Source: an uncultured Saprospiraceae bacterium (GTDB taxonomy: Bacteria; Bacteroidota; Bacteroidia; Chitinophagales; Saprospiraceae). Taken from it: a stretch of 54,550 nucleotides of DNA. The notes below the pieces were generated by a model. The model was not told the origin of the DNA, did not search any database, and saw nothing but the letters and a program-made list of their open reading frames with translations. Every line of letters starts with the position of its first letter. Within the stretch, counting starts at the first letter, position 1. The stretch spans positions 1-54,550 of the forward strand of contig CAYMQY010000001.1 in the NCBI GenBank assembly GCA_964392655.1, in the 5' to 3' direction. Made by a program: the position numbers and the translations under genes. Positions 1 to 54,550 of this stretch are shown here, piece by piece.

Positions 1-2411
1 GTGCAAAGACCGGAAAGGTCGGTGGCTGTGGCGATGTACACGCCGGAACCCACGCCGACCGGGTTCACCGGTATGCCGGAAAGATCGGTCCAAGAAATGG
101 TGGCAGGCTGATTTGCCGTGGCCACCAGGTTTGCCGAAGGCGCACACAGCGAAATATCCGGCGCCGTGACCGTGAGAAAATCACCGGTGACGGTCAGCGA
201 TTGGCTGAACGGCAGCACACAGGCAGCGCTGGCATCAAATGTGACAGTGTACGTGCCCGGCGCGGCATACTGGTACACGACGGAGTCCAGCGTGCTGGTA
301 CCTGCACCGTCGCCGAAATTCCAGATTCCTGAAAAACCGCTGGAATTCACAAAGGTGACCGCCGTGCTGTTGCAGGCCTGCACCATGCTGATGAACGGCG
401 TCAGATCCACCGAATCCTGAACGTTTACCGGAAACTCAAAGGTCGCCGTGCAGTTGTGTTGGTTGGTTACAGTCAGGCGGACGGTGTACGTCCCCACCGG
501 CCCGGTTGCAAGGGTATTTGGCGCTACGGGATTGACAATGAGGAGCGTCGCCGGAACGGCAGACCACTGGTAGGTCAGTATATCCGCCGGATTCAGGTTT
601 TGCGCAGCCAGTTGGAACGGCGCATTCGGACAGGCATTGGGCGGCACGGATGCCTCCACATCCGGCGCCTGCACCTCCACCCGGGCCGTATCGGTGCGCA
701 CGCACTGAAAACTGTCGGTGGCGGTCACCACATAAATGCCCTCCGGCGCTGCAAGCGGGTTGATGGTGTCGCCGGCCAGATTGGTCCAGACCAGCGTCGC
801 GGGTACGTTGGTTGTGGCGGTCAACACCCCGACGGTATCGCAGGTAGTAGTGTCATGCGCCGTTACTTCCAGCAGCGTCTGGCGGGTGATGGTCACCGAG
901 TCCACATCAAAACACGAGGCACTGCTCACCACGAGCAGGTAAGTTTTGGTAGCCGGCGGATTGGCCAGCACGTTTTGCGGGCCGGGGTTGAAGGTCAAAA
1001 AATCCGTGGGCTGCCATTGGTAGGTAAACGTCGGACTGCCGATGACGGTGACGGGCACAGCCGACCCGTCGCAGGAATATCCCTGGGTAACCACCTTGTA
1101 GTCCAGCAAGGAATCCACCTTGAACGGCAAGACGAGCGTATCGGTGCAGCCGGCTGCAGAAGTCACTACCAGGCGGGCAATGCCGTTGCTCAGGTTGGGT
1201 ATCTGGATCGGTGGGATGTTTTGCTGGCTGCTGCTGAACGAGCCGCCGTTCCACACGATGTTCCATTGCCAGCCGGTGATCGTGCTGGTCGGGTCGGTGG
1301 ACTTGTCTGTAAATTTCACCTGGAACGAATTCGCCACGCAGGATTTGGTGTAGGTGAAATGCGCGTTCAGGCCCGACACCACGCCGATATTGATGCCGCC
1401 GATAGCAGTGCATCCGCGGGCATCGGTGGCGGTGACGGCATAAGCGCCCACGCCGAGTCCGGTGATTGTTTGCGCTACTACACTGTCCACACCGGGGCCT
1501 TGCCACACATAGGTGTACGGCGCCGTGCCCTGAGAGGCTACTGCCGTGGCGGAGCCGGTTTTGTCGTTCGGGCAAAACACCGTGGGCGTGCCTGTCACAT
1601 TGATTTTCACCTGGGTGTGTGTGCCGATGATGCCGCTTGCCGTACCGGTGCATCCGGTGGTGACGTCGGTCACTGTGACGGCCACAAACGTGCCGGGCGC
1701 GAGGTTTTTGATCTGCGGGCTGTTGTCCTGCGACACATTCCAGTGGTAGGCGTAATTGCCGCCCGAAGGGTTGACAAGCGCCGTGGCAGTACCGTCTTCC
1801 ACGCCGTCGCACTCGGCTTTTTTTACCAACAAACTGACCGTCAGACTGTCAATGACCGGCAAAAAAACGGTGGTATCGCGCTTGCAGCCTTTCAGGTCGG
1901 TGGCCTGCACGGTATAGGGCACGCCGGGCAAGAGGTTTCCAGCGGTAGCGCCCTTGGTGCCGTTGCTCCACATAATATCGTAAGGCGGATTTCCGCCTGT
2001 CGGAAACAAGGTCATGGTGCCGGGAAAGCCATTGCAGGAAGGCATGTTTACCGTGACGTTGAAATGCAGCGGGGCTGGTTGCACGACCTGAATGCCACCG
2101 GTTTTTGTGGCGCCGGCCTGATCGGTCACGGTTATCTGGTAGTTGCCGGCGCTCAGGTTTACAATCGTAGCCGTTTGCTGGCCATTGCTCCACAGGTAGG
2201 TGTAGGGCGCGGTACCGCCCGACACGGTGGCCGTGGCGGTACCGTCGGAATCGCCGTGGCAAGTGGGCGGCGAAAAATTCAGTGCCAGTTGGAGTGGCCC
2301 CTGGGCGAGGGAATTTCCAAAAGAAAACAAGGCCAGAAGCACGGCCCCGCACAGGGGGCGCACTCCGGTGGGGATATGTATTTTTTCAATAGTCATAACA
2401 TTGCGATTCAT
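1..2411 (-). CDS. SprB-repeat cell-surface adhesin, N-terminal ~800 aa; the gene runs off the left edge of the window
   Basis: Absent from the ORF track because no stop codon lies in the window. My reverse-strand translation from ATG 2411 (alternative ATG 2396) gives MNRNVMTIEKIHIPTGVRPLCGAVLLALFSFGNSLAQ, a signal peptide. It is followed by repeated Cys-x-G-x-x-DG...GG-x-x-PY-x-Y-x-W units, e.g. CHGDSDGTATATVSGGTAPYTYLWSNGQ and CDGVEDGTATALVNPSGGNYAYHW. The same frame still reads sensibly at nt 119-3 (ANQPATISWTDLSGIPVNPVGVGSGVYIATATDLSGLC). I did not translate every codon in between. Confidence 0.75.
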   Translation of the reverse strand, partial: MNRNVMTIEKIHIPTGVRPLCGAVLLALFSFGNSLAQGPLQLALNFSPPTCHGDSDGTATATVSGGTAPYTYLWSNGQQTATIVNLSAGNYQITVTDQAGATKTGGIQVVQPAPLHFNVTVNMPSCNGFPGTMTLFPTGGNPPYDIMWSNGTKGATAGNLLPGVPYTVQATDLKGCKRDTTVFLPVIDSLTVSLLVKKAECDGVEDGTATALVNPSGGNYAYHWNVSQDNSPQIKNLAPGTFVAVTVTDVTTGCTGTASGIIGTHTQVKINVTGTPTVFCPNDKTGSATAVASQGTAPYTYVWQGPGVDSVVAQTITGLGVGAYAVTATDARGCTAIGGINIGVVSGLNAHFTYTKSCVANSFQVKFTDKSTDPTSTITGWQWNIVWNGGSFSSSQQNIPPIQIPNLSNGIARLVVTSAAGCTDTLVLPFKVDSLLDYKVVTQGYSCDGSAVPVTVIGSPTFTYQWQPTDFLTFNPGPQNVLANPPATKTYLLVVSSASCFDVDSVTITRQTLLEVTAHDTTTCDTVGVLTATTNVPATLVWTNLAGDTINPLAAPEGIYVVTATDSFQCVRTDTARVEVQAPDVEASVPPNACPNAPFQLAAQNLNPADILTYQWSAVPATLLIVNPVAPNTLATGPVGTYTVRLTVTNQHNCTATFEFPVNVQDSVDLTPFISMVQACNSTAVTFVNSSGFSGIWNFGDGAGTSTLDSVVYQYAAPGTYTVTFDASAACVLPFSQSLTVTGDFLTVTAPDISLCAPSANLVATANQPATISWTDLSGIPVNPVGVGSGVYIATATDLSGLC

Positions 2412-2453
2412 GGCATTCGACAAATACGGTTTCATCACCGGGGTTGGCGCCGC

Positions 2454-5258
2454 TTATTTTTGCGTGATCGGAATCGGGATAGCATTTCCGTTTACGTCCA
2501 CCCCGATGATTTCGACGCGGCGCTCCCGGGCGGCATCCACGCTGAAGACGGAGTGTCGGCGGTCTTTGGGGTCGGCGCTTACAGATTTCGGTGCTTTGGC
2601 CGAACCGTTCGGCTCCCGGATCAGGGTCAACTGCCCCGACTTGATGAACGGCTCGTAAATGCCGCCGTCAAAAATGGAAAAGTGGTTCATCACGCTGCTC
2701 ACCCGCCGGGAGGTCAAATCCAGGTTGTAGCCCGGACTGGCCAGAGGCGATGCGAAACCGCTGATACGAATGTTCACCTTGTCGCCGTTGAGCAGCATTT
2801 CATACAGCACCTCGGAGAACATACGCATACGGTCCCATTCGCCTTTCAGGCGCCGCTCGAAGAAGGTATCCAGATCGAAGCGGGCCATTTCGAGTTCCTG
2901 ACCCGCCAGGGGTTTGCAATACACGTCCATGTACTCCTGCTTGCGGTTGTAGTACGGCAGGTAGGTGTCTTTGAATTCTTCCTTGATGGTGGTTATGCCG
3001 CGGCGCGAAGGCCCGGGCTTGTCGTTGTCGAAATACAGCACGATCGGCAGGTAGGCCGGGAGCGACAGCGGGCGCAGGAACAGTTCCTGCCGGATGCGCT
3101 GGAAGGGGTCTTTTTTCAGGTCGTCGGTCCGGAACTCCACGGAGTCCTTCGAGTAGCCCTCTTTGGTGGCCACTACCCGGTAACGCGTATCATAATGAAT
3201 GACCGTGTGGTAGTCGTTTTGATCCGGGCCGGTCTGATGCACCCAGCGTTGCCGGGTTTTCAGTTCGATCAGGGTGATGGTCACCTCATTGAGCGGGTCT
3301 TTCAAAATATCGTCATACACGAATACGTCGAGGTTGAGGCCCCGGCGCAATTTCAATTCCCGGCGCAAGGTGGTGTCGCCGTTCACGACAAGCCCGACGG
3401 TGGAAACGGTGGTAGAATCCGGCGTGAAACCCGGCTTGAACGCGCCGAGTTTGTACTCGTGCTGGAATTGCAACGGAAACCGGTACACCGTGCTGTCCGG
3501 GTGATCCCGCATGACGGTAGCCAACCCTGCGTTGCCGGCACCGCGATCCACCACGCCGTCGGGACGGTGGAAAGCCGAGGTGGTGAGCAGCACGTTTGCT
3601 CCCGGGAAGGGGCGAAGTGTGTCGCCGTCGAGGATGGACACGATCAGGTCCACCTGAGCAGATTTGAGGCAGCGGCGGGCCGACATGTCCTCATCCCAGA
3701 TGCGTTGCGGCACGTCGAAGCGGAAGGTATCGGGTACGAATCCGGGTTTGGCCGTCACGATCATGTACGACTTGCCGGTTTGCAGCGGAAACTTGTGCGT
3801 AGACCCCGGCACCGTCACCTTGCTCAATTCCACCGGTCCGCCCGGGGTCATTTCGAACAGGGTCATGGTGGTGTAGTTCAGGGTGTCGCCGGTTTTCTGA
3901 TCGCAGGCGGTGATTGTCATTTCGGGTTTCGACATGCCCGATTTGAAAATGTCGTAGCAGCATTCTTCCTCCGAAAAATTCTGCGCGCCCTTGCGGTTGG
4001 AGGAAAAGAAGGCCAGCCTGCCGTTTTCCGACAGGGAGTAAAACACATCGTTGGCGCTGGAATTGAGCGGCATGGGCAGGTGCTCGACGGCACCCCACTG
4101 GCCGGAGGTGTAGGCCGAGCGGTAAATATCGAATCCGCCGAGGCCCTGGCGGGCATTGCTGCTGAAGTACAGGATGCCCGTTTGGGCGTGGTAAAAAGGC
4201 GTCACGTCGTCACCGTCGGTATTGAGCGCGGCCAGGTTGACCGGCTCGGAAAACTTGTCACCCTCGATTTTGACGTACCAGATGTCTTTTTTGCCTTTGC
4301 CGCCGGGGCGGTCGCTCACGAAAAAGAGGGTTTCCGTCAGTTCGCCCGGCAGGGTACACACAAACGGCTGGGTATTGGTGGCGTCTTTCAGGTTGATGGT
4401 TTTAGGCAGTTTTTCGGCGTTGCCCCAGGTGCTTTCACCGCTGCGTTTGCGGCGGTAGAGTTCGAAGCGGATACGTTTCCCTTCCTTGTATTTACCCACG
4501 GCGTAGTACACGACGCTTTTGTCTTTGTTGAACGTGACGTAGGCCGTGTGTTTTTTCTTTTCGTTAATCTCGTTCCAGCGGATGTCCATGCCGGCATCGG
4601 CGCGGGGTTCGGCAGTAAACACCTGGATCATTGGCCGGGAGGAATCGCCCTTGAACGGATGGCCGTAGGCGGAATAGTACAGGCGGTTGTCCGTCCACAC
4701 GTTGGAATACTCCGCGAAGGGCGTGTTCACATAGTCGCGCAGGCTGTCGAGCGCGATGTCGGCGATATTCTGGTGGATGCCGATGGCCCAGTCGCAGTTT
4801 TTGATGCCGGTTTGGGCGCGGGATTTCTGTTCGGGCGATGTGGCAATTTTTTCGGCGTCCTGGTACAATTGCTTAGCGTCTGCATACTGCTCCATGAGAT
4901 AGCGCACATCGGCGAGGCGCAGAAAGGTGAGCGCGTCGTCGTCCACGAGGTTTTTGCTGCGCAACAGGTCGTAGGTGGCGGCGGCCACTTCGTAGCGAGT
5001 ATGCGCCGTGGCGGCAGAGGCCAGCCCTTCCAGTGCGGAAATATTGAACGTGTCGGCGTTCAAAATGCGCTGGTAATACTGCATGGCCGCGTAGTAATTG
5101 CCCTCGTTGTAACTCTTTTTGGCCCTTTCCTCCAGCGCTGCGAGCGAGGGGCCACGGTCGAGATTGGCGCCGATACGCTCCGGAATACCCTTTTGGGCGG
5201 CAACCCGCAGGGTACACAGGAAAAGGAGCGACAATATGATTGGTATGTATTTCGACAT
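2454..5258 (-). CDS. OmpA-family outer-membrane protein: N-terminal TPR-like region, TolB-like repeats and C-terminal OmpA peptidoglycan-binding domain
   Basis: 934-aa ORF with signal peptide MSKYIPIILSLLFLCTLRVAAQ. The C-terminus has an OmpA-like pattern (ISGFASPLASPGYNLDLTSRRVSSV...ERRVEIIGV). It lies directly downstream of PorP/SprF, a common Bacteroidota arrangement. Confidence 0.9.
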   Translation of the reverse strand: MSKYIPIILSLLFLCTLRVAAQKGIPERIGANLDRGPSLAALEERAKKSYNEGNYYAAMQYYQRILNADTFNISALEGLASAATAHTRYEVAAATYDLLRSKNLVDDDALTFLRLADVRYLMEQYADAKQLYQDAEKIATSPEQKSRAQTGIKNCDWAIGIHQNIADIALDSLRDYVNTPFAEYSNVWTDNRLYYSAYGHPFKGDSSRPMIQVFTAEPRADAGMDIRWNEINEKKKHTAYVTFNKDKSVVYYAVGKYKEGKRIRFELYRRKRSGESTWGNAEKLPKTINLKDATNTQPFVCTLPGELTETLFFVSDRPGGKGKKDIWYVKIEGDKFSEPVNLAALNTDGDDVTPFYHAQTGILYFSSNARQGLGGFDIYRSAYTSGQWGAVEHLPMPLNSSANDVFYSLSENGRLAFFSSNRKGAQNFSEEECCYDIFKSGMSKPEMTITACDQKTGDTLNYTTMTLFEMTPGGPVELSKVTVPGSTHKFPLQTGKSYMIVTAKPGFVPDTFRFDVPQRIWDEDMSARRCLKSAQVDLIVSILDGDTLRPFPGANVLLTTSAFHRPDGVVDRGAGNAGLATVMRDHPDSTVYRFPLQFQHEYKLGAFKPGFTPDSTTVSTVGLVVNGDTTLRRELKLRRGLNLDVFVYDDILKDPLNEVTITLIELKTRQRWVHQTGPDQNDYHTVIHYDTRYRVVATKEGYSKDSVEFRTDDLKKDPFQRIRQELFLRPLSLPAYLPIVLYFDNDKPGPSRRGITTIKEEFKDTYLPYYNRKQEYMDVYCKPLAGQELEMARFDLDTFFERRLKGEWDRMRMFSEVLYEMLLNGDKVNIRISGFASPLASPGYNLDLTSRRVSSVMNHFSIFDGGIYEPFIKSGQLTLIREPNGSAKAPKSVSADPKDRRHSVFSVDAARERRVEIIGVDVNGNAIPIPITQK

Positions 5259-5275
5259 AATTCGGGTGTGTGCGA

Positions 5276-6316
5276 TCAGTCAATGGGGCACTGTTTGACG
5301 ACGGGCTTGATTTTGTACAGGCGGTAAATCAGGGCTACTTCCGGGCCGCCCCGGTTGTCGGTTGCGATAGTGAAATCGGACAGGTTCAGGTCGTAGGAAA
5401 AACCCAGCGTCCAGGTGCGCCAGTGTACTTCGGCGGTCCAGACGAATGCATCGGTGTAGCGGTGGCGGAAACTGGCGCCCACCTGCACGGCCAGTTCGTG
5501 GTAAGGCCGGGCATTGAGCAATAGGCGGCCGGCGACGCCGTACACGAGTTCGCGGTAGGTGCCTTGTTCCTGATACAGCACATGCCCCAGCAGGTCGAAC
5601 GGTTCCGACACTTGCACGAGCGCATTGCCGTGCAGCGCCATGCGGGCGGCAAGGCGCACGTCGTCGGTGTTGTTGGTCCAGAAATTATGGTCGGGGCGGT
5701 TGACGTGGTGCAGGGCGCCGCCGATGTCGAAACGGGTGCGGGTATTTCTGGCGTAGTGGCGGAAGTTGAGGCCCGCGCTGAGGTCGAAATACTGGAGGTT
5801 GGTGCTGAAAAAAGCGCCGTCTTCGTGCGTGGCGGCGCCGGGGTCGTACAGGCAGTCCACAAACTGGGCGTCGAAACTCCACTTGTTGGTGCCGAAGGAG
5901 CGCTGGCCGAATGCGGGCGTGAAGCCGAGGGAGAGGAAATTGTTTTTGGCCACCGGCAGGGTGAGGGCGACAGGGATGCCGATTTGCACGGAGGTCAGAG
6001 CGATGGAGCCTTGCCGGTCGTAATTGATCATCAGTCCGCCGGTGAGGTAGCGGTCGTAGTGGTTGCGGCGGTAGTAAATCTTGTTTTCGACGCTGCCGGA
6101 AAACGTGGTGTAGGGCACCGGCACGGCATTCCACTGGCTGCGGTAGTTGCCGACGAAGCGGACATCGCCGCCGAACACACCGTTCAACCCCGGGTTGAGA
6201 TTCAGCGGCGAGTTGGCAAACTGGGAAAAGTGTATGTCCTGGGCCAACAGAGGCGTGCCCGAGCACAAGAGGGCGAGGTACAGGCAAAATCGGCGTAGGT
6301 ATAGCGTTCTCTTCAC
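5276..6316 (-). CDS. PorP/SprF-family type IX secretion system membrane protein
   Basis: Contains the family signature AQDIHFSQFANSPLNLNPGLNG followed by a beta-barrel-like alternating pattern. I trimmed the track ORF (start 6463) to GTG 6316, giving VKRTLYLRRFCLYLALLCSGTPLLAQ as the signal peptide. Confidence 0.85.
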   Translation of the reverse strand: MKRTLYLRRFCLYLALLCSGTPLLAQDIHFSQFANSPLNLNPGLNGVFGGDVRFVGNYRSQWNAVPVPYTTFSGSVENKIYYRRNHYDRYLTGGLMINYDRQGSIALTSVQIGIPVALTLPVAKNNFLSLGFTPAFGQRSFGTNKWSFDAQFVDCLYDPGAATHEDGAFFSTNLQYFDLSAGLNFRHYARNTRTRFDIGGALHHVNRPDHNFWTNNTDDVRLAARMALHGNALVQVSEPFDLLGHVLYQEQGTYRELVYGVAGRLLLNARPYHELAVQVGASFRHRYTDAFVWTAEVHWRTWTLGFSYDLNLSDFTIATDNRGGPEVALIYRLYKIKPVVKQCPID

Positions 6317-6645
6317 AAGCGCTTGAGTTTTGAAATTCAGTTTGAACGGAAAAACGTGCAATCGGTGCAGGTACGTGCCGCGGCGACCTGTCGATTGCCG
6401 CAGCCCCTTGCCGGGTATGGAACGGTACAACAGGCTGAAACCCAAGCCCGGCACAAAAAACATACCACTAAAGCCACATATTTACTGCCCGCAGGGAGCA
6501 GGAATACAGCATTTCGGGTAGACGCAGGCGGGGGGAATTAAACAAAGCCGAACCTTTTTCCGGTTTTGACTTTGCATGAGATGAGAAACGGCGGTAAAGG
6601 TAGTGTTTTCCGTTTCCGGCCAAAATTTGCGGGCCGTTAAAACGC

Positions 6646-6680
6646 AAAAAGGTTTGTCGTTGAAACGACAAACCTTTTTC
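6646..6680 (-). terminator. Rho-independent terminator downstream of the 6740-7096 gene
   Basis: Perfect 12-bp stem, aaaggtttgtcg (6648-6659) pairing with cgacaaaccttt (6666-6677), with a 6-nt loop. On the minus strand the hairpin is followed by a T-rich run (ttgcgtttt). Confidence 0.55.
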
Positions 6681-6739
6681 ACCGGTTTTTACCGACGTCT
6701 ACCACAAAACAGGGAGTAGATCCTCACACTGGTGGTGCC

Positions 6740-7096
6740 TTACTTGTCTTGCTGTACCAGGCTCCCTACCCGGAACGGCGTCGTGGCATCCTTGCGGTAG
6801 TCGCGCACAAAACCGAAAGACTGATCCTTTGGAATATTTGTGGATTGTCCGGAGCCTTTGAAACCGTCTTTGCAATCAACCGTAAAACTGAGTTCTTTCA
6901 GGTGGCCTTCCGCATCGAAAGCCATGTGCGTGTAGTCCAGAATGATATTCATCGCAGCCATTTCGGCTTTGATGTTCATCAGAATTTCTTTGTTGTGGTA
7001 TTGCTGGAAGAAGGCCTCCACCCTGGGTACGCGTTGCGCGTGCAGCGTGGTGAAACCAAGGCAAATAAAGGCGAGCAGAAAAAGCAGTTTTTGCAT
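6740..7096 (-). CDS. Small secreted hypothetical protein
   Basis: ORF trimmed to ATG 7096, giving signal peptide MQKLLFLLAFICLGFTTLHAQ. Amino-acid composition is balanced. I recognise no family. Confidence 0.6.
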   Translation of the reverse strand: MQKLLFLLAFICLGFTTLHAQRVPRVEAFFQQYHNKEILMNIKAEMAAMNIILDYTHMAFDAEGHLKELSFTVDCKDGFKGSGQSTNIPKDQSFGFVRDYRKDATTPFRVGSLVQQDK

Positions 7097-7184
7097 AAAC
7101 AGAATCCGTTGGATGGTAAAAAATGATGGATATTTCGACCACAAAAGTATGGTGCCGGCCTGAAAAGTAAAAAGAAGGTTTTCG

Positions 7185-8594
7185 TCACTTGCGAACGACC
7201 TGGCGTACCAGATTGCCGTTCTCCAGTTCCACGACCAGAAAATACGTTCCGACCGGCAAAAGACTCAGATCAATTACCTCCTCGATTCGCTGCCCGCTCA
7301 CTTTTTTTGCATATACCCGGCTTTGGCGCGCATCCAGAAGCGTGAGAACCACTTGCTCCCGTTTTTTCAATTCCAGGCCGATGCGCACCGTGCTGTCGGT
7401 GGGGTTTGGCGCCAGCGAAAAGTTGGTCACGTTGGAGGGCACATCGGTTGCGACGGACATTGATTTGATTTTGTAGATCGCGCCCTGGGAGAGTGCCGCC
7501 ACGTATAGTTCTCCGTCGCGATCTTCGCCGTACGAACTGTATTGGTTGCCGGCGAATTGGCCGACTAATCCCGTGGTAAATGTCCCGTCGGGGTTTTGTT
7601 TTGTAGCCCACCAGCGCCCGCTGACATAGTCGGAAAAGAAGTAGTACCCGTCCAGATCGGGATACTGCTTGCCCCGGTAGATAAAGCCGCCTGTGATGGA
7701 GCGCCCAAGCGAGGGGTTGGCATAATCAAATACCGGAGCCGTGTAGGCGGCGGCAGGAAGGCATCCGGTTGTACTATACGAGGCAAGCCCCTCGTAGCAG
7801 CGCCAGCCGTAGTTGCGTCCGCCGGTACCTGCCGGCTCGAAGTCCACTTCTTCGCGAGCATTCTGGCCTACATCGCCGATCCACATGTCGCCGGTAAGTC
7901 GGTCGAACGAAAAGCGCCAGGGGTTTCGCAGGCCCCAGGACCAGATTTCGGGCCGGAAGGTCGTGTCGTTCACGAACGGGTTGTCGGGCGGGATGGCATA
8001 GTCAAGACCGGGTAAAGTGTCGCTCACATCAATTCGAAGAATTTTGCCGAGCAGTGATTTTTTATTTTGACCGTTATCCTGCGGATCGCCGCCGGAACCG
8101 CCGTCGCCGAGTCCAATGTACAAGTAGCCGTCGGGGCCAAATTTCAGGCTGCCGCCGTTGTGGTTGTTGAACGGCTGGCTTTGCGCCAGCAGAATTTCCT
8201 CGCTGTTCGGGTCGGCCTCGTTGGGGTTTCCATTCAGCAGCGAAAAGCGCGATACACGGGTAGCACCGTCCGTTTCTCGGGTGTAGTACACGTAAAATTT
8301 GCCGCTCTGGGCATAGTCCGGCGGAAAAGCCAGCCCGAGCAAACCCTGCTCGTTGCCATTGGAGCGCACGCGCGGGTCAATGTTCAGAAAAGGGTTGGGG
8401 AGGCGGTTGCCGGCACTGTCCAGCACCCAGATGTAACCACGCTGCTCCACAATGAAAAGACGGGAGTCGCTGCAATGTGCAATATCCACCGGGCGGGTAA
8501 AGCCCGTGGCGTGTGCAATCAGTTCAATTTTGGGCTGTGCCGACAGTGCGGTGGCAAGGAGGAGAAACGGCAGAAAGGCAAGTTGTTTGAGCAT
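7185..8594 (-). CDS. PQQ-dependent sugar (glucose/sorbosone) dehydrogenase-family beta-propeller protein with a T9SS C-terminal sorting domain
   Basis: Trimmed to ATG 8594 (MLKQLAFLPFLLLATALSAQ). Family-typical motifs are GLLGLAFPPDY, NHNGGSLKFGPDGYLYIGLGDGGSGGDP and LGKILRIDV. The C-terminal ~75 aa (LAPNPTDSTVRIGL...GTYFLVVELENGNLVRQVVRK) fit the T9SS C-terminal domain pattern. Confidence 0.85.
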   Translation of the reverse strand: MLKQLAFLPFLLLATALSAQPKIELIAHATGFTRPVDIAHCSDSRLFIVEQRGYIWVLDSAGNRLPNPFLNIDPRVRSNGNEQGLLGLAFPPDYAQSGKFYVYYTRETDGATRVSRFSLLNGNPNEADPNSEEILLAQSQPFNNHNGGSLKFGPDGYLYIGLGDGGSGGDPQDNGQNKKSLLGKILRIDVSDTLPGLDYAIPPDNPFVNDTTFRPEIWSWGLRNPWRFSFDRLTGDMWIGDVGQNAREEVDFEPAGTGGRNYGWRCYEGLASYSTTGCLPAAAYTAPVFDYANPSLGRSITGGFIYRGKQYPDLDGYYFFSDYVSGRWWATKQNPDGTFTTGLVGQFAGNQYSSYGEDRDGELYVAALSQGAIYKIKSMSVATDVPSNVTNFSLAPNPTDSTVRIGLELKKREQVVLTLLDARQSRVYAKKVSGQRIEEVIDLSLLPVGTYFLVVELENGNLVRQVVRK

Positions 8595-8953
8595 GGTAGT
8601 GATGATCCGGAAAAAGTGAAGAACGGTTGAAGATCCAAAGTTCGGAGCTTGTGTGCGAAGTTCTGTCAAGAAATACCCCGGGTGTCCGGAATGGACGAAC
8701 AGCAGTTCGGACAGCAGGGTTTTTAAGGGGGCAAAAAAAAGCCGCCGATCACGTTGCGTGCCGGCGGCAAAACCCCAAAAAACCAAATGAAAACAATCTT
8801 CCTTTTTGTATTGCCTGCCTCTGCTCATCTGCAAAGACAACGTTTATACGCGTCATGCAGCAAGAGTCACACCAAGGCGATCGTGAATTTTGGCAGGTTA
8901 TCACCGGTTTGAAAGCCGTTAACATCTTTGCCCGAAAATCAGACTGTCCGGCA

Positions 8954-8989
8954 CAAAAAAAGCCGCAACGGGCTGGAGACCGTACGGCT
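8954..8989 (-). terminator. Rho-independent terminator after the 9089-9742 lipoprotein gene
   Basis: The minus strand reads agccgtacggtctccagcccgttgcggc followed by tttttttt. This is an imperfect GC-rich hairpin plus a T8 run, about 100 nt downstream of the stop codon. Confidence 0.55.
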
Positions 8990-9088
8990 GCATTTGAATT
9001 TTGTTAACCTCGGCTGTTGAGTCCTCAAGTGCCCAATCAGGTATTCCCCCCAATCACTCAAAACTCCAAACTCATAACCCGAACCTGC

Positions 9089-9742
9089 TTACTGGAGCGG
9101 TACGCACACATACTCGGACTTTCGGGTGAGCATCCGGTCGGTCAAATTGTACAAAGCCCGCTGCCCATAGCCGACGCGCAGCCCGTCTTTCAACCATTTT
9201 TCCTTGTCGGGGCAATCGGGCATTTTGACCATATCTTTTTCTTCGATCGGCATATAAAACCAAAGGCTTCCGTTTTCCGACACGAACGGCGCCGGCTCGG
9301 GATAGTATTTTGTCCTGAAAACCATCGAGATAATGCCCTCCTCCGGCTTTATGCGGTACAACACCAGTTCGCGCAGATCGGGTGCAGTACCGGCATCTAT
9401 AAAAATATGATCATAAGCCATCCCGAAAAACGCGCCGTTGTCATCCACAGGAAGCATGTAGCGCGTGCTGTCGGGCAACACAATCAGATCAATTCGTTCC
9501 CCGGAGAAACCTTCCTGATTGCGCGCCTTGATCAGGTATTTTTGGTAAATAAACTCACGTTCCGTAGCGGAAGATGCTTTGAAGCCGGCCATCAGGCAGC
9601 CTTTGAACCCGACGATGGAATCGTTTCTTTCTATCGGGTAGGTCACACTTTTTTCCGAATTGCCGGAAGATGAATTTTTACAGGAAACCACGAGCAAACC
9701 CAACAACAGGGCTGCAGCGGCGAACGTAGTGTGTTTGATCAT
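9089..9742 (-). CDS. Hypothetical lipoprotein
   Basis: Trimmed to ATG 9742. The N-terminus MIKHTTFAAAALLLGLLVVSC is a lipobox-type signal peptide. No family recognised. Confidence 0.7.
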   Translation of the reverse strand: MIKHTTFAAAALLLGLLVVSCKNSSSGNSEKSVTYPIERNDSIVGFKGCLMAGFKASSATEREFIYQKYLIKARNQEGFSGERIDLIVLPDSTRYMLPVDDNGAFFGMAYDHIFIDAGTAPDLRELVLYRIKPEEGIISMVFRTKYYPEPAPFVSENGSLWFYMPIEEKDMVKMPDCPDKEKWLKDGLRVGYGQRALYNLTDRMLTRKSEYVCVPLQ

Positions 9743-9822
9743 GTCGTACCGTACTTTTTTGAAAATATCAGCGGCCTGAATTTGGGGCCGCAAATGTCTG
9801 AATTTTCCTGAAAAATGAACCT

Positions 9823-10992
9823 TCAGGCACCCACCGAATTCGCCGCCGGGTGGTTGGCAGTTGAAATACCCGCTGCTCCGGCCCAGCGGTACAGGTCCTG
9901 ACGCGCGAGTGCAGCGGCCATGAGTTCGGGAAACAGCGGCGGCGTGCAGGCAAATGCCGGGACGCCCAGAGCAGACAATGCCCCGGCATTCTCGTGGTCA
10001 TAGCCGGGCGCCCCCTCGTCGCTCAGGGCAAGCAGGGCGACCATGTTTACACCTGACTGCGTTATTGCGTGGATTTTTTTGAGCATTTCCGCACGGTTTC
10101 CGCCCTCGTACAGGTCGCTGATGAGCACCAGGAGCGTATCCTGCGGAGTTTGCACCAGAGTTTGGGCGTAGCCCAGCGCCTTGTTGATATCGGTACCGCC
10201 GCCAAGTTGGGTGGCAAAAAGCAATTCCACAGGGTCGTGCAGGTGTTCGGATAAATCTGCCACCGCCGTATCAAATGCGATAAGGCTGGTTCGCACGCTC
10301 CGCAGGGAGGCCAGCACGGCGCCGAATACGGCGGCGTACACCACCGAACCTGCCATGGATCCACTCTGGTCCACCAGCAGGATGATATGCCGAAGCGCTT
10401 TGCCCTTGCGGCCGAAACCGGTCACGCGTTCGGGCACGATGGTTCCCTGATCGGGCTGATAGTGCTTCAGGTTTTGAAGGATCGTCCGGTTCCAGTCAAT
10501 TTCATTGGCGCGGGGCCGGCGGTTGCGCGCACTGCGATGGATGGCCTGCCGCACCGCTGTTTGCAAGGAGGCTCCGAGGCGTCGTTCGAGGTCGTCCACC
10601 ACACGGCGCACCACGGACCGCGCGGTGTCTCGGGTTTTGGCGGGCATGGCTTTTTGCAAATTGAGCAGGGTAGCCACAAGATGCACGTCGGGTTCGACGG
10701 CGGCCAGCAATTCGGGTTCAAGCAGCAGTTGGGCCAAACCCAGGCGCTCCAGCGCGTCGCGTTGCATGAGTTGTACCACCGGCGTGGGGAAGTAGCGCCG
10801 GATATCGCCGAGCCAGCGATTCACGTTGGGCGCCGAGCGCCCCAGCCCGCCCTGCCGGTCGGCATCGTAGAGGGCTTCCAGCACCCGGTCCATGCCGGCC
10901 GGTTCGCCTTCGAGGCGTTGTTCCCCTTCGGGATCGGCGGCACGGCCGAGGATGAGGCGCCAGCGTTCGGTAGTTGAGTCGGCATTCAGCAT
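9823..10992 (-). CDS. von Willebrand factor A (VWA) domain protein
   Basis: ATG start at 10992. Contains the MIDAS motif LLVDQSGSM and a VWA-like layout (TDINKALGYAQTL...LISDLYEGG). Confidence 0.85.
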   Translation of the reverse strand: MLNADSTTERWRLILGRAADPEGEQRLEGEPAGMDRVLEALYDADRQGGLGRSAPNVNRWLGDIRRYFPTPVVQLMQRDALERLGLAQLLLEPELLAAVEPDVHLVATLLNLQKAMPAKTRDTARSVVRRVVDDLERRLGASLQTAVRQAIHRSARNRRPRANEIDWNRTILQNLKHYQPDQGTIVPERVTGFGRKGKALRHIILLVDQSGSMAGSVVYAAVFGAVLASLRSVRTSLIAFDTAVADLSEHLHDPVELLFATQLGGGTDINKALGYAQTLVQTPQDTLLVLISDLYEGGNRAEMLKKIHAITQSGVNMVALLALSDEGAPGYDHENAGALSALGVPAFACTPPLFPELMAAALARQDLYRWAGAAGISTANHPAANSVGA

Positions 10993-11024
10993 ATCGGGGA
11001 CAAATCTGCGTCTGATTCAGGTTT

Positions 11025-11687
11025 TCAACACAATATTTTTTTCAAAAACAAGCCCGTTACCACTCCCACGGTTAACCCCATAAGTACGCCGGAAACAACA
11101 GCGGACAGCATAATTTGCCAGATCGGCTCACTCCCGTCAGGCCAGGAAGCACCGAGGTACACCCACCACAGTCCCGCCCCCCAAGCAAGGCTGTTTGCAA
11201 CAATCCAGCGACTCGAACCGGGTACATAGCGCCGTAACACACGTTGCTGTGCCCATCCGAAAATGGCGCCCAACACAAGCCCCATACCTACGGCAGCCAA
11301 GGCTACCACCCACAACGAGGGTTCAACTTGTACCGGCTGTGGGTCGGATACCTGCGAGCCGGACAGCAGGGTAGAAGGCAACATACCCAAAAACCAACCT
11401 GCCGCAGCCACGAGCACGGTGGCTCTAATCCATGCCGCCCGCGACAGGTTGGGAATTTTTTCAACTAAAACGCCGGCCTGAAAAGCGCCCACCAGCCAGC
11501 CTTCTACGGAGCCGGCGGCGACCATAGCCGCAAGAACCCCGATTTTTTCGGCAATGGTTGTCGGTTCACCAATCCAGTACAGCGTCAGCCCGGCCACCAC
11601 TCCGGCAGCGCCGATGCCCAAAAACTCCGCTGCACCGCAAGCCAGTACCCACCGGCGGAAGAACAGGCTTTCGGAAGTCCGGGTCAT
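11025..11687 (-). CDS. Hypothetical polytopic membrane protein
   Basis: 220-aa ORF with several hydrophobic helices and an apparent two-fold internal repeat. Its start overlaps the upstream stop by 4 nt (ATGA). Confidence 0.65.
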   Translation of the reverse strand: MTRTSESLFFRRWVLACGAAEFLGIGAAGVVAGLTLYWIGEPTTIAEKIGVLAAMVAAGSVEGWLVGAFQAGVLVEKIPNLSRAAWIRATVLVAAAGWFLGMLPSTLLSGSQVSDPQPVQVEPSLWVVALAAVGMGLVLGAIFGWAQQRVLRRYVPGSSRWIVANSLAWGAGLWWVYLGASWPDGSEPIWQIMLSAVVSGVLMGLTVGVVTGLFLKKILC

Positions 11688-12040
11688 ACCGCCGGTTGTT
11701 TATCCAGGTATTTTTCCAGCAGGTCGGGGACGCGTTCAAATGCTGCCGCCAGCCCTTTGCTGTGTTTGGCCGGGATGAAGGAAATATCATCCCCTTTGGT
11801 GACCAGGAATCCAACCGGCTCGATACCCATGCCCGCGCCGGCGCCGCTGCCTTCACCGCGGGCCTGTTTCTCGTCGCCGCCTTCGCCGCCGCCGTAGCCG
11901 AAGCCCATACCGAGCCGGATCACCGGTACGCAGGTAAATTCACCGAGTTTGAACTCTTTTCCGATCACCGTTTCCGTTTTGGCTTCGCCGTGGAGGAACT
12001 CCGTTACTTTGGCGAGCACATCATCAAAATTTGCTTTCAT
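11684..12040 (-). CDS. GerW/YtfJ-family protein
   Basis: 118 aa. The pattern VIGKEFKLGEFTCVPVIRLGMGFGYGGGEGG...GMGIEPVGFLVTKGDDISFIP matches the Bacillus YtfJ/GerW layout as I remember it. Confidence 0.8.
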   Translation of the reverse strand: MKANFDDVLAKVTEFLHGEAKTETVIGKEFKLGEFTCVPVIRLGMGFGYGGGEGGDEKQARGEGSGAGAGMGIEPVGFLVTKGDDISFIPAKHSKGLAAAFERVPDLLEKYLDKQPAV

Positions 12041-12068
12041 AATGTTGAAATTGTATTTGTGACCTATT

Positions 12069-12599
12069 TCAATTTTTAAAAATCAATGTTTTACCTGCGG
12101 CCCAAAGGATACGCCCGAGCCGGTTTTCCACGACCAGATGTACTTCCTGTTTGCCGACAAAATTGACCCCGATCGTACCGTTGATGTGCATACCCAGAAT
12201 ATGCGCCACGGGATAAGCCCACGCATTGCAGATGAAATTCCCGCTATCCCAAGCGATATGACATTTCCGCACGCGAAATGTCCGGATGATACGCCTTGCC
12301 AGTCGAATCAGTACCCTGGTGGAAATTCGCTTGCCGGAGCGCTGCACATTTTTTTTAGCCGGCGGCGGTTCGGTTTTTGTGCCGGACGAAGAAGCGTTCA
12401 TTTGTATTTGCCTGCGCCACCCAAAAACCCGGAGATGCAAAATATCCCACGCATCTGCCGGCGCCCATATCACCTCGAATATACTACCCCAATCCACGCC
12501 GACAACTCCGCGCCGGCTATCAATTTCCAAGCGAAAAACCGCAAAAAGCAGCCACGCTGTCAACCCCAAAAAAACAAGCAAAATGATTCCGAAAACCAT
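12069..12599 (-). CDS. Membrane-anchored hypothetical protein, possibly DUF2953/YtfI-like
   Basis: Trimmed to ATG 12599, giving the transmembrane anchor MVFGIILLVFLGLTAWLLFAVF. The family call rests mainly on its position immediately upstream of the ytfJ-like gene. The track's upstream extension to 12929 would overlap the porU start. Confidence 0.5.
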   Translation of the reverse strand: MVFGIILLVFLGLTAWLLFAVFRLEIDSRRGVVGVDWGSIFEVIWAPADAWDILHLRVFGWRRQIQMNASSSGTKTEPPPAKKNVQRSGKRISTRVLIRLARRIIRTFRVRKCHIAWDSGNFICNAWAYPVAHILGMHINGTIGVNFVGKQEVHLVVENRLGRILWAAGKTLIFKN

Positions 12600-12840
12600 C
12601 TTTCGAGTTTGAGGCTGCAAAGGTGTTTTCACCCATTGACTTGTGCGTTGACCTACATCAGAAAGCGATATGATTGAAGGGCGCGTTGTTCTTTTCGCCA
12701 ACACCTGCCAAACCACGTCATCCGATTTTGCGGCGCCATCTTTTCCGGCAGAAATTTGTTCTGCCTTGAAAAATAGCGGCTTCGGGCAACCCCGATCGGA
12801 ATGCCCGCGCCATTCGACCTGACACAACAAACACGTTTTG

Positions 12841-15800
12841 ATGATGAAACTTCGGCTTTTGTTTCTCACCCTGCTCGGCGCCGCAGCGCTGTCCGCACAA
12901 AGTTCTTTCCAAATTCGGCATACACTCAACTGGGCCGCAGAACCCTACCGGCATACCCTGTCGAACGGCGATGTGGTGGAGCAGTGGCGTTTCGACAACT
13001 GCGACTTCACCGACGAAGCGCCTGCGCTGCCGATGTTCACGGAACGTTTCCCCTTGCAGGGTCGTGCCCGGCTGACGGTGGAAGTGACTGCCGCGACCTA
13101 CGAGCCTTTCGCACTGAAAAACGCACCCGATGCGGCCGTCATCGGCGATGACCTCGATATTCAGGCTGTCGTGGAACAGGAGCGGAATCAGTTTTTCGGA
13201 CGGGTCAAATTTTATCCCGTTCGCCGCTCGGGCAGCGGATACGAACGCGTCACGGAGTTTACGCTCACAGTACGCATCTCGGCCCCCGAACCGGTACCGG
13301 CCAAACCGCGCGGCGGGCCGAACACCTTCACCTCGGTGCTGAGCGACGGCACGGTGTATAAATTCGGTGTGAGCCAAAGCGGTGTGTACCGCCTCGATTT
13401 CGGCTTTCTGAAAAACACCCTCGGCATTGCCAACCTCGAAAGTATTGACCCGCGCCAGATTCGCCTGTACGGCAATGGCGGCGCCATGCTGTCCGAACGC
13501 ACCGACGATACCCGTGCCGACGACCTGCTGGAAAACGCCATTTTCGTATCGGGTGAAGCCGACGGAAAATTTGACAACGGCGACTACATCCTGTTTTATG
13601 CCACCGGGCCGGCGCCCTGGACGTACCGGCCAAGCACTACGGACCCGGAACTGACCATTCAGCAGCACCTGTACGACCAGTATGCGTATTATTTCATAAA
13701 AATCGGCGGCGGGCAAGGTATTCGCGTGCAGGAGCAGGCAAGTGTGCCGGCCGGCTACATCACCGAGGAGTTTGACGACGTACGTCGTCTGGAAGATGAG
13801 AAAGTGAACCTGCTCAACCTGTTCAGTTCGGCGCAAGGCTCGGGCAAGCGCTGGTTTGGCGACTACTTTTTCCAAACCCGCGAACGCAGTTACACCTTCA
13901 ATTTTCCCAACCTCGTGCCCGGGTCTTCCGCGCGTTTGCGCAGCGAATTCGCCGGACGGGCCGGAACCAACACGACGGTGCAACTTGTAGCCGGAGGGTC
14001 GCAGTTTAACCAAAACGTTTTCGGTGTACCGGTGAGCAACAACGAGGCCGACTTTGCTTCCAATGCCCTGATTCGCGGCACGTTTCAGCCTGCTGGCGAT
14101 AACGTGGAAGTAGTGGTGCGGTACCTGCAAGCAGCCATCACCAGCGAGGGCTGGCTCGACTACATCGAACTGAATGCCCGGCGCCGGCTGCTGATGACCG
14201 GAGCGTCCATGGAATTTCGCGATCTGCAAACCCTCGCGCAACCGGCATCCACGTTCCGCATCGGCGGAGTTACCGGAGGCCCCCTTCTAGTGTGGGACAT
14301 CACCGACCGGCAGGTACCCAAACGCCAGGCAACGACGGCGACGGGCAACACGGTGGAATTCGGCGCCGCTACCCAGGGCGTGTTGCGCAATTTCGTCGCC
14401 TTTTATGACAATGCCGCCTTGCCGAAACCGGAAAAAACCGTCGGAAAAATTGACAACCAGAACATCCACGGCCTCGATAACCTGCACATGGCCATCGTAT
14501 ACCACCCTGACCTGGAAGCAGCCGCCAAACAATTGGCCGAACACCGCCGTACATACAGCGGCCTTGATGTGGCAACCGTCCGGATAGACCAACTGTACAA
14601 CGAGTTTTCTTCCGGCATGAAAGACCCGACGGCTATCCGCGATTTCGCCCGGATGCTGCTGGATCGCGCCCCCGGCAAGTTCGACTACCTGCTGCTCTTC
14701 GGCGACGGCTCCTTCGATCCCAAAAACAACACTGCCGGCGACGACAACCTCGACCTGATACCGGTTTTTGAAACCTACCAGTCGTTCAACCCGATCTACT
14801 CGTTTCCTTCCGACGACTACTTTGCCCTGCTCAGCGACGGCGAGGGTGGCAGTCTGGTCGGCTCGTTAGACATTGCTGTGGGGCGTGTCACACCCCGCAA
14901 TGCGACTGAAGCGCAGGCTATTGTGAAAAAAATAATGGACTACGACAACAATCCGGAGACACTCGGCGACTGGCGTCTGCGCCTGCTGTATTTCGCCGAC
15001 GACGAGGACTGGAATGCGCACATCAACCAGGCGGAGGACTCCTTGGCCTGGGCGGCGGCGAACACCGAAAAGTGGTTCAATCTCGAAAAAGTGTACTTCG
15101 ACGCCTACCAGCAAGTGGCGACATCCAGTGAAAAGCGCATCCCCGACGCCAAGGCGGCCATCAACGCCAATATTTTCAAAGGTGGCCTGATTGCCCAGTA
15201 CATCGGCCACGGCGGCCCGCGCGGCTGGGCGCAGGAACGGGTGATTGACAACAATGACATTGCCGGCTGGGAAAATGCCAACCGCTATCCGCTGATTATC
15301 ACGGCGACCTGCTCGTTTGGCGGTTACGACGACTACGGCACCCTCACCGGCGGCGAGCAGGCACTGCTCAAGGTCAATTCCGGTGCCGTGGCGTTGTTCA
15401 CCACCGTGCGTGCCGTGTTCATTGACGGCAACAACAAACTGACCGACGCTGTGCAGCGGGTCATCTTCCAGCGCCTGCCGAACGGAAAATACCGCACCAT
15501 CGGCGACATCCTGAAAGACGCCAAAAACACCCTCAGCAGCGGCAACGAAAACAACGGCCGCCGTTTCACCCTGCTCGGCGACCCGGCCATGTTCCTCGCC
15601 CTGCCGGAACACCGCGTCCGTACCACAGGCATCAACGGCAAGGCGTTTAATCCTGCACAACCCGATACCATTCGCGCGCTCATGCCTGTGGAACTGGAGG
15701 GTGAACTGACGGACCTCAACGGGAATTTTCTTCCGGATTTCAACGGACGCGTGTTTGTCACCCTGTTTGACAAAAAACAAACCCTGTACACCCTTGGGCA

Positions 15801-16707
15801 GGACGAACGCAGCCAGGTGCGGCCTTTCACGGCCCAGCGCAGCATCCTCTTCAAAGGGAGCGCTACGGTGACCAACGGGCGGTTCAAAATCAATTTTGTG
15901 GTGCCCAAGGACATCAACTATTCCTTCGGATTCGGCAAGCTCAGTTACTACGCCGAAGATGGCACCCCGCTCGATGCTGCCGGCGCCGACACGGAAGTGG
16001 TCATCGGTGGCACAGCCAATACGATCAAGGATGAAAATCCGCCCCTTGTGCAGATATTTCTCAACACCGACGCCTTCGCTTTTGGCGGCATCACAGACAA
16101 GAATCCGACCATTTTAGTGAAATGCTCCGACGACTACGGCATGAACGTGACTGGCGCCGGCCTGGGACACGACCTGACCGTGGTGCTCGACGGCAATGTG
16201 CTGGAGACAATCGTGCTGAACGATTTTTACGAAAGCGCTCAGGACGACGCCCGGCGCGGACAGGCGCTGTACCCCTTGCGCAGCCTCGCTCCCGGCAGGC
16301 ATACCCTGCTGGCCAAAGGCTGGGATATCGCCAACAATTCCGGCGAGGGCTACACCGAGTTTGTAGTGGCCGAGGACGGCAAAGCAGCGCTGGCGCACGT
16401 CCTGAATTACCCCAATCCGTTCACGACAAATACCAATTTTCAGTTTGAACACAACCTTGCGGGACAGGTGCTGGATGTGCAGGTCAGCATTTTTTCCGTG
16501 TCGGGCAAATTAGTCAAGACCATCCTGCACACGGCTCCTGCCGACGGCTTCCGCGTGACCGACATTTCCTGGAACGGTCGCGACGAGTACGGCGATGTGC
16601 TGGCGCGCGGAGTGTACCTGTACCGCATCAAAGTGCGCGGCACCGATGTAAGCGGGGGGACGGCTACTGCCGAGAGTGCGTTTGAAAAATTGGTTATTCT
16701 GAAATAA
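12841..16707 (+). CDS. porU: Type IX secretion system sortase PorU (C25 gingipain-like peptidase)
   Basis: ~1288 aa with signal peptide MMKLRLLFLTLLGAAALSAQ; the track start at 12838 is TTG and ATG lies at 12841. The C25-like catalytic region includes YIGHGGPRGWAQE and ATCSFGGYDD. A C-terminal T9SS-type domain is present (NYPNPFTTNTNFQFE...GVYLYRIKV). Confidence 0.9.
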   Translation: MMKLRLLFLTLLGAAALSAQSSFQIRHTLNWAAEPYRHTLSNGDVVEQWRFDNCDFTDEAPALPMFTERFPLQGRARLTVEVTAATYEPFALKNAPDAAVIGDDLDIQAVVEQERNQFFGRVKFYPVRRSGSGYERVTEFTLTVRISAPEPVPAKPRGGPNTFTSVLSDGTVYKFGVSQSGVYRLDFGFLKNTLGIANLESIDPRQIRLYGNGGAMLSERTDDTRADDLLENAIFVSGEADGKFDNGDYILFYATGPAPWTYRPSTTDPELTIQQHLYDQYAYYFIKIGGGQGIRVQEQASVPAGYITEEFDDVRRLEDEKVNLLNLFSSAQGSGKRWFGDYFFQTRERSYTFNFPNLVPGSSARLRSEFAGRAGTNTTVQLVAGGSQFNQNVFGVPVSNNEADFASNALIRGTFQPAGDNVEVVVRYLQAAITSEGWLDYIELNARRRLLMTGASMEFRDLQTLAQPASTFRIGGVTGGPLLVWDITDRQVPKRQATTATGNTVEFGAATQGVLRNFVAFYDNAALPKPEKTVGKIDNQNIHGLDNLHMAIVYHPDLEAAAKQLAEHRRTYSGLDVATVRIDQLYNEFSSGMKDPTAIRDFARMLLDRAPGKFDYLLLFGDGSFDPKNNTAGDDNLDLIPVFETYQSFNPIYSFPSDDYFALLSDGEGGSLVGSLDIAVGRVTPRNATEAQAIVKKIMDYDNNPETLGDWRLRLLYFADDEDWNAHINQAEDSLAWAAANTEKWFNLEKVYFDAYQQVATSSEKRIPDAKAAINANIFKGGLIAQYIGHGGPRGWAQERVIDNNDIAGWENANRYPLIITATCSFGGYDDYGTLTGGEQALLKVNSGAVALFTTVRAVFIDGNNKLTDAVQRVIFQRLPNGKYRTIGDILKDAKNTLSSGNENNGRRFTLLGDPAMFLALPEHRVRTTGINGKAFNPAQPDTIRALMPVELEGELTDLNGNFLPDFNGRVFVTLFDKKQTLYTLGQDERSQVRPFTAQRSILFKGSATVTNGRFKINFVVPKDINYSFGFGKLSYYAEDGTPLDAAGADTEVVIGGTANTIKDENPPLVQIFLNTDAFAFGGITDKNPTILVKCSDDYGMNVTGAGLGHDLTVVLDGNVLETIVLNDFYESAQDDARRGQALYPLRSLAPGRHTLLAKGWDIANNSGEGYTEFVVAEDGKAALAHVLNYPNPFTTNTNFQFEHNLAGQVLDVQVSIFSVSGKLVKTILHTAPADGFRVTDISWNGRDEYGDVLARGVYLYRIKVRGTDVSGGTATAESAFEKLVILK

Positions 16708-16984
16708 AACATGCAGCATTTCCTCACAGCCTTTTGTTTGGTGTTTCTCTGTGAAATACCTCAGTGCTCTCTGTGTTAAAAAAATGCTACGGATGGATTG
16801 AAACAGTTTTTTGCACAGCCCCTCTGACATGAGCCACATTCTGCATTTTCAATTTTAGAGGCACTCAATTCCGGGATTCGGCGCCACGCGATTGATTAAC
16901 CAAACGTTAAGCCCCGGCCCAAAATACTGCCTCGCAAAATCGGTTTATACACCCGCACTTTTTTACACGTTCAGCAAAAATTTC

Positions 16985-17704
16985 ATGAAAAACATTACCC
17001 GCATTTTTTCTGTATTACTTGTCCCCTTTCTTTTCAGCGGCTGCGACACCCTGGAGCAAATTGCCAAAGAGGCTATGAATGAGCCTTCCATCACCGAAAT
17101 CGGTCAGGGCCTCAAGGATGCTCTGGGCAAGGGCGTTACCAAGGGCGTGAACACCCTGTCGGCGCAGGACGGTTACTTTAAAAGCGCCTATAAAATTCTG
17201 TTGCCGGCAGAGGCCCGCACCGTGACCGGCAAACTCAAAGCCGTGCCCGGTTTTACCAACATCGAAAATGAACTGCTCGAAAAAATCAACCGCGGCGCCG
17301 AAGATGCGGCCAAAGAAGCCGGGCCGATTTTTATGTCGGCCATAAAAGGCATGACGTTTCAGGACGCCACCAACATCCTTATGGGCGCCGACAACGCCGC
17401 TACGGCATACCTGAATCGAACGACTTACCAGCAGTTGTACGCCAGTTTCAAACCCAAAATCGGGAATTCTCTGGACAAAATCGGGGCGAACAGCCTGTGG
17501 AAAAGCGCCGCCGACGCCTACAACAAAATCCCCTTGGTGACCAAGGTCAACGCCGATCTTGGCGACTATGTAACTACCGAAGCGCTCAAAGGGCTGTTTG
17601 CCAAAGTGGAAGAAGAGGAGAAAAATATCCGCCGGAATGCGACTTCCCGTACGTCGGCGCTTTTGAAAAAAGTATTTGCCAAGCAGGATGCCAACCGGAA
17701 GTAG
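16985..17704 (+). CDS. DUF4197-family lipoprotein (copy 1)
   Basis: Trimmed to ATG 16985. MKNITRIFSVLLVPFLFSGC is a lipobox signal peptide. Highly similar along its whole length to the next gene. Confidence 0.8.
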   Translation: MKNITRIFSVLLVPFLFSGCDTLEQIAKEAMNEPSITEIGQGLKDALGKGVTKGVNTLSAQDGYFKSAYKILLPAEARTVTGKLKAVPGFTNIENELLEKINRGAEDAAKEAGPIFMSAIKGMTFQDATNILMGADNAATAYLNRTTYQQLYASFKPKIGNSLDKIGANSLWKSAADAYNKIPLVTKVNADLGDYVTTEALKGLFAKVEEEEKNIRRNATSRTSALLKKVFAKQDANRK

Positions 17705-17786
17705 GCTGTTGGCTATTGGCTGTTGGCTTCGGAAGAACCGTTTGCTATAGCACTCATCGTTCATCACCCATCACTAAAAATATACT

Positions 17787-18521
17787 ATGAAAAAGATCGT
17801 ACTGACACTGTTTGTGGTCACCTTCGGGTTGTCCGCAGCATCTGCCCAATTGTTGAAAGACCTGCAAAAAGGCGCCAAAGACCTGCTCGGCGGGGGCGAA
17901 CTCAGCAGCGCCGAAGTCGGCAAGGGCCTCAAGGAAGCCCTGTCGAAAGGGGTGGAAAAGGGCGTAAATGACCTGTCGGCCACCGACGGTTACTTCAAAA
18001 GCATGTACAAAATTCTGCTGCCCGAAGAGGCGCAGAAAGTGACCACACGGCTCAAAGCGGTGCCCGGATTTTCCAACGTAGAGGCCGATTTGATTGAAAA
18101 AATGAACCGCGGCGCGGAAAAAGCAGCCAAGGAAGCCGCGCCGATTTTTGCCAGCGCCATTACCAGCATGACTATTCAGGATGCGATGGATATCCTGATG
18201 GGCGCCGACAACTCAGCCACCACCTACCTGCGCAAATCCACGTTCCAGCAGTTGTACGACAAGTTTAATCCGGTGATCGTGAAGGCCCTCGACGAGATTG
18301 GCGCCAACGAACTGTGGCGCAGTGCTGCCACGGCGTACAACAACCTACCCTTGGTTACGCGCGTCAACACCGATCTGGATGACCACGTGACCACCAAGGC
18401 TCTTGACGGCCTTTTCGGTAAGATTCAAGAAGAGGAAAAAACCATCCGCCGGAATCCGGCGCTGCGCACGTCCGAACTGTTGAAAAAAGTGTTCGCCAAG
18501 CAGGATAGCAACCGGAAATAA
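17787..18521 (+). CDS. DUF4197-family secreted protein (copy 2)
   Basis: Signal peptide MKKIVLTLFVVTFGLSAASAQ. Shares long identical blocks with copy 1 (DGYFKS-YKILLP, LKAVPGF, ILMGADN, LLKKVFAKQD-NRK). Confidence 0.85.
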   Translation: MKKIVLTLFVVTFGLSAASAQLLKDLQKGAKDLLGGGELSSAEVGKGLKEALSKGVEKGVNDLSATDGYFKSMYKILLPEEAQKVTTRLKAVPGFSNVEADLIEKMNRGAEKAAKEAAPIFASAITSMTIQDAMDILMGADNSATTYLRKSTFQQLYDKFNPVIVKALDEIGANELWRSAATAYNNLPLVTRVNTDLDDHVTTKALDGLFGKIQEEEKTIRRNPALRTSELLKKVFAKQDSNRK

Positions 18522-18796
18522 GTTGCGCATGTATTGCCAGCAGCGCTGATACGCCGGAATTTTGTAGCAGTGCCTGTGCTCAAAAGGCAACTGCCGGGGC
18601 CAAAATCAAGAAGTAGTCTGCTTTTTACAGCCTGCTTTGATGCCCCGGCAGTTGCCAAATCCGGGGAGACGCCCACTTTGTTTATCTTTTTACGAACTAA
18701 TACTCAAATAGGCTAAACAATACGCACTGCACTACGTTGAAAGGCTGATTTATTTTGAAAGATTTTGCTTTTCACGCGTTCAACTTACCATTCACT

Positions 18797-19492
18797 ATGT
18801 TCGATTTTGCGCCTAACGGCCATGCTGTGTCTTACCCGGAACTTGACGATGAACTTGACATGCACATGTCCGATTCCAAAGATGTTCCTATGCACTCCCG
18901 GGCATTCGATCTGACCGACTCGGAGAAGGTAGCGCTCATTTCGGATCGCTTTGCAGAGATCATGGAAATTCTGGGGCTTGACCTGACCGACGACAGCCTG
19001 CGGGGCACACCCAAGCGCGTGGCCAAGATGTATGTGCAAGAGATTTTTCGGGGTTTGAACCCGGCCAACAAACCAGAGGCCACCGTTTTTGAAAACAAAT
19101 ACCGGTATCGCCGCCTCGTCATTGAGCGAAACATACCCCTTCAAAGCACTTGCGAGCACCACTTTCAACCGATTCTTGGCGTGGCGCATGTTGCATACAT
19201 CCCGACCGACAAGGTGGTCGGGTTGTCCAAGTTAAACCGCATTGTGGAATATTACGCGCGTCGGCCACAGGTCCAGGAACGGCTTACAGTTCAAATTGCC
19301 GACGAACTGAAGCGCACGCTCCATACCGACGACGTGGCAGTATACATTGATGCCAGCCACCTTTGCGTGCAGGCCCGTGGAGTGGAGCACCACGGCGCCA
19401 GCACCATCACGGCCGAGTATTCGGGGCGCTTCCTTAATGAGGAAACCAAACGGGAGTTCCTGCTTGCCGTGCATTCTAAAATGCCGAATTGA
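18797..19492 (+). CDS. folE: GTP cyclohydrolase I
   Basis: Contains GTPKRVAKMY, the zinc motif STCEHHFQPI, GLSKLNRIVE and RPQVQERLT. The track start at 18755 is TTG; the first ATG is 18797. Confidence 0.9.
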   Translation: MFDFAPNGHAVSYPELDDELDMHMSDSKDVPMHSRAFDLTDSEKVALISDRFAEIMEILGLDLTDDSLRGTPKRVAKMYVQEIFRGLNPANKPEATVFENKYRYRRLVIERNIPLQSTCEHHFQPILGVAHVAYIPTDKVVGLSKLNRIVEYYARRPQVQERLTVQIADELKRTLHTDDVAVYIDASHLCVQARGVEHHGASTITAEYSGRFLNEETKREFLLAVHSKMPN

Positions 19493-19800
19493 GTATCGGG
19501 TACCCCCTGTTTATTTGTTGTCTTTTTTGAAGCAACACTTTGGTTTTCATTCCATTGAATACACATTAAATTTTTTTCAATTTGTCCTGTTGGGTTGCAT
19601 ACCGGCTTGGGACAGGTGATCTTGTTGCCGTTTTTCAAGCTACTGCCAGCGAACAATACGGAACCATGAAGCCGGTGTAACTCCAAGATCGCGTTGTCTC
19701 CGACCGCAGGCTACACCTGTGTACCTGCCGGTTGGGGGCGGCGGCGAAAAAGAACAAACAGCAGGAAACCCCTTCGCCGGCCCCACCGGTAATTTTGGCT

Positions 19801-19834
19801 GCCCGCCGAGGACTCGTCCCGGCGGGCTTTTTTT
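19801..19834 (+). terminator. Rho-independent terminator with no assigned gene
   Basis: The arm gcccgccg (19801-19808) pairs perfectly with cggcgggc (19820-19827) and is followed by T7 (19828-19834). It lies 309 nt downstream of the folE stop and 269 nt upstream of the next gene. Confidence 0.55.
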
Positions 19835-20102
19835 ATGGCTTGTAGTGCAATTACATGTCCTTTCCGAGGGTAAAATTTAAAAAAACAAGGCATTAAAAAA
19901 TTGATTTTCAGAAACTTGAGAATGTATTAAATTTCTTTCAATGTATCAAAAAACTTGTTTGGCTGAATCGGGAGCCTGCAAATTGGCTGAATAAATTGCA
20001 GCGCCGCAACCAACCAACCGCATGGGTACTTCCGGTATTTATCCCTGAAATGGCCGGGCAAAAGAAGCAGAGTAGGGGGTCACATTATTAAATTGTAACA
20101 AC

Positions 20103-20750
20103 ATGAAATCCGTACCAGTAACTCGAAATCTCCTTTGTATTCCGACAAGGATATCAGCCCTTGCCGTGCTCCTGTTGATGCTCGTTTACGCCTCCTCCTG
20201 CCAAAAGGAACCTGAGTGTGTTCTGCAGGAGCAACAAGTCGTTCAAAGCCAAACTTTGATGCGTTCATCTGTGGAGATGGATCAGCAGGTAGTCCAACAC
20301 ATCCAATGGGTGATCAACAATGTGATTCCACTCATCGCCGATGAAACGGTTGCCGCTGCAATACAGGCAGGAAACACAAGTTCGTCGTTGGTTACAGCCC
20401 GATTGCAGGAACTTGGTTTTTCAAATTTTGAGCAGTTTGCCACAGCATTTAACAGCAGCAGCAGTGCCATTCAAGCCGCCATCCAGGCAGGCAACCTTAC
20501 ACAGGCACAGTTAATTCAGATTGCGCAAGGGCACACTTTCGATTTTAGTCAGGTTGGAGGGGGGGCTGGTACCCTGCCTTGTACAGAACAATTTGCACTC
20601 GAATTGTCCTTGATGCCCATTTCAGTGGCTACAGCTGCCAGTGGAGGCCCACTAGCAGCTGTAATCGCCGGGGCTGTGCATGTTACCGTGGCGTATCTCA
20701 ATTTCAAAAATTGCCTGCGTACCACATATCCGGGTGCAGATATTCCTTGA
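20103..20750 (+). CDS. Hypothetical lipoprotein with a C-terminal two-cysteine module
   Basis: ATG at 20103 with lipobox LVYASSC. Contains internal AIQAGN repeats. The C-terminal module LPCTEQF...AYLNFKNCLRTTYPGA is shared with the 21663-22055 protein. Confidence 0.7.
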   Translation: MKSVPVTRNLLCIPTRISALAVLLLMLVYASSCQKEPECVLQEQQVVQSQTLMRSSVEMDQQVVQHIQWVINNVIPLIADETVAAAIQAGNTSSSLVTARLQELGFSNFEQFATAFNSSSSAIQAAIQAGNLTQAQLIQIAQGHTFDFSQVGGGAGTLPCTEQFALELSLMPISVATAASGGPLAAVIAGAVHVTVAYLNFKNCLRTTYPGADIP

Positions 20751-20787
20751 TCCGTTCACATTATTTTTTCAAGAAATACTATTTTAT

Positions 20788-21258
20788 ATGAAAAACTTCG
20801 CTCTTTTGGCACTTTTCGCACTATTGTCACTGGCTTCCTGCAATAAGGACACCAGGATGACATCTGCCGAATTGGAAACGCTGCAAGCCAAACTGCAATC
20901 CGATCCGGAAGTCACAAAACTCAATGAGGCATTTTCGAAACATTGCCGGTTACTGGCAACATTCTCTCCGGAGGACTTAAAAGCACTCCAGACTACGGTT
21001 CGGTCCTGCGGCTTTTACACGTCCACTGCCTCAATTCCGGAATTGGAAAAATGCCTGGCTGGCAATCAATTACGGGAGCCATACATCGAGGCTGAAAAGT
21101 ACCTCCGGGAATACGAAACCGGTCTGGAATCTGTTCAGAAGCGATACTCCGAGTTGAATCGGTTCAGTATCAAGGAGCGCCGGCTACTGATCACGCGGCC
21201 GGATCAGGATTTACCAGATCACATTCTATCCGATTTTCAATCACGTAAAAAGAGTTAG
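20788..21258 (+). CDS. Hypothetical lipoprotein, predicted mostly helical
   Basis: Trimmed to ATG 20788. MKNFALLALFALLSLASC is a lipobox signal peptide. No family recognised. Confidence 0.7.
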   Translation: MKNFALLALFALLSLASCNKDTRMTSAELETLQAKLQSDPEVTKLNEAFSKHCRLLATFSPEDLKALQTTVRSCGFYTSTASIPELEKCLAGNQLREPYIEAEKYLREYETGLESVQKRYSELNRFSIKERRLLITRPDQDLPDHILSDFQSRKKS

Positions 21259-21260
21259 CT

Positions 21261-21536
21261 ATGAAAAAGAATATACAGGCATTCGCAATTATCACTTTTC
21301 TCGGGGTCTCCCTGCGCGTTTTTGCGACAGCGCCCTGCCATACTGCATTTGCGGTTGATATGGCATTTGTTGCCCAGGAATATGCGGAAGACCTCGCCGG
21401 TTGCGCCGAGATGGTGGTCATGACAGGCCCATGCAAAGACGAGGCCGCATTAAAATATGCCTACAATACCAATATCGCCCTCAACGACTGGAGCAAGTGC
21501 TGCTGCACATACGGCTTGACTTGCTGCGGTGGTTAA
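21261..21536 (+). CDS. Small secreted cysteine-rich protein (91 aa)
   Basis: Signal peptide MKKNIQAFAIITFLGVSLRVFA. The mature part has 8 Cys, including the C-terminal CCCTYGLTCCGG. It starts 2 nt after the previous stop codon. Confidence 0.6.
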   Translation: MKKNIQAFAIITFLGVSLRVFATAPCHTAFAVDMAFVAQEYAEDLAGCAEMVVMTGPCKDEAALKYAYNTNIALNDWSKCCCTYGLTCCGG

Positions 21537-21662
21537 CAATCGGCATACCGTACGCGCATATCCCCTCCCGGCCGGCAGCGGTCGGTCGGGAGGTTTTCCC
21601 CTCTGAGTGATACCCAAAAACCAACCTCCTGCTGCACGCATTCAAATCAAATTTATACAGGC

Positions 21663-22055
21663 ATGAAACATTCAATATCACCAATCCGCTACTCAGCGGC
21701 GATTGCCCGCTCCCTATCCACCCAACTTGGCCTGCATGCCGGTGCGTTTTTCCTGCTGCTTTCAGGCGCATGTTTCGGATCTACGGCGCCGTCGGGGTAC
21801 ATGTATTCCGGGCCCGAAACACCTTCAGTTCAAATCTGCCACACCACCACACCCGACAACACTACCCGGCTTCCGTGTACCGATCAGTTTGTTTCAGATT
21901 TAGCCGAGGTGAATTGGTGTGCCGGAGTAGAGGCAGAAACCGTATGGGGAGCTGCATTTGCCGTAGCCCTTCCGGTATTTACCGCTTACAAGCGCTACAA
22001 GGATTGCCTAAAAACAGCCTATCCGGGCGCAGAAAATGCCCCCGGTGAATCTTAG
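21663..22055 (+). CDS. Hypothetical secreted protein whose C-terminal module is paralogous to that of 20103-20750
   Basis: 130 aa with a hydrophobic N-terminal segment (GAFFLLLSGACFG). The C-terminus LPCTDQF...AYKRYKDCLKTAYPGA aligns with the 215-aa lipoprotein. Confidence 0.6.
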   Translation: MKHSISPIRYSAAIARSLSTQLGLHAGAFFLLLSGACFGSTAPSGYMYSGPETPSVQICHTTTPDNTTRLPCTDQFVSDLAEVNWCAGVEAETVWGAAFAVALPVFTAYKRYKDCLKTAYPGAENAPGES

Positions 22056-22072
22056 GAAAAGATGGGTATCTG

Positions 22073-23053
22073 TCACAACAAACCTTCCCGAACCAGATCG
22101 TGCAGATGCACAATGCCGATGTAACGGCCGGCATCCAGAACCAGTAATTGTGTGATGGAATGTTGGCGCATCATTGCGAGCGCATGTACCGCCAGCGCAT
22201 CCGGCGCAATGGATTTCGGGGTAACCGACATGATCTCCCGGGCAGTGACATGGGTGAAATCCGTGGGTTTGGCAAGCATACGTCGCAAGTCGCCATCGGT
22301 AATTACGCCTGCAAGCGCGCCGGTTTCATCAAGCACTGCGGTAGCGCCGAGCCGTTTGGACGATATTTCCAGAATGACTTCCCGCAAGGTAGCATCCGGG
22401 GATACGGCAGGCGGCTCATGCAATGCGCACAACTCATGTACCCGGAGGTACAACTGTTTTCCCAAGGCCCCTCCCGGGTGGAATTTGGCAAAATCCGATG
22501 GAGAAAATCCCCGCAGCGTAACCAAAGCCATGGCAAGGGCATCCCCCAAAGCCATTTGTGCGGTTGTACTGACGGTAGGGGCAAGATTGTTGGGGTCTGC
22601 CTCGTGTAACACAGGCGTCCAGAGGACAAAATCGGCTTGTCGGGCCAGCGTGCTGTCGCGGTTGGCGGTTATAGCAATAAGGCGGTTACCAAAGTTTTTC
22701 ACCAATGGTATCAGCACCTTGATTTCGGGGGTCTCGCCGCTTTTGGACAAACAGATCACGACATCGCCCGGCTGAACCATGCCGAGATCGCCATGTATGG
22801 CGTCGGCGGCGTGCAGGAAAAGTGCGGGCTGACCTGTGGAGTTAAGTGTGGCTGTTATTTTTTGAGCCACAATTGCACTTTTCCCGATTCCTGTGAGAAT
22901 GACCCGTCCTGTTGCACGGTGTATCGCATCCAGACAATCCGGAAAGTCCGGGGTATCGGTCAGGCTGTCGGCAAGTGCAAACAACGCCTCCGCTTCAGTG
23001 CGAATGGTGCGTTGCGCGGTCAGTACCGTCAGGTTTTGTTTGCTTTCTTCCAA
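22073..23053 (-). CDS. kdsD: Arabinose-5-phosphate isomerase (KpsF/GutQ/KdsD family; SIS domain plus two CBS domains)
   Basis: SIS motif GRVILTGIGKSAIVAQKI and LSKSGET are present. C-terminal CBS pair (VLDETGALAGVITDGDLRR; VLDAGRYIGIVHLHDLV). Confidence 0.9.
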   Translation of the reverse strand: MEESKQNLTVLTAQRTIRTEAEALFALADSLTDTPDFPDCLDAIHRATGRVILTGIGKSAIVAQKITATLNSTGQPALFLHAADAIHGDLGMVQPGDVVICLSKSGETPEIKVLIPLVKNFGNRLIAITANRDSTLARQADFVLWTPVLHEADPNNLAPTVSTTAQMALGDALAMALVTLRGFSPSDFAKFHPGGALGKQLYLRVHELCALHEPPAVSPDATLREVILEISSKRLGATAVLDETGALAGVITDGDLRRMLAKPTDFTHVTAREIMSVTPKSIAPDALAVHALAMMRQHSITQLLVLDAGRYIGIVHLHDLVREGLL

Positions 23054-23073
23054 GTTGATTCAATCTTGCCGGG

Positions 23074-23110
23074 CAAAAGTAACACCGCCAACCCAAAGGG
23101 CCGGCGGTGT
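23074..23110 (-). terminator. Candidate rho-independent terminator after the 23160-24170 gene
   Basis: 8-bp stem, acaccgcc (23082-23089) pairing with ggcggtgt (23103-23110), with a 13-nt loop. On the minus strand it is followed by tacttttg, a weak T tract. Confidence 0.4.
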
Positions 23111-23159
23111 GGCAATTCTTTTCCTCTAAGCAGGCTGATCAAGCGTGCGCATTACCTGG

Positions 23160-24170
23160 TTAGTGCTTCACAAATTTCCCGGTGTAAAGCCTGTTTTTAC
23201 CGGTTACTCTTACCCAATAAATGCCCGGTGCAAGCCTGCTGACAGGCATACGCAGAATCTGGTCGGTCTTGATGGAATAATCTGTTTGCACCAGTTGTCC
23301 TTCAACCGAAAAAATCTCAACCTGAAGCACTTCTTCGTCGGGGAGTAGAATTGAAGCCTCCTCGGTCACCGGGTTTGGCCGAATAAGAACCGGTTGAATT
23401 GTAGAAATTTCATTTGTGCCGGTAAAAATCGGATCAAACCGAGTGCCCGTGTTCAATACTGCTCCCGTTTGAGCATGCTGCACAAACGCCAGCACATAAA
23501 GCGAATCGTAATTGGACGTCCAGCCATTCGGCTGAGTATGCGTGTAGGAAAAATTATACGTTGCCGAGGCTCCTTTTGCCGGAAGTGTGATGGGGTCCCC
23601 GTTTATGTCGGTCAACATAGCTCGAAAAACATCATAGTGTTTTGGCTCTCCATTTGGGGAAGCATAGTTTACGGTACTTTCGGCTACTGCGACAAACAAT
23701 TTATGCGGGCCGGCCGGCGGGTCGCCTACCATGCGTACTGTGACGGAAGTCGTTTGGTTGGGCGCCGTCCCGCCCTCCTGAACTTCGATAGCAATCGGAC
23801 TTTCCTGACCAAATGCCGCCTGAAGTGTAGCAGCCGGCAAGAGTGGCGTGCTCACCGGAACCAGACTGCCGTTCAGGGCTACACGAGGGGTACCATTTAC
23901 TCCGTAAGCCGAAGTACGTGTATTGTTTTGGGTTGGGTTGGCCAGGTAAATCTTGCAATCGCTGTACGGTACGGACGGGTGGATCGAAAGGTGCCGCACA
24001 TCATTGGGGTATTGATCAATCAAGGCATAAAAAGCCGGATTCTTGCTTGCACAAATGCCACAACGCGAATTGGTAAAATGTTCCAGCAAGACATAACGCT
24101 TGGGCAATGACTGGGCGCCGAGTGTAAAGCAGGTTAAGAGTAATGTAAAAAAACCGACGTGTTTCTTCAT
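23160..24170 (-). CDS. T9SS-sorted secreted protein with an N-terminal thioredoxin-like/Omp28-related region
   Basis: Signal peptide MKKHVGFFTLLLTCFTLGAQ. LLEHFTNSRCGICA is a CxxC context. The C-terminal sorting domain reads IRPNPVTEEASILL...GIYWVRVTGKNRLYTGKFVKH. Confidence 0.8.
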   Translation of the reverse strand: MKKHVGFFTLLLTCFTLGAQSLPKRYVLLEHFTNSRCGICASKNPAFYALIDQYPNDVRHLSIHPSVPYSDCKIYLANPTQNNTRTSAYGVNGTPRVALNGSLVPVSTPLLPAATLQAAFGQESPIAIEVQEGGTAPNQTTSVTVRMVGDPPAGPHKLFVAVAESTVNYASPNGEPKHYDVFRAMLTDINGDPITLPAKGASATYNFSYTHTQPNGWTSNYDSLYVLAFVQHAQTGAVLNTGTRFDPIFTGTNEISTIQPVLIRPNPVTEEASILLPDEEVLQVEIFSVEGQLVQTDYSIKTDQILRMPVSRLAPGIYWVRVTGKNRLYTGKFVKH

Positions 24171-24356
24171 GATGATTATGACTTGACGTGAAAAAGGTTT
24201 GCAAATTTATTTCAGGAAACACACCAGGTAACTACAAGTTCTGCTTTTCACTGTCAAATGTCAGGAACGAAACAAACTGCTGCCACGGGATCAGGCAACA
24301 GCGAAAAACTTAACAATAAATTCATATTGGCCTCAATACAGCATACGATTGCAGCG

Positions 24357-24364
24357 TACTTTTG
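24357..24364 (+). promoter_or_regulatory. Candidate Bacteroidota -7 promoter box (TAnnTTTG) upstream of the phosphate transporter gene
   Basis: TACTTTTG matches the published Bacteroidetes -7 consensus TAnnTTTG and lies 74 nt upstream of ATG 24438. I did not find a convincing -33 TTG at the expected spacing. Confidence 0.3.
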
Positions 24365-24437
24365 CGCCACTTTGAGTTGCTTGCTTTTTGAGGTTTATTT
24401 CACCCCAAATGGCAAATAAAAACTTGGGTTCAACCAC

Positions 24438-25823
24438 ATGATCTTTGGTTTTATTGCCGATTTGCCGGCACATGCGTCGCTCCTTTTAGTTTTGTGTCTG
24501 GTCGCTGTTTGCATATTTGAGGCAATCAACGGGTTTCACGATACCGCGAATGCCGTAGCAACGGTCATTTACACCAATACCCTGAAACCAACTTTTGCCG
24601 TGATATGGTCCGGCTTCTGGAATTTTCTGGGCGTCCTGCTTGGAGGCATTGCCGTCGCTATGGGTGTGGTCAAACTGATCCCATTAAATGACCTCATCCT
24701 GCAACCATTAGGCGAAAACATCTCCCTTGTTCTGGCAATCCTGCTTGCCTCGATCAGTTGGAACCTCGGCACCTGGTACTACGGTATTCCCTGCTCCAGC
24801 TCCCATACCCTGATCGGTTCCTTGCTCGGAGCCGGATTCGCGTTTTGGTCGGTACACGAAGGCGCCGGTCCAAACTGGGGGAAAGCAGGGGAAATCGGGC
24901 TTTCACTTTTGGTTTCACCACTTTTTGGATTCAGCATGGCAATTCTGCTGATGTATGTGTTGCGACTGACTGTTCAAAAGCGAAAAGCCATTTTCAATGA
25001 ACCCAAACCGGATAAAGCTCCTCCGGGGTGGATTCGTGCCATTCTGGTTACAACCTGCACGCTGGTCAGTTTTTTCCACGGATCCAATGACGGGCAAAAA
25101 GGAGTCGGCCTGATACTGGTGGTGCTCATGGCTTTCATGCCCCTGCACTATGCTATGAACCCGAATACGCCTGCATCGGAGTTCAAAAATGCAGCCCGGA
25201 AAATAGAATGGTACCTCAACAGCATTCAGAATACCGACTATGCCGATCACCTTCGCGCATTGTCCAACCAGGCCGGGCGCGTCGCAATCGCTTTGGACAG
25301 CATGAAAGCCGACAATAAAGCACAACTGTTCGCCGTGCGGAAAAATATCCAGTCCCTTGTCAAAAATCTGGAAACCGACTTGAAAATCGGTTTGATTCCA
25401 AAATCCAAAACAGCAGAAATCAAACACGAACTAAAAACCCTGCGTACTTCCTACGAATTCGCGCCTTTGTGGGCAATAGTGCTCATCTCCTTGTGCCTTG
25501 GTATTGGCACCATGATCGGTTGGAAACGAATCGTGGTCACGATCGGCGAAAAAATCGGAAAAACCCACTTATCGTATGCCCAGGGTGCGAGCGCAGAATT
25601 GTGCGCGGCAGCCACAATTGGTGTGAGCACGGCTTTTGCACTCCCGGTCAGTACAACGCACGTACTGTCGTCGGGCATTGCAGGTACCATGGTCGCTTCG
25701 GGCGGGGTATCCAACCTGCAAAAAAAGACCATCAAAAACATTGCTTTGGCCTGGATACTGACACTGCCGGTCACCTTCTTCTTGTCGGCAATTCTGTTCT
25801 ATTTCCTGCGTGTTGTCTTTTAA
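24438..25823 (+). CDS. Inorganic phosphate transporter, PiT family
   Basis: Contains the PHO4/PiT signature INGFHDTANAVATVIYT and a second-half repeat, GSNDGQKGVG. The protein is polytopic. Confidence 0.9.
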   Translation: MIFGFIADLPAHASLLLVLCLVAVCIFEAINGFHDTANAVATVIYTNTLKPTFAVIWSGFWNFLGVLLGGIAVAMGVVKLIPLNDLILQPLGENISLVLAILLASISWNLGTWYYGIPCSSSHTLIGSLLGAGFAFWSVHEGAGPNWGKAGEIGLSLLVSPLFGFSMAILLMYVLRLTVQKRKAIFNEPKPDKAPPGWIRAILVTTCTLVSFFHGSNDGQKGVGLILVVLMAFMPLHYAMNPNTPASEFKNAARKIEWYLNSIQNTDYADHLRALSNQAGRVAIALDSMKADNKAQLFAVRKNIQSLVKNLETDLKIGLIPKSKTAEIKHELKTLRTSYEFAPLWAIVLISLCLGIGTMIGWKRIVVTIGEKIGKTHLSYAQGASAELCAAATIGVSTAFALPVSTTHVLSSGIAGTMVASGGVSNLQKKTIKNIALAWILTLPVTFFLSAILFYFLRVVF

Positions 25824-25830
25824 TAATTTG

Positions 25831-26931
25831 TCAGGTTTTTTCTTCTTCCAGATGTCTTGTCCAGCGCTGGACTAATCTGAACTCACTAAAAAATACCCGG
25901 GCAATCACACGCAAAACGGTGTAGACCGGAATACCTACCACCATACCTATTACCCCTCCCAGTTTGGCAGCAACAAGTGTTACAATAAAAATTTCCAGGG
26001 GGTGCGCTTTGATACTGGCGGACGTGATGTAAGGCCCCACCAGATTGTTGTCAATTGCTTGGGTGAGCATAAATGCTCCCACCACCTTCAGTAACTGAGG
26101 AATCAACATCGCAAAATCCGCCTCAATGTAATACGACAAGGTGAAAAAGGAACCCAGTGCGATCCCCATGATTGGCCCCACGTAGGGGACAATGTTGAAC
26201 AGTCCTCCCATCACACCGATTAAAAGCGCATTCGGCACGCCGAGCAGCCACAAGGCCAGCGACGCAATCCCCATGAACGCCATTGTCTGGAGCGCCAGAC
26301 CACGAAAATACCGGGTCAGCATGGCGCCCGATTCCTCCACCGCATGCAGCAGTTTCTCCTCCATTTCGGCAGGCACCAAGGCATGCAGGATACCGATGGA
26401 GAGCTTGTCGTCTTTCAGAAAAAAGAAAAGGATGAACGATACGGATGCGAACGCCACGGCCACGTTGCCGGCGGTAGCCAGAAATCCGCCCACGAAATCG
26501 CCCAACATGGTTGGTTTGAACCATCCGCTCAGTAGTTCCTGAGTGCGTTTTCCCAAGGATTGCTCCGGCTCCAGCAAGCCAATTTCATGCAGTTGCGCAT
26601 CCCAGTACGCAAAAGGCCCTTTGAGTTTTTCGCCTAATGCCGTGTAATCAACACCGGCAAGATGCTGCACCTGGGCCATGATCGTCGGCACAAACAACAG
26701 CAACAGCCCGGCAATGATGAGGTAGAAACTGAGCATGGCGAGCAAGGTTGCGCTCACCGGCCCCATCTGCCAACTCCGAAATCGGACATTTTGCTGGAAA
26801 AAATCCTTGATCGGTCGCCCCAACATGGCCAGCACCCCGGCAATGAGCAGGTAGGCTACGATATCGGAAAAGTAGTAGGCCACAGCCAGAACGGCCGCAG
26901 CCCCGAGAATCCAGAGCAGGTTGTTTCGCAC
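25831..26931 (-). CDS. AI-2E family transporter (PerM/UPF0118)
   Basis: 366-aa polytopic membrane protein with family-like blocks (IVPYVGPIMG, KAHPLEIFIV). GTG start at 26931. Confidence 0.8.
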   Translation of the reverse strand: MRNNLLWILGAAAVLAVAYYFSDIVAYLLIAGVLAMLGRPIKDFFQQNVRFRSWQMGPVSATLLAMLSFYLIIAGLLLLFVPTIMAQVQHLAGVDYTALGEKLKGPFAYWDAQLHEIGLLEPEQSLGKRTQELLSGWFKPTMLGDFVGGFLATAGNVAVAFASVSFILFFFLKDDKLSIGILHALVPAEMEEKLLHAVEESGAMLTRYFRGLALQTMAFMGIASLALWLLGVPNALLIGVMGGLFNIVPYVGPIMGIALGSFFTLSYYIEADFAMLIPQLLKVVGAFMLTQAIDNNLVGPYITSASIKAHPLEIFIVTLVAAKLGGVIGMVVGIPVYTVLRVIARVFFSEFRLVQRWTRHLEEEKT

Positions 26932-26950
26932 GATTGGAACTTGTTGTTAG

Positions 26951-27559
26951 TTACCGGGTAGCTGCGTAACGCCGGGCTACTTCGTCCCAATTGACCACAT
27001 TCCACCACGCCGTCACATAGTCGGGCCGGCGGTTTTGATAGTGCAGGTAGTACGCGTGTTCCCATACATCGAGGCCAAGGATGGGTTGTCCGGGTTTGTC
27101 GGCGATATCCATCAGCGGATTGTCCTGATTGGGCGTGCTGGTGATGAATAACCCACCATCTTCGCCCACACAAAGCCATGCCCAGCCGGAACCGAAGCGG
27201 GTAGCCGCAGCAGTTGCGAATTGTTTTTTGAACTCCTCAAACGAACCGAAGGCTTTGTCAATCGCCGAAGCAAGATCGCCGGCAGGTGCTCCGCCTGCGT
27301 TAGGGGCCATAATTGACCAGAAAAAGGTGTGGTTCCAGTGGCCGCCGCCGTTGTTGCGCACCGCTGCAGGCAATTGGGATATGCTCGCCAAAAGTTGTTC
27401 CAGGGTTTTGCCCTCGTGTTCGGTGCCTTGCAGGGCAGCATTCAGGTTGTTCACGTACGCTGCATGGTGTTTCCCGTGATGGATTTCCATGGTGCGGGCA
27501 TCAATATGGGGTTCGAGAGCGGTGGGGGCGTAGGGTAAGTCAGGAAGTGTAAAAGCCAT
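26951..27559 (-). CDS. Fe/Mn superoxide dismutase
   Basis: Trimmed to ATG 27559. Contains [40 protein letters not shown] and DVWEHAYYL. Metal specificity cannot be decided by eye. Confidence 0.92.
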
Positions 27560-28274
27560 TGTCGTTATTGGATTTGTCGTAATGTGAAACAAAAAACAAA
27601 TTTGGAACAAGGCCAAAGGTAAGAAGTTCAGTGCCTTCCACTAAAAAGATCAGCGCCCGATGTTCTCCTTTGAACACCGGGCGCATGATAAATGAATAGT
27701 GTTTGTTTGCCTGCATCGCCGGATTACGTGTGTGCTGCTCGAAAGGCGATGCTGCCGAAGGGTGTGTGTTGCGGCAATTGCTGCCGCGCGGAATGATACC
27801 GCGGAGGGAGTTTCAAGTGGAGGTTGGGGTTGGGGAGAAACGGATTTTGAGAAAAAATGTGGGGGGTAAAGGAGGGCAATCAAATGTTGTAATGCGGTTT
27901 TTGTGATGCCCGGTACAAAAGTACCGTATTCGGGCACGCTGCCAATCCGTGCAAACACCCGTTTTTTTATCAGGGAAAACCCTGAAGAAACTACTGCCCA
28001 CTAGTGATGGTAGTAGCTGCGCCTGTTCAGTCCTGCCAGTATTCCCTCTTCCCGATCTATGAAAATGGCGTTCTGATCGGATGTACAAAAAATGATTTTT
28101 TTAAAATTTTATGTTTAAAAAATTAAAATATATCAAAATTTAAAACCATTAATTTTTAATATTGCCGAATACTAAAAAACAAGACCGATAAATAATTCAG
28201 TTTTAGAATCGCCCTGACTTGTACTTATATTCGACCCTGATCCCTGTTTGCCCCGCGTGTTCATTAAAAAATCA

Positions 28275-29708
28275 ATGGCCATGAAAGCGTCCCCCCGTCC
28301 AAATGTAGGCCCATCTACCGATCCCCCTATTCCTGTCCAATTCCAGAATTTTTACCACAGCTCGGAAGCACTTCGTTTGGAAGGCTCTCTGGGTGGAGCA
28401 GGTATGCCTGTGCTGAAAGATGCCGGTCAAACTACCGGCACATTGCTCCTACTGCTTGGGGAAACTACGGCCTGGCAGGAAGCATGCGATTTTTTAGAAA
28501 TCTGCAAACAGCAGCACCGGCATGCCGTTTGTCTCGCGCTATTCAACCGTCCGCTGGAACACCACAAGGTGTGGGAGTTACTCCACTCGGGTGCCGACGA
28601 GGTGTTGCAATGGAACCAGTTGCCCGAGCCGGAACGCATCCTCCGGGCAAGGCTTGAGCGCTGGACAGCCGTAGACAACATTCTTGGATCGCCTGAAGTG
28701 CAGGAAAAACTCGTCGGCAGCAGTCCGTGTTGGCACAAACTCCTGCGGCAGGTGATAGAAATGGCGATGTTCAGCAGCGCCCCGGTGCTCCTGCTCGGCG
28801 AGAGCGGTACCGGCAAGGAACTGCTTGCACGTCTCATCCACCGGCTTGATGCTCGGGCAAACAAGCGCGATCTGGTGTTGTTGGACTGCACGACGGTGTC
28901 GCCCGAACTGTCGGGCAGCGAGTTTTTCGGCCACGAAAAAGGTGCGTTCACCAATGCCGTGTCCAACCGCGACGGGGCCTTTGCTCTGGCTGACGGCGGC
29001 ACCCTGTTTCTGGACGAGATCGGTGAACTGCCACCGGCCATGCAGGCCGAACTGCTACGCGCCGTGCAGGAAAAAATGTACAAACGCGTCGGGAGCAACT
29101 TTTGGCGGCACACCAACTTCCGGTTAGTGTCGGCCACCAACCGCGACCTGAGCGCCGAGGTACGGCACGGTCGCTTCCGCGAAGACCTGTTTTTCCGCCT
29201 TTCCGCCTGCGTATGCCACGTGCCGCCCCTGCGCAAGCGCATGGATGATGTGCCCGCTCTGGCCATCTGTTTTTTGAAACAAGCCCTGCGCACCGACACC
29301 CCGCCCCCATTCGACGAGCACCTGCTCACCTACTTGTGTACCCGCGAGTATCAGGGCAACGTGCGCGAATTGCAGCAACTCGTGTCGCGCATTGCTTACC
29401 GCCATACCGGCAACGGGCCGGTCACCGTGGGCGACCTGCCCGAATACGACCGCCCCGATATGGCCCGTCTGCAAAACCCCTGGAGCCTCTCCGATTTTGA
29501 GACGGCTCTGCGCATTGCCATTGCCAACGGAATCGGCCTGAAGGAAATCAAGCGCTGCGTCAGCAATAAAACCATGGAACTTGCGATTTCAGCATCCAAC
29601 GGGAATTTGCAGGATGCTGCCTACCAACTGCAAGTGAGCGATAGAACGATTCAACTGTATTTGGCAAGTGTACGGGATGGGGAAGTGGTGCCGGAAGGGA
29701 TGGATTAA
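28275..29708 (+). CDS. Sigma-54-dependent transcriptional activator (bacterial enhancer-binding protein) with an atypical N-terminal domain and a Fis-type helix-turn-helix
   Basis: AAA+ core with Walker A LLGESGTGKE, Walker B LFLDEIGEL and the sigma-54 contact loop GAFTNA (a variant of GAFTGA). C-terminal helix-turn-helix NGNLQDAAYQLQVSDRTIQLYL. The track start at 28248 is TTG; the first ATG is 28275. Confidence 0.85.
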   Translation: MAMKASPRPNVGPSTDPPIPVQFQNFYHSSEALRLEGSLGGAGMPVLKDAGQTTGTLLLLLGETTAWQEACDFLEICKQQHRHAVCLALFNRPLEHHKVWELLHSGADEVLQWNQLPEPERILRARLERWTAVDNILGSPEVQEKLVGSSPCWHKLLRQVIEMAMFSSAPVLLLGESGTGKELLARLIHRLDARANKRDLVLLDCTTVSPELSGSEFFGHEKGAFTNAVSNRDGAFALADGGTLFLDEIGELPPAMQAELLRAVQEKMYKRVGSNFWRHTNFRLVSATNRDLSAEVRHGRFREDLFFRLSACVCHVPPLRKRMDDVPALAICFLKQALRTDTPPPFDEHLLTYLCTREYQGNVRELQQLVSRIAYRHTGNGPVTVGDLPEYDRPDMARLQNPWSLSDFETALRIAIANGIGLKEIKRCVSNKTMELAISASNGNLQDAAYQLQVSDRTIQLYLASVRDGEVVPEGMD

Positions 29709-29709
29709 C

Positions 29710-30774
29710 TTATGGAAGAATTATTCCCCGACGCCATGTATCGGGAATTGGGGACCCTGACCCCTCCTTGTAGCTGCCGCCATCAGTCAGGCCAAGATTT
29801 TGTTTTGCCCATTCGCCGATCTGAAGCCAAGTGGTTGGCCCGGGGTCATTATCGCGGCTGGAACTGGCTTGCCGATGAGCAAAGACATAGCGGATTGTCG
29901 GTATCCTTGCTTTTAGCGCTGTCAGCAAACGGCGACCGGCTGCGATTTGTGCCGAAGTGGGTTCGCCACAAACACGACTGCCACTACCATGCCCGCGATT
30001 GACGTATTGACCGGAACTCCACCAGCACCTGCCCCTGTCATCTGCAAATGTGCCGGCAAACTCAATGCCTACGCTCCGGCTGTTGAAGCTTTGGGCGTGG
30101 TAAACAATTCTTGATTCCGGGTACAATTGAATGATACGCCCATTGGGCAAAACAACAAAGTGCGCCCCAACCCACAGGTAGTGCCGGGGGTCATTGTTTT
30201 GACTTCCGGCGGTTTGGTGCAACACCACGGCATTGACGCTGGAAAGTGCACGCGTGCCCCCCAAACAACTGGTTGCGTTTCGGGCAGATGCACACTGTCC
30301 AGGTGTGGCTTGGCCGGTAAAGTCCTCAATCGCACCAATTGCCACTGGAATCAAGGCCTCTAAGGCTCGTTTCAATGCATTCCAGGTAGCCGGCCCCAAT
30401 TTTCCGTCTGCCGTCAGCCCATTTGCTGCCTGAAATTTAGCGATGAGTTCTGCAAAAGCAGCTTCGTTCGGAGATTGATTTAAACGAAATACCTTCGACA
30501 CGATGTCATTGTAATGCCGGAGCCAGCCGACCGAAGCCGCGTTTTTTTTGTTGTAGGCCACAGCACTCTGAAGTGCATTACTGCCGAGCTCATCCAGCCA
30601 CTCATCCTCGTTCGTGTGCAGACTTTCTCGAGTCGGCGCCCGACGACAAGTCGGGCAATTGCAGTTTGCAGCATGGTATGTTTTGCCTTTTTGGCAATTC
30701 GAGCAGCCACAGCCACAAGAATGCCCGGATGGAGAGGCTTCCATTTCGAGTAATTCATCAAGGTAAGTACGCAT
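29710..30774 (-). CDS. N-acetylmuramoyl-L-alanine amidase (Amidase_2, AmpD/PGRP type) with a Cys-rich N-terminal extension and a PG_binding_1 repeat; no signal peptide
   Basis: PG_binding_1-like segment AKFQAANGLTADGKLGPATWNALKRAL. Amidase_2 blocks are AVVLHQTAG, AHFVVLPNGRIIQLY, NSRSVGIEFAG and FAHRQASSSRDND (His-x9-Asp spacing as in AmpD). The track start at 30810 is TTG. I prefer ATG 30774, which gives MRTYLDELLEME, the same first seven residues as the protease gene. Confidence 0.8.
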   Translation of the reverse strand: MRTYLDELLEMEASPSGHSCGCGCSNCQKGKTYHAANCNCPTCRRAPTRESLHTNEDEWLDELGSNALQSAVAYNKKNAASVGWLRHYNDIVSKVFRLNQSPNEAAFAELIAKFQAANGLTADGKLGPATWNALKRALEALIPVAIGAIEDFTGQATPGQCASARNATSCLGGTRALSSVNAVVLHQTAGSQNNDPRHYLWVGAHFVVLPNGRIIQLYPESRIVYHAQSFNSRSVGIEFAGTFADDRGRCWWSSGQYVNRGHGSGSRVCGEPTSAQIAAGRRLLTALKARIPTIRYVFAHRQASSSRDNDPGPTTWLQIGEWAKQNLGLTDGGSYKEGSGSPIPDTWRRGIILP

Positions 30775-30806
30775 TGTTTTTTCTGTTTGACCATCTGAGA
30801 ACCGAG

Positions 30807-31340
30807 TCAACCAACTCGCATAATTTCATCTAAAACCGTTTCATATTGTTGATAGGGTCCTCGCTGGTAGCCTCCCTGGTTTGTCCCTTTTGTGTACTCC
30901 CTCCGGGGTGGTTCTGCCCGGAGCCAAATCTCGACACGGCGATTCTTTTCAGGTCTGTCGGCGGAAACAAGCGTTAACTTACCCTCCGTATTCAACGTCA
31001 CCGGAACGGGAAATTTCAATTGAGCCCTGTACTTGTCATGCAAGGCGTAAAGTAGATGTGAAGCGGCTGAACTGGCTCTTTTCAAGCCGAGGTAATGGTT
31101 GAAGGTGAATGATCCACTTGTGTCGGCAAAACCGACAATCACTATTTCCAACACCGGTTGGGATGTTTGATGTGAATCGGCAATCATTTTTGCAAGATTG
31201 TTCAGGGCTTTAATGTGGTCGGGAAGAAGATCCGATTTGTTTAGTCGAAAACCATCAATCGTGAACGATTGAGGAACCCCGGTTTGGACGAATGCTCGCG
31301 GGGATGTGGTGGAGTCGGGAGACATGTTGTAGCCGTTCAT
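30807..31340 (-). CDS. OmpA-like peptidoglycan-binding domain protein; no signal peptide
   Basis: The pattern IVGFADTSGSFTFNHYLGLKRASSAASHL...NRRVEIWL fits an OmpA_C-like domain. I prefer ATG 31340 (MNGYNMSPD); the track start is 31412. The C-terminus ends ...YETVLDEIMRVG. Confidence 0.7.
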   Translation of the reverse strand: MNGYNMSPDSTTSPRAFVQTGVPQSFTIDGFRLNKSDLLPDHIKALNNLAKMIADSHQTSQPVLEIVIVGFADTSGSFTFNHYLGLKRASSAASHLLYALHDKYRAQLKFPVPVTLNTEGKLTLVSADRPEKNRRVEIWLRAEPPRREYTKGTNQGGYQRGPYQQYETVLDEIMRVG

Positions 31341-31399
31341 AATCAGGTTGTTTTTACAAATTAGAGAATGAGTTTTTTTTGAAATTGGCAAGCGACAGG

Positions 31400-32272
31400 T
31401 TATTTGAGCCAAGCCTGGACTTGGGTGTACACCTCGTTATTAAATAAAATGCCTCGGTTGTGGGAGTAAATTTCCTGTCCACCACTACATCCTGCTCCGG
31501 GACTTTTTGTGCAACCATCAAGATCTCCGCAGGCGCCGGTGTGAATACCTGCCAAAAAACGCTGGCGAGGAATACAGTCGTTTTCTCCCCAGACCATGTA
31601 CCATATTGGTGAACCACTGTGACCCGGGCAGGTGTCACCTTTGTAGGTAAATCTGTTTTTTTGAACAACCCCACCGATCCTGGGCTCCATATTGTCCATA
31701 GGCTCATCATCCCACCATTGGGTGAACGGCGCCTTGTCGGAAGGGTAGCCGCAGACTGTGACAACTTTGCCTTTCAAAAAATCTTTGTCCATGGGTATTT
31801 GGTGCGTGCCTTGGCCACAGCTCCCCCACCAACCCAATCGGGTATTTTGGATAGCCGTAAACTTCTTTTTTCCTACCTCTTCATTCAGAATGATCACCGC
31901 GTAATCGTGCCGGCGGTCAAAAGCGTTACGCCACTCGTCCCGTAGTCGAAAGACCGTTGTTGTGTATTCACCAAAAGGCTTCGATGCACCATGTCGTCCT
32001 GGAGATACCGTTATTCGAATAGGCAACAGTCCTTTTAATGGCCCGGAGTTTGGGACAAGGACATGCCCCGCCGTAAGCACATGGCGCGGACTTATAAGCA
32101 ATCCTGTTGCGGGCAATTGATCTGTATGTTCTACATTATTCGCATCTCGATATGTACAAATGATTGAACAAATCCACCGGAACGGCGGCCGAGTGTTGTT
32201 GTCAATTATACTACGAGTATCTGCACCCACAATTTCAAGTTCATTCCAGATTTCATCCAGATACGTTCGCAT
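31400..32272 (-). CDS. Trypsin-fold (clan PA, S1B/V8-like) serine protease; no signal peptide
   Basis: Candidate catalytic triad: His in LTAGHVL, Asp in RRHDYAVIIL, Ser in GDTCPGHSGSPIW (GxSGSP as in V8-type enzymes). Starts MRTYLDEIWNELE at ATG 32272. Confidence 0.8.
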   Translation of the reverse strand: MRTYLDEIWNELEIVGADTRSIIDNNTRPPFRWICSIICTYRDANNVEHTDQLPATGLLISPRHVLTAGHVLVPNSGPLKGLLPIRITVSPGRHGASKPFGEYTTTVFRLRDEWRNAFDRRHDYAVIILNEEVGKKKFTAIQNTRLGWWGSCGQGTHQIPMDKDFLKGKVVTVCGYPSDKAPFTQWWDDEPMDNMEPRIGGVVQKNRFTYKGDTCPGHSGSPIWYMVWGENDCIPRQRFLAGIHTGACGDLDGCTKSPGAGCSGGQEIYSHNRGILFNNEVYTQVQAWLK

Positions 32273-32326
32273 TGTTTCAAATTTTTTGTCCGACCACCTC
32301 GGCCGGCATCGTGAAAAAATAAGGTG

Positions 32327-33280
32327 TCAACCCACCACTCCCTCCCGCAGCCAAGGGTCGCCGGCAACCGGCAAACGGGCATCGGCAGTGGAAAACGGCG
32401 GCTCGGTTCGAAGGGGTACGGTTCGGGTTCTGGAGGTTAAGCGCAGAAAATTCCCGCCCAGCACAAGGGCCTCCTGTTCGGGCGGCAGGCGCAGGGCAAA
32501 TACTTTTTCCAGTTCCACGCCGGGGTGCAGCCACGGTCCGTCGGATCCGAACAGCACCTTGTGGGCGCCGGCCCGCCGCACGGCCATCTCCAGCAGATCG
32601 AAGCGTCGCACGCCGGAGGTGTCGGTGAACACATTGGCGTGGCGCTCGAGGTACGGGATAAAATTCAGTTGCGCTTTCCAGTCGTCAGCAAAACTTCCGA
32701 GGTGCGGAATGATGAAGTTCACGTCGGGATACTCAGTCGCGAACAGCTCGATACTTGTCACATTTCCCATCACGTCGTACAACACCGGCAGCCGGAATGC
32801 CCGGGCTGATTCGCATACCTCACGGGTGATGTGCGCATCGTGCCGGTGTGCCTTGATGCCCCGAAAACCGTACTCTTCCACCGCTTCGCGCACCAGATCG
32901 AACACACGCCCCGCATCGCGCCCGGCATGCACGAAGGCAAAGCCGGAAAAGCGCTCGGGATGCTGCCGTACCAATCGGGCTACCATCCGGTTGGCCGCCC
33001 GGTAGTCAGAGTGAAACGCTGCGAACAGGTTGATTCTCTCGATGCCCGACTCGTCGGCCCAGCGCAGAAACTTAGTCAGGTCGGCCCGCGTATCCCAGGG
33101 ACCGTTGAGTCCGTCACCGGGGCCGTAGTGGCAGTGCGCGTCTATGACCGGAGTTTGCCGGCGTCGTCGCTCGCGCCACTTCGGGTATCGGTTGAAACCA
33201 GCACAGGCAGGACACATACAGGCATGCGAGTAGCCGGCACCTGCGATGCAACCGCGCAGGGTGTTAGTATCAAATTTCAT
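32327..33280 (-). CDS. Metal-dependent TIM-barrel amidohydrolase (Amidohydro_2-like) with a Cys-rich N-terminal extension
   Basis: HxH metal motif VIDAHCH, plus IPHLGSF and the late Asp in LFGSDGPWLHP. The N-terminal extension carries ...SHACMCPACAGF. Confidence 0.8.
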   Translation of the reverse strand: MKFDTNTLRGCIAGAGYSHACMCPACAGFNRYPKWRERRRRQTPVIDAHCHYGPGDGLNGPWDTRADLTKFLRWADESGIERINLFAAFHSDYRAANRMVARLVRQHPERFSGFAFVHAGRDAGRVFDLVREAVEEYGFRGIKAHRHDAHITREVCESARAFRLPVLYDVMGNVTSIELFATEYPDVNFIIPHLGSFADDWKAQLNFIPYLERHANVFTDTSGVRRFDLLEMAVRRAGAHKVLFGSDGPWLHPGVELEKVFALRLPPEQEALVLGGNFLRLTSRTRTVPLRTEPPFSTADARLPVAGDPWLREGVVG

Positions 33281-33297
33281 CGAAGGAAGCGGTAGTA

Positions 33298-33328
33298 GTC
33301 AGGCGGTGACTGGCAGTCACCGCCTGAC
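33298..33328 (-). promoter_or_regulatory. Intra-operon GC-rich stem-loop between the 723-aa gene and the amidohydrolase gene
   Basis: Perfect 13-bp stem, gtcaggcggtgac (33298-33310) pairing with gtcaccgcctgac (33316-33328), with a 5-nt loop. No T tract follows on the minus strand. Confidence 0.5.
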
Positions 33329-33343
33329 GTGGTGTGCAGAAAA

Positions 33344-35515
33344 TCAGGCCACTTTGCCGCGCTGCTCCAGGAGCCGGCGTTGCAGGTGGATCGAAGGTTG
33401 AACAGCATCTATCCGCCCGCCGGTGATATCGGCAGTGAGATCCACCCCTGTGACGGCGCGGTAGGCGTGCATGTACGCTTGTATCTGCGGGCGCCAGAAG
33501 TTGGCCCAGTTGGCCGCCGAAAAGCGATTGGTCACGCTTGTCCAGTCTCCAAACCGGATAGAGAGCAGCAGTTGTTCGCCAAATACTCCGAGGTCACGAA
33601 AATGGGACACATTGGTCTTGGTCCAACCCATCAGGTTGTTGAGCGCCGCGACACGATCCATCCACGGCTCGGGGTAGGCCACCATGATTCGAGTGGGCAG
33701 AAATTCCCGAAACTCAGGCCGTGCCAACAACCACTGCTGCATCAGCATTTCCGACCGCGCCACTGAAGGCAGATCGCCATACTGGTTGTGCGCGCCTTCG
33801 GACAATACGAGGTGAACTTCCTTGAGTGCGTTCAGGATCGGGAAGGCGTCGGGTTGCACTGTCATGTCATCCGCCTGTTTGTAGTATCTGGTGGTCAGGT
33901 TTAGTAGCGTATGGAACGCTTCAATGAACTTGGAGCGGCTGTCGGCAAAACGCATATTCTGTACAGCAGTACCCTGGAGCGTGATACCGTAGTGGTGGTC
34001 GTACTCGTATGCGCGACGGCGCACGGTAAGGCGGTGTTGTTCATCCTGCAAGTACCCCCACATGAGGTTGCTGAGCGGCCGCAGCGGATCAATTTCGAGG
34101 TGCGCAAGAGGATCAACCTGACCGGGACCTTTGATGTTTTGAAATCGGCGTCCAATCGCATTGAGTCCTTGCACCATCATGCTTTCTTCCATCCAGTACG
34201 ACCAGATGAGCTCGAGGAAACAGGGTGTGGCGAGTTTACTCTGAATAATACCGAAGCAGTTTGTGTCGGTTGAGGTGTTGCCCGTACTGGAGTACACCTG
34301 CAAGGCTTCTTCAAGGGCCAGGGTCTTGAGATCGGAATCTTTCAACTTGCGCCGAATAACCGCCAGGTACGGGATTGTTGACACAGCGCCGTTTACAGAT
34401 TCCTTGTACTCGTTCCACCACTCGTCCAGTTTTTTGACATCGGGATTCCCGTTCACCAAAGGCACATTGCTGTTCAAATTTTCCAGCGTGCTTTCATCAA
34501 AAACGCCGTCGGTCATACAATTGACCATAACAAACGATTCGGTGGCTACTTTAAGGCTGTGGTAACCATCTACGCCCATGAACGGTAAGGCCCGCGTTTG
34601 GCTCAGGCTTTTTACTTTGCCTTGCATCTTGGAGTTTTTGGTCAATGATGTTTGCGTGGCGCCGCAAAAAACCTCATCCATGAAATGGTGGAAATTCGTG
34701 AACGACAAGTCTTGCGTGCTTTTCTGGATGATCATCCACAAAGCGAGGTCGTAGGTGATCTGACCGGCAGAGGGCTGCAAGCGGGCGTTGATCGTATTGG
34801 ACAACTTGCTGGCGATGGTTGCGCTCAGATCGGCAAATGAATCAGCGATCTCATCGGCCACCTTACCCAGCGGATTGGTGTTGGAGTTCGCGCCGTCCGG
34901 CAAAAGCAACAGTTCGAAATTGGTTTTCAACTCTGCATTGAATGCCTCCAACAGTGGATCATCAACCGAAATTGCCGTTGACAATAAACCCAGCGTGACA
35001 GAGGGTGTACCAAAAACCAGTTGCGGATACAGAATGCCCGTCGTTTGCGTCTGAGCAGGAATATTGCCCAAAAATTTGAGGTGGACCAGCCAAACGGCAG
35101 TAAGCGCATCTGTGCTCGAAGCGGCTTGTAGCGCTACCGTCGTATGGCGCAAGTTTGCCAATGCCGGCGAGGACAAACCCGCACCGGTGTTCATGTCCAT
35201 GTATCCAATTTGAGGATTGCTCGTCGCTTGGTTGTCGTTAAACACCACGTCTTGGAGAAAGCGTCCGAAATCATCAGCATTGGTCAGGTCATAAACTTCT
35301 CCGGTAAACGTGGCTTGTGTCGGAATGGTCGTGCTAGTCGGGTCAATGGCAATCTCGAACGACATCTCAGTGGTGAACGGAACACTGGCCCCTACCGTGG
35401 TTTGGTTGACATCAACGTTCAGGGACGTAAGTTCCAGGATGACATCAACCGCCTCGACATTCTGTGCAGCCGTCCGTTGGTATCGGAGCCTCAGTTTATC
35501 AAAATTTGCACTCAT
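33344..35515 (-). CDS. Large (723 aa) hypothetical protein; no recognisable domain or signal peptide
   Basis: Clean ATG at 35515, 13 nt after the upstream stop. Amino-acid composition is balanced, unlike the shadow ORFs on other frames. Distinctive blocks include FLELIWSYWMEESMMVQGLNAIGRRFQN. Confidence 0.75.
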   Translation of the reverse strand: MSANFDKLRLRYQRTAAQNVEAVDVILELTSLNVDVNQTTVGASVPFTTEMSFEIAIDPTSTTIPTQATFTGEVYDLTNADDFGRFLQDVVFNDNQATSNPQIGYMDMNTGAGLSSPALANLRHTTVALQAASSTDALTAVWLVHLKFLGNIPAQTQTTGILYPQLVFGTPSVTLGLLSTAISVDDPLLEAFNAELKTNFELLLLPDGANSNTNPLGKVADEIADSFADLSATIASKLSNTINARLQPSAGQITYDLALWMIIQKSTQDLSFTNFHHFMDEVFCGATQTSLTKNSKMQGKVKSLSQTRALPFMGVDGYHSLKVATESFVMVNCMTDGVFDESTLENLNSNVPLVNGNPDVKKLDEWWNEYKESVNGAVSTIPYLAVIRRKLKDSDLKTLALEEALQVYSSTGNTSTDTNCFGIIQSKLATPCFLELIWSYWMEESMMVQGLNAIGRRFQNIKGPGQVDPLAHLEIDPLRPLSNLMWGYLQDEQHRLTVRRRAYEYDHHYGITLQGTAVQNMRFADSRSKFIEAFHTLLNLTTRYYKQADDMTVQPDAFPILNALKEVHLVLSEGAHNQYGDLPSVARSEMLMQQWLLARPEFREFLPTRIMVAYPEPWMDRVAALNNLMGWTKTNVSHFRDLGVFGEQLLLSIRFGDWTSVTNRFSAANWANFWRPQIQAYMHAYRAVTGVDLTADITGGRIDAVQPSIHLQRRLLEQRGKVA

Positions 35516-35528
35516 AATTTTTCAAATT

Positions 35529-36860
35529 TTAAAGTGAACGTTGTTGTTGCATAACCGCCCACTGGAACAGCATTCCTGTGAGGGTTTTGTTTTCGGCAAA
35601 TGGGGTAATGGCGTGGTCGGCCCGGGCCTGCCCAACTGCGGCGAACACCATGCCCGGACGGGCCGAATACATGGCCCGGGGATGCTGTTGCCACAGTCGG
35701 TACATCTGCCGGAGCCGCTCCGGTTGGCGTTCGTTCAGCGGAAACACGTCGCGGAGCGCCGCTCCCCGCAGTGCCTGCGGCCGGTGCAGCAGGATGGTCT
35801 GTACAAAATCCGGCAGCGCCTCGTGCAAGGCCCGAATGATCGTTTGCTGTGCCGCAGGCTGTTCGCCCGGCGGGTAGAAATTTTCCCAGATGCGCTCCAG
35901 GCGGTCCCACTGCGGGTCGGGGTACAGCACCCGCCCGAAAGCAATGCTTATCTTGACCCGAATCCAGGGGAAGGGGTGCGGATCGCCGTCGGGAAGCCGG
36001 AACACGAAATACTCCGGCAGGCTCACTACACCGATCAGTCCGGTGGTAGCGCTCACGCCCAGGGTGGCTACTGACCAGACGTCGGACAAAATTTCCGAAA
36101 TCCACAGGCGGTAGAGTTTCCAGGCCGTGCTGCGTTGTGGTTCCTGTTCGGCCTTTTGTTCCAGCATCGCCGTGACGGTGTTAACCAAATCGAGCAGCGC
36201 TGCGCCCTGATGCCCCACCTCGTGTACCAGCGACGAACCGATGCCGCTTCCCACCATTCGTTCCCGAGGCACCTTGATGATAGCCACCGGGTTGGAATGA
36301 CCACCCGGCAAACGGGTTCGGGCGCGCCGGATGGCGGCCCCGTGGCCGCGGTCGAGGTAGCAGATCAGCGGCGGCGGATGGTAGTAGTCGCCGTCGAGGC
36401 GCAAGGTGTCGCGGGCAAGTATATCGAGTCCTGCCAACCAGATGCCTGTTTCGTGTTCGCTGCGCTGGTTGAGCACATCGGCAAAAATGTCGAAGGTGTC
36501 GAGCAGGGCATTGAACCGCAACTTAAGCAAGGAAAAGCCCGTTTGCAGACGTTTGGGCGATTCTTCCGGGTTGTCCTGCAGACCGGTGATAAACCGTCGT
36601 ACCTGGCGTCCCAGTTGTTTGCGCCCGCTGCGGATCAGGTCGTGGATGTGACGCAAAGCCCGGTTTTCCAGCCCTGCTGCCACCACCATCGGCATGGTTG
36701 CCTCGAAGGGCTTGACCTGTACCAACCGTGCCAGCAGCGCCTGCGCTTCGCCGATGAGGTGTTGCCGATGTATATCGGAAACCTGACTGTCGGCGCCCGT
36801 TGCGGGTGTTGCCTCGGTCACACGCCCGTGAGGATGAGTTGATTGCCTTGCCGGTACCAT
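35529..36860 (-). CDS. Hypothetical protein with a single HExxH motif (possible zinc metallopeptidase)
   Basis: Contains SSLVHEVGHQGAALLD, with a downstream acidic segment WISEILSDVW about 35 aa later. ATG 36860 overlaps the upstream gene by 43 nt. The alternative in-frame GTG at 36821 overlaps the upstream TGA as GTGA. Confidence 0.7.
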   Translation of the reverse strand: MVPARQSTHPHGRVTEATPATGADSQVSDIHRQHLIGEAQALLARLVQVKPFEATMPMVVAAGLENRALRHIHDLIRSGRKQLGRQVRRFITGLQDNPEESPKRLQTGFSLLKLRFNALLDTFDIFADVLNQRSEHETGIWLAGLDILARDTLRLDGDYYHPPPLICYLDRGHGAAIRRARTRLPGGHSNPVAIIKVPRERMVGSGIGSSLVHEVGHQGAALLDLVNTVTAMLEQKAEQEPQRSTAWKLYRLWISEILSDVWSVATLGVSATTGLIGVVSLPEYFVFRLPDGDPHPFPWIRVKISIAFGRVLYPDPQWDRLERIWENFYPPGEQPAAQQTIIRALHEALPDFVQTILLHRPQALRGAALRDVFPLNERQPERLRQMYRLWQQHPRAMYSARPGMVFAAVGQARADHAITPFAENKTLTGMLFQWAVMQQQRSL

Positions 36861-37468
36861 GTTCCGCTGCTTTGTGCTTGTTGTTGTTCGGGCATCGGAG
36901 GCGTCATCGGCTCATCGGTTTCCTGCATCATGGTGTTGGCGCCGCGAGCAGCCCAAAGCAGACCGGGAAAATTCCGGCGAGCAGCCTGACTCAGGATTCC
37001 ATGCACCATTCGGCGGTTGACCGGCTGACCCGATTGTGCCTGTTGGGCAATATGTCCGGCGGTTTGCCGGGCGGTACGGATGAATTTCCGGGCAAGTGGC
37101 AATTCATTTTCAAACTCGGCCTCGTATTCATTGAGGTAACGGTCGGCAAGCCATGAGCCGGCTTTGTTGCCCCAGTCGGAGCCGGTTTGTCCGCCGATGT
37201 ACCCGCCGATTTTGGCACCGATGGAAGGCAGGGCTTGCCGGCCAACCGATTTGAGGCCCGACACCACCTGCCCTTTGATGGCCTGGCCCATGGGCGAGTT
37301 GTACAGTTTTTTGGCGCCGCCCCAGGCGCGTTTGAGCAGTTTGCCGAGGAAGTAGTCAAGTTCGGCCTCGCTCTGCACATTGAGCAGTTCGTACGCCAGT
37401 TCGTTTTCTTCCATTTCCAGGGTGACTTCGGAGTTGAGTTCGTATGCTTCAAAATTCTCGTAATTCAT
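36818..37468 (-). CDS. Glycine-zipper protein B (216 aa), paralog of the upstream gene
   Basis: Acidic N-terminus, then the ELAYELLNVQSEAELDYFLGKLLKRA helix. (GxxxG)5 zipper G-AKI-G-GYI-G-GQT-G-SDW-G-NKA-G, a basic middle region, and C-terminal SSGTWYRQGNQLILTGV. Confidence 0.7.
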   Translation of the reverse strand: MNYENFEAYELNSEVTLEMEENELAYELLNVQSEAELDYFLGKLLKRAWGGAKKLYNSPMGQAIKGQVVSGLKSVGRQALPSIGAKIGGYIGGQTGSDWGNKAGSWLADRYLNEYEAEFENELPLARKFIRTARQTAGHIAQQAQSGQPVNRRMVHGILSQAARRNFPGLLWAARGANTMMQETDEPMTPPMPEQQQAQSSGTWYRQGNQLILTGV

Positions 37469-37489
37469 GATGTGGAGATGTTTAGATGG

Positions 37490-38239
37490 TTAGAGTGTGA
37501 CGATGATTTGGTCGCCCTGGCGCGTCCAGGTGCCGGAGTTGGGGAAATCTGGTGCTGTGGTTCCGCCGCCACCGCCGTTGGATGTCGGGGCATTGAACGA
37601 AATATTACTGCCGCCAACGGGGGTGAGCAAACCAGGAGCATGTTTGGAGGCCGCCATTTTGAGGGCGTTGCGGGCAATAGCCCAAGGGGATACGCCACGT
37701 CTTCCGCGTGCACGGCGCATACCGGATGCCGTACGGCGGGCAGCGGAGTTTGACAGGCGTACGATCCGGCGGGCGACTTCAAATTCGCGGTCTTCATTGC
37801 TCATGCCCTCCAGGTTTACTTCAAACAGAGTGGAGGCCCAACTACCGAGTTTGCCGCCAATCATCCCACCGACCGGACCACCGAAAAACGACCCGGCGGC
37901 TTTGCCTACAACCGGCAAGGCTGTTTTGGCTACTTTTTTCAAACCGCCGATGAGCGCCTGACCCGCACTGGATTTGGCGAAGTTGGATACCCCGCGGGCG
38001 GCTCGGCGAACCAATTTGCCGAGAAACTGGTCGAGTTCTTCCTCGCTGTTCACGGCCAACAATTCGGCAGCCAGTTCGTATTCGGCTTCCTGACTCAGGC
38101 CGTATTCGCCTTCCCACTCTTCCTCGCCCTCCCATTCGCCTTCGTAGTCGCCTTCGTACTCCCCTTCATAATTGTACTCCTGGTCAAATTCGTTGTTTTC
38201 GAATCCGCCTTCGTTGAGGAAACCATATTCATGGCCCAT
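37490..38239 (-). CDS. Glycine-zipper protein A (249 aa) with an E/Y/G/W-rich acidic leader
   Basis: N-terminal EYEGDYEGEWEGEEEWEGEY repeats, then EYELAAELLAVNSEEELDQFLGKLVRRA. (GxxxG)4 zipper G-SFF-G-GPV-G-GMI-G-GKL-G, an Arg-rich segment, and C-terminal NSGTWTRQGDQIIVTL. Confidence 0.7.
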   Translation of the reverse strand: MGHEYGFLNEGGFENNEFDQEYNYEGEYEGDYEGEWEGEEEWEGEYGLSQEAEYELAAELLAVNSEEELDQFLGKLVRRAARGVSNFAKSSAGQALIGGLKKVAKTALPVVGKAAGSFFGGPVGGMIGGKLGSWASTLFEVNLEGMSNEDREFEVARRIVRLSNSAARRTASGMRRARGRRGVSPWAIARNALKMAASKHAPGLLTPVGGSNISFNAPTSNGGGGGTTAPDFPNSGTWTRQGDQIIVTL

Positions 38240-38519
38240 TTCCTAGTTCATGATGCGATCCATGTTGTGCATAGCAGATAAATTTTGTTTGAATGAATAA
38301 ATGGAGAAAGCATGCTATGCCAATATCCTTTCAAGCAGGATGCCGAAAAAGATAAACCATTGAAAATCAGTTGTAATTGAAAAAAACAGCGAATTTTTTT
38401 TCGGAAAGACCGAAATGGGCAGGGTGGGCGCGAAATTTTTTTCAGGGGTTTTTCCGGGCGAAAAAAATGCTGTAAAAATCATATTTACAACGACTTACGC
38501 CTCAAACACAACACTTGGC

Positions 38520-39506
38520 CTAATGCCCCTCATGCTCAAACACCGCCTCTACTAATTTCAACGCTGAACTGCGAAATTTCCCCGCAATACCTGTCGGAAG
38601 TTCTTCCGACATAAGTAACGGAGCCTCTGCAAACGTGCGGAGCCATTGTACCTCCCGGTACGAAGCCCCGGTAGCAGGGTCTGACTTGGGATCGGATTGT
38701 ATGATGCCCAAACCATACAATTGCATTTTTCCGCTGATGGCGAGTACGATTTCGCCCGTTTGCGCCCGACGGGCCAATGTGCGTACACCTTTCGCCCGAG
38801 CAGCAGCGGCCTCGGCAGCGAGCAGGGGCCACATTTCGTCGAACAGGTCGGTGTCCCACAATCGGTAGGCAGCCCAGTATGGCCGGAGTATTTCCTGCGG
38901 ATTCAACGGCAGGTGATGCATCCGAAAATATGGCTCCCATGCCTCGTTTTTTTCCTGCAAACGTATCCACCAAACGCCTGCGCCGCTGCTGATGCGCCGC
39001 CGCAAATCAGTCCGTTGAATCTGTGTGTTTTGAAAAAGGGGGAATGCGGCAAAAGACTTGACCTCGGCAGGGCGTATTTTCCAAATGTGTACCGACAAAC
39101 CTTTCAGGCGACTGAATTCCTGCTGAAATGAGCCAAGAAGCACAAGGTCATCGGTAGCGATGAGATTTTCGGCATTGCTGCTGTATGTCCAGTTAAACGA
39201 GCCGGTGAGCAGCAGGCGCTCGTCGAGCAGGGCAAACTTGTGGTGCATGAGCGCCGTGTCGCGGTATGCGTACAGGCTTCCGCCGAGTTTTATAAATTTT
39301 TGAAAATCCAGTCCATTCGGATGAATGTTCTGGCTGTCGTACTCCAGCAGGAGTTCGACCGGGATACCGGCACGCAGTTTTTTCAAAAGCGTCTCGAAAA
39401 TATCGCGGTGGGAAAACCAGCAAACGGCAATGCGGATGCTGGTTCGGGCATCGGCAAGATACCGGCAAAGCACGGCGGACAGGTTTTGGAAATATACTTC
39501 AGGCAT
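38520..39506 (-). CDS. Phospholipase D/nuclease superfamily protein (single HKD motif) fused to an unassigned ~180-aa C-terminal domain
   Basis: Canonical HxK(x4)D(x6)GSxN motif: HHKFALLDERLLLTGSFN. ATG at 39506. No signal peptide. Confidence 0.8.
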   Translation of the reverse strand: MPEVYFQNLSAVLCRYLADARTSIRIAVCWFSHRDIFETLLKKLRAGIPVELLLEYDSQNIHPNGLDFQKFIKLGGSLYAYRDTALMHHKFALLDERLLLTGSFNWTYSSNAENLIATDDLVLLGSFQQEFSRLKGLSVHIWKIRPAEVKSFAAFPLFQNTQIQRTDLRRRISSGAGVWWIRLQEKNEAWEPYFRMHHLPLNPQEILRPYWAAYRLWDTDLFDEMWPLLAAEAAAARAKGVRTLARRAQTGEIVLAISGKMQLYGLGIIQSDPKSDPATGASYREVQWLRTFAEAPLLMSEELPTGIAGKFRSSALKLVEAVFEHEGH

Positions 39507-39543
39507 AATCGCTGCCTTTTATTCAAGTCAACTCTCCACACAA

Positions 39544-39924
39544 TCAGGTAGCCGGTGGTGTATTTTCTGAATTTTTCTGAAATACCTTCCGCAACTGGCT
39601 GGGCAGCAAACTGATTCGTTGTCCCAACCAGCGCTCCAGCGTAATGGCCAACAGGGCATAACCTTCGGTAACCCCCGGCGCCGGCACCACAATAATGACG
39701 AAAAAAGGCAAAAAGCGCGGGATGTCCCGCAACTGTTCTTTGGCCTTCTGCAACTCTTCTTCGGAGGGCTGTTTGTGTTTGGACAACAGGAGCAACTTGC
39801 CTGCGCCGTGTCTGGCATAAGTGCGCATCATCTGCTTGGTCTCCACACCTTCCAAAAATAACGCCCACAACAGCATGCGCGGAAAGCGGATAATGCGCTG
39901 GAATTGTGTGCGGATGTAGTACAT
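39544..39924 (-). CDS. Small membrane protein with a LETM1-like segment
   Basis: PSEEELQKAKEQLRDIPRFLPFFVIIVVPAPGV...LLPSQL resembles the LETM1 pattern (charged helix, then a hydrophobic PF..F..VP segment, then LPS) as I remember it. It fits the 37-47 nt spacing of the flanking genes. Confidence 0.5.
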   Translation of the reverse strand: MYYIRTQFQRIIRFPRMLLWALFLEGVETKQMMRTYARHGAGKLLLLSKHKQPSEEELQKAKEQLRDIPRFLPFFVIIVVPAPGVTEGYALLAITLERWLGQRISLLPSQLRKVFQKNSENTPPAT

Positions 39925-39971
39925 GACGTGCGGGTTGGGGAAGGCAATCTAAAACGATCGTGATCAAGTGC

Positions 39972-40898
39972 TTATTTCTCCGGAACCTTGTTCGGATTCA
40001 GCAGCTCGTAAAACTGATCGAGTTTCGGCAAAATGATGATTCGGGTACGGCGATTGATTGCACGCCCGGCGTCGGTATTGTTGGAAGCCAAGGTGTTGTA
40101 TTCGCCGCGCCCGGCAGCAATGAGCCGTTTTGGGTCAATGTTGTAGTTTTTTTGCAACAACCGTACCACCGATGTAGCGCGTTTCACACTGAGATCCCAG
40201 TTGTCGTCCATGCAGGCATTTTTGATGGGCACGTTGTCGGTGTAACCTTCCACCATGACCTCCAGATCGGGGCGCGACTCGATGATTTTCGCAATTTTGC
40301 CCAACACCTCATGCGCACGCGGTGTGAGCATAAAACTGCCGCTTTGGTACAGCATCCGGTCGGAGAGGTTGACGAACACTACCGTCTTGTCCACTTTTAC
40401 TTCCACATCCTGATCGTCAATGCCGTCGCGTAGTACGCTTTTCAGATTGACGGCAAGGGCGAGATTAATGGAGTCGGCACGGGTACGGGCCAGTTGAAGC
40501 AGGTGGATGTACTTGTCTTTTTTCTCCAACTGTGCGAGTGTTTCGCGGATGTTTTCATTGGCAGATTTGGACAAGGTGGTCAGGTCGGTCACTTGTGTGA
40601 GTTGGCGATCGCGCTGCGCTTGCACATCGGTAACCTGCGCTTTCAGGTCTTTGATTTGATCTTCGCGTACCTGAAGTGCCTTTTGAGAACCACCCAGATC
40701 AGCCTGCAATTTGAAGCGCTCCTGTTCACAGGCAGAAAGGCGGTTGCTCAGGTCGCTGATTCGTGCGCCGCAGGCAGTAAGATCGCGGTTGGCCGCTTCA
40801 AATTCAGACTGCAGGGAGAGGTATTTTTTTTTGCTGACACAGGCCCCGAGGGCAATCGTTACACACAAAAAAAGGAAAATTCTGGTGGTGTGGCGCAT
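39972..40898 (-). CDS. OmpA/MotB-family lipoprotein with a coiled-coil N-terminal region
   Basis: Lipobox IALGAC. Heptad-rich region (LQADLGGSQKALQVREDQIKDLKAQV). OmpA_C-like domain GYTDNVPI...NWDLSVKRATSVVRLL...NRRTRIIILP. Confidence 0.85.
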   Translation of the reverse strand: MRHTTRIFLFLCVTIALGACVSKKKYLSLQSEFEAANRDLTACGARISDLSNRLSACEQERFKLQADLGGSQKALQVREDQIKDLKAQVTDVQAQRDRQLTQVTDLTTLSKSANENIRETLAQLEKKDKYIHLLQLARTRADSINLALAVNLKSVLRDGIDDQDVEVKVDKTVVFVNLSDRMLYQSGSFMLTPRAHEVLGKIAKIIESRPDLEVMVEGYTDNVPIKNACMDDNWDLSVKRATSVVRLLQKNYNIDPKRLIAAGRGEYNTLASNNTDAGRAINRRTRIIILPKLDQFYELLNPNKVPEK

Positions 40899-40935
40899 GG
40901 TTATGAATTGAAAGAGGCTGAGGAAATAACTGGAA

Positions 40936-41496
40936 TCAAACCGTCATGATTTCTTTTTCCTTGGCGGCCACGACATCGTCAATGTGTTTGACGTACTTGT
41001 TTACAAGTTCCTGCAAGTCATTTTCGGTGCGCTTACCCATATCTTCCGGCAACCCGTCCTTCACCGCTTTTTTAATTTGGTCAAGCCCTTTGTGGCGGGA
41101 GTTACGCACCCCTACTTTGCTTTCCTCGCCGGCATGTTTGGCTTTTTTCACCAGGTCTTTGCGCCGCTCTTCGGTGAGGGGCGGTATGGACAGGCGAATG
41201 ATTTCGCCGTCGTTAGCCGGTGTAATGCCGATATTGGAATTGATGATGACGCGTTCGATAGGGCCGAGCATATTCCGTTCCCAGGGTTGCACTACCACAG
41301 TACGGGCATCCGATACCTGAATGTTTGCTATTTGGGAAATGGGGGTAGGGCTGCCGTAATAATCCACCATGAGGTCTTGCAAAATATTGGTGGAGGCTTT
41401 TCCGGTACGCAGTTTGGCGAGTTCATGGTCAAGGTGTTCCATGGCTTTGTCCATGTGCGCCTTGGCTTCGGCAATTATTTGTCTTACGTCTTCCAT
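40936..41496 (-). CDS. frr: Ribosome recycling factor
   Basis: 186 aa; contains LRTGKASTNILQDLMVDYYGSPTPISQIANI and IPPLTEERRKDLVK. Confidence 0.95.
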   Translation of the reverse strand: MEDVRQIIAEAKAHMDKAMEHLDHELAKLRTGKASTNILQDLMVDYYGSPTPISQIANIQVSDARTVVVQPWERNMLGPIERVIINSNIGITPANDGEIIRLSIPPLTEERRKDLVKKAKHAGEESKVGVRNSRHKGLDQIKKAVKDGLPEDMGKRTENDLQELVNKYVKHIDDVVAAKEKEIMTV

Positions 41497-41710
41497 ATTG
41501 TTGAATCTTGTTTATTCTGTCAAGTGCATTCTAAATCTGCAAAGAGCGGCAAATTTGACAAGAATTCCGGGTTTTCAGGAACAGAACAAGCGAAAATGTA
41601 CACGAATAGGTTAACAGTTTCCTACGAATTGTACCAGTAGCATACTGATTTGGGGATTGTGCGTACTTTTCGCTCGAAATCGGGCGACAGCCCAAAGGGA
41701 ACACACATCC

Positions 41711-42961
41711 ATGCCGGAATTACAGGAAATAAAACGCACCTTGAGTCGTATTGAAAAATTGGAGCGTGAGGTCAACCTCAAGCAACTGCAGATCAACAGT
41801 CTGTTGGCGATCACCCAGGCGATCAACGAAAACGTGTCGGCGGATGGGCTGTTCAATATGTACAATTCGTTTCTGCGGTGGGAAATCGGTATCCGAAAAA
41901 TGGCGCTCTTTTTCAAGGAAACTGGGCGCTGGGAGTGCGTAACCTCGCTGGGGGTAGAAGATCAATTGCTTCAGTATGACATCAACCTTGAATTGCCAAG
42001 TTTCCGATCTACCCGAGGACTTGAAAATTCCGAGCATCCCTTCGTTCGCGAATTTGATCTTGTGGTTCCGGTCATGCATAAGGATGAGCCTATCGCGTAT
42101 GCTTTCATCGGCGGTTTTATGGACGAAGATGACGTGTACAACAAGGTGCAGTTTGTGACCACGATCACGAATGTGATCGCCGTGGCCATCGAAAATAAAC
42201 GACTGTTCAAAACGCAACTCCGCCAGGAAGTACTAAACCGCGAAGTGGAACTGGCTGCCGAAATCCAACGAACACTTGTACCATCCCGGCTTCCATCCGG
42301 CAGAAACTACCAACTATCCAGCATCTACAAACCCCACTTTGCTGTGGGCGGTGATTACTACGACGTAGTGGAGTTTCCTGACGGCACCATTATATTTTGT
42401 ATAGCCGATATTACCGGCAAAGGAGTGGCGGCGGCGCTACTCATGGCCAATTTTCAGGCAAATTTGCGAGCGCTTGTCACCCGCTGCCAGACCCTGGAAG
42501 AAATTGTGCAGGAAATGAATGCCGCCGTATTCCGCGTCACGCAAGGTGATCGTTTCATCACCCTTTTTCTCGCCCGATATGATGTGGATAGCCGCACGTT
42601 GCACTACATAAACGCCGGACACACACCGCCGCTCTTAATTGGCTCCAACGGAGAAGTTGTTCCACTCAAAAACGGTTGTACTGTCCTCGGCTGGATGCCG
42701 GAATTACCTTTCCTTGAAATTGGCGGCGTATGTCTGACAGATGAGGCTACCTTGTTTACCTACACCGATGGTCTGACCGATGTTAGAAACGATGCCGGAG
42801 TGGATTTCAGCGAAGAAGAACTCATCGCTTTTCTGCAAAAACACATCCACCTTGGCGCCAAAGAACTAAACTCGCGGCTGCTTGAACACGTGGAAATTTT
42901 CCGCGAACGCCAGCCTTTGCCCGACGACATTACGGTGTTGACTTGCAAAGTTTTCAAATAA
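41711..42961 (+). CDS. PP2C-family (SpoIIE-type) serine phosphatase with an N-terminal GAF-like sensor region
   Basis: Contains GGDYYDV, IADITGKGVAAALLMA, TDGLTD and DDITVL. Trimmed to ATG 41711. Confidence 0.85.
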   Translation: MPELQEIKRTLSRIEKLEREVNLKQLQINSLLAITQAINENVSADGLFNMYNSFLRWEIGIRKMALFFKETGRWECVTSLGVEDQLLQYDINLELPSFRSTRGLENSEHPFVREFDLVVPVMHKDEPIAYAFIGGFMDEDDVYNKVQFVTTITNVIAVAIENKRLFKTQLRQEVLNREVELAAEIQRTLVPSRLPSGRNYQLSSIYKPHFAVGGDYYDVVEFPDGTIIFCIADITGKGVAAALLMANFQANLRALVTRCQTLEEIVQEMNAAVFRVTQGDRFITLFLARYDVDSRTLHYINAGHTPPLLIGSNGEVVPLKNGCTVLGWMPELPFLEIGGVCLTDEATLFTYTDGLTDVRNDAGVDFSEEELIAFLQKHIHLGAKELNSRLLEHVEIFRERQPLPDDITVLTCKVFK

Positions 42962-43035
42962 ATCCCAACCAAACAGTTCTTTGTTACCACAATATGTAAG
43001 CGCGGCGCCTCTACCTTTGTCCGCCAAAAAACACC

Positions 43036-43485
43036 ATGATACAACGTATTCAAACCTTATTCCTTTTGTTGGCTGCCGCCGCACTCGGGAGTCAATTTCT
43101 TGTTCCTTATTTACAAGTCTCTGAAGGCAATCCAGCCCGCACCATCACTACCCTTTCTGATGGCGTATTGACGCCTGCGGACAATCCGGGTATTCTGGGC
43201 CTTACCTCCCTTGGCGCCCTTATTTCAATAGCGGCCATTTTTCTGTTCAAAAACCGTCCGCTGCAAACAAGGCTCGCTCTTACCGCTGCCGGCATTAGTA
43301 TCATGCTGGTTGTATTGTTAGCCTTTACAACCAAAATGACGCTTGACCAGTCTCCTGAAGGTGGCACCATTCAGTTGGCCTTGGGATTGGCGTTTCCAGT
43401 AATAGCTGTCTTGCTTAACTGGCTGGCTGCGCGTGCTATTCGTAAGGATGAGACACTGGTGCGTTCGATGGACAGACTTCGATGA
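43036..43485 (+). CDS. DUF4293-family membrane protein
   Basis: MIQRIQTLFLLLAAAAL start, typical of the family, and four hydrophobic helices. Confidence 0.7.
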   Translation: MIQRIQTLFLLLAAAALGSQFLVPYLQVSEGNPARTITTLSDGVLTPADNPGILGLTSLGALISIAAIFLFKNRPLQTRLALTAAGISIMLVVLLAFTTKMTLDQSPEGGTIQLALGLAFPVIAVLLNWLAARAIRKDETLVRSMDRLR

Positions 43486-43681
43486 ATATTTCGTCGCTTC
43501 GGGAATGTTCTCTGGTTTTTGAATCTTGATTCACGTCATCTACCCGGATGACCAAACAGAGTATTCAGGTAGCATGCACTACCTGTATTTTGCACCCCGT
43601 CCGTCAGCACAGGCTTCTGCTGAAAATCTGTGGCCCATTTTGATTTCCTTTTTCTAAACATGGCCTACATTTGCGCTGTTT

Positions 43682-43698
43682 GGATTTTGTCTAAATCC
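43682..43698. promoter_or_regulatory. Palindrome immediately upstream of feoA (candidate operator)
   Basis: GGATTT-tgtct-AAATCC: 6-bp arms with a 5-nt spacer, ending 24 nt before the feoA ATG. Confidence 0.3.
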
Positions 43699-43722
43699 TG
43701 AACTACTCTTTCATACCTGACT

Positions 43723-43956
43723 ATGCAACGCCGCTATCGAACGATCCCTGATTTGAAAGTACACGAAAGTGCACGTGCGCTCGCATTCGAAGACCCAATT
43801 CTTGCCGGCAAATTAACTGCCATGGGTCTTTTACCCGGTACTTTGATCGAGATGGTGCGACGAGCTCCCTTCGGCAACGCCTATTATATCAAAGCCGACG
43901 GTGTTCGACTTGCCCTCCGTAATGAAGAAGCATCCAGTATTTTGATTGACGCATGA
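43723..43956 (+). CDS. feoA: Ferrous iron transport protein A
   Basis: 77-aa FeoA-like SH3 fold pattern (LTAMGLLPGTLIEMVRRAPFGNAYYIKADGVRLALR). It overlaps feoB by ATGA. Confidence 0.8.
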   Translation: MQRRYRTIPDLKVHESARALAFEDPILAGKLTAMGLLPGTLIEMVRRAPFGNAYYIKADGVRLALRNEEASSILIDA

Positions 43957-46082
43957 GAGATCAACTCGGGGATAAACTGCCGAATATTGCCTTGGTGGGA
44001 AATCCCAACAGCGGGAAGTCCACTATCTTCAATCAATTGACGGGATTGCGTCAGAAGACCGGAAACTTTCCGGGTATCACAGTAGATGTAAAAGAAGGAC
44101 GCTTTCACTTACCCAATGGGCAGGAAGCGATACTAACCGACTTGCCGGGTACCTATAGTCTGTACCCAACGGCATCCGATGAAAAAATTGTAGCAACTGT
44201 ACTCTGCAACCCGGAAGACGCGCATTACCCCGATGCAGTCGTGTACGTAGCCGACGCCACTCATTTAGAAAAGCACCTGCTTTTACTTACCCAGCTCTTG
44301 GATCTCAACTTCCCGGTTGTGCTTGCACTCAATATGTCGGATACTGCTGCCCAAATCGGTATCAAGGTACATGCAGCAAAACTGGCCGAACGCCTTGGGA
44401 TACCTGTGCTAATGGTGAGCGGGCGTACAGGAGAGAATATACCCAGGCTACTGGGTGAAATCGAAAAATTGATTCACACCCCGCTATCCAAACGAAAGGG
44501 TTTTTACTCGTTCTCAGAGACAGAAAAACAAATAGCCGAAGCAGTATGTCTGAACCTGAACATATCCAGTCCCTACGCTGCTCTTTTAATAGCCCACCAT
44601 CATACCTGGCTTCCTTTTCTGACTTCGCAACAATCCAGTACTATATCAACTATCGTTCAAAACAAAGGGTTTTCGTCATTGAAAAACCAGGTGGACGAGA
44701 CATTGGAGCGATACGACCGGTTTACGCCGATCGTGCAAGACAGCGTACAACGCCCGCCTCAGTTTCCGAGTACGCCAACCGATCGAATTGATGAAGTGGT
44801 AACGCATAGGTGGTTTGGCCCATTCATATTTTTTGCAGTCATGCTTCTTGTTTTTCAGTCTATTTATGACTGGAGTACCATACCAATGGATTTAATCGAA
44901 TCTTTTTTCTCCAACCTGAACGTCGGTTTAAAAGACAACCTGCCTGTACACTGGACCACCGATTTGTTGACTGATGGTGTGTTGGCAGGATTGAGCGGCA
45001 TTCTGGTATTTGTGCCTCAAATTGCCATCCTGTTTTTTTTAGTTACCCTTTTGGAAGAAGTCGGCTACATGGCCCGTGTTGTTTTTATGTTTGACAAAAC
45101 AATGCGGCGATTCGGAATGAACGGAAGAAGTGTAGTGGCCCTTATCAGCGGCGGGGCCTGTGCCGTTCCGGCCATTATGAGTAGCCGTACCATTGGAAAC
45201 TGGAAGGAACGGCTCATTACAGTCATGGTGACGCCCTTTATCAGTTGCAGCGCACGACTGCCGGTTTATGCCGTGTTGATTGGCCTGGCTGTTCCGGCAA
45301 AAAAGGTGTTCTGGATTTTCACGTGGCAAAGCCTGACCTTCGGAAGTATGTATGCACTTGGTGTGGTAGCAGCGCTTGGCTCTGGTTATGCGATGAAAAA
45401 AATACTGCGCACACACGAAGCCTCCTATCTAGCCATTGAGTTACCGGTCTATAGAGTTCCACATTGGAAAAACTTGTGGCTGAACGTCTTGGAAAAAGTG
45501 TCGGCTTTCGTAATCGGTGCCGGAAAAATAATTCTCATTATTTCCGTCGTGCTTTGGGCATTAGCCAGTTTTGGGCCGGGTACTGCAATGGAACAAGCCG
45601 CGGCTTCAGCCCATTCAACAGCTTCTTTACAAGAACTCGACAGTGCAGCGACCGATGACTTGGTGGCAGCCTACAAATTAGAAGCGTCCTACGCCGGTTA
45701 CCTGGGAAAAGTAATCGAACCGGCTATTCGTCCTTTGGGCTACGACTGGAAAATTGGTATTGCAATAATCGCCTCATTTGCGGCACGGGAAGTATTCGTG
45801 GGTACCATGTCCACCATATACAGTATTGGTAGTGCCGAAGACGATGTTTTGCTGCGCGAAAAAATGCGCTCGGCCACATTCGACGATTCCGGCCTCCCGA
45901 TCTACACGCTTGCCACAGCACTTTCGTTATTAGTATTTTACGCCTTGGCCATGCAGTGCATGAGTACGCTCGCAGTGGTTAAACGCGAGACCGGAAGTTG
46001 GAAGTGGCCTTTAATTCAGTTTAGTTTTATGAGTACCTTGGCATACATGCTGGCATGGATTGTTTACAATTTGTTCATTTGA
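43953..46082 (+). CDS. feoB: Ferrous iron transporter B
   Basis: N-terminal G-domain GNPNSGKSTIFNQLTG, DLPGTYSL and NMSD, followed by a large polytopic permease. Confidence 0.95.
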   Translation: MRDQLGDKLPNIALVGNPNSGKSTIFNQLTGLRQKTGNFPGITVDVKEGRFHLPNGQEAILTDLPGTYSLYPTASDEKIVATVLCNPEDAHYPDAVVYVADATHLEKHLLLLTQLLDLNFPVVLALNMSDTAAQIGIKVHAAKLAERLGIPVLMVSGRTGENIPRLLGEIEKLIHTPLSKRKGFYSFSETEKQIAEAVCLNLNISSPYAALLIAHHHTWLPFLTSQQSSTISTIVQNKGFSSLKNQVDETLERYDRFTPIVQDSVQRPPQFPSTPTDRIDEVVTHRWFGPFIFFAVMLLVFQSIYDWSTIPMDLIESFFSNLNVGLKDNLPVHWTTDLLTDGVLAGLSGILVFVPQIAILFFLVTLLEEVGYMARVVFMFDKTMRRFGMNGRSVVALISGGACAVPAIMSSRTIGNWKERLITVMVTPFISCSARLPVYAVLIGLAVPAKKVFWIFTWQSLTFGSMYALGVVAALGSGYAMKKILRTHEASYLAIELPVYRVPHWKNLWLNVLEKVSAFVIGAGKIILIISVVLWALASFGPGTAMEQAAASAHSTASLQELDSAATDDLVAAYKLEASYAGYLGKVIEPAIRPLGYDWKIGIAIIASFAAREVFVGTMSTIYSIGSAEDDVLLREKMRSATFDDSGLPIYTLATALSLLVFYALAMQCMSTLAVVKRETGSWKWPLIQFSFMSTLAYMLAWIVYNLFI

Positions 46083-46370
46083 GGAAAAAGCCGTGGAAAA
46101 CTTTTCAGTAAAACAGTAGATTTCCACAAACGGAATCAAGTTTTGAAGGGGAGCGGGAAATTAAACGCTCTCCTGTGCAGAACCCGCGTGCCGGCCAACG
46201 GAAATTCACACCCGGTCCTTATGTGAAACGACTAATAGCATCCGGAGAATAATTCCCCACATACATGTGAATAGTGCTCCAACAAGTTGAACAAGAACAG
46301 CATGCAGCATCAAATTTGTGTGCATAACCCGCATAAAAGTATTAATCAAAAAATAGATGTGAGCAGTTAT

Positions 46371-46468
46371 GGGGTTTTCCACAAATTAACACCGCTGATG
46401 ATGAGGGGTGATTTTTAAATTTTAAAAATTTTAAATTAACTATTAATAATAAGGATGTGGAAAACCCC
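46371..46468. repeat. 13-nt perfect inverted repeat (GGGGTTTTCCACA / TGTGGAAAACCCC) flanking an AT-rich tract upstream of ctaA
   Basis: Arms lie at 46371-46383 and 46456-46468. Two further copies of the GTGGAAA core lie at 46093-46101 (+) and 46121-46130 (reverse). Confidence 0.6.
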
Positions 46469-46524
46469 CGAGTCAAAAGCAGGTATCGCCTGTTTTAAGG
46501 CTTTTCACATCCCTTTGTATTATC

Positions 46525-47613
46525 ATGTCCATGTTGTCATTTACCGAACAAACAAAAATCCCTCGCGCTGTAAAAATTTGGCTTACTGCGGGACTTGTCA
46601 TGATTTTCTTGCAAATCATCATTGGCGGGGTCACTCGCCTGACTGGTAGTGGGCTGAGTATTACCCGCTGGGAAATTGTGACCGGTTCTGTGCCGCCCCT
46701 GACCGATGCTGACTGGCAAGAAGCCTTCGATTTGTACAAGGCTACACCGCAGTATGCCAAGATCAATGAGGGTATGTCCATGGAAGCGTTCAAATTCATC
46801 TACTTTTGGGAATACTTTCACCGGGTATGGGCACGCCTGATGTTTTTTGTTTTTATCATTCCATTTGGATGGTTTTTGTGGCGCGGTATGTTTTCAAAAC
46901 GGATGGTTCCTCAATTGCTAACAGTAATGTTTCTGGCCGGCCTTGAAGGTTTCTTTGGCTGGATCATGGTTGCCAGCGGACTCATCAAACGCCCTTGGGT
47001 AAATGCATACAACCTTACCCTTCACCTGTGTATGGCTTTGATAATTTTTGGCTACTTGCTTTGGATAACGTTCTCGGCATATCAACCCACAGTACGTGTT
47101 TTCCACAATCGAGTGTTGAAACAATTTTCGCTGGCACTGCTTGGAGTCGCATTTATTCAAATTGCCCTCGGCGCACTAATGTCTGGAACCAAAGCCGGCC
47201 TTTTTATCCCGACCTGGCCAGATATGCATGGTGCTTATATGCCTCAACTTTTGTGGGACTCAAACCATTGGACCATGGATAGTTTTGTGCACTATGACTC
47301 TAATCCGTTTATGCCAACTCTCATTCAATTTTTGCATAGAAATGTGGCTTATGTTTTAACAATTATGTGTTTATACTTTTATTTTAAAACTAATAAATTA
47401 TCCCTTTCGGCCATATTTCTAAAAGCAAATCGTTTGCTGCTTGGGATGCTGGCTCTTCAAGTCGTATTGGGTGTGCTCACTTTGGTCAATTGTAAATCCA
47501 CAATTCCTGTTGTTCTGGGGGTTCTTCACCAGGCAGGAGCAGTCCTTTTGTTTGGAACAATCGTTTTTGTAGTTTACCAAACCTTTGCAGGGAGGACCGT
47601 AGCAGAGGGATAG
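46525..47613 (+). CDS. ctaA: Heme A synthase (COX15/CtaA family)
   Basis: IIIGGVTRLTGSGLSITRWE is a COX15 hallmark. Polytopic membrane protein with conserved His residues (HRVWA, LHLCMA, LHRNVA, VLHQAGA). Confidence 0.85.
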   Translation: MSMLSFTEQTKIPRAVKIWLTAGLVMIFLQIIIGGVTRLTGSGLSITRWEIVTGSVPPLTDADWQEAFDLYKATPQYAKINEGMSMEAFKFIYFWEYFHRVWARLMFFVFIIPFGWFLWRGMFSKRMVPQLLTVMFLAGLEGFFGWIMVASGLIKRPWVNAYNLTLHLCMALIIFGYLLWITFSAYQPTVRVFHNRVLKQFSLALLGVAFIQIALGALMSGTKAGLFIPTWPDMHGAYMPQLLWDSNHWTMDSFVHYDSNPFMPTLIQFLHRNVAYVLTIMCLYFYFKTNKLSLSAIFLKANRLLLGMLALQVVLGVLTLVNCKSTIPVVLGVLHQAGAVLLFGTIVFVVYQTFAGRTVAEG

Positions 47614-47796
47614 ATTTTGTTTGGTTATTAACAAGGTTATCCACAATTAATAAGTGTTTTTTTGATTAGATACATGCGAAAGAAATGTGCCAGCAACCTT
47701 AACCTGGAGATTATTTGAAATGAAGAGAGAGGGAGGCAACAATCCGCTATAATCCCTACTTTAGCTCATCATCTTTTGAATACCTACTTCCACGCA

Positions 47797-48591
47797 ATGA
47801 ATGTTCCGGTCTTAGAAGAAAGTGGATTCAAGTATATTGAATCCGGCAAGCAAGGGGGAGAGACTCTGCTCTTGTTGCATGGGCTTTTTGGTGCGCTCAG
47901 TAACTTTGAATCCATTTTCAAACGCTTTTCCGGCGAATACAATGTCGTGATACCAATGCTTCCAATCTACGAAATGCCAATTCTGGAAGTATCGGTAGTT
48001 GGGCTGGTAGATTTTGTCTCAAGGTTTGTTTCATTCAAAAAGTATGATAAAGTGCATCTCTTGGGTAATTCACTTGGTGGACACATTGCGCTGCTATACG
48101 CAATTGCGCATCCTGAGCATGTTGCCTCGATCACTTTGACGGGTAGTTCTGGGTTATTCGAAAGTGCTTTTGGAACCGCTTTCCCCAAAAGAGGCGATTA
48201 CGATTACATTAAAAAGAAAACAGGCGACACGTTCTACGACCCGTCTGTTGCTACCAAGGAACTGGTAGACGAGGTATTCAGCATTGTAAATGATCGGCTA
48301 AAAGGTCTTCGTGTCGTTATGACTGCCAAATCTGCTGTTCGGCATAATCTGGCTGACAAGTTGCATAACATAAAAGCCCCGACACTTTTGGTATGGGGAA
48401 AACAGGATGCTGTAACGCCCCCGTTTGTTGGCGAACAATTCCATGAATTAATTGCCGATTCTCGACTACACTTTTTAGACAAATGTGGCCACGCTCCAAT
48501 GATGGAGAAGCCGGGAGAGTTCAATGATATCCTTGAGGACTTTTTAAAGGAAGTAATTGAAAAGAGAAGACTCACAAAAGTGGAGGCTTAA
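47797..48591 (+). CDS. Alpha/beta-fold hydrolase
   Basis: LLLLHGLFG, nucleophile elbow GNSLGGH, and late CGHAPMME. The track start at 47776 is TTG; ATG lies at 47797. Confidence 0.8.
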   Translation: MNVPVLEESGFKYIESGKQGGETLLLLHGLFGALSNFESIFKRFSGEYNVVIPMLPIYEMPILEVSVVGLVDFVSRFVSFKKYDKVHLLGNSLGGHIALLYAIAHPEHVASITLTGSSGLFESAFGTAFPKRGDYDYIKKKTGDTFYDPSVATKELVDEVFSIVNDRLKGLRVVMTAKSAVRHNLADKLHNIKAPTLLVWGKQDAVTPPFVGEQFHELIADSRLHFLDKCGHAPMMEKPGEFNDILEDFLKEVIEKRRLTKVEA

Positions 48592-48604
48592 TGCAATTAC
48601 TTTT

Positions 48605-49912
48605 TCATTGCAGATTATCAAGTAGCCAGCTGCGAAAATTGCTATACGATGGATGCATGGGAATAGATACTTTTTCAGCAGAATGAAGTCTCGCTAAAGT
48701 TGAAGGCATGGATATTTCCGTACCCAATATCGTTTCTACTTCCTCCTTGAACTTGGCAAAATGTGCCGTTTCCAGCACTATTCCTAGTGTCTGACTCTTA
48801 ATTATTTCCTGATACTTTTTCCAGGCCAGGTAGCCTACTGCTCCGTGAGGATCAAGAATATAGTTGTGGGTCGTGTAAACGTATTGCATGGCTTCACGAG
48901 TTTGGATGTCATCGAAAGCAAAACCAGATATATGTTTCTGCATCATGTTCCACGTGGAACCATATAGATGTAGCATTCGTGCAAAGTTGGAGGGGTTGCC
49001 GACATCCATTGCATTGGAAATTGTTCGAATACTTGGGCGAGGGATGAATATGCCGGACGATAAATATGCCGGAACTATATCATTTGCGTTGGTAGCGGCA
49101 ATGAAGTGATGCACAGGAAGCCCCATCTTTCGGGCCATCAACCCCGCTGTCAGGTTGCCAAAATTTCCCGAGGGCACTGAAAAAACGATTGGCCTTTTTT
49201 TGTAAGCCACTTGCTTGTAGGCCTCCCAGTAATACATAACCTGGGGAATCAGTCGAGAGATATTAATGCTATTGGCCGAACTGAGACGAGAAAGTTGGCG
49301 CAGTTCGTTATCTAAAAAAGCCTGCTTAACCAACCTTTGGCATTCATCAAAAGTACCCTTTACTTCGATGGCTGAAATATTATGACCCAATGAGGTAAGT
49401 TGTTTTTCCTGTATTGGGCTGACTTGACCAGAAGGGTACAAAATGACGACACGAATTCCCGGCATTTGCAAGAATCCTGCTGCTACCGCTCCACCAGTGT
49501 CTCCGGAAGTTGCTACCAGAATGGTCAGGGGTTGCGTTTCTCCCATATTAAAGTAGGCCATTACTTGCGCCATAAATCGCGCACCAAAATCTTTAAAGGC
49601 TAGGGTGGGGCCGTGAAAAAGTTCGAGAATACCAGTTGAATCATCTAAATGAATAACCGGAGCAGGAAAGTTTATCGCTCCGGTTATAATCCGTTCTAAA
49701 TCCCGAACTGGTATTTCCTCTCCGACAAATGCCCTGGCTATTCCTAAGGCGATTTCCTGAAAGGTCAGATGTTTCAAATGAGTTGAAAATTCTTCAGGCA
49801 TAACCGGTATTTCTACCGGCATAAAAAGCCCGTTATCTGCTGGAAGCCCTTGGAAAATTGCTTCGCGAAGGCTTGTTCTAAGCGCTGGATTATTGGTGCT
49901 GTATAACTGCAT
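48605..49912 (-). CDS. thrC: Threonine synthase
   Basis: PLP-lysine context FHGPTLAFKDFGARF, plus TSGDTGGAVA and SANSINISR. Confidence 0.9.
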   Translation of the reverse strand: MQLYSTNNPALRTSLREAIFQGLPADNGLFMPVEIPVMPEEFSTHLKHLTFQEIALGIARAFVGEEIPVRDLERIITGAINFPAPVIHLDDSTGILELFHGPTLAFKDFGARFMAQVMAYFNMGETQPLTILVATSGDTGGAVAAGFLQMPGIRVVILYPSGQVSPIQEKQLTSLGHNISAIEVKGTFDECQRLVKQAFLDNELRQLSRLSSANSINISRLIPQVMYYWEAYKQVAYKKRPIVFSVPSGNFGNLTAGLMARKMGLPVHHFIAATNANDIVPAYLSSGIFIPRPSIRTISNAMDVGNPSNFARMLHLYGSTWNMMQKHISGFAFDDIQTREAMQYVYTTHNYILDPHGAVGYLAWKKYQEIIKSQTLGIVLETAHFAKFKEEVETILGTEISMPSTLARLHSAEKVSIPMHPSYSNFRSWLLDNLQ

Positions 49913-49987
49913 GTGAGTTGTTGTCGTGGTATGGAATGTGGAACAATACTATTATTGGCGGCCAATGTTCCATGTGGAACATTACTG

Positions 49988-51607
49988 TTAGATTTTGGTA
50001 ATGCGAATTTCTACGCGGCGGTTTAGGGCGCGTTGCTCTTCTGTAGTATTTGTACTCACGGGGTACTTCGGGCCATGTCCCTCAGTGGTAATTCGGTACG
50101 ACGCAATGCCTTTCCCAATCAGGAATTCGCGGATAGCTAACGCCCGTTTTTCAGATAATAAAAGCAAGTCCTCTGCTTTGCCGACATTATCCGTGTGCCC
50201 TTCAATACGAATCTCCAGTCCCGGATTATCTGACAGTATACGGGCTAAGCGATCCAGTTCAGAGTGAGATTTTTCCAAAATGATCGCTGTAGATTGCTGA
50301 AAATAAATTGTCCGCAGTTCAATTTTATCATTCACTTCCAATGGATTCATCCAAAGGTCTACTTGATAGTAGTCCTGAAAAAAATAGTAATCCTGTCGAA
50401 AAATGACTTCTTCTGTTTGCCCTGTGAATGCTCCTTTCTCGGGGGTGAGGAAGAAGCGGACGCCTTTAGGGATTTTGAGCGTGAAAAATCCATCTGTAGA
50501 AGTCAGTGTGTTTTCCGGTGTATTGGCTGCTCCATAACGGATCGTTGCATCCGGCATCAGTTCATGGGTCTTTCGGTTAAACACGCGTCCTCGAATGGTA
50601 AATTCTGTGGGTTGTGGAGGGGCAATGCGCACGCGAAAAATGTCGCTGTTTCCATCCCGGGTGGAAGTGAAATACAGATAACCGGAGGTCATGTTGAAAT
50701 ACGGCTGACTTTCATCATCTCGGGAGTTTATCGGCTCTACAAGCCGTTGCGGCTCACTCCAGTTTTTCCAGGTGTCGTCGAGGCGTTTGCACATAAAGAT
50801 GTCATTGCCTCCCGAACTTTCCCAGCGGTTGGAGGAGAAAAAAAGCGTCAGATTATCTTCCGAAAGGAATGGGGTAGTTTCCCGTTTTTCAGAATTCACG
50901 GTACGGCCCAGGTGCTGAGGAGCGCTCCATTTATTGTTGCCGATGTTGAAACAAACGAACAAGTCCATGTCCCGGGAGTCGTGCCGAACTGCTGACAGAA
51001 TTAATACCTGACCATCGAAACTCATGGTCAGGTTTACATCGGAGGTGATGGTATAGTACTCGGCGATTTCGACTGCTACAGGGAAGGTCCACACACTGTC
51101 TACCCGTCGGATAAGAGAAAACCCTTTTGTCATGTCTCCTTTTTCCGAAAACTGGTTGATGCAGTAGAACGCGTTTGGATCGGGCGTGATACAGGTGATG
51201 CTGTTAGGCAAGGCATTGTTGAGCGGTTCAGCCGGATGCTCCAGATAATAGAAATTCGCTGCAGTGTCGCTTTCTGCAATCCATACATCCTGATTGAATG
51301 GTGAAGTGGCAGGATTGAGCACCGGTTTGCCTGCCAGTTCGGAATAGGCCGTACGCAAGATGCGTTCGTACTTTTCCGGCGGATACTTTTTGTGCAAATC
51401 TACACTGTCGAGAAACAGGTACCGGTTAAATTCAGGGTAGGCCACCCGGGTAAAATACAACGTGTTGCCGTCGCGGCTGGGCACGGGTGTGATTTCGTCA
51501 TAAGACGAGTTAATAAACTCCGGCAATTTTTCGAGTTGGAACAGAACCTCGTTTTGGGCGGGAACGATCAGCGGGAATAATACTAAAAATACAAACAGGT
51601 ACTTCAT
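49988..51607 (-). CDS. OmpA-family protein with TolB-like repeats and a carboxypeptidase-regulatory-like domain
   Basis: Trimmed to ATG 51607 (MKYLFVFLVLFPLIVPAQ). The C-terminus reads IEGHTDNVGKAEDLLLLSEKRALAIREFL...NRRVEIRI. Confidence 0.85.
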   Translation of the reverse strand: MKYLFVFLVLFPLIVPAQNEVLFQLEKLPEFINSSYDEITPVPSRDGNTLYFTRVAYPEFNRYLFLDSVDLHKKYPPEKYERILRTAYSELAGKPVLNPATSPFNQDVWIAESDTAANFYYLEHPAEPLNNALPNSITCITPDPNAFYCINQFSEKGDMTKGFSLIRRVDSVWTFPVAVEIAEYYTITSDVNLTMSFDGQVLILSAVRHDSRDMDLFVCFNIGNNKWSAPQHLGRTVNSEKRETTPFLSEDNLTLFFSSNRWESSGGNDIFMCKRLDDTWKNWSEPQRLVEPINSRDDESQPYFNMTSGYLYFTSTRDGNSDIFRVRIAPPQPTEFTIRGRVFNRKTHELMPDATIRYGAANTPENTLTSTDGFFTLKIPKGVRFFLTPEKGAFTGQTEEVIFRQDYYFFQDYYQVDLWMNPLEVNDKIELRTIYFQQSTAIILEKSHSELDRLARILSDNPGLEIRIEGHTDNVGKAEDLLLLSEKRALAIREFLIGKGIASYRITTEGHGPKYPVSTNTTEEQRALNRRVEIRITKI

Positions 51608-51708
51608 GGGTGGGTGGGAGTAGTAGGTAACAAAGATAGGCCGACAAGCACCGGGCCAAAAAACGCGAGCCGACAAATCTTTGTTACCTACCCCACCGGA
51701 ATCTGTTT

Positions 51709-52782
51709 TCAATAATCATCTTCTTCAATGCCGTTATCTCCGGCGATCACCGGGGCGGCGGAAGCAGAACGGGCAGGCGAACCGGATGCCACTTTTTCCT
51801 TGATTTTTTGCTCAATCTCTGCAGCCATTTCCGGATTGTCCTGCAAAAATTGTTTGGCGGCATCGCGACCCTGAGCAATTTTAGCACCTTCATAGCTGTA
51901 CCAGGCGCCGCTTTTTTGAATGATGTCGAGATCGGCGCCTAGGTCAATTATTTCGCCGACTTTGGAAATCCCCTGCCCGAAAACGATGTCGAACGAAGCC
52001 ACCCGGAACGGTGGAGAGAGTTTGTTTTTCACCACTTTTACTTTTACCTGATTGCCCACCACGTTGCCGTCTTTGTCTTTCATGGCAGCCCCGCTCTTAC
52101 GAATATCGAGGCGAATGGAAGCATAAAATTTTAGTGCATTGCCGCCGGTGGTTGTTTCCGGGTTGCCGAACATCACGCCAATCTTTTCACGCAATTGATT
52201 GATGAAAATACAGCAACAACCCGTGCGGCCAATTGCTGCAGTGAGTTTACGCATAGCCTGACTCATCAGACGGGCTTGCAAACCCATCTTGGAGTCGCCC
52301 ATTTCACCTTCGATTTCCGAGCGTGGAACAAGCGCAGCCACTGAGTCCACCACAACAATATCTACGGCGCCGGAACGGATGAGGTTTTCCGCAATCTCCA
52401 GTGCCTGTTCTCCATTGTCTGGCTGACTGATGAGCAAGTCGTTTACATTTACGCCGAGATGTTCGGCGTAAAAACGATCAAAAGCGTGCTCGGCGTCAAT
52501 GATGGCCGCAATGCCGCCTTTTTTCTGGCATTCAGCAACAGCATGGATAGCAAGGGTGGTTTTACCGGAAGATTCTGGCCCGTAAATTTCGATAATCCGA
52601 CCTTTGGGATAACCATAACAGCCAAGAGCAATATCCAGACCTAAAGAACCGGAAGGAATTACTTCCACTTCCACGGCCTGCTTGTCGCCAAGGCGCATGA
52701 TTGTGCCCTTGCCGTAAGTTTTGTCGAGGCGGTCAATTGTCGCCTGCAAGGTTTTGAGTTTGTTGTCTTTTTCCGTTGACAT
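51709..52782 (-). CDS. recA: Recombinase A
   Basis: Contains [38 protein letters not shown] and [31 protein letters not shown]. Confidence 0.97.
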
Positions 52783-52810
52783 AAGCTGCGTTGTTTATTG
52801 AAAGTGGCGA

Positions 52811-52818
52811 CAAAAATA
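52811..52818 (-). promoter_or_regulatory. Candidate Bacteroidota -7 promoter box (TAnnTTTG) upstream of recA
   Basis: The minus strand reads TATTTTTG, ending 28 nt upstream of the recA ATG (52782). This matches the published -7 consensus. Confidence 0.35.
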
Positions 52819-53210
52819 AACAAAATGTTTTTGTGTGTATATCTGACGATATATTTTTTTAAACTCAATTTGTCCCCTAACTAGTTGATTTAATTGAAAA
52901 ACAAAGGATTAGTTCATCCAGATGCCCAAATAAATCTTGAAAAAAACATCTAAAAATGTTGCCGAAACATATCCTGGCTCTTCGGGAACACGTGAAAATG
53001 TTGGGTTAGTCGAGTATAAAACTAATTTTTTTGTTTCAAAAAAAACGCTGTTCCAAATTCTGCTAAACCGTTTTTTGCCCCGTGGTGCTGTAGATGAACA
53101 TCTCGGCAAATCCAGGGTTTTACTGCGAATTTGGTGTAGCATAGACAACTTTGACGAAGTTTGCACCCTGTGAAATTGAAATACACAAAACACTTCAACG
53201 GCCCGACGAA

Positions 53211-54548
53211 ATGGCAAAAACGATATCCGGCTTTTCCAGACTGAGCAAACGTGAAAAAATCGAATGGCTGGCGGGGAATTTTTTTCAGGACCCTGCGGCT
53301 GCCGAGGCAGAGTTGGTCGCATGGCACCGCCGCGACGAGGCGCAGCAGCGCATCATTGACGGGTTCACAGAAAATGCGATCAGCAACTTCACCCTGCCTT
53401 TCAGCGTAGCGCCCAATTTTTTAATCAACGGCCGGCCTTACGCCGTACCTATGGTAATCGAGGAAAGCAGCGTGGTAGCAGCGGCTTCCAGTGCCGCCAA
53501 GTTTTGGCTCGACCGGGGAGGATTTCACGCCGGGGTGCTGGATGTAGTGAAACTTGGACAGGTACATTTTCGTTGGAGCGGCCAGCCGGATCGCCTGCGT
53601 ACGCTTTTCTCTGCCTTGAAAGCACACCTCGTAGACTCCAGCAGCGACCTGACAGCCAATATGCGCCAACGCGGCGGCGGCTTGCTGGACATCGAACTGC
53701 TCGATTTTACCCACTTGGAACCTGAATATTACCAGTTGCGGGCCTCGTTCAATACCTGCGACAGCATGGGCGCCAATTTTATCAACTCCGTACTGGAGCG
53801 TTTCGGCGAACAAATGGAGTTTTTCATGGAAACAACTCCGGGGATTGAAGATCACGAGCGCGATGTGGAAATCGTCATGTGCATTCTGTCCAATTACAAC
53901 CCGGATTGTTTGGTACGCGCCTGGGTGGAATGCCCCGAAAATGAACTCGAAGACCTGGCTCGCGATGCAGGCCTGCCCGGCCACGCTGCGGTAGACCGGT
54001 TTTGCACCGCCGTCCGGATTGCTGCGGTAGACCCCTTCCGGGCTACCACCCATAACAAGGGAATTTTCAACGGAATTGATGCCGTCATCCTCGCCACGGG
54101 CAACGACTTTAGAGCAGTGGAAGCCTGCGGACACACATACGCCTGCCGAAGCGGACAGTACCGCAGCCTCAGCCGGGCATGGGTGGAAAATAGTGTTTTC
54201 CGATTCGAACTGGAACTACCATTGCCTATAGGTACCGTAGGCGGGTTGACTGCTTTGCATCCCCTCGCTAAACAGGCGCTCGATATGTTGGGGAACCCTT
54301 CAGCCCGGGAACTGATGATGATCGTGGCGGCAGTGGGGTTGGCGCAGAATTTTGCAGCGGTGCGTTCGTTGGTCACCACAGGGATTCAGCAGGGGCACAT
54401 GCGCATGCACTTGGTCAATATTCTCAACCACCTCGGTGCAACCGAGGCCGAAACCGAAGCCGCACAGGCGCATTTTTGCAGGCAGACGGTGAGTTTCAGT
54501 GCCGTACGGGCATTTCTGGAAAATGCTCGGTCGGAGCGCGTGGGGTAG
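53211..54548 (+). CDS. Hydroxymethylglutaryl-CoA reductase, class II
   Basis: Contains ENAISNFTLPFSVAPNFLINGRPYAVPMVIEESSVVAAASSAAK, DSMGANFIN and HNKGIFNGIDAV. The track start at 53151 is TTG; ATG lies at 53211. The stop codon is 2 nt before the window end. Confidence 0.9.
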   Translation: MAKTISGFSRLSKREKIEWLAGNFFQDPAAAEAELVAWHRRDEAQQRIIDGFTENAISNFTLPFSVAPNFLINGRPYAVPMVIEESSVVAAASSAAKFWLDRGGFHAGVLDVVKLGQVHFRWSGQPDRLRTLFSALKAHLVDSSSDLTANMRQRGGGLLDIELLDFTHLEPEYYQLRASFNTCDSMGANFINSVLERFGEQMEFFMETTPGIEDHERDVEIVMCILSNYNPDCLVRAWVECPENELEDLARDAGLPGHAAVDRFCTAVRIAAVDPFRATTHNKGIFNGIDAVILATGNDFRAVEACGHTYACRSGQYRSLSRAWVENSVFRFELELPLPIGTVGGLTALHPLAKQALDMLGNPSARELMMIVAAVGLAQNFAAVRSLVTTGIQQGHMRMHLVNILNHLGATEAETEAAQAHFCRQTVSFSAVRAFLENARSERVG

Positions 54549-54550
54549 AT

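Follow-up and report, generated by a model that had tools for sequence, protein, structure and literature searches.

A serine protease and a peptidoglycan amidase of this uncultured Saprospiraceae bacterium, otherwise unrelated, begin with the same seven residues, MRTYLDE, an identity that is real and far beyond chance. Comparison of homologous loci indicates that this peptide is a conserved label on the interchangeable enzymes of a widespread, undescribed gene cassette. The best explanation, to which we assign about an even chance of being correct, is that a nine-residue, lineage-specific terminal recognition or leader peptide marks peptidoglycan-targeting proteins without Sec or Tat signals as clients of a cassette core under sigma-54 control.

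The initial annotation of the analysed stretch of DNA (54,550 nt; hereafter the window) had reported that MRTYLDE opens both the S1 protease (31400-32272) and the Amidase_2 enzyme (29710-30774) on the minus strand, and the translations bear this out; codons 1-9 of the protease read MRTYLDEIW (32246-32272, minus strand), and the amidase starts with MRTYLDELL (30748-30774, minus strand). As had also been stated, third-position changes alone distinguish four of the seven codons, those for R, T, Y and L (ATG CGA ACG TAT CTG GAT GAA in the protease versus ATG CGT ACT TAC CTT GAT GAA in the amidase), and the two proteins share nothing else: their BLASTP overlap is limited to residues 1-8, and the sole BLASTN match between the genes is the 10-nt AAACAATGCG. 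In a six-frame translation of the whole window, MRTYLDE occurs only twice, at the two gene starts. The looser pattern T[YFVIL]LDE[ILMV], with a chance expectation roughly estimated at 0.15 matches per window, adds a single match, which is located in the last 12 residues of the intervening OmpA-like protein (YETVLDEIMRVG), where ETVLDEIM (30819-30842, minus strand) forms a C-terminal copy of the tag. This related C-terminus had been pointed out before; ET[VI]LDEIM is kept in three orthologues (L088, L089 and L090), where the Gly/Pro/Gln-rich linker before it varies and the motif itself stays constant. Synonymous differences between the copies in the window and in loci L012 and L092 argue for selection on the peptide, as originally proposed; chance and recent DNA duplication are rejected given these differences and the absence of any other similarity between the two, and a cause at the mRNA level, such as an AT-rich start region, is rejected because the amino acids are kept while the codons vary and the motif is also found C-terminally.

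The genes for the protease, the OmpA-like protein and the amidase adjoin one another, and the next gene is that of the convergent activator. The protease (ATG at 32272; translation MRTYLDEIWNELEIVGADTR, 290 aa) is a trypsin-fold, V8-like enzyme with matches to Pfam Trypsin (26.9 bits, against a cut-off of 20.6) and Trypsin_2; its translation contains the catalytic-triad (His/Asp/Ser) motifs TAGH, DYAVI and GHSGSP, and its nearest PDB relative, by a weak match, is the glutamyl endopeptidase 1P3C. The OmpA-like protein (30807-31340, minus strand; 177 aa) is a peptidoglycan-binding protein according to Pfam OmpA and NCBIfam OmpA-type models. The third gene encodes an N-acetylmuramoyl-L-alanine amidase, recognised by Pfam and PHROG endolysin families, which consists of the tag, a Cys module, PG_binding_1 and Amidase_2. 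Its ORF opens at TTG 30810, and translation from the internal ATG 30774 gives MRTYLDELLEMEASPSGHSCGCGC (354 aa). The orthologues (homologues P0101, P0103 and P0104) begin exactly at this Met, and therefore ATG 30774 is the true start, as the initial annotation had presumed; TTG 30810 is rejected, with the in-frame peptides upstream of the Met (LTRFSDGQTEKT, TVKHFYT and ...KPVKIIDI) being unrelated between orthologues. Behind the amidase tag, the translation contains a Cys-rich module, CGCGCSNC...CNCPTC (30646-30717, minus strand), whose two CxCxxC knuckles are probably metal-binding, and CxCxxC recurs after the tags of homologues with other catalytic domains.

The initial annotation had suggested looking for the motif in homologous cassettes, and it is retained there, even where M74, M23 or Extensin-like_C domains replace the enzymes of the window. 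In particular, across related Saprospiraceae and Chitinophagaceae cassettes, the tag heads S1 protease, Amidase_2, Peptidase_M74, M23, Extensin-like_C and PG-binding-only proteins; the 27 tag-bearing sequences yield the consensus M-[RK]-T-[LY]-L-D-E-I-L, with positions 1-9 conserved and positions 10-16 not. Within 87 loci (3.2 million six-frame residues), the motif is found 19 times, 17 of them at the first codons of ORFs that closely follow the marker gene (a count that treats the near-identical loci L001-L003 and L004/L005 as separate), and the remaining two are internal chance matches; the tag is linked exclusively with cassette cargo. All ten inspected genomic contexts of protease or amidase homologues lie in such cassettes, and at least six of nine N-terminal residues are common to both members in 14 of the 812 ORF pairs from within cassettes, against 3 of the 5258 from their flanks. 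The tag's membership in a widespread cassette had been missed by the initial annotation. Other lineages carry other tags: FEAEPF heads OmpA, VanY and S1 proteins in L092, and MFGNILSSIFSEMEYE (MFGNILSSIF) heads an Amidase_2 enzyme and an unrelated 182-aa protein in L149. Some cassettes (L017, L019, L022, L024 and L148) have cargo with the CxCxxC part alone or with no recognisable tag. The motif is short, and a metagenome scan for it returned 55 matches, only two of which were cassettes and 17 of which were an internal ClpP helix; therefore, the motif alone is not diagnostic. As an inverse test, the metagenome scan for tag DNA says nothing on function, with its matches being mostly due to chance and to ClpP.

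The presence of the motif on three adjacent genes, one of which encodes a pure PG-binding module with the motif at its opposite end, together with PG_binding_1 domains on most tagged enzymes, would also fit a co-assembly tag, where the protease, OmpA-like protein and amidase associate through their terminal peptides (forming, for example, a small helical bundle) and the hydrolases are tethered to a PG-binding anchor as one complex. We consider this unlikely. L023 has a single tagged protein (according to a crude ORF caller; a start-codon scan later added a second tagged ORF in L013 and L020), the OmpA-like partner is missing from most cassettes, and the tag type shifts by lineage with the whole cassette, which a shared receptor would explain equally well.

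In the protease, comparison with its homologues suggests that the tag would form the whole propeptide (MRTYLDEIWNELE, 32234-32272, minus strand), ending at an ELE/IVG junction where cleavage may occur; a Glu stands immediately before the catalytic-domain start, [IV][IV]G.D.R, in 43 of 65 homologues. The initial annotation does not mention this role as a complete propeptide. The arrangement resembles the propeptides of V8-type glutamyl endopeptidases, with a putative pro-segment directly before the catalytic-domain start and a Glu before the junction in most homologues; unlike in those enzymes, this segment is only 13 residues long and its motif is common to non-proteases. Known V8-type enzymes are Sec-secreted. 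A position directly before the conserved mature N-terminus is also compatible with a safety device, where the tag provides no address and prevents the enzymes from doing damage in the cytoplasm, either by inhibiting them as a pro-segment or by targeting them for degradation. Further, the N-terminal extensions are acidic and the mature parts of the small cassette proteins are basic, a layout that resembles the acidic pro-pieces of cationic toxins. Such a device is nevertheless improbable, as in the amidase, M23, M74 and Extensin-like_C proteins the tag and the catalytic domain are over 100 residues apart, separated by a Cys module and a PG-binding domain; moreover, a C-terminal copy is carried by the non-enzymatic OmpA-like protein, and a degron for a universal protease is not expected to differ completely between lineages.

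Cargo swapping is frequent, and close relatives have near-identical leaders on different enzymes: Amidase_2 in the window and L090, Extensin-like_C in L088 and M23 in L001. Two L149 genes have near-identical leader DNA over about 95 nt, indicating recent conversion, and a conserved TTCAC-hairpin-A-rich element lies ahead of many tagged genes. These observations would be in keeping with a recombination scar, the shared 5′ end being a conserved cargo-exchange junction with an upstream hairpin element and the peptide itself functionless. That is very unlikely in view of the strict amino-acid conservation that accompanies synonymous divergence in the window, L012 and L092, the retention of the motif across cassettes whose marker proteins are only ~50% identical, and the C-terminal copy on the OmpA-like protein, which cannot act as a 5′ recombination junction.

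The cassette consists of two acidic Gly-rich small proteins, an HExxH zincin, a 723-aa protein, an amidohydrolase, the variable enzymes and a convergent sigma-54 activator; full-text literature searches found it nowhere described. The 723-aa marker protein (33344-35515, minus strand) has at least 1812 homologues, and its relatives, with a family length of 650-780 aa, are found in 392 species genomes in Bacteroidota, Proteobacteria, Nitrospirota and Acidobacteriota. The zincin is a 443-aa, gluzincin-type protein (35529-36860, minus strand), with H213, E214, H217, E256, D260 and H295 invariant in 39 sequences and a family of 751 representative clusters. Neither protein has a match in Pfam (including, in the joint search, a run at E up to 5), NCBIfam, PHROGs, PADLOC or PDB sequence and profile searches. 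In Foldseek comparisons, the AF2 model of the marker (pLDDT 73) matched no fold significantly, either in the PDB or in a viral library, and the model of the zincin (pLDDT 94, pTM 0.90) has no fold match in the PDB. The zincin, with its invariant catalytic residues, is a candidate leader peptidase or tag receptor. A phage origin is rejected, as none of 50,697 phage records contains the marker.

Small protein B (36818-37468, minus strand; 216 aa) has an acidic N-terminus, a ELAYELLNVQSEAELDYFLGKL helix, a Gly-rich basic segment and a C-terminal GTWYRQGNQLIL. Small protein A (37490-38272, minus strand) has a conserved MHNMDRIMN start at 38272, which is separated from its ORF (37490-38239) by an in-frame TAG at 38243-38245. 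Both have only weak, non-diagnostic PHROG matches. The Amidohydro_2 protein (32327-33280, minus strand; Pfam) contains a Cys and basic leader part (ACMCPAC...YPKWRERRRRQ) in its first ~45 residues, without the LDEIL motif, as compared with the separate leader proteins of L012, L014, L016 and L020. Small protein B and the amidohydrolase are both unlikely receptors, as L091 has an LDNIL-tagged protease and lacks both of them; similarly, the ELDQFLG helix of the small proteins is rejected as a partner that covaries with the tag, because it is constant in the FEAEPF-tag lineages. In L012, L014 and L016, an uncharacterised ORF of ~195 aa follows the last enzyme.

A sigma-54-type -24/-12 element, cGGCATCCTGCTTGa (38331-38345, minus strand), lies upstream of small protein A, and the same upstream position in related loci reads TGGCAC-N5-TTGC/TTGA. 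The element surfaced only by comparing orthologous upstream regions; a consensus scan of the window for sigma-54 promoters performed no better than on shuffled sequence. The cassette is closed by a convergent sigma-54 enhancer-binding protein (28248-29708, plus strand, with an approximate start codon; Pfam Sigma54_activat, E 6.5e-56), which has the same position in the complete related cassettes that were inspected.

No signal peptide or transmembrane segment was found on any cassette protein, in agreement with the earlier statement that neither the protease nor the amidase has a signal peptide, on which the initial annotation had based its suggestion that the tag could act in non-classical export, packaging, docking or co-assembly. 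Their highest 19-residue Kyte-Doolittle means are 1.07 (protease) and 1.04 (amidase), neither maximum is N-terminal, and the first 25 residues of both have a net negative charge. The enzymes thus lack the basic N-region and 10-20-residue hydrophobic stretch, and the twin-arginine or lipobox Cys, of Sec, Tat and lipoprotein signals; unlike them, the flanking OmpA lipoprotein (39972-40898) does show signal peptide features. The type IX sorting domain Por_Secre_tail is found by Pfam on none of the cassette proteins and is present elsewhere in the window, on two proteins. Apart from the transcriptional activator, no ATPase is encoded by the cassette, nor is any membrane protein or known translocon, which makes any export route entirely hypothetical.

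The tag could instead direct its carriers to a secretion system whose genes lie at another place in the genome, for example one of the type VI or contractile injection kind, with the cassette core supplying adaptors or chaperones. The peptidoglycan hydrolases, nucleases and pore-former-like proteins resemble type VI effector sets, a Tle1-like gene is located near L092, and short N-terminal marker regions are known to define two classes of type VI cargo effectors, RIX (PMC10435454) and WHIX (PMC12135965). Polymorphic type VI effectors (MIX, RIX and WHIX) and injection-system packaging signals likewise have a conserved N-terminal region that sets the delivery route, C-terminal toxic domains that are swapped, and cargo that includes peptidoglycan hydrolases and nucleases; however, the cassette tag is far shorter and its conserved neighbours are proteins without known relatives. 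We regard this explanation as highly improbable, as neither the window nor any of the 10-kb flanks inspected contains a sheath, tube or baseplate gene, immunity genes are not evident next to cassette enzymes, and the cassette also occurs in Nitrospira and Nitrosomonas. Type VI and contractile injection systems are not known to be typical of these two genera. The conserved N-terminal leader and the exchange of C-terminal domains between close relatives are features of polymorphic toxins in general; in contrast to those, no cognate immunity gene lies directly downstream of the window enzymes, and the lack of evident immunity genes would be unusual if the enzymes were weapons against other bacteria.

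Two further kinds of system use comparable peptides. The cargo-loading peptides of encapsulins and the encapsulation peptides of microcompartments are also short terminal peptides (~7-15 residues) on several unrelated co-encoded proteins, placed N- or C-terminally behind a variable linker and differing in sequence by lineage; such a linker precedes the C-terminal copy on the OmpA-like protein. In contrast, the cassette cargo consists of cell-wall hydrolases rather than metabolic enzymes, and the motif sequence is unrelated. No HK97-fold or encapsulin shell gene was matched by Pfam or NCBIfam among the cassette proteins, and Pfam found no BMC-H or BMC-P shell genes among them and ten further large window ORFs. 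The microcompartment peptide is an amphipathic helix; the hydrophobic moment of the tag is not significant against shuffled sequences (fractions 0.08 to 0.71), and an amphipathic-helix reading was dropped for that reason. The double-glycine leaders of class II bacteriocins and related RiPP precursors are similar in providing a conserved acidic and hydrophobic N-terminal leader common to several products of a locus, a dedicated peptidase encoded by that locus (here, the candidate zincin) and leader-plus-cargo modules that are exchanged. They differ in that the protease junction is Glu/Ile with no Gly-Gly site, the substrates are enzymes of 180-440 aa and the candidate peptidase of the cassette is a new zincin; Pfam and NCBIfam find no C39 peptidase or ABC exporter in the cassette.

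Under the preferred explanation, that of a recognition or leader peptide for clients of the core, cytoplasmic synthesis would yield enzymes that carry neither a Sec nor a Tat signal, and a conserved core component would recognise and bind the tag; the HExxH zincin would be the likeliest receptor, either by itself or together with the 723-aa protein, and the CxCxxC knuckle module behind the tag in most cargo may participate. This component would then hold, process or hand over the enzyme for release, with export as the possible outcome. For the protease, removal of the tag at ELE/IVG would leave the catalytic domain with a free N-terminus, in the manner of V8-type glutamyl endopeptidases. New cargo may enter the system by gaining the leader through recombination.

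A broader and more tentative reading, possible but short of an even chance, is that the tag serves as address label in a widespread, sigma-54-controlled protein-deployment system that has so far gone unrecognised, where a soluble core (acidic Gly-rich pro-proteins, the new-fold zincin and the 650-780-aa protein without known relatives) would read lineage-specific terminal peptides, and would activate and release swappable cell-wall hydrolases and nucleases without Sec, Tat or any known secretion apparatus. Peptidoglycan hydrolases need to leave the cytoplasm to act, and the cassette enzymes lack a signal peptide and carry a nine-residue label instead. If the label is read by the core, this would provide the first functional context for two large protein families without annotation, detectable domain or structural relatives. 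Under the same condition, the label would represent a new means by which bacteria mark lytic enzymes and deploy them, could serve as a very short tag in engineering, and would help to find the cargo of an uncharacterised system in hundreds of species, nitrifiers, rhizobia and putative predators among them.

The S1 protease of the window (31400-32272; 290 aa, with Trypsin and Trypsin_2 matches) and its peptidoglycan amidase, whose ORF runs from TTG 30810 and carries PG_binding_1 and Amidase_2 domains, share the heptapeptide MRTYLDE, as the initial annotation had claimed. The protease gene starts MRTYLDEIWNELEIVGADTR, the amidase reads MRTYLDELLEMEASPSGHSCGCGC from an internal ATG at 30774, and these genes and the neighbours concerned are all on the minus strand. 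Translating the whole window in six frames gives the heptapeptide at these two sites only. Similarity between the two enzymes is limited to residues 1-8 by BLASTP and to the 10 nt AAACAATGCG by BLASTN, and the seven common codons (ATG CGA ACG TAT CTG GAT GAA versus ATG CGT ACT TAC CTT GAT GAA) differ at four places, each time only in the third base. The identity is not due to chance. With a looser pattern, T[YFVIL]LDE[ILMV], the same six-frame translation yields one further match: the related C-terminus, already pointed out from the sequence, of the OmpA-like protein whose gene lies between those of the two enzymes (YETVLDEIMRVG). The tag peptides of the window are MRTYLDEIWNELE (protease), MRTYLDELLEMEASPSGHSCGCGCSNC... 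(amidase) and the last 20 residues of the OmpA-like protein.

The closest amidase homologues start at the same methionine (P0101, MRTFLDEIF; P0103, MKTLLDEIL; P0104, MKTLLDELL). The in-frame extensions upstream of it are unrelated among orthologues (LTRFSDGQTEKT in the window, TVKHFYT in the syntenic locus L001 and ...KPVKIIDI in locus L088), and conservation sets in sharply at the ATG. Together, these comparisons indicate that ATG 30774 is the amidase start and that the motif is truly N-terminal. The upstream TTG 30810 was considered as the start and rejected, as the orthologues begin at Met 30774.

The tagged genes belong to a cassette whose architecture is repeated in every genomic context inspected. 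In the window, its order on the minus strand is small protein A (37490-38239), small protein B (36818-37468), a 443-aa HExxH protein (35529-36860), a 723-aa protein (33344-35515), an Amidohydro_2 protein (32327-33280), then the protease, OmpA-like protein and amidase in sixth position and, convergent with them, a sigma-54 enhancer-binding protein (28248-29708). An aminotransferase-like gene is frequent in other cassettes and absent from this one. For the 723-aa protein, at least 1812 homologues exist, none of them named; its relatives occur in 392 species genomes, including Saprospiraceae, Chitinophagaceae, Janthinobacterium, Massilia, Nitrospira, Nitrosomonas, Ensifer, Acidobacteriota and methanotrophs; it is found on only four megaplasmids and not in phage records. 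Carriers that can be cultured include Chitinophaga flava, Paraflavitalea soli, Janthinobacterium sp. CG3 and Ensifer adhaerens. The HExxH protein family comprises 751 representative clusters.

A search of 87 loci gave 19 occurrences of the tag pattern: 2 were internal chance matches and 17 stood at ORF starts directly downstream of the 723-aa marker gene, with the near-identical loci L001-L003 and L004/L005 counted one by one. Moreover, ORF pairs with at least 6 of 9 N-terminal residues in common were 14 of 812 within cassettes versus 3 of 5258 in the flanks, and in seven cassettes (window, L088, L012, L013, L020, L092 and L149) the proteins sharing an N-terminus are otherwise unrelated. The consensus from 27 sequences with the tag is M-[RK]-T-[LY]-L-D-E-I-L, with L5 in 23, D6 in 25, E7 in 23, I8 in 24 and L9 in 20; positions 10-16 show no conservation. 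The motif is short and may occur by chance: among 55 metagenome matches, 2 are cassettes and 17 are an internal ClpP helix. This helix, MRT[LQ]LDEILA.HTGQ (metagenome loci L094-L147), shows that the nonapeptide also occurs outside the cassette, and similar strings open proteins of the same loci taken, by sequence alone, as TrpC-like and TssC-like.

Tagged proteins include S1 proteases (P0001, P0003/4, P0019, P0028, P0086 and the L016 protease), Amidase_2 enzymes with the motif at the N-terminus, a Peptidase_M74 (P0112), a Peptidase_M23 (P0154), an Extensin-like_C protein and a protein with a PG-binding domain only (both L088), and a 440-aa PG-binding protein (L001). For example, synteny between L001 and the window extends to the flanking PLD-like and OmpA lipoprotein genes, and L001 carries M74, M23 and the 440-aa protein at the place of the window's protease, OmpA-like protein and amidase. 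The L088 cargo runs protease, OmpA-like protein, then Extensin-like_C; the L090 cargo is an OmpA-like protein and an amidase. In these cassettes, the catalytic domain is exchanged while the leader persists, and homologous cassettes keep the motif on their enzymes even with M74, M23 or Extensin-like_C as replacement. The OmpA-like protein has no N-terminal tag and ends in ET[VI]LDEIM in all three orthologues, behind a variable Gly/Pro/Gln-rich linker; this C-terminal copy makes the motif a terminal element, possible at either end.

Other lineages carry other tags. In L092 (7305-11050), the N-terminus ...[LI]xFEAEPF is shared by an S1 protease, a VanY peptidase and an OmpA-like protein; the FEAEPF type is also present on cargo in Nitrospira and Acidobacteriota loci and in many protease homologues. 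In L149 (10001-11454), MFGNILSSIFSEMEYE is common to an Amidase_2 enzyme and an unrelated 182-aa protein, and their leaders match almost perfectly at the DNA level for about 95 nt, a sign of recent conversion. Tag copies in the window, L012 and L092 differ at synonymous sites, in agreement with the initial proposal of selection on the peptide rather than recent DNA duplication. Taken together, leaders are both spread by recombination and kept by peptide selection. Many of the protease homologues P0006-P0038 have one or two HPxLGxGRRVxR copies inside Glu/Phe-rich acidic N-terminal extensions. Further, two other proteins occupy variable positions in Janthinobacterium and Chitinophaga cassettes (L006, 13176-13988; L007, 13069-13953), one with a sub-threshold GIY-YIG match and one of 294 aa with a CNCQSC...WRERR leader, so that the cargo is probably not confined to cell-wall enzymes.

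One or two CxCxxC knuckles come after the tag in most cargo (CGCGCSNC...CNCPTC in the amidase), often with a basic [YH]xNW[KR]ERR stretch next. The window amidohydrolase has the Cys and basic part at its N-terminus (ACMCPAC...YPKWRERRRRQ) without the LDEIL motif. In the protease, the catalytic domain comes directly after the tag, and 43 of 65 homologues have Glu before the conserved [IV][IV]G.D.R start, typically ELE|IVG; the nearest structure, a weak match, is 1P3C. By analogy with V8-type glutamyl endopeptidases, we infer that the 13 residues MRTYLDEIWNELE form the complete propeptide and are cleaved; the protease would then begin at IVGADTR.

The core proteins have no family match in Pfam (E up to 5 included), NCBIfam or PADLOC; with PHROGs, only the two small proteins have matches, which are weak and non-diagnostic. 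In the 443-aa protein, H213, E214, H217, E256, D260 and H295 are invariant, a set that reads as a gluzincin signature on a sheet-helix-helix core. The AF2 prediction for this protein, of very high confidence (pLDDT 94, pTM 0.90), has no significant PDB fold match, and the protein appears to represent a new zincin family. The AF2 model of the 723-aa protein (pLDDT 73) has a beta domain at the N-terminus and is helical towards the C-terminus, with no fold match in the PDB or a viral library. The small proteins consist of a strongly acidic N-terminus, a conserved helix (E[LM]ELAxELLxVxxExELDQFLGK) and a Gly-rich basic segment ending GxWxRxGxxIxL. In small protein A, an in-frame TAG (38243-38245) splits the conserved MHNMDRIMN start (ATG 38272) from MGHEYGF... 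(ATG 38239). Relatives have Glu at this codon, and the N-terminus MH[DN][ILM]D[RK]T has in-frame matches in 74 places across loci from several phyla; the TAG may reflect a restart, a nonsense mutation or an error in the assembly.

Upstream of small protein A, Bacteroidota loci keep a sigma-54-type element, TGGCAC-N5-TTGC or TTGA. The consensus TGGCAC-N5-TTGC is matched at the equivalent position in L012, L013, L014, L016 and L019; the window copy (38331-38345, minus; cGGCATCCTGCTTGa) is degenerate, cGGCAT-N5-TTGa. Many tagged genes are also preceded, 15-45 nt upstream, by a conserved element made up of a TTCAC motif, a GC-rich hairpin of 6-7 bp and an A-rich stretch (32290-32316, minus, in the window; also L001, L088, L090 and L012-L016). 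RNAalifold predicts 6 pairs from 10 sequences, 4 with compensatory changes; the element may act in mRNA processing or stability, or be part of the unit exchanged in cargo swaps. Directly upstream of the cassette, 38520-40898 (minus) encodes a PLD-like (NucT/DrmC-like) protein, a 126-aa protein and an OmpA-family lipoprotein, a trio syntenic in the close relative L001/L009 and not in more distant cassettes. Elsewhere in the window, Pfam finds nothing at E up to 0.001 in a 1623-aa ORF (456-5327, plus).

The tagged proteins must leave the cytoplasm and lack a classical signal: no signal peptide or transmembrane segment was found in any cassette protein, which extends the initial statement about the two enzymes. 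Overall, the motif is a peptide-conserved, terminal, lineage-specific element on whatever peptidoglycan-directed protein fills the cargo slot of one conserved, co-regulated cassette. These data are best covered by supposing that the motif is a recognition or leader peptide which some conserved component of the core reads, a view with roughly even chances of being correct. Among the conserved proteins, only the zincin has an activity that evidently handles peptides, and it would thus be the best candidate receptor. Against this view, the cassette encodes no translocon or energy source, and no immunity gene is evident. Mutual co-assembly of the cargo explains part of the data, but occasional cassettes hold a single tagged protein (by crude gene calls). 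A pro-segment or degron serving as a safety device, and a mere recombination junction, each explain part as well. The same is true of a signal for some secretion system whose genes lie elsewhere in the genome; however, each of these four readings is weakened by at least one of the distance between tag and catalytic domain, the OmpA-like C-terminal copy, the synonymous divergence and the lack of injection-system genes nearby.

The tag resembles three known classes in its working and appears to belong to none of them. Encapsulin and microcompartment targeting peptides are likewise terminal, at either end, and common to co-encoded cargo, but shell genes were sought in the cassette and flanks and not found. 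Double-glycine bacteriocin leaders similarly pair a shared leader with a dedicated peptidase, but a search of the same regions gave no Gly-Gly site with an ABC exporter. Type VI polymorphic effectors also combine constant N-terminal marker regions with swapped toxic domains, but injection-system and immunity genes were likewise sought in the cassette and flanks and not found. Searches of the full-text literature did not turn up a description of the cassette. The shared N-terminal peptide is real and wider than the window alone could show, and reads as a form of the targeting or leader-peptide principle attached to a widespread cassette with uncharacterised core proteins.

Follow-up and report, generated by a model that had tools for sequence, protein, structure and literature searches.

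The window, a 54,550-nucleotide stretch of DNA from an uncultured Saprospiraceae bacterium, carries two neighbouring genes for proteins of 443 and 723 amino acids (p443 and p723), and it raises the question of what this pair does. The original prediction described the two as orphan proteins encoded by well-formed coding sequence. Both open reading frames are present on the minus strand and are real genes, with more than 5079 homologs for p443 and more than 1812 for p723 at E ≤ 0.001. As to function, the description as orphans still holds: the homologs (over 1000 for each protein) are all unnamed, and no curated family, solved relative or mention of either family was found in the searched literature. 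As to relatives it does not hold, because both families are very large and spread over about 12 phyla. The p443 homologs are at least 49% identical across these phyla and its relatives occur at no fewer than 521 loci in species-representative genomes. Between Bacteroidota, Planctomycetota and Acidobacteriota, both proteins are about 50-60% identical.

The gene packing was detected to be very tight. Exactly 13 nt separate p443 from p723, and this spacing is mostly 3-46 nt in related loci. As predicted, the ATG of p443 at 36860 overlaps the upstream gene for a 216-aa glycine-zipper protein by 43 nt, and an alternative GTG at 36821 forms GTGA together with the stop of that gene. In related loci the p443 homolog starts from -46 to about +30 nt relative to the zipper gene stop, and in several of them the overlapping ATG is the sole start on offer. 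These start positions support ATG 36860 and a tight coupling. Consistently, the packing, which is conserved across related loci, agrees with coupled translation.

p443 contains a single HExxH motif (HEVGH, residues 213-217) and further downstream SEILSD with E256 and D260. E256 lies 39 residues past H217, rather than the roughly 35 given earlier. None of 109 homologs departs from H213, E214, H217, E256 and D260; a relative with 23% identity, encoded in a variant cassette (L084), keeps all five as well, with HEVSH in place of HEVGH and REMFSD in place of SEILSD. An invariant HExxH plus a downstream ExxxD is the hallmark of gluzincins of the thermolysin and neprilysin types. The AlphaFold2 (AF2) model of p443 (pLDDT 88.9) is mostly helical and begins with a 130-residue helical bundle. 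HExxH falls in predicted helix 205-222, and E256 and D260 fall at the start of predicted helix 254-267. The only strands are two short ones (165-170 and 193-198), both before the HExxH helix, and the second directly precedes it. The family also has invariant blocks of its own, YLDRGHGAAIRRARTRLPGG and DPHPFPWIR.

The expectation that p443 would resemble no known peptidase family was borne out by profile, PDB-sequence and Foldseek searches, all of which were empty. No match was found in Pfam or NCBIfam (both at E ≤ 0.1), in PADLOC or PHROGs, or in a profile search of PDB sequences, and when 32 family members were scanned at E ≤ 10, no peptidase family turned up repeatedly, even weakly. Foldseek against PDB, which may miss a local core match, gave no match at E ≤ 0.001, and its top-ranking matches included no peptidase. 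A mixed beta-sheet with an edge strand, superposable on known zincins, was not found. Because neither a zincin by Foldseek nor a Pfam peptidase profile was detected, the assignment as a peptidase rests on the two short motifs, from which we infer zinc ligation and peptidase activity. Its motifs are compatible with a new family of gluzincin-type metallopeptidases, and p443 is probably a new kind of zinc protease.

p723 had been described as having no recognisable domain. This is not true for its N-terminal region, whose strands at residues 8-168 form a beta-sandwich in the AF2 model. The region is unaligned in most relatives; 9 of 64 diverse relatives carry a CarboxypepD_reg domain (PF13620/PF13715) at the N-terminus, and p723 of the window gives no Pfam match to it. 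For the all-alpha domain the description stands, since it matches no known fold. This domain of about 480-490 aa is the conserved module of the family: homologs from different phyla share 52-62% identity along about 66% of the query, and profile positions ~195-686 are matched in at least 1271 clusters (50% identity). R, E, H, Y and W are found at invariant positions, and the many invariant polar residues include R457, N460, R501, E504, H535 and E601. The three Trp/Tyr-rich blocks singled out before are all in p723, and no other blocks of its family are as well conserved. No Pfam, NCBIfam, PADLOC, PHROGs or PDB-sequence match was found for p723, nor a Foldseek match of its model against PDB or BFVD. 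For neither protein was a confident structural or profile match found, although their AlphaFold models are confident.

We compared 83 related loci. One or two glycine-zipper genes always precede the p443-p723 pair, and zipper, p443 and p723 occur together in 76-79 of the 83. Zipper homologs picked independently were found in the same cassette. Downstream of the pair lie an Amidohydro_2 gene and a sigma-54 activator, the latter found in convergent orientation in 53 of the 83 loci. In many loci the consensus TGGCAC-N5-TTGC (9-10 of 10 matches) precedes the first zipper gene, and the degenerate element of the window aligns with TGGTAC-N5-TTGC of L005 and L006. The hairpin past the p723 stop codon (dG -28 kcal/mol, z -6.0) is terminator- or attenuator-like without a U tract and is conserved in L004 and L006. 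Of 70 loci, 19 reach -25 kcal/mol or lower at this position, and several of these form clean stem-loops whose sequences are unrelated. No further gene family occurs in more than 17 of the 83 loci, and the cassette has no conserved transporter or ATPase. In the window, a PLD/DrmC-like gene adjoins the cassette; such a neighbour is present in 1 of 83 loci only.

Table 1. Cassette features in the window
Feature	Position	Strand	Basis or remark
Sigma-54-like -24/-12 element, degenerate (CGGCAT-N5-TTGA)	38331..38345	-	alignment with L005, L006
Glycine-zipper protein A (zip249), 249 aa as read	37490..38239	-	acidic N-terminus ending ELDQFLG
Glycine-zipper protein B (zip216), 216 aa	36818..37468	-	acidic pro-region 1-42 ending ELDYFLG
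p443, HExxH protein, 443 aa, zincin-like family	35529..36860	-	ORF, homologs, AF2 model
HExxH codons (H213-E-V-G-H217)	36210..36224	-	invariant in homologs; predicted helix
ExxxD codons (E256-I-L-S-D260), candidate third zinc ligand and supporting Asp	36081..36095	-	both invariant
p723, 723 aa	33344-35515	-	ORF, homologs
p723 N-terminal variable region (residues 1 to ~245), beta-sandwich and linker helices	34781..35515	-	AF2, relatives
p723 C-terminal conserved all-alpha domain (residues ~246-723)	33344..34780	-	family profile, AF2
GC-rich hairpin, 14 bp, directly past p723 stop codon	33298..33328	-	folding
Amidohydro_2 enzyme, core cassette member	32327..33280	-	Pfam 5e-18
Accessory gene block, variable between loci	29710..32272	-	
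Trypsin-like protease, accessory	31400-32272	-	Pfam; MRTYLDE(I/L) leader
OmpA-like, accessory	30807-31412	-	Pfam; MRTYLDE(I/L) leader
Amidase_2+PG_binding_1, accessory	29710-30810 (likely start ATG 30774)	-	Pfam; MRTYLDE(I/L) leader
Sigma-54 enhancer-binding protein, convergent	28248..29708	+	Pfam Sigma54_activat 6.5e-56

The zipper proteins look like proproteins. Residues 1-74 of zip249, ending in ELDQFLG, have a net charge of -26, and the remainder has a net charge of +17 with 15% Gly. The stretch E.ELA.ELL.V..E.ELDQFLG ranks with the best-conserved parts of the zipper family across phyla. The extreme C-terminus of the family, GxWxRxGxxIxLxG, is invariant, and the C-terminal motif of zip216 reads GTWYRQGNQLILTGV. 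In a second cassette protein family (c10), a glycine-rich, zipper-like segment likewise comes after a D/E-x-FLG junction. From the conservation and an apparent likeness to double-glycine leaders, we infer a candidate cleavage site at or near the ELDQFLG motif. The zipper proteins have no classical transmembrane helix (maximal Kyte-Doolittle value over 19 residues, 0.41 for zip216 and 1.01 for zip249). The cytoplasmic look noted earlier for p723 is shared by p443. None of the cassette proteins of the window carries a signal peptide or an obvious transmembrane segment.

The products of the accessory genes have an N-terminal leader in common, MxTLLDEIL plus H..CxCxxC, which is specific to the cassette. 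MxTLLDEIL and/or CxCxxC was found in 43 of 191 downstream same-strand ORFs, compared with 0 of 560 ORFs from other parts of these loci. Behind it stand Amidase_2, M74, M23, VanY, M15, YkuD, OmpA, PG_binding_1 and trypsin-like domains, so that a shared N-terminal module is joined to variable C-terminal enzymatic domains, as in polymorphic effectors. The trypsin-like gene occurs in 17 of 83 loci and Amidase_2 in 8 of 83, which makes the peptidoglycan enzymes accessory. In conclusion, p443, p723 and the zipper proteins are the core of a sigma-54-controlled cassette linked to cell-wall-attacking enzymes.

What would such a core do? Our preferred answer, still tentative, is that p443-p723 is a sigma-54-induced maturation module in which the putative zincin processes zipper proproteins together with p723. 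p443 would be a cytoplasmic, gluzincin-like zinc metallopeptidase acting on the proteins encoded just upstream; it would cut off their acidic pro-region at or near the invariant ELDQFLG and free the cationic, glycine-rich, membrane-active part. p723 would be its obligate partner. Its alpha domain may add a second activity, either recognition/assembly or catalysis, and its variable beta-sandwich may confer specificity. The matured zipper proteins would then let the leader-tagged, signal-peptide-free peptidoglycan enzymes reach a cell wall, the producer's own or a neighbour's. Zinc binding and proteolysis by p443, the position of the cut, the contribution of p723 and the target that is eventually reached are the conjectural parts of this proposal. 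It is suggested by the invariant HExxH/ExxxD on predicted helices, by the linkage and spacing of zipper, p443 and p723, by the zipper proteins as candidate dedicated substrates, with their charge split and the recurrent FLG junction in c10, and by the sigma-54 promoter and activator, the leader-tagged candidate clients and the strong hairpin after p723. Against it stand the missing zincin match, the lack of a classical zipper transmembrane helix and the accessory nature of the peptidoglycan enzymes. Since no transporter or ATPase is conserved, the export route is left unexplained. More broadly and a little more tentatively, the pair may be the engine of an unrecognised, horizontally spread, sigma-54-switched apparatus, in which a new zincin and an alpha-domain protein mature zipper proproteins and so deploy polymorphic leader-tagged wall enzymes without known secretion machinery.

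Nor does the maturation model assign a function to the highly conserved Amidohydro_2 gene (54 of 83 loci, 51-81% identity) or to the frequent alpha-oxoamine-synthase-like (PLP) gene (37 loci). In the window, Amidohydro_2 has an N-terminal CxCxxC/WRERR extension that is missing from most orthologs. These two enzymes, with M20 in 7 loci, are typical of small-molecule chemistry and would find a place in a RiPP-like modification pathway, where the zippers would be leader-bearing precursors modified by Amidohydro_2 and the p723 alpha domain, together with the PLP enzyme and M20 in loci that have them, or would carry a small molecule built on them, and where p443 would be only the final leader peptidase. 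The strongly conserved leader-like segment, the invariant zipper C-terminus and the many invariant polar residues of the p723 alpha domain agree with this. Such a pathway is nonetheless unlikely: zipper "cores" of 130-190 residues are far above the usual size, no known RiPP enzyme family was found by Pfam or NCBIfam, the PLP gene is missing from the window, and the leader-tagged peptidoglycan enzymes would be left unexplained.

These tagged enzymes would be accounted for if the cassette is an interbacterial weapon, with p443, p723 and the zippers as a new export or delivery route for leader-recognised polymorphic anti-cell-wall effectors, and with cargo or target specificity set by the variable p723 beta-sandwich. 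The effector set is like T6SS cell-wall toxins and has no Sec signals, the leader is specific to the cassette, and p723 is a variable N-domain on a conserved body. The distribution across phyla is wide and patchy, which suggests horizontal transfer. However, the loci whose called genes carried Pfam labels showed no genes of T6SS, eCIS or another secretion system, and none recurred across the 83 loci, in which neither a secretion apparatus nor cognate immunity genes are conserved. With no conserved membrane channel, ATPase or immunity gene, no recognisable effector in many loci, and p443 and p723 looking soluble and cytoplasmic, a weapon is somewhat less likely than a modification pathway.

Still less likely is self-lysis or abortive infection, in which a stress or phage signal would act through the activator on the operon, p443 would activate pore-forming zippers in a gasdermin-like way, and cytoplasmic peptidoglycan hydrolases would then lyse the cell as in holin-endolysin lysis. 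Signal-peptide-free endolysin-like enzymes do adjoin membrane-active candidates, a pro-region lies beside a protease, and the window has its PLD/DrmC-like neighbour. But that neighbour is not conserved, the zippers have no holin-type transmembrane segments, and transcriptional induction by sigma-54 is slow for abortive infection. Moreover, PADLOC-DB 2.0 gave no defence-system match for zip216, zip249, p443 or p723, and the cassette was not found on phages or viral contigs in phage collections.

Most doubtful of all is that p443 is not a peptidase and that HExxH/ExxxD is used structurally or for a different metal-dependent reaction, with the pair and the amidohydrolase forming a metabolic or envelope-remodelling pathway with structural zippers, for although no zincin fold or profile was detected, the YkuD L,D-transpeptidase and OmpA-like cargo is constructive rather than lytic and the amidohydrolase is very highly conserved, the gluzincin hallmark is invariant and the neighbouring zippers resemble proproteins.

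The pair thus represents two large protein families outside the described ones, tied to a sigma-54 switch, zippers and peptidoglycan enzymes without export signals. Solving the cassette could yield a new peptidase family with a defined substrate motif and a new fold for enzymatic activity or assembly; it might also reveal an unfamiliar way in which bacteria antagonise one another or lyse. If the broader apparatus is real, it would be a new route for antagonism or controlled lysis in at least 12 phyla. Among the cultivable bacteria that carry the cassette and would allow direct tests are Janthinobacterium sp. (GCA_000344615.1), Paraburkholderia phymatum STM815, Chitinophaga flava and Hymenobacter species.

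Compared with known systems, the cassette is like protease-activated bacterial gasdermins in that a putative protease gene adjoins a candidate membrane-active proprotein with a terminal extension that would keep it inactive. Unlike them, it has no gasdermin fold or sequence, its putative protease would be a metalloenzyme of a new family, and the extension is N-terminal and acidic. T6SS anti-cell-wall effectors include Tae/Tlde-type enzymes and carry the N-terminal trafficking motifs MIX, FIX and RIX. Similarly, the cassette places variable amidase, M23, VanY and L,D-transpeptidase-like domains behind a common N-terminal tag without Sec signals, but the tag differs and no immunity genes were recognised. 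As in holin-endolysin cassettes and type 10 secretion, signal-peptide-free peptidoglycan hydrolases lie beside small candidate membrane-active proteins. In contrast to holin-endolysin cassettes, the zippers have no classical transmembrane helices, the hydrolases are accessory with endolysin-like genes in a minority of loci, and the core (p443, p723, amidohydrolase, sigma-54 activator) has no counterpart there.

Double-glycine-leader bacteriocins and microcins include the glycine-zipper Cdz bacteriocins of Caulobacter. The acidic zipper leader (...S-x-x-E-L-x-x-F-x-G-x), followed by a cationic, glycine-rich, probably membrane-active part, appears to resemble their leaders. Unlike these bacteriocins, the zippers are proteins of 200-260 aa and the candidate leader peptidase is a putative metalloenzyme; no C39-peptidase ABC exporter was found among the Pfam-labelled called genes of the cassette loci, and no immunity gene in the loci. 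p443 itself differs from the gluzincins in being almost all-helical, with its own invariant blocks and no profile or Foldseek similarity. Its likeness to thermolysin and neprilysin (MEROPS clan MA(E)) lies in the predicted active site, with HExxH on a helix, a beta-strand just before that helix, and the Glu of ExxxD, the candidate third ligand, on a later predicted helix.

The two core genes of the cassette encode a 443-aa HExxH protein (p443) and its 723-aa partner (p723). As the original prediction had it, they are two minus-strand ORFs spaced by 13 nt, and the ATG of p443 overlaps the upstream gene of the 216-aa glycine-zipper protein (zip216) by 43 nt, with an alternative GTG at 36821 that gives a GTGA start/stop overlap. 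In related loci the p443 start lies between -46 and about +30 nt relative to the stop codon of the zipper gene, the overlapping ATG is the sole possible start in several of them, and the gap between p443 and p723 is mostly 3-46 nt. In homology searches at E<=0.001, p443 retrieved more than 5079 proteins and p723 more than 1812, all of them unnamed or "hypothetical", and a profile of p723 relatives matched 1271 clusters at 50% identity among 1.84 billion representatives. Judged by their sequences, both are real, strongly constrained genes.

At least 521 loci with a p443 relative were detected in a scan of one representative genome per species, which started from the peptides RGHGAA and HEVGHQ as seeds and therefore cannot alone prove motif conservation. 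The best 80 of these loci (identity 49% or more) belong to Bacteroidota, Acidobacteriota, Nitrospirota, Planctomycetota (including an anammox genome), Verrucomicrobiota, Gemmatimonadota, Chloroflexota, Methylomirabilota, Myxococcota, Deinococcota, Calditrichota and Pseudomonadota. The p443 of the closest relative, locus L004, is 92% identical to that of the window, which belongs to a Saprospiraceae bacterium. Rhizobium, Ensifer and Paraburkholderia carry additional copies on large replicons. Cultivable strains with the cassette include Janthinobacterium sp. (GCA_000344615.1), Paraburkholderia phymatum STM815 and Chitinophaga flava. A phage or plasmid origin was rejected, because phage genomes and 2.9 million viral contigs gave no cassette match and all plasmid matches fell on unannotated records of 1.5-2.8 Mb, the size of a chromid or megaplasmid.

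p443 contains a single HExxH motif, HEVGH at residues 213-217. H213, E214 and H217 are invariant in 109 homologs, so the predicted conservation of the motif held, and E256 and D260 are invariant as well. The Glu/Asp segment that the original prediction placed about 35 residues downstream is present, but E256-ILS-D260 begins 39 residues past H217. Further invariant blocks are L169-R-G-H-G-A-A-I-R178, P198-R-E-R201, P294-H-P296 and I300-R301. Even a 23%-identical homolog from a variant cassette on a Paraburkholderia plasmid retains LHEVSHN and W..REMFSD. In the AlphaFold2 model (pLDDT 88.9, pTM 0.86), HExxH sits within helix 205-222, immediately after strand 193-198, and ExxxD stands at the start of helix 254-267. 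Thermolysin- and neprilysin-type gluzincins are recognised by an HExxH followed further on by an ExxxD. On its conserved residues and its model, p443 most probably acts in the manner of a gluzincin.

No match to a characterised family was found for p443 or p723 by profile or structure, in agreement with the original prediction. Neither protein had a match in Pfam, NCBIfam, PADLOC or PHROGs, 32 p443 homologs searched against Pfam at E<=10 shared no recurrent family, and phmmer and profile searches of PDB sequences returned no relative. PDB sequence matches to sigma-70, calmodulin and thermosome, from single-sequence and profile searches, were rejected as noise. Foldseek with the confident models found nothing at E<=0.001 in the PDB for either protein, nor in BFVD for p723; its top matches (GPCR, Ig-like, TcdA1 at probability 0.03) were dismissed as meaningless. 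Since neither fold nor profile searches placed it, p443 was assigned to no existing family. It would most probably be a known kind of enzyme by action that lies outside every family searched (Pfam, NCBIfam, PDB, Foldseek).

The p723 model (pLDDT 81.4 overall, mostly >85 over residues 430-720) begins with a beta-sandwich (strands at 8-168); a linker of low prediction quality connects it to an all-alpha domain, which extends from about residue 250 to the C-terminus. Conservation is confined to the alpha domain. Alignments of distant relatives cover roughly two thirds of the query with 52-62% identity, and matches to profile positions about 195-686 occur throughout the family. The N-terminal part differs in length and type; the sole family recognised among 64 relatives is an N-terminal CarboxypepD_reg domain, in 9 of them. 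The three predicted Trp/Tyr-rich blocks were found in p723, and its sequence lacks an HExxH-type metal motif. R457, N460, R501, E504, Y505, R527, H535, R599, E601, R654, Y681, Y685 and several Trp are invariant across 64 diverse members, a pattern that would suit an active or binding site.

The window cassette proteins were searched by tblastn in 83 related loci, where many misses were due to contig ends. Zipper proteins were found in 76-79 loci, p723 in 79, Amidohydro_2 in 54 (51-81% identity) and the opposite-strand sigma-54 enhancer-binding protein in 53. Two zipper homologs from an independent search sit in the same gene arrangement. When all ORFs were clustered, the only further family of high frequency was an alpha-oxoamine-synthase-like PLP enzyme, present in 37 loci and absent from the window. 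Every remaining cluster occurred in at most 17 loci, so there is no conserved transporter or ATPase. The JGI name "DUF697 family" carried by some zipper homologs was rejected, as no Pfam match stands behind it.

Two observations concern a neighbour and a variant of the cassette. Directly upstream lies a gene for a PLD-like nuclease or phospholipase (PLDc_2, with weak PADLOC matches to DrmC/Mko); it is probably unrelated, because it is co-located only in L004. On the plasmid of Paraburkholderia sp. PGU19 (L084, 6844-16807), the variant cassette encodes two His/Glu-repeat zipper-like proteins and the 23%-identical HExxH homolog. Its other members are unrelated proteins of 176, 652 and 388 aa, an M20 peptidase and Amidohydro_2, and a LuxR-type regulator takes the place of the sigma-54 activator. 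BLAST and hhalign found no significant p723 homolog there; only a 27-residue ARPEF...EPW stretch aligned (P=0.03).

Upstream of the first zipper gene, many loci carry a near-perfect TGGCAC-N5-TTGC element (9-10 of 10 matches). The window has a degenerate version, located some 60 nt before the conserved start of the zipper gene. It was recognised only through comparison with related loci; a scan of the window alone, allowing up to 2 mismatches, performed no better than chance. A perfect hairpin directly follows p723, and L004 and L006 share it. Folding of the 80 nt behind the p723 stop gave -25 kcal/mol or lower in 19 of 70 loci, several of which form clean stem-loops of unrelated sequence. The hairpin is probably a terminator or attenuator between core and accessory genes, and it marks the zipper genes, p443 and p723 as the core transcript.

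In close relatives the start of zipper gene A lies 11 codons upstream of that in the window (MHNMDRIMNEEMG...), and an MH(D/N)xDR N-terminus is common across phyla. In the window, codon 10 of this extension is an in-frame TAG, so the gene is read from ATG 38239. Candidate explanations for the TAG are a sequencing error, a genuine nonsense mutation followed by re-initiation, and readthrough.

Positions of the cassette features and neighbouring elements in the window
Feature	Position	Strand	Remark
p443 ORF, 443 aa	35529-36860	-	ORF reading
p723 ORF, 723 aa	33344-35515	-	ORF reading
Degenerate sigma-54 -24/-12 element CGGCAT-N5-TTGA	38331-38345	-	aligns with TGGTAC-N5-TTGC of loci L005, L006
Perfect 14-bp GC-rich hairpin, no U tract	33298-33328	-	dG -28 kcal/mol, z -6; directly after p723 stop codon
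Leader of trypsin-like gene, MRTYLDEI	32234-32272	-	ORF reading
Leader of amidase gene, MRTYLDEL	30774-30810	-	ORF reading
Upstream extension of zipper gene A	38237-38272	-	
In-frame TAG in this extension	38243-38245	-	
OmpA-like gene	30807-31412	-	between trypsin-like and amidase genes
Amidohydro_2 N-terminal extension	33146-33280	-	
PLD-like gene	38520-39506	-	

Zipper proteins across phyla share E.ELA.ELL.V..E.ELDQFLG followed by a cationic glycine zipper, together with LELEGLS.ED.EFE.ARRFVR, AA..HAPGLL and an extreme C-terminus SG.W.R.G..I.L.G. The net charge up to FLG is -26 in the 249-aa protein A (zip249) and -12 in zip216, and that of the rest is +17 and +10, respectively. This composition suggests a proprotein architecture, in which an acidic piece would mask a membrane-active part.

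MxTLLDEIL as an N-terminal helix, H..CxCxxC as a knuckle, or both occur in 43 of 191 same-strand downstream ORFs versus 0 of 560 elsewhere in the same loci, a cassette-specific tag. The leader pattern is MRTYLDELLEME...CxCxxC, with carriers in related loci L008-L069, mostly peptidoglycan enzymes that lack signal peptides; the H..CxCxxC that often follows the leader is a possible zinc knuckle. The downstream gene set varies between loci, yet nearly all recognisable domains of the tagged proteins are peptidoglycan-directed (Amidase_2, M74, M23, VanY, M15/Extensin_C, YkuD, OmpA, PG_binding_1); trypsin-like proteases also occur. The window cassette proteins have no signal peptide and no clear transmembrane helix.

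Three further proteins were noted beside the tagged ones. The OmpA-like peptidoglycan-binding protein, without signal peptide, has a 66%-identical copy in the equivalent position of locus L041 and could be a structural partner or immunity-like factor. Amidohydro_2 carries a 45-residue N-terminal extension (..H-A-CMCPAC..YPKWRERRRRQ) that is missing from most orthologs and resembles the N-terminus of the cassette family c10 (CxCxxC, NWRERR, FLG, glycine zipper), which suggests a fusion or deletion remnant. The c10 genes (L003 14383-15267, L015 14224-15165 and others) combine a CxCxxC knuckle, one or two NW(R/K)ERR, a D/E-x-FLG junction and a glycine zipper with a C-terminal domain of PD...EVK pattern, PD-(D/E)xK nuclease-like and with no Pfam match.

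The best-supported reading, though tentative, is a sigma-54-induced maturation module. p443 would cleave off the acidic pro-region of the zipper proteins, whose translation immediately precedes its own, with the FLG-K bond within EELDQFLGKLVRR as candidate cleavage site, and p723 would act together with p443; the matured zipper proteins would then open peptidoglycan to the tagged wall enzymes. This reading is limited because p443 matches no zincin fold, the cleavage site is putative, classical transmembrane helices are missing from the zipper proteins, an export route is not evident, and the conserved amidohydrolase and PLP enzyme get no role. A RiPP-like modification pathway is unlikely, a new delivery route for interbacterial toxins rather more so, and programmed lysis or abortive infection appears improbable; all three include a maturation step and differ mainly in the role of p723 and the target. 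A non-peptidase, envelope-remodelling role, set against the gluzincin-like residues of p443, is the most doubtful.

The ...S..EL..F.G. junction of the zipper proteins resembles the double-glycine leaders of bacteriocins, a likeness that serves only as a lead. Literature searches, including one by motif strings, found no description of the cassette. In the databases and literature searched, no described counterpart exists for the cassette as a unit, its leader tag, its zipper family or the alpha domain of p723.

Follow-up and report, generated by a model that had tools for sequence, protein, structure and literature searches.

Glycine-zipper paralogs at the head of a widespread A-H-T operon that encodes leader-bearing enzymes without signal peptides

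Paralogous glycine-zipper proteins A and B

The window analyzed is a 54,550-nucleotide stretch of DNA from an uncultured Saprospiraceae bacterium (contig CAYMQY010000001.1). It contains two adjacent genes, encoding proteins A and B, together with the genes for H, T, several further enzymes, and a sigma-54 enhancer-binding protein (EBP), as listed in Table 1.

Table 1. Positions of the genes and sequence elements of the A-H-T locus within the window
Feature	Position	Strand	Characteristics
EBP, sigma-54 enhancer-binding protein	28248-29708	+	Sigma54_activat, E = 6.5e-56; convergent with operon end
Endolysin-like protein	29710-30810	-	PG_binding_1 + Amidase_2; leader MRTYLDELLEME; CxCxxC knuckles
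OmpA-like peptidoglycan-binding protein	30807-31412	-	Domain match
Trypsin-like protease	31400-32272	-	Leader MRTYLDEIWNE; no signal peptide; variable, putative effector
AH, Amidohydro_2 enzyme	32327-33280	-	Pfam E = 5e-18; N-terminal CMCPAC and WRERRRRQ extension
T	33344-35515	-	723 aa; variable N-terminal beta sandwich and all-helical domain of ~480 aa
H, predicted gluzincin metallopeptidase	35529-36860	-	443 aa; HEVGH at 213-217, SEILSD at 255-260
Protein B (type 2 paralog)	36818-37468	-	216 aa; starts MNYENFE; lacks the MHxxDR N terminus
Glycine zipper of B	37157-37219	-	GAKIGGYIGGQTGSDWGNKAG; residues 84-104; six glycines in i+4 register, G84-G104
Protein A (type 1 paralog)	37490-38239	-	249 aa as called
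C-terminal motif of A	37493-37537	-	SGTWTRQGDQIIVTL; predicted beta hairpin
Glycine zipper of A	37844-37906	-	GKAAGSFFGGPVGGMIGGKLG; residues 112-132; six glycines in i+4 register, G112-G132
Remnant of family N terminus	38243-38272	-	MHNMDRIMN, then in-frame TAG (38243-38245); GAG (Glu) at that codon in relatives
Palindromic element	38310-38323	-	TTGGCATAGCATGC; between promoter and A start; conserved
Sigma-54-type promoter candidate	38331-38345	-	CGGCATcctgcTTGA; -24 GG present; -12 is GA, not GC

The first-pass annotation had described A and B as adjacent paralogs that align along their whole length, and the peptide strings it cited are all found in the two proteins. BLASTP aligned the products of these minus-strand ORFs at 36% identity over approximately 207 residues (E = 3e-29), which identifies them as true paralogs. 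They belong to a family for which one homolog search gave 1,195 matches and another at least 2,557 clusters (50% identity). Its members are 200 to 320 aa long and conserved along their entire length. The motifs described below are kept across this large family, showing that they did not arise by chance. Each locus carries one to three A copies, fused multicopy versions also exist, and type 2 copies come after type 1 in the loci of Saprospiraceae, Chitinophagaceae, and Hymenobacter.

The conserved parts of A are its body and C terminus, while the N-terminal region is variable and of low complexity. The repeat EYEGDYEGEWEG, previously regarded as an unusual feature of A, proved to be nothing out of the ordinary, since acidic/aromatic ExE repeats, differing in length, are usual throughout the family. 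The true N terminus of the family reads MH(N/D)xDR(I/T)xxE. In the window it is cut off by the TAG codon, so that the called ORF begins at the Met12 of its relatives; a protein 98% identical to A (P0001) is 260 aa long. With its N terminus truncated by a stop and a noncanonical -12 promoter element, the A copy of the window may be impaired.

Both proteins contain the (GxxxG)n zipper reported for them, each with six glycines in register. In a 25-sequence alignment of the A family, G116, G124, and G128 never vary and G112 and G132 reach at least 90% conservation, which indicates that the register is under selection and is not an accident of composition. Conserved (GxxxG)n stretches of at least three units, by which known glycine-zipper families are recognized, are present in A and B, and no Pfam glycine-zipper family (C19orf12-like, Gly-zipper_Omp/YMGG, or Rick_17kDa_Anti) matches above its curated threshold. 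The best Pfam match, C19orf12, scores 14.6 bits where the cut-off is 30, covers only the zipper, and appears as a weak match in just 3 of 25 family members. Neither a signal peptide nor a transmembrane helix was found in A or B, in agreement with the first reading of the sequence; the 19-residue Kyte-Doolittle mean peaks at 1.01 in A and 0.41 in B, and no stretch exceeds 1.6. The pairing of an acidic leader with a basic tract extends to the whole family, with a median net charge of -19 on the N-terminal side of the ELAxELL helix and +16 on its C-terminal side, and a positive body in 94 of 94 members. The C-terminal SGTWxRQGxQxI motif is likewise shared by A, B, and the family, with G236 and W238 invariant and R240 and G242 at least 90% conserved among the 25 aligned sequences.

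The AlphaFold2 model of A (mean pLDDT of 73, pTM of 0.64) presents seven to eight helices over residues 50 to 205, preceded by a disordered segment (residues 1 to 44, pLDDT of ~40) and followed by a C-terminal beta hairpin (residues 237 to 248, with strands at 237 to 241 and 244 to 248). The zipper is modeled as a helix-GGP-helix hairpin with a low pLDDT of 46 to 52. The helical core surrounding this hairpin is predicted confidently. A Foldseek search with the model gave no match, and holins, colicins, Bcl-2, and all entries of PDB and BFVD showed no similarity above noise. A role as a phage tape measure was considered and rejected: the PHROG match (E = 5e-4) is confined to the Gly-rich segment, the match to PDB entry 6v8i has an E value of 0.3, and no tail genes lie nearby.

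The A-H-T operon and its probable sigma-54 control

The genes follow a fixed order, A (one to three copies), H (~440 aa), and T (650 to 780 aa), in 78 to 85 of 85 loci from 12 or more phyla. Hundreds of species have the operon, among them members of the Bacteroidota, Nitrospirota, anammox Planctomycetota, Acidobacteriota, and Proteobacteria. After T there usually come an AONS-like enzyme, an amidohydrolase (AH; 52 of the 85 loci), and a convergent sigma-54 activator. A, H, and T have no match in Pfam, NCBIfam, PADLOC, and PDB, and none turned up in the literature searched. A-H-T is a widespread, previously undescribed operon headed by A genes. Integrases flank the cassettes, an argument for their autonomy, and the operon looks horizontally mobile and self-contained.

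H is predicted to be a gluzincin metallopeptidase. Its residues H213, E214, H217, E256, and D260, which make up the HExxH and ExxxD signature of gluzincins, do not vary among 25 sequences drawn from diverse phyla, and searches of Pfam, NCBIfam, and PDB returned no match. Homologs of H number at least 5,079, and its carriers comprise at least 505 species in 12 or more phyla. As called, the ORF shares 43 nt with the end of B. H stands directly after the A gene or genes wherever A is found (82 of 85 loci, the other three ending at contig ends), and this constancy links it functionally to A.

T comes after H in 78 of 85 loci. Its helical domain is extremely conserved, with more than 100 invariant columns, and neither Pfam nor PDB contains a match to the protein. 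AlphaFold2 models the N-terminal domain with a pLDDT of ~80 and the C-terminal domain with a pLDDT below 50. Neither T as an invariant partner, nor sigma-54 control, nor the polymorphic set of leader-bearing effectors figured in the first-pass annotation.

Of 82 loci, 40 have a near-consensus sigma-54 element, TGGCAC-N5-TTGC, 5' of the first A gene, compared with 4.5% of random segments. The aligned element of the window reads CGGCAT-N5-TTGA, with A in place of the -12 C. Its aligned counterparts are TGGTACccagaTTGCA in loci L006 and L007 and TGGCATctcgcTTGA in locus L005. The palindrome between this element and the A start is nearly identical in the window and in these three loci, one base differing in L005. 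An EBP gene adjoins the cluster in 54 of the 85 loci. Together, these features suggest that the A-H-T operon is sigma-54 controlled.

Leader-bearing variable genes

Many of the variable proteins encoded 3' of T share leaders of the M+TLLDEIL / CxCxxC type or of the FEAEPFE type, and these are specific to genes at this position. Leader motifs occur in 33 of 1,360 ORFs at this position, versus 2 of 1,877 and 5 of 4,347 in controls; for CxCxxC the counts are 43 of 1,360 versus 9 of 1,877 and 15 of 4,347. Behind the leaders are trypsin-like, Amidase_2, VanY, M23, YkuD, M35, PLD, and OmpA-like domains, as well as PD-(D/E)xK-like, GIY-YIG-like, Ntox5, and deaminase-like domains. The putative effectors are mostly endolysin-like, combining PG_binding_1 with Amidase_2, VanY, M23, or YkuD, and have no signal peptides. 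The endolysin-like protein of the window (Pfam E = 8e-20; PHROG endolysin E = 1e-21) has neither a signal peptide nor a transmembrane segment, and none of either kind is clear in the operon proteins, H having one borderline hydrophobic stretch. Some loci, such as L001 and L003 with their Ntox5 or deaminase-like genes, carry no peptidoglycan hydrolase; the Ntox5 domain of the L001 effector scores 33 bits (gathering score, 25). A-like bodies with an effector-type CxCxxC leader are found in effector position in L004 (14013-14720) and L065. Immunity genes were not recognized in the loci, and none is obvious in the window.

The HExxH protein and the V8-like (trypsin-like) protease had both been suggested as maturation enzymes for A and B. 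The functional link stands for the former, by its constant position after A, and is not supported for the latter, which occurs in just ~19 of 85 loci. As this protease bears the same kind of leader as the other variable enzymes, it looks like cargo or an effector and not a maturase.

A tandem of precursor-like genes with a conserved C-terminal motif, placed beside a peptidase and several enzymes, may recall bacteriocin or RiPP-like precursors, with H, T, the AONS-like enzyme, an M20 peptidase, and the amidohydrolase as maturation enzymes. This is highly improbable. The proteins are 200 to 320 aa long, are conserved lengthwise around a confidently folded core, and have no hypervariable core peptide, their constant parts being the body and C terminus where a RiPP precursor would have a constant leader; none of the known RiPP enzyme, transporter, or immunity families was detected, and the leader-bearing lytic enzymes and nucleases of the operon would be left unexplained. 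The resemblance to bacteriocin precursors noted at first is thus unlikely to be meaningful, given the predicted globular helical core and the lack of an export or immunity gene, a double-glycine leader, and a transporter. Class II, two-peptide, and Cdz-type bacteriocins were set aside for the length of the proteins (216 to 260 aa) and because the operon encodes no ABC or type I secretion transporter and no immunity-like membrane protein.

The leaders also bear on a possible connection with contractile injection systems (CIS). A-H-T could be a cargo or loading module for a CIS (eCIS or T6SS-iv) whose genes lie at another site of the genome. The leaders and acidic disordered N termini would then be packaging signals and the downstream enzymes and A injected cargo. 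A may be a tube-lumen, plug, or tape-measure-like part or a membrane-breaching cargo, and H and T would process or load cargo. Peptidoglycan hydrolases, PLD, nucleases, and deaminase-like proteins without signal peptides are typical injected effectors, Ntox5 is defined as a PVC/eCIS toxin (PMC3482391), and eCIS cargo with disordered N-terminal signal domains is known (PMC12210884). The disordered residues 1 to 44 of A and the enrichment of shared leaders in the downstream genes have the character of such packaging regions. Like eCIS/PVC cargo and polymorphic toxins (PMC3482391, PMC8213781), the loci place variable toxin domains behind a shared N-terminal module, lack signal peptides, and include Ntox5 and an associated metallopeptidase. 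H is, however, not a DUF4157 protein as the PVC-metallopeptidase is, the core proteins A, H, and T are not known from those systems, and no immunity genes were recognized.

Genomic context is divided on this point. In one locus (L085), A-H-T divergently adjoins a CIS operon (Pvc16_N, sheath, two gp19, CIS_tube, and spike), and all three checkable A-H-T isolates (Hymenobacter chitinivorans and Janthinobacterium HH01 and CG23_2) are eCIS carriers in PMC8213781, where the rate for the genus Janthinobacterium is just 6 of 39. For the remaining 85 loci, the window among them, phmmer with one query set, a search of limited sensitivity, detected no CIS gene within 10 kb on either side; adjacent CIS genes are lacking in 87 of 88 loci. 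The eCIS locus lies ~700 kb away in the two isolates with comparable coordinates, no relative of H was found among 2.9 million IMG/VR contigs, and no characterized CIS has been reported with A, H, or T. The weak sequence and structure matches of A to tape-measure and pore-forming tail-tip proteins are at the level of noise (E = 5e-4, composition biased, and E = 0.3), and the cassettes appear self-contained and mobile. A CIS module is considered rather unlikely.

Possible roles of A in effector deployment

We tentatively propose, as a reasonable possibility, that A and B head an autonomous sigma-54 operon that deploys polymorphic effectors without signal peptides and in which A, unmasked by H, permeabilizes a membrane. 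The effectors would comprise endolysin-like peptidoglycan hydrolases, proteases, phospholipase D, nucleases, and deaminase-like toxins. A-type proteins would be produced as acid-masked pro-forms, and the cotranslated H would remove or recognize the acidic disordered N terminus of A, cleavage being suggested by the adjacency of the genes; the effector leaders are probably also processed or recognized by H. The freed cationic helical body would bind and permeabilize a membrane through the glycine-zipper hairpin. Coexpressed wall hydrolases might in this way reach the peptidoglycan of the producer, resulting in holin-like release or suicide, or A might help effectors across a target membrane. B is a diverged second copy that may pair with A, as the existence of fused multicopy versions allows. 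Since no protein of the operon has a clear transmembrane segment or signal peptide, A is left as the only membrane-active candidate.

Bacterial gasdermins encoded with adjacent proteases offer a parallel, in which a membrane-active protein carries an inhibitory extension and a dedicated protease is encoded alongside. A differs in being predicted all-helical and not beta rich, and in that its proposed inhibitory part is N terminal and acidic. The original idea of a pro-toxin survives in part: the acid-masked cationic zipper design is kept family-wide and the HExxH protein is strongly linked to A, whereas the V8-like protease, with its restricted occurrence and effector-type leader, does not look like a maturase.

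Glycine zippers mediate membrane permeabilization and translocation in the Agrobacterium T6SS effector Tde1 (PMC10240207) and killing by the paired CdzC/CdzD proteins of Caulobacter (PMC5380434). As in A and B, these (GxxxG)n stretches occur without classical transmembrane helices and in association with antibacterial effectors, and Cdz also consists of two related zipper proteins encoded side by side. There is, however, no similarity in sequence or fold. Cdz proteins are small, exported by a type I system, and accompanied by an immunity gene, and the Tde1 zipper belongs to a nuclease that is loaded onto the T6SS, whereas A and B (216 to 260 aa) have an acidic disordered N terminus, a globular helical core, and a C-terminal beta hairpin and are tied to H and T. 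Holin/endolysin cassettes and type 10 secretion likewise combine endolysins without signal peptides (PG_binding_1 with Amidase_2, VanY, or M23) with a small candidate membrane-active protein under tight transcriptional control. Holins, in contrast, have at least one transmembrane helix, which A and B lack by their hydropathy maxima, and A-H-T loci contain nothing phage-like and encode in addition nucleases, proteases, and three conserved proteins of unknown or enzymatic nature.

Several features count against the proposal of an unmasked, membrane-active A. The zippers are weakly hydrophobic and modeled with low confidence, and A has no fold likeness to holins, colicins, or Bcl-2. The loci without a peptidoglycan hydrolase imply that a holin-for-endolysin role cannot be universal. 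The unmasking model leaves three conserved proteins, T, the AONS-like enzyme, and the amidohydrolase, without a role, and the truncated N terminus of A and the odd -12 element in the window also weigh against the proposal.

The compact, soluble helical domain modeled for A and the low hydrophobicity of both proteins would suit a different function, in which A and B form the nontoxic core of an intracellular effector-activation system as adaptors, scaffolds, chaperones, or regulators. They might bind the leaders or the EBP in a PspA-like manner, or nucleate an effector-recruiting assembly through shared N-terminal modules, with the zipper serving tight helix packing instead of membrane insertion. 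The fused multicopy forms suggest oligomeric scaffolds, partner proteins often control sigma-54 EBPs, and N-terminal modules common to a core protein and effectors recall the logic of effector-associated domains (EADs) in conflict systems (PMC7159879). We judge this improbable, as A has no similarity to PspA, EADs, or any known adaptor, a bipartite anionic/cationic design with a disordered N terminus is more typical of masked membrane-active proteins, and A-like bodies sit in effector position behind an effector-type leader.

The proposal of an acid-masked, membrane-active A can be widened to the operon as a whole. It is possible, if doubtful, that A-H-T is a new self-contained effector-deployment machine, spread by horizontal transfer through at least 12 phyla and unrelated to the numbered secretion systems. 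The sigma-54 activator would turn the operon on, possibly by sensing a signal made by the CqsA/AONS-like enzyme. H, as a novel gluzincin, and T, as a novel helical enzyme of 480 aa, would recognize and process leaders, and A would be the universal membrane-breaching substrate with which lytic enzymes and nucleases without signal peptides exit the cytoplasm or enter a target. If true, this would constitute a new route of protein release or delivery.

A, H, and T are three families without annotation or solved relative, A without a recognizable fold, kept in rigid order across hundreds of species. Should they serve lysis or delivery autonomously, or be the cargo module missing from CIS, they would explain how enzymes without signal peptides reach their substrates and would extend the membrane-active glycine-zipper proteins by a new class, and the leader peptides and dedicated protease could be used as tools. 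For predatory Saprospiraceae, the operon supplies candidates for the suspected peptidoglycan-degrading effectors (bioRxiv 10.1101/2024.01.29.577165).

Glycine-zipper proteins at the head of a conserved operon

Proteins A and B, the neighboring glycine-zipper paralogs of the window, align over about 207 residues with 36% identity and an E value of 3e-29. The paralogy described in the first-pass annotation is thus confirmed, and every peptide that it quoted is present in them. Each zipper contains six glycines in strict i+4 register (G112 to G132 in A and G84 to G104 in B). Neither protein has a signal peptide or a hydrophobic stretch of transmembrane grade, the 19-residue Kyte-Doolittle maxima being 1.01 for A and 0.41 for B, again as first described. 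The division into an acidic leader and a basic body, noted there for these two proteins, proved universal in the A family, with a median net charge of −19 ahead of the first helix and of +16 beyond it; net-charge computation gave a positive body in 94 of 94 members.

A search with A retrieved 1,195 proteins, all unnamed or labeled hypothetical, and profile searching across 1.84 billion cluster representatives extended the family to 2,557 clusters, of which 1,349 have E ≤ 1e-30. The family architecture comprises, from the N terminus, a conserved MHxDRT motif, an acidic and aromatic ExE low-complexity region of variable length, EMELAxELLxVxxExELDQFLGKL, a basic stretch, ALPxxG with the GGPxGGxIGxKLGS zipper, FExELEGxSxEDxEFEVARRxVR, AAxxHAPGLL, a variable glycine-rich linker, and a C-terminal SG(T/R)WxRxGNxIxLxG. 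Many clusters contain two to four fused copies, with lengths of up to 1,036 amino acids. In two-copy genomes the first copy is of type 1, with MHxDRT, and the second is of the B-like type 2, which begins MNYE, MYNNE, or MQDYQE. A second unannotated domain, rich in glycine and alanine (repeats PGGxxAQxAFDxAxxLAxGxN), is fused to or lies beside A-like domains in three of the related loci; one such protein, of 1,015 amino acids in L054, carries three A-like units together with this repeat domain.

The operon that begins with A and B is conserved and regulated. T and the predicted zinc peptidase H are the obligate neighbors of A and B, and the other genes encode a polymorphic set of lytic or toxic enzymes without export signals but with shared N-terminal modules. 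Profile searches of all open reading frames (ORFs) in 85 loci revealed a single fixed order, with one to three copies of A followed by H and then T. All 85 loci contain H, 82 contain A, and 78 contain T; the absences lie at contig ends. Clustering of the remaining ORFs identified as recurrent partners a pyridoxal phosphate (PLP) enzyme resembling AONS and CqsA (53 loci), an Amidohydro_2 enzyme (52 loci), a sigma-54 enhancer-binding protein (EBP; 54 loci, mostly convergent at the operon end), and sometimes an M20 peptidase. In the window the order is A, B, H, T, the amidohydrolase, a trypsin-like protease, an OmpA-like protein, an Amidase_2/PG_binding_1 protein, and the convergent EBP. A T9SS-type adhesin, an SDR, and an MFS transporter recur beside the operon and were judged to be unrelated neighbors. 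The PLD/NucT-like protein directly upstream of the operon promoter (PLDc_2, E value of 1e-19, with weak DrmC-like matches) is shared only with the closest relative, L005, and is thus probably no part of the system. The remainder of the window is ordinary chromosome, with RRF, SOD, FeoB, PHO4, and a T9SS PorU-like peptidase.

Coordinates of features in the window and in related loci
Feature	Locus	Position	Strand	Remark
PLD/NucT-like protein	Window	38520-39506	-	
Sigma-54-like element	Window	38331-38345	-	CGGCATcctgcTTGA
Palindromic element	Window	38310-38323	-	TTGGCATAGCATGC
Upstream ATG	Window	38270-38272	-	
In-frame TAG	Window	38243-38245	-	
A	Window	37490-38239	-	249 aa
B	Window	36818-37468	-	216 aa; adjoins A
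H	Window	35529-36860	-	Gene after B
T	Window	33344-35515	-	723 aa; after H
Amidohydro_2 enzyme	Window	32327-33280	-	
EBP	Window	28248-29708		
Por_Secre_tail-domain protein	Window	23160-24170	-	
PorU-like C25 peptidase	Window	12838-16707	+	
A-like body in effector position	L004	14013-14720		CxCxxC leader
AONS-like PLP enzyme	L029	13123-14235		After T
AONS-like PLP enzyme	L085	12152-13267		After T
Upstream ORF	L085	7780-7824		14 codons
CIS operon	L085	1-7412		
A-H-T operon	L085	7970-21102		
Gly/Ala-rich domain	L053	1794-3176		
Gly/Ala-rich domain	L054	6263-9310		
Gly/Ala-rich domain	L061	6785-7975		
Phage-type integrase or transposase	L088	4901-6214; 18147-19934		
Phage-type integrase or transposase	L090	2225-3622		

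At least 5,079 homologs of H were retrieved, and with one genome scanned per species, relatives turned up in at least 505 species. The best 80 loci, all with at least 49% identity to the window H, come from Bacteroidota, Acidobacteriota, Nitrospirota, Verrucomicrobiota, Planctomycetota (including anammox lineages), Gemmatimonadota, Chloroflexota, Methylomirabilota, Deinococcota, Myxococcota, Calditrichota, and Gammaproteobacteria. HEVGH (residues 213 to 217) and SEILSD (E256 and D260) are invariant in the alignment. The combination of HExxH and ExxxD is the established signature of gluzincin metallopeptidases, and H is predicted from it to be a zinc peptidase. Integrases or transposases flank the cassette in some Proteobacteria-type contigs, which suggests a mobile unit or island, in agreement with the high identity of H across phyla, which is 50% or more. 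In L088 and L090, phage-type integrases and a transposase lie around the whole cassette.

T consists of a lineage-variable N-terminal beta sandwich, CarboxypepD_reg-like in some members, and an all-helical domain of approximately 480 amino acids with more than 100 invariant columns and no match in Pfam or the PDB. Its AlphaFold2 model, from a shallow alignment of 30 sequences, has a pLDDT below 50 in the conserved C-terminal domain, and Foldseek returned only generic, uninformative Ig-like matches to the sandwich. A PDB match of T to calmodulin (E value of 0.01) was dismissed as chance, and none of the lipoxygenase, terpene synthase, LanC-like, or peroxidase assignments considered on the basis of motifs fitted the helical domain.

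Regulation and the start of A

In 40 of 82 loci, the first A gene is preceded by a near-consensus TGGCAC-N5-TTGC element (GG and GC fixed, 9 or more of the 11 positions matching), compared with 4.5% of random 550-nt segments; for at least 10 matches the figures are 25 of 82 loci and 0.9%. These sigma-54-like elements are mostly located 60 to 100 nt upstream of that gene. In the aligned element of the window the −12 GC reads GA, as in its nearest relative, L005, and the counterpart in L006 and L007 reads TGGTAC-N5-TTGCA. The family as a whole thus has good support for sigma-54 control, which for the window copy is no more than probable. Between this sigma-54-like promoter and the start of A lies a palindromic element, almost identical in three other Saprospiraceae loci (L005 to L007, one base off in L005), which might be an operator or a 5′-UTR structure. 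At the corresponding place in L085, an upstream ORF, MRDLDRVQIENRGP followed by a stop, mimics the N terminus of the A family.

The PLP enzyme, which follows T in related loci and is absent from the window, has the size of CqsA-type autoinducer synthases and keeps the SxxK lysine motif. Together with the LuxO-like sigma-54 activator, which has a degenerate receiver domain, it hints at quorum-type control.

Relatives of A start with MH(N/D)xDR(I/T)xxE, at a position eleven codons before the start called in the window. The upstream ATG is present there, followed by an in-frame TAG that closes the stretch at codon 10, where the closest relatives (L005 and L006) have the glutamate codon GAG. The conserved N terminus MHNMDRIMN is thereby placed outside the called ORF. 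Either a sequencing error or a genuine nonsense mutation, with reinitiation at the ATG that follows, could account for this TAG.

Polymorphic downstream genes and their leaders

The gene set downstream of T varies between loci. It includes peptidoglycan-directed proteins (PG_binding_1 with Amidase_2, VanY, M23, or YkuD, and OmpA-like proteins), trypsin-like and M35 proteases, phospholipase D, and nucleic-acid-directed proteins (PD-(D/E)xK-like and GIY-YIG-like nucleases, deaminase-like HPE...PCxxC proteins, and an Ntox5 protein with a score of 33 bits, the gathering score being 25). Among the L085 effectors are PG_binding_1 proteins, together with a PLD and a trypsin-like protein. Signal peptides and clear transmembrane segments are absent from all operon proteins, H having one borderline hydrophobic stretch. 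The presence of a type IX secretion system in the organism is shown by the PorU-like peptidase and the Por_Secre_tail protein, and none of the operon proteins carries a T9SS C-terminal domain.

Effectors of Bacteroidota share the leader M-(R/K)-(T/N)-L-(L/I)-D-E-I-L..E, after which come one or two CxCxxC knuckles and, in many cases, W(K/R)ERRxxR; the leader in other phyla is F-E-x-E-P-F-E with acidic EFE repeats. In the window, the trypsin-like protein begins MRTYLDEIWNE and the amidase, from its Met13, MRTYLDELLEME. The amidohydrolase has an N-terminal CMCPAC...WRERRRRQ extension, the same module as on PD-(D/E)xK-type effectors of related loci, which most Amidohydro_2 orthologs elsewhere lack. 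These motifs are specific to genes downstream of T: the leader pattern occurs in 33 of 1,360 downstream same-strand ORFs, 2 of 1,877 upstream, and 5 of 4,347 on the opposite strand, and CxCxxC occurs in 43, 9, and 15, respectively. The A N terminus MHNMDRIMNE bears an apparent resemblance to the Bacteroidota leader. This apparent likeness and the A-like bodies in effector position, as in L004, connect A to the leader logic.

Predicted structure and possible role of A

The AlphaFold2 model of A (122-sequence alignment, mean pLDDT of 73, pTM of 0.64) shows disorder at residues 1 to 44 and a confident helical core over most of residues 50 to 200, with a pLDDT of about 90 or higher outside the zipper segment (about 110 to 130). 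Confidence is lowest in the helix-GGP-helix zipper hairpin (110 to 139), and the SGTW...IIVTL motif forms a C-terminal beta hairpin. Foldseek found nothing above noise for this model (best E values of 0.43 in the PDB and 0.13 in BFVD; target-normalized TM scores no better than 0.32), and matches to Bcl-2, Mcl-1, Cry toxin, E1B-19K, and a "pore-forming tail tip" were set aside at that level. The model indicates that A is a folded protein of unrecognized fold and not a short peptide precursor. A RiPP or bacteriocin precursor is very improbable and ranks below the membrane and cargo readings that follow; the first-pass annotation had likened the acidic region and cationic glycine-rich body to pro-toxins or bacteriocin precursors.

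As a tentative proposal, possible and short of probable, A would be an acid-masked, cationic protein with membrane activity. H would trim or recognize its disordered N terminus, and likewise the effector leaders, and the mature body would permeabilize a membrane through the glycine-zipper hairpin. Endolysin-like enzymes could thereby reach the wall, in a holin-like release or suicide step; alternatively, A might aid effector passage across a target membrane. Glycine zippers act in this way in Tde1, a T6SS effector (PMC10240207), and in the Cdz bacteriocin pair (PMC5380434). Against this reading stand the low hydrophobicity of the zippers, the lack of a fold match to pore formers, the existence of loci with no wall hydrolase, and the conserved T, AONS-like enzyme, and amidohydrolase, which it leaves unexplained. 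A role of A and B as scaffold, adaptor, or regulator appears improbable and ranks below both the membrane reading and the supply of injection-system cargo.

The latter, in which the operon supplies cargo to a contractile injection system (CIS), is the main rival and in our judgment unlikely. In L085 a complete-looking CIS operon (Pvc16_N, sheath, two gp19 genes, CIS_tube, and spike) neighbors the A-H-T operon in divergent orientation, Ntox5 was defined as a toxin of extracellular CIS (eCIS), and disordered N-terminal signals are known on eCIS cargo. All three checkable isolates are listed eCIS carriers, versus 6 of 39 Janthinobacterium genomes. However, the other loci and the window show no CIS genes within 10 kb, no H relatives were found in IMG/VR viral contigs, and the cassettes look autonomous.

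Searches of A, B, H, and T against Pfam (2025), NCBIfam (June 2026), PADLOC (2023), and PHROGs, with single sequences and whole alignments, gave only subthreshold, composition-driven matches; H has no relative in Pfam, NCBIfam, PADLOC, or the PDB, and PDB sequence and profile searches with A, H, and T found nothing. Tests for membership in known families were negative for the core proteins apart from generic features (zipper, HExxH/ExxxD, and EBP, with a promoter that is only probable for the window copy). Kaur et al. (2020) described a peptide-processing system in which a zincin goes with FxSxx-COOH peptides; its architecture is different. Full-text searching of the searchable literature found no description of the operon. 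A, H, and T are described in none of these curated libraries, in no solved structure, and in no paper of the searchable corpus. In its logic, A-H-T is like protease-activated pore formers, polymorphic toxin systems, and cassettes of holin and endolysin. The polymorphism of its effectors is a familiar theme, and, once experiments are done, A-H-T may prove to be an accessory of contractile injection systems.
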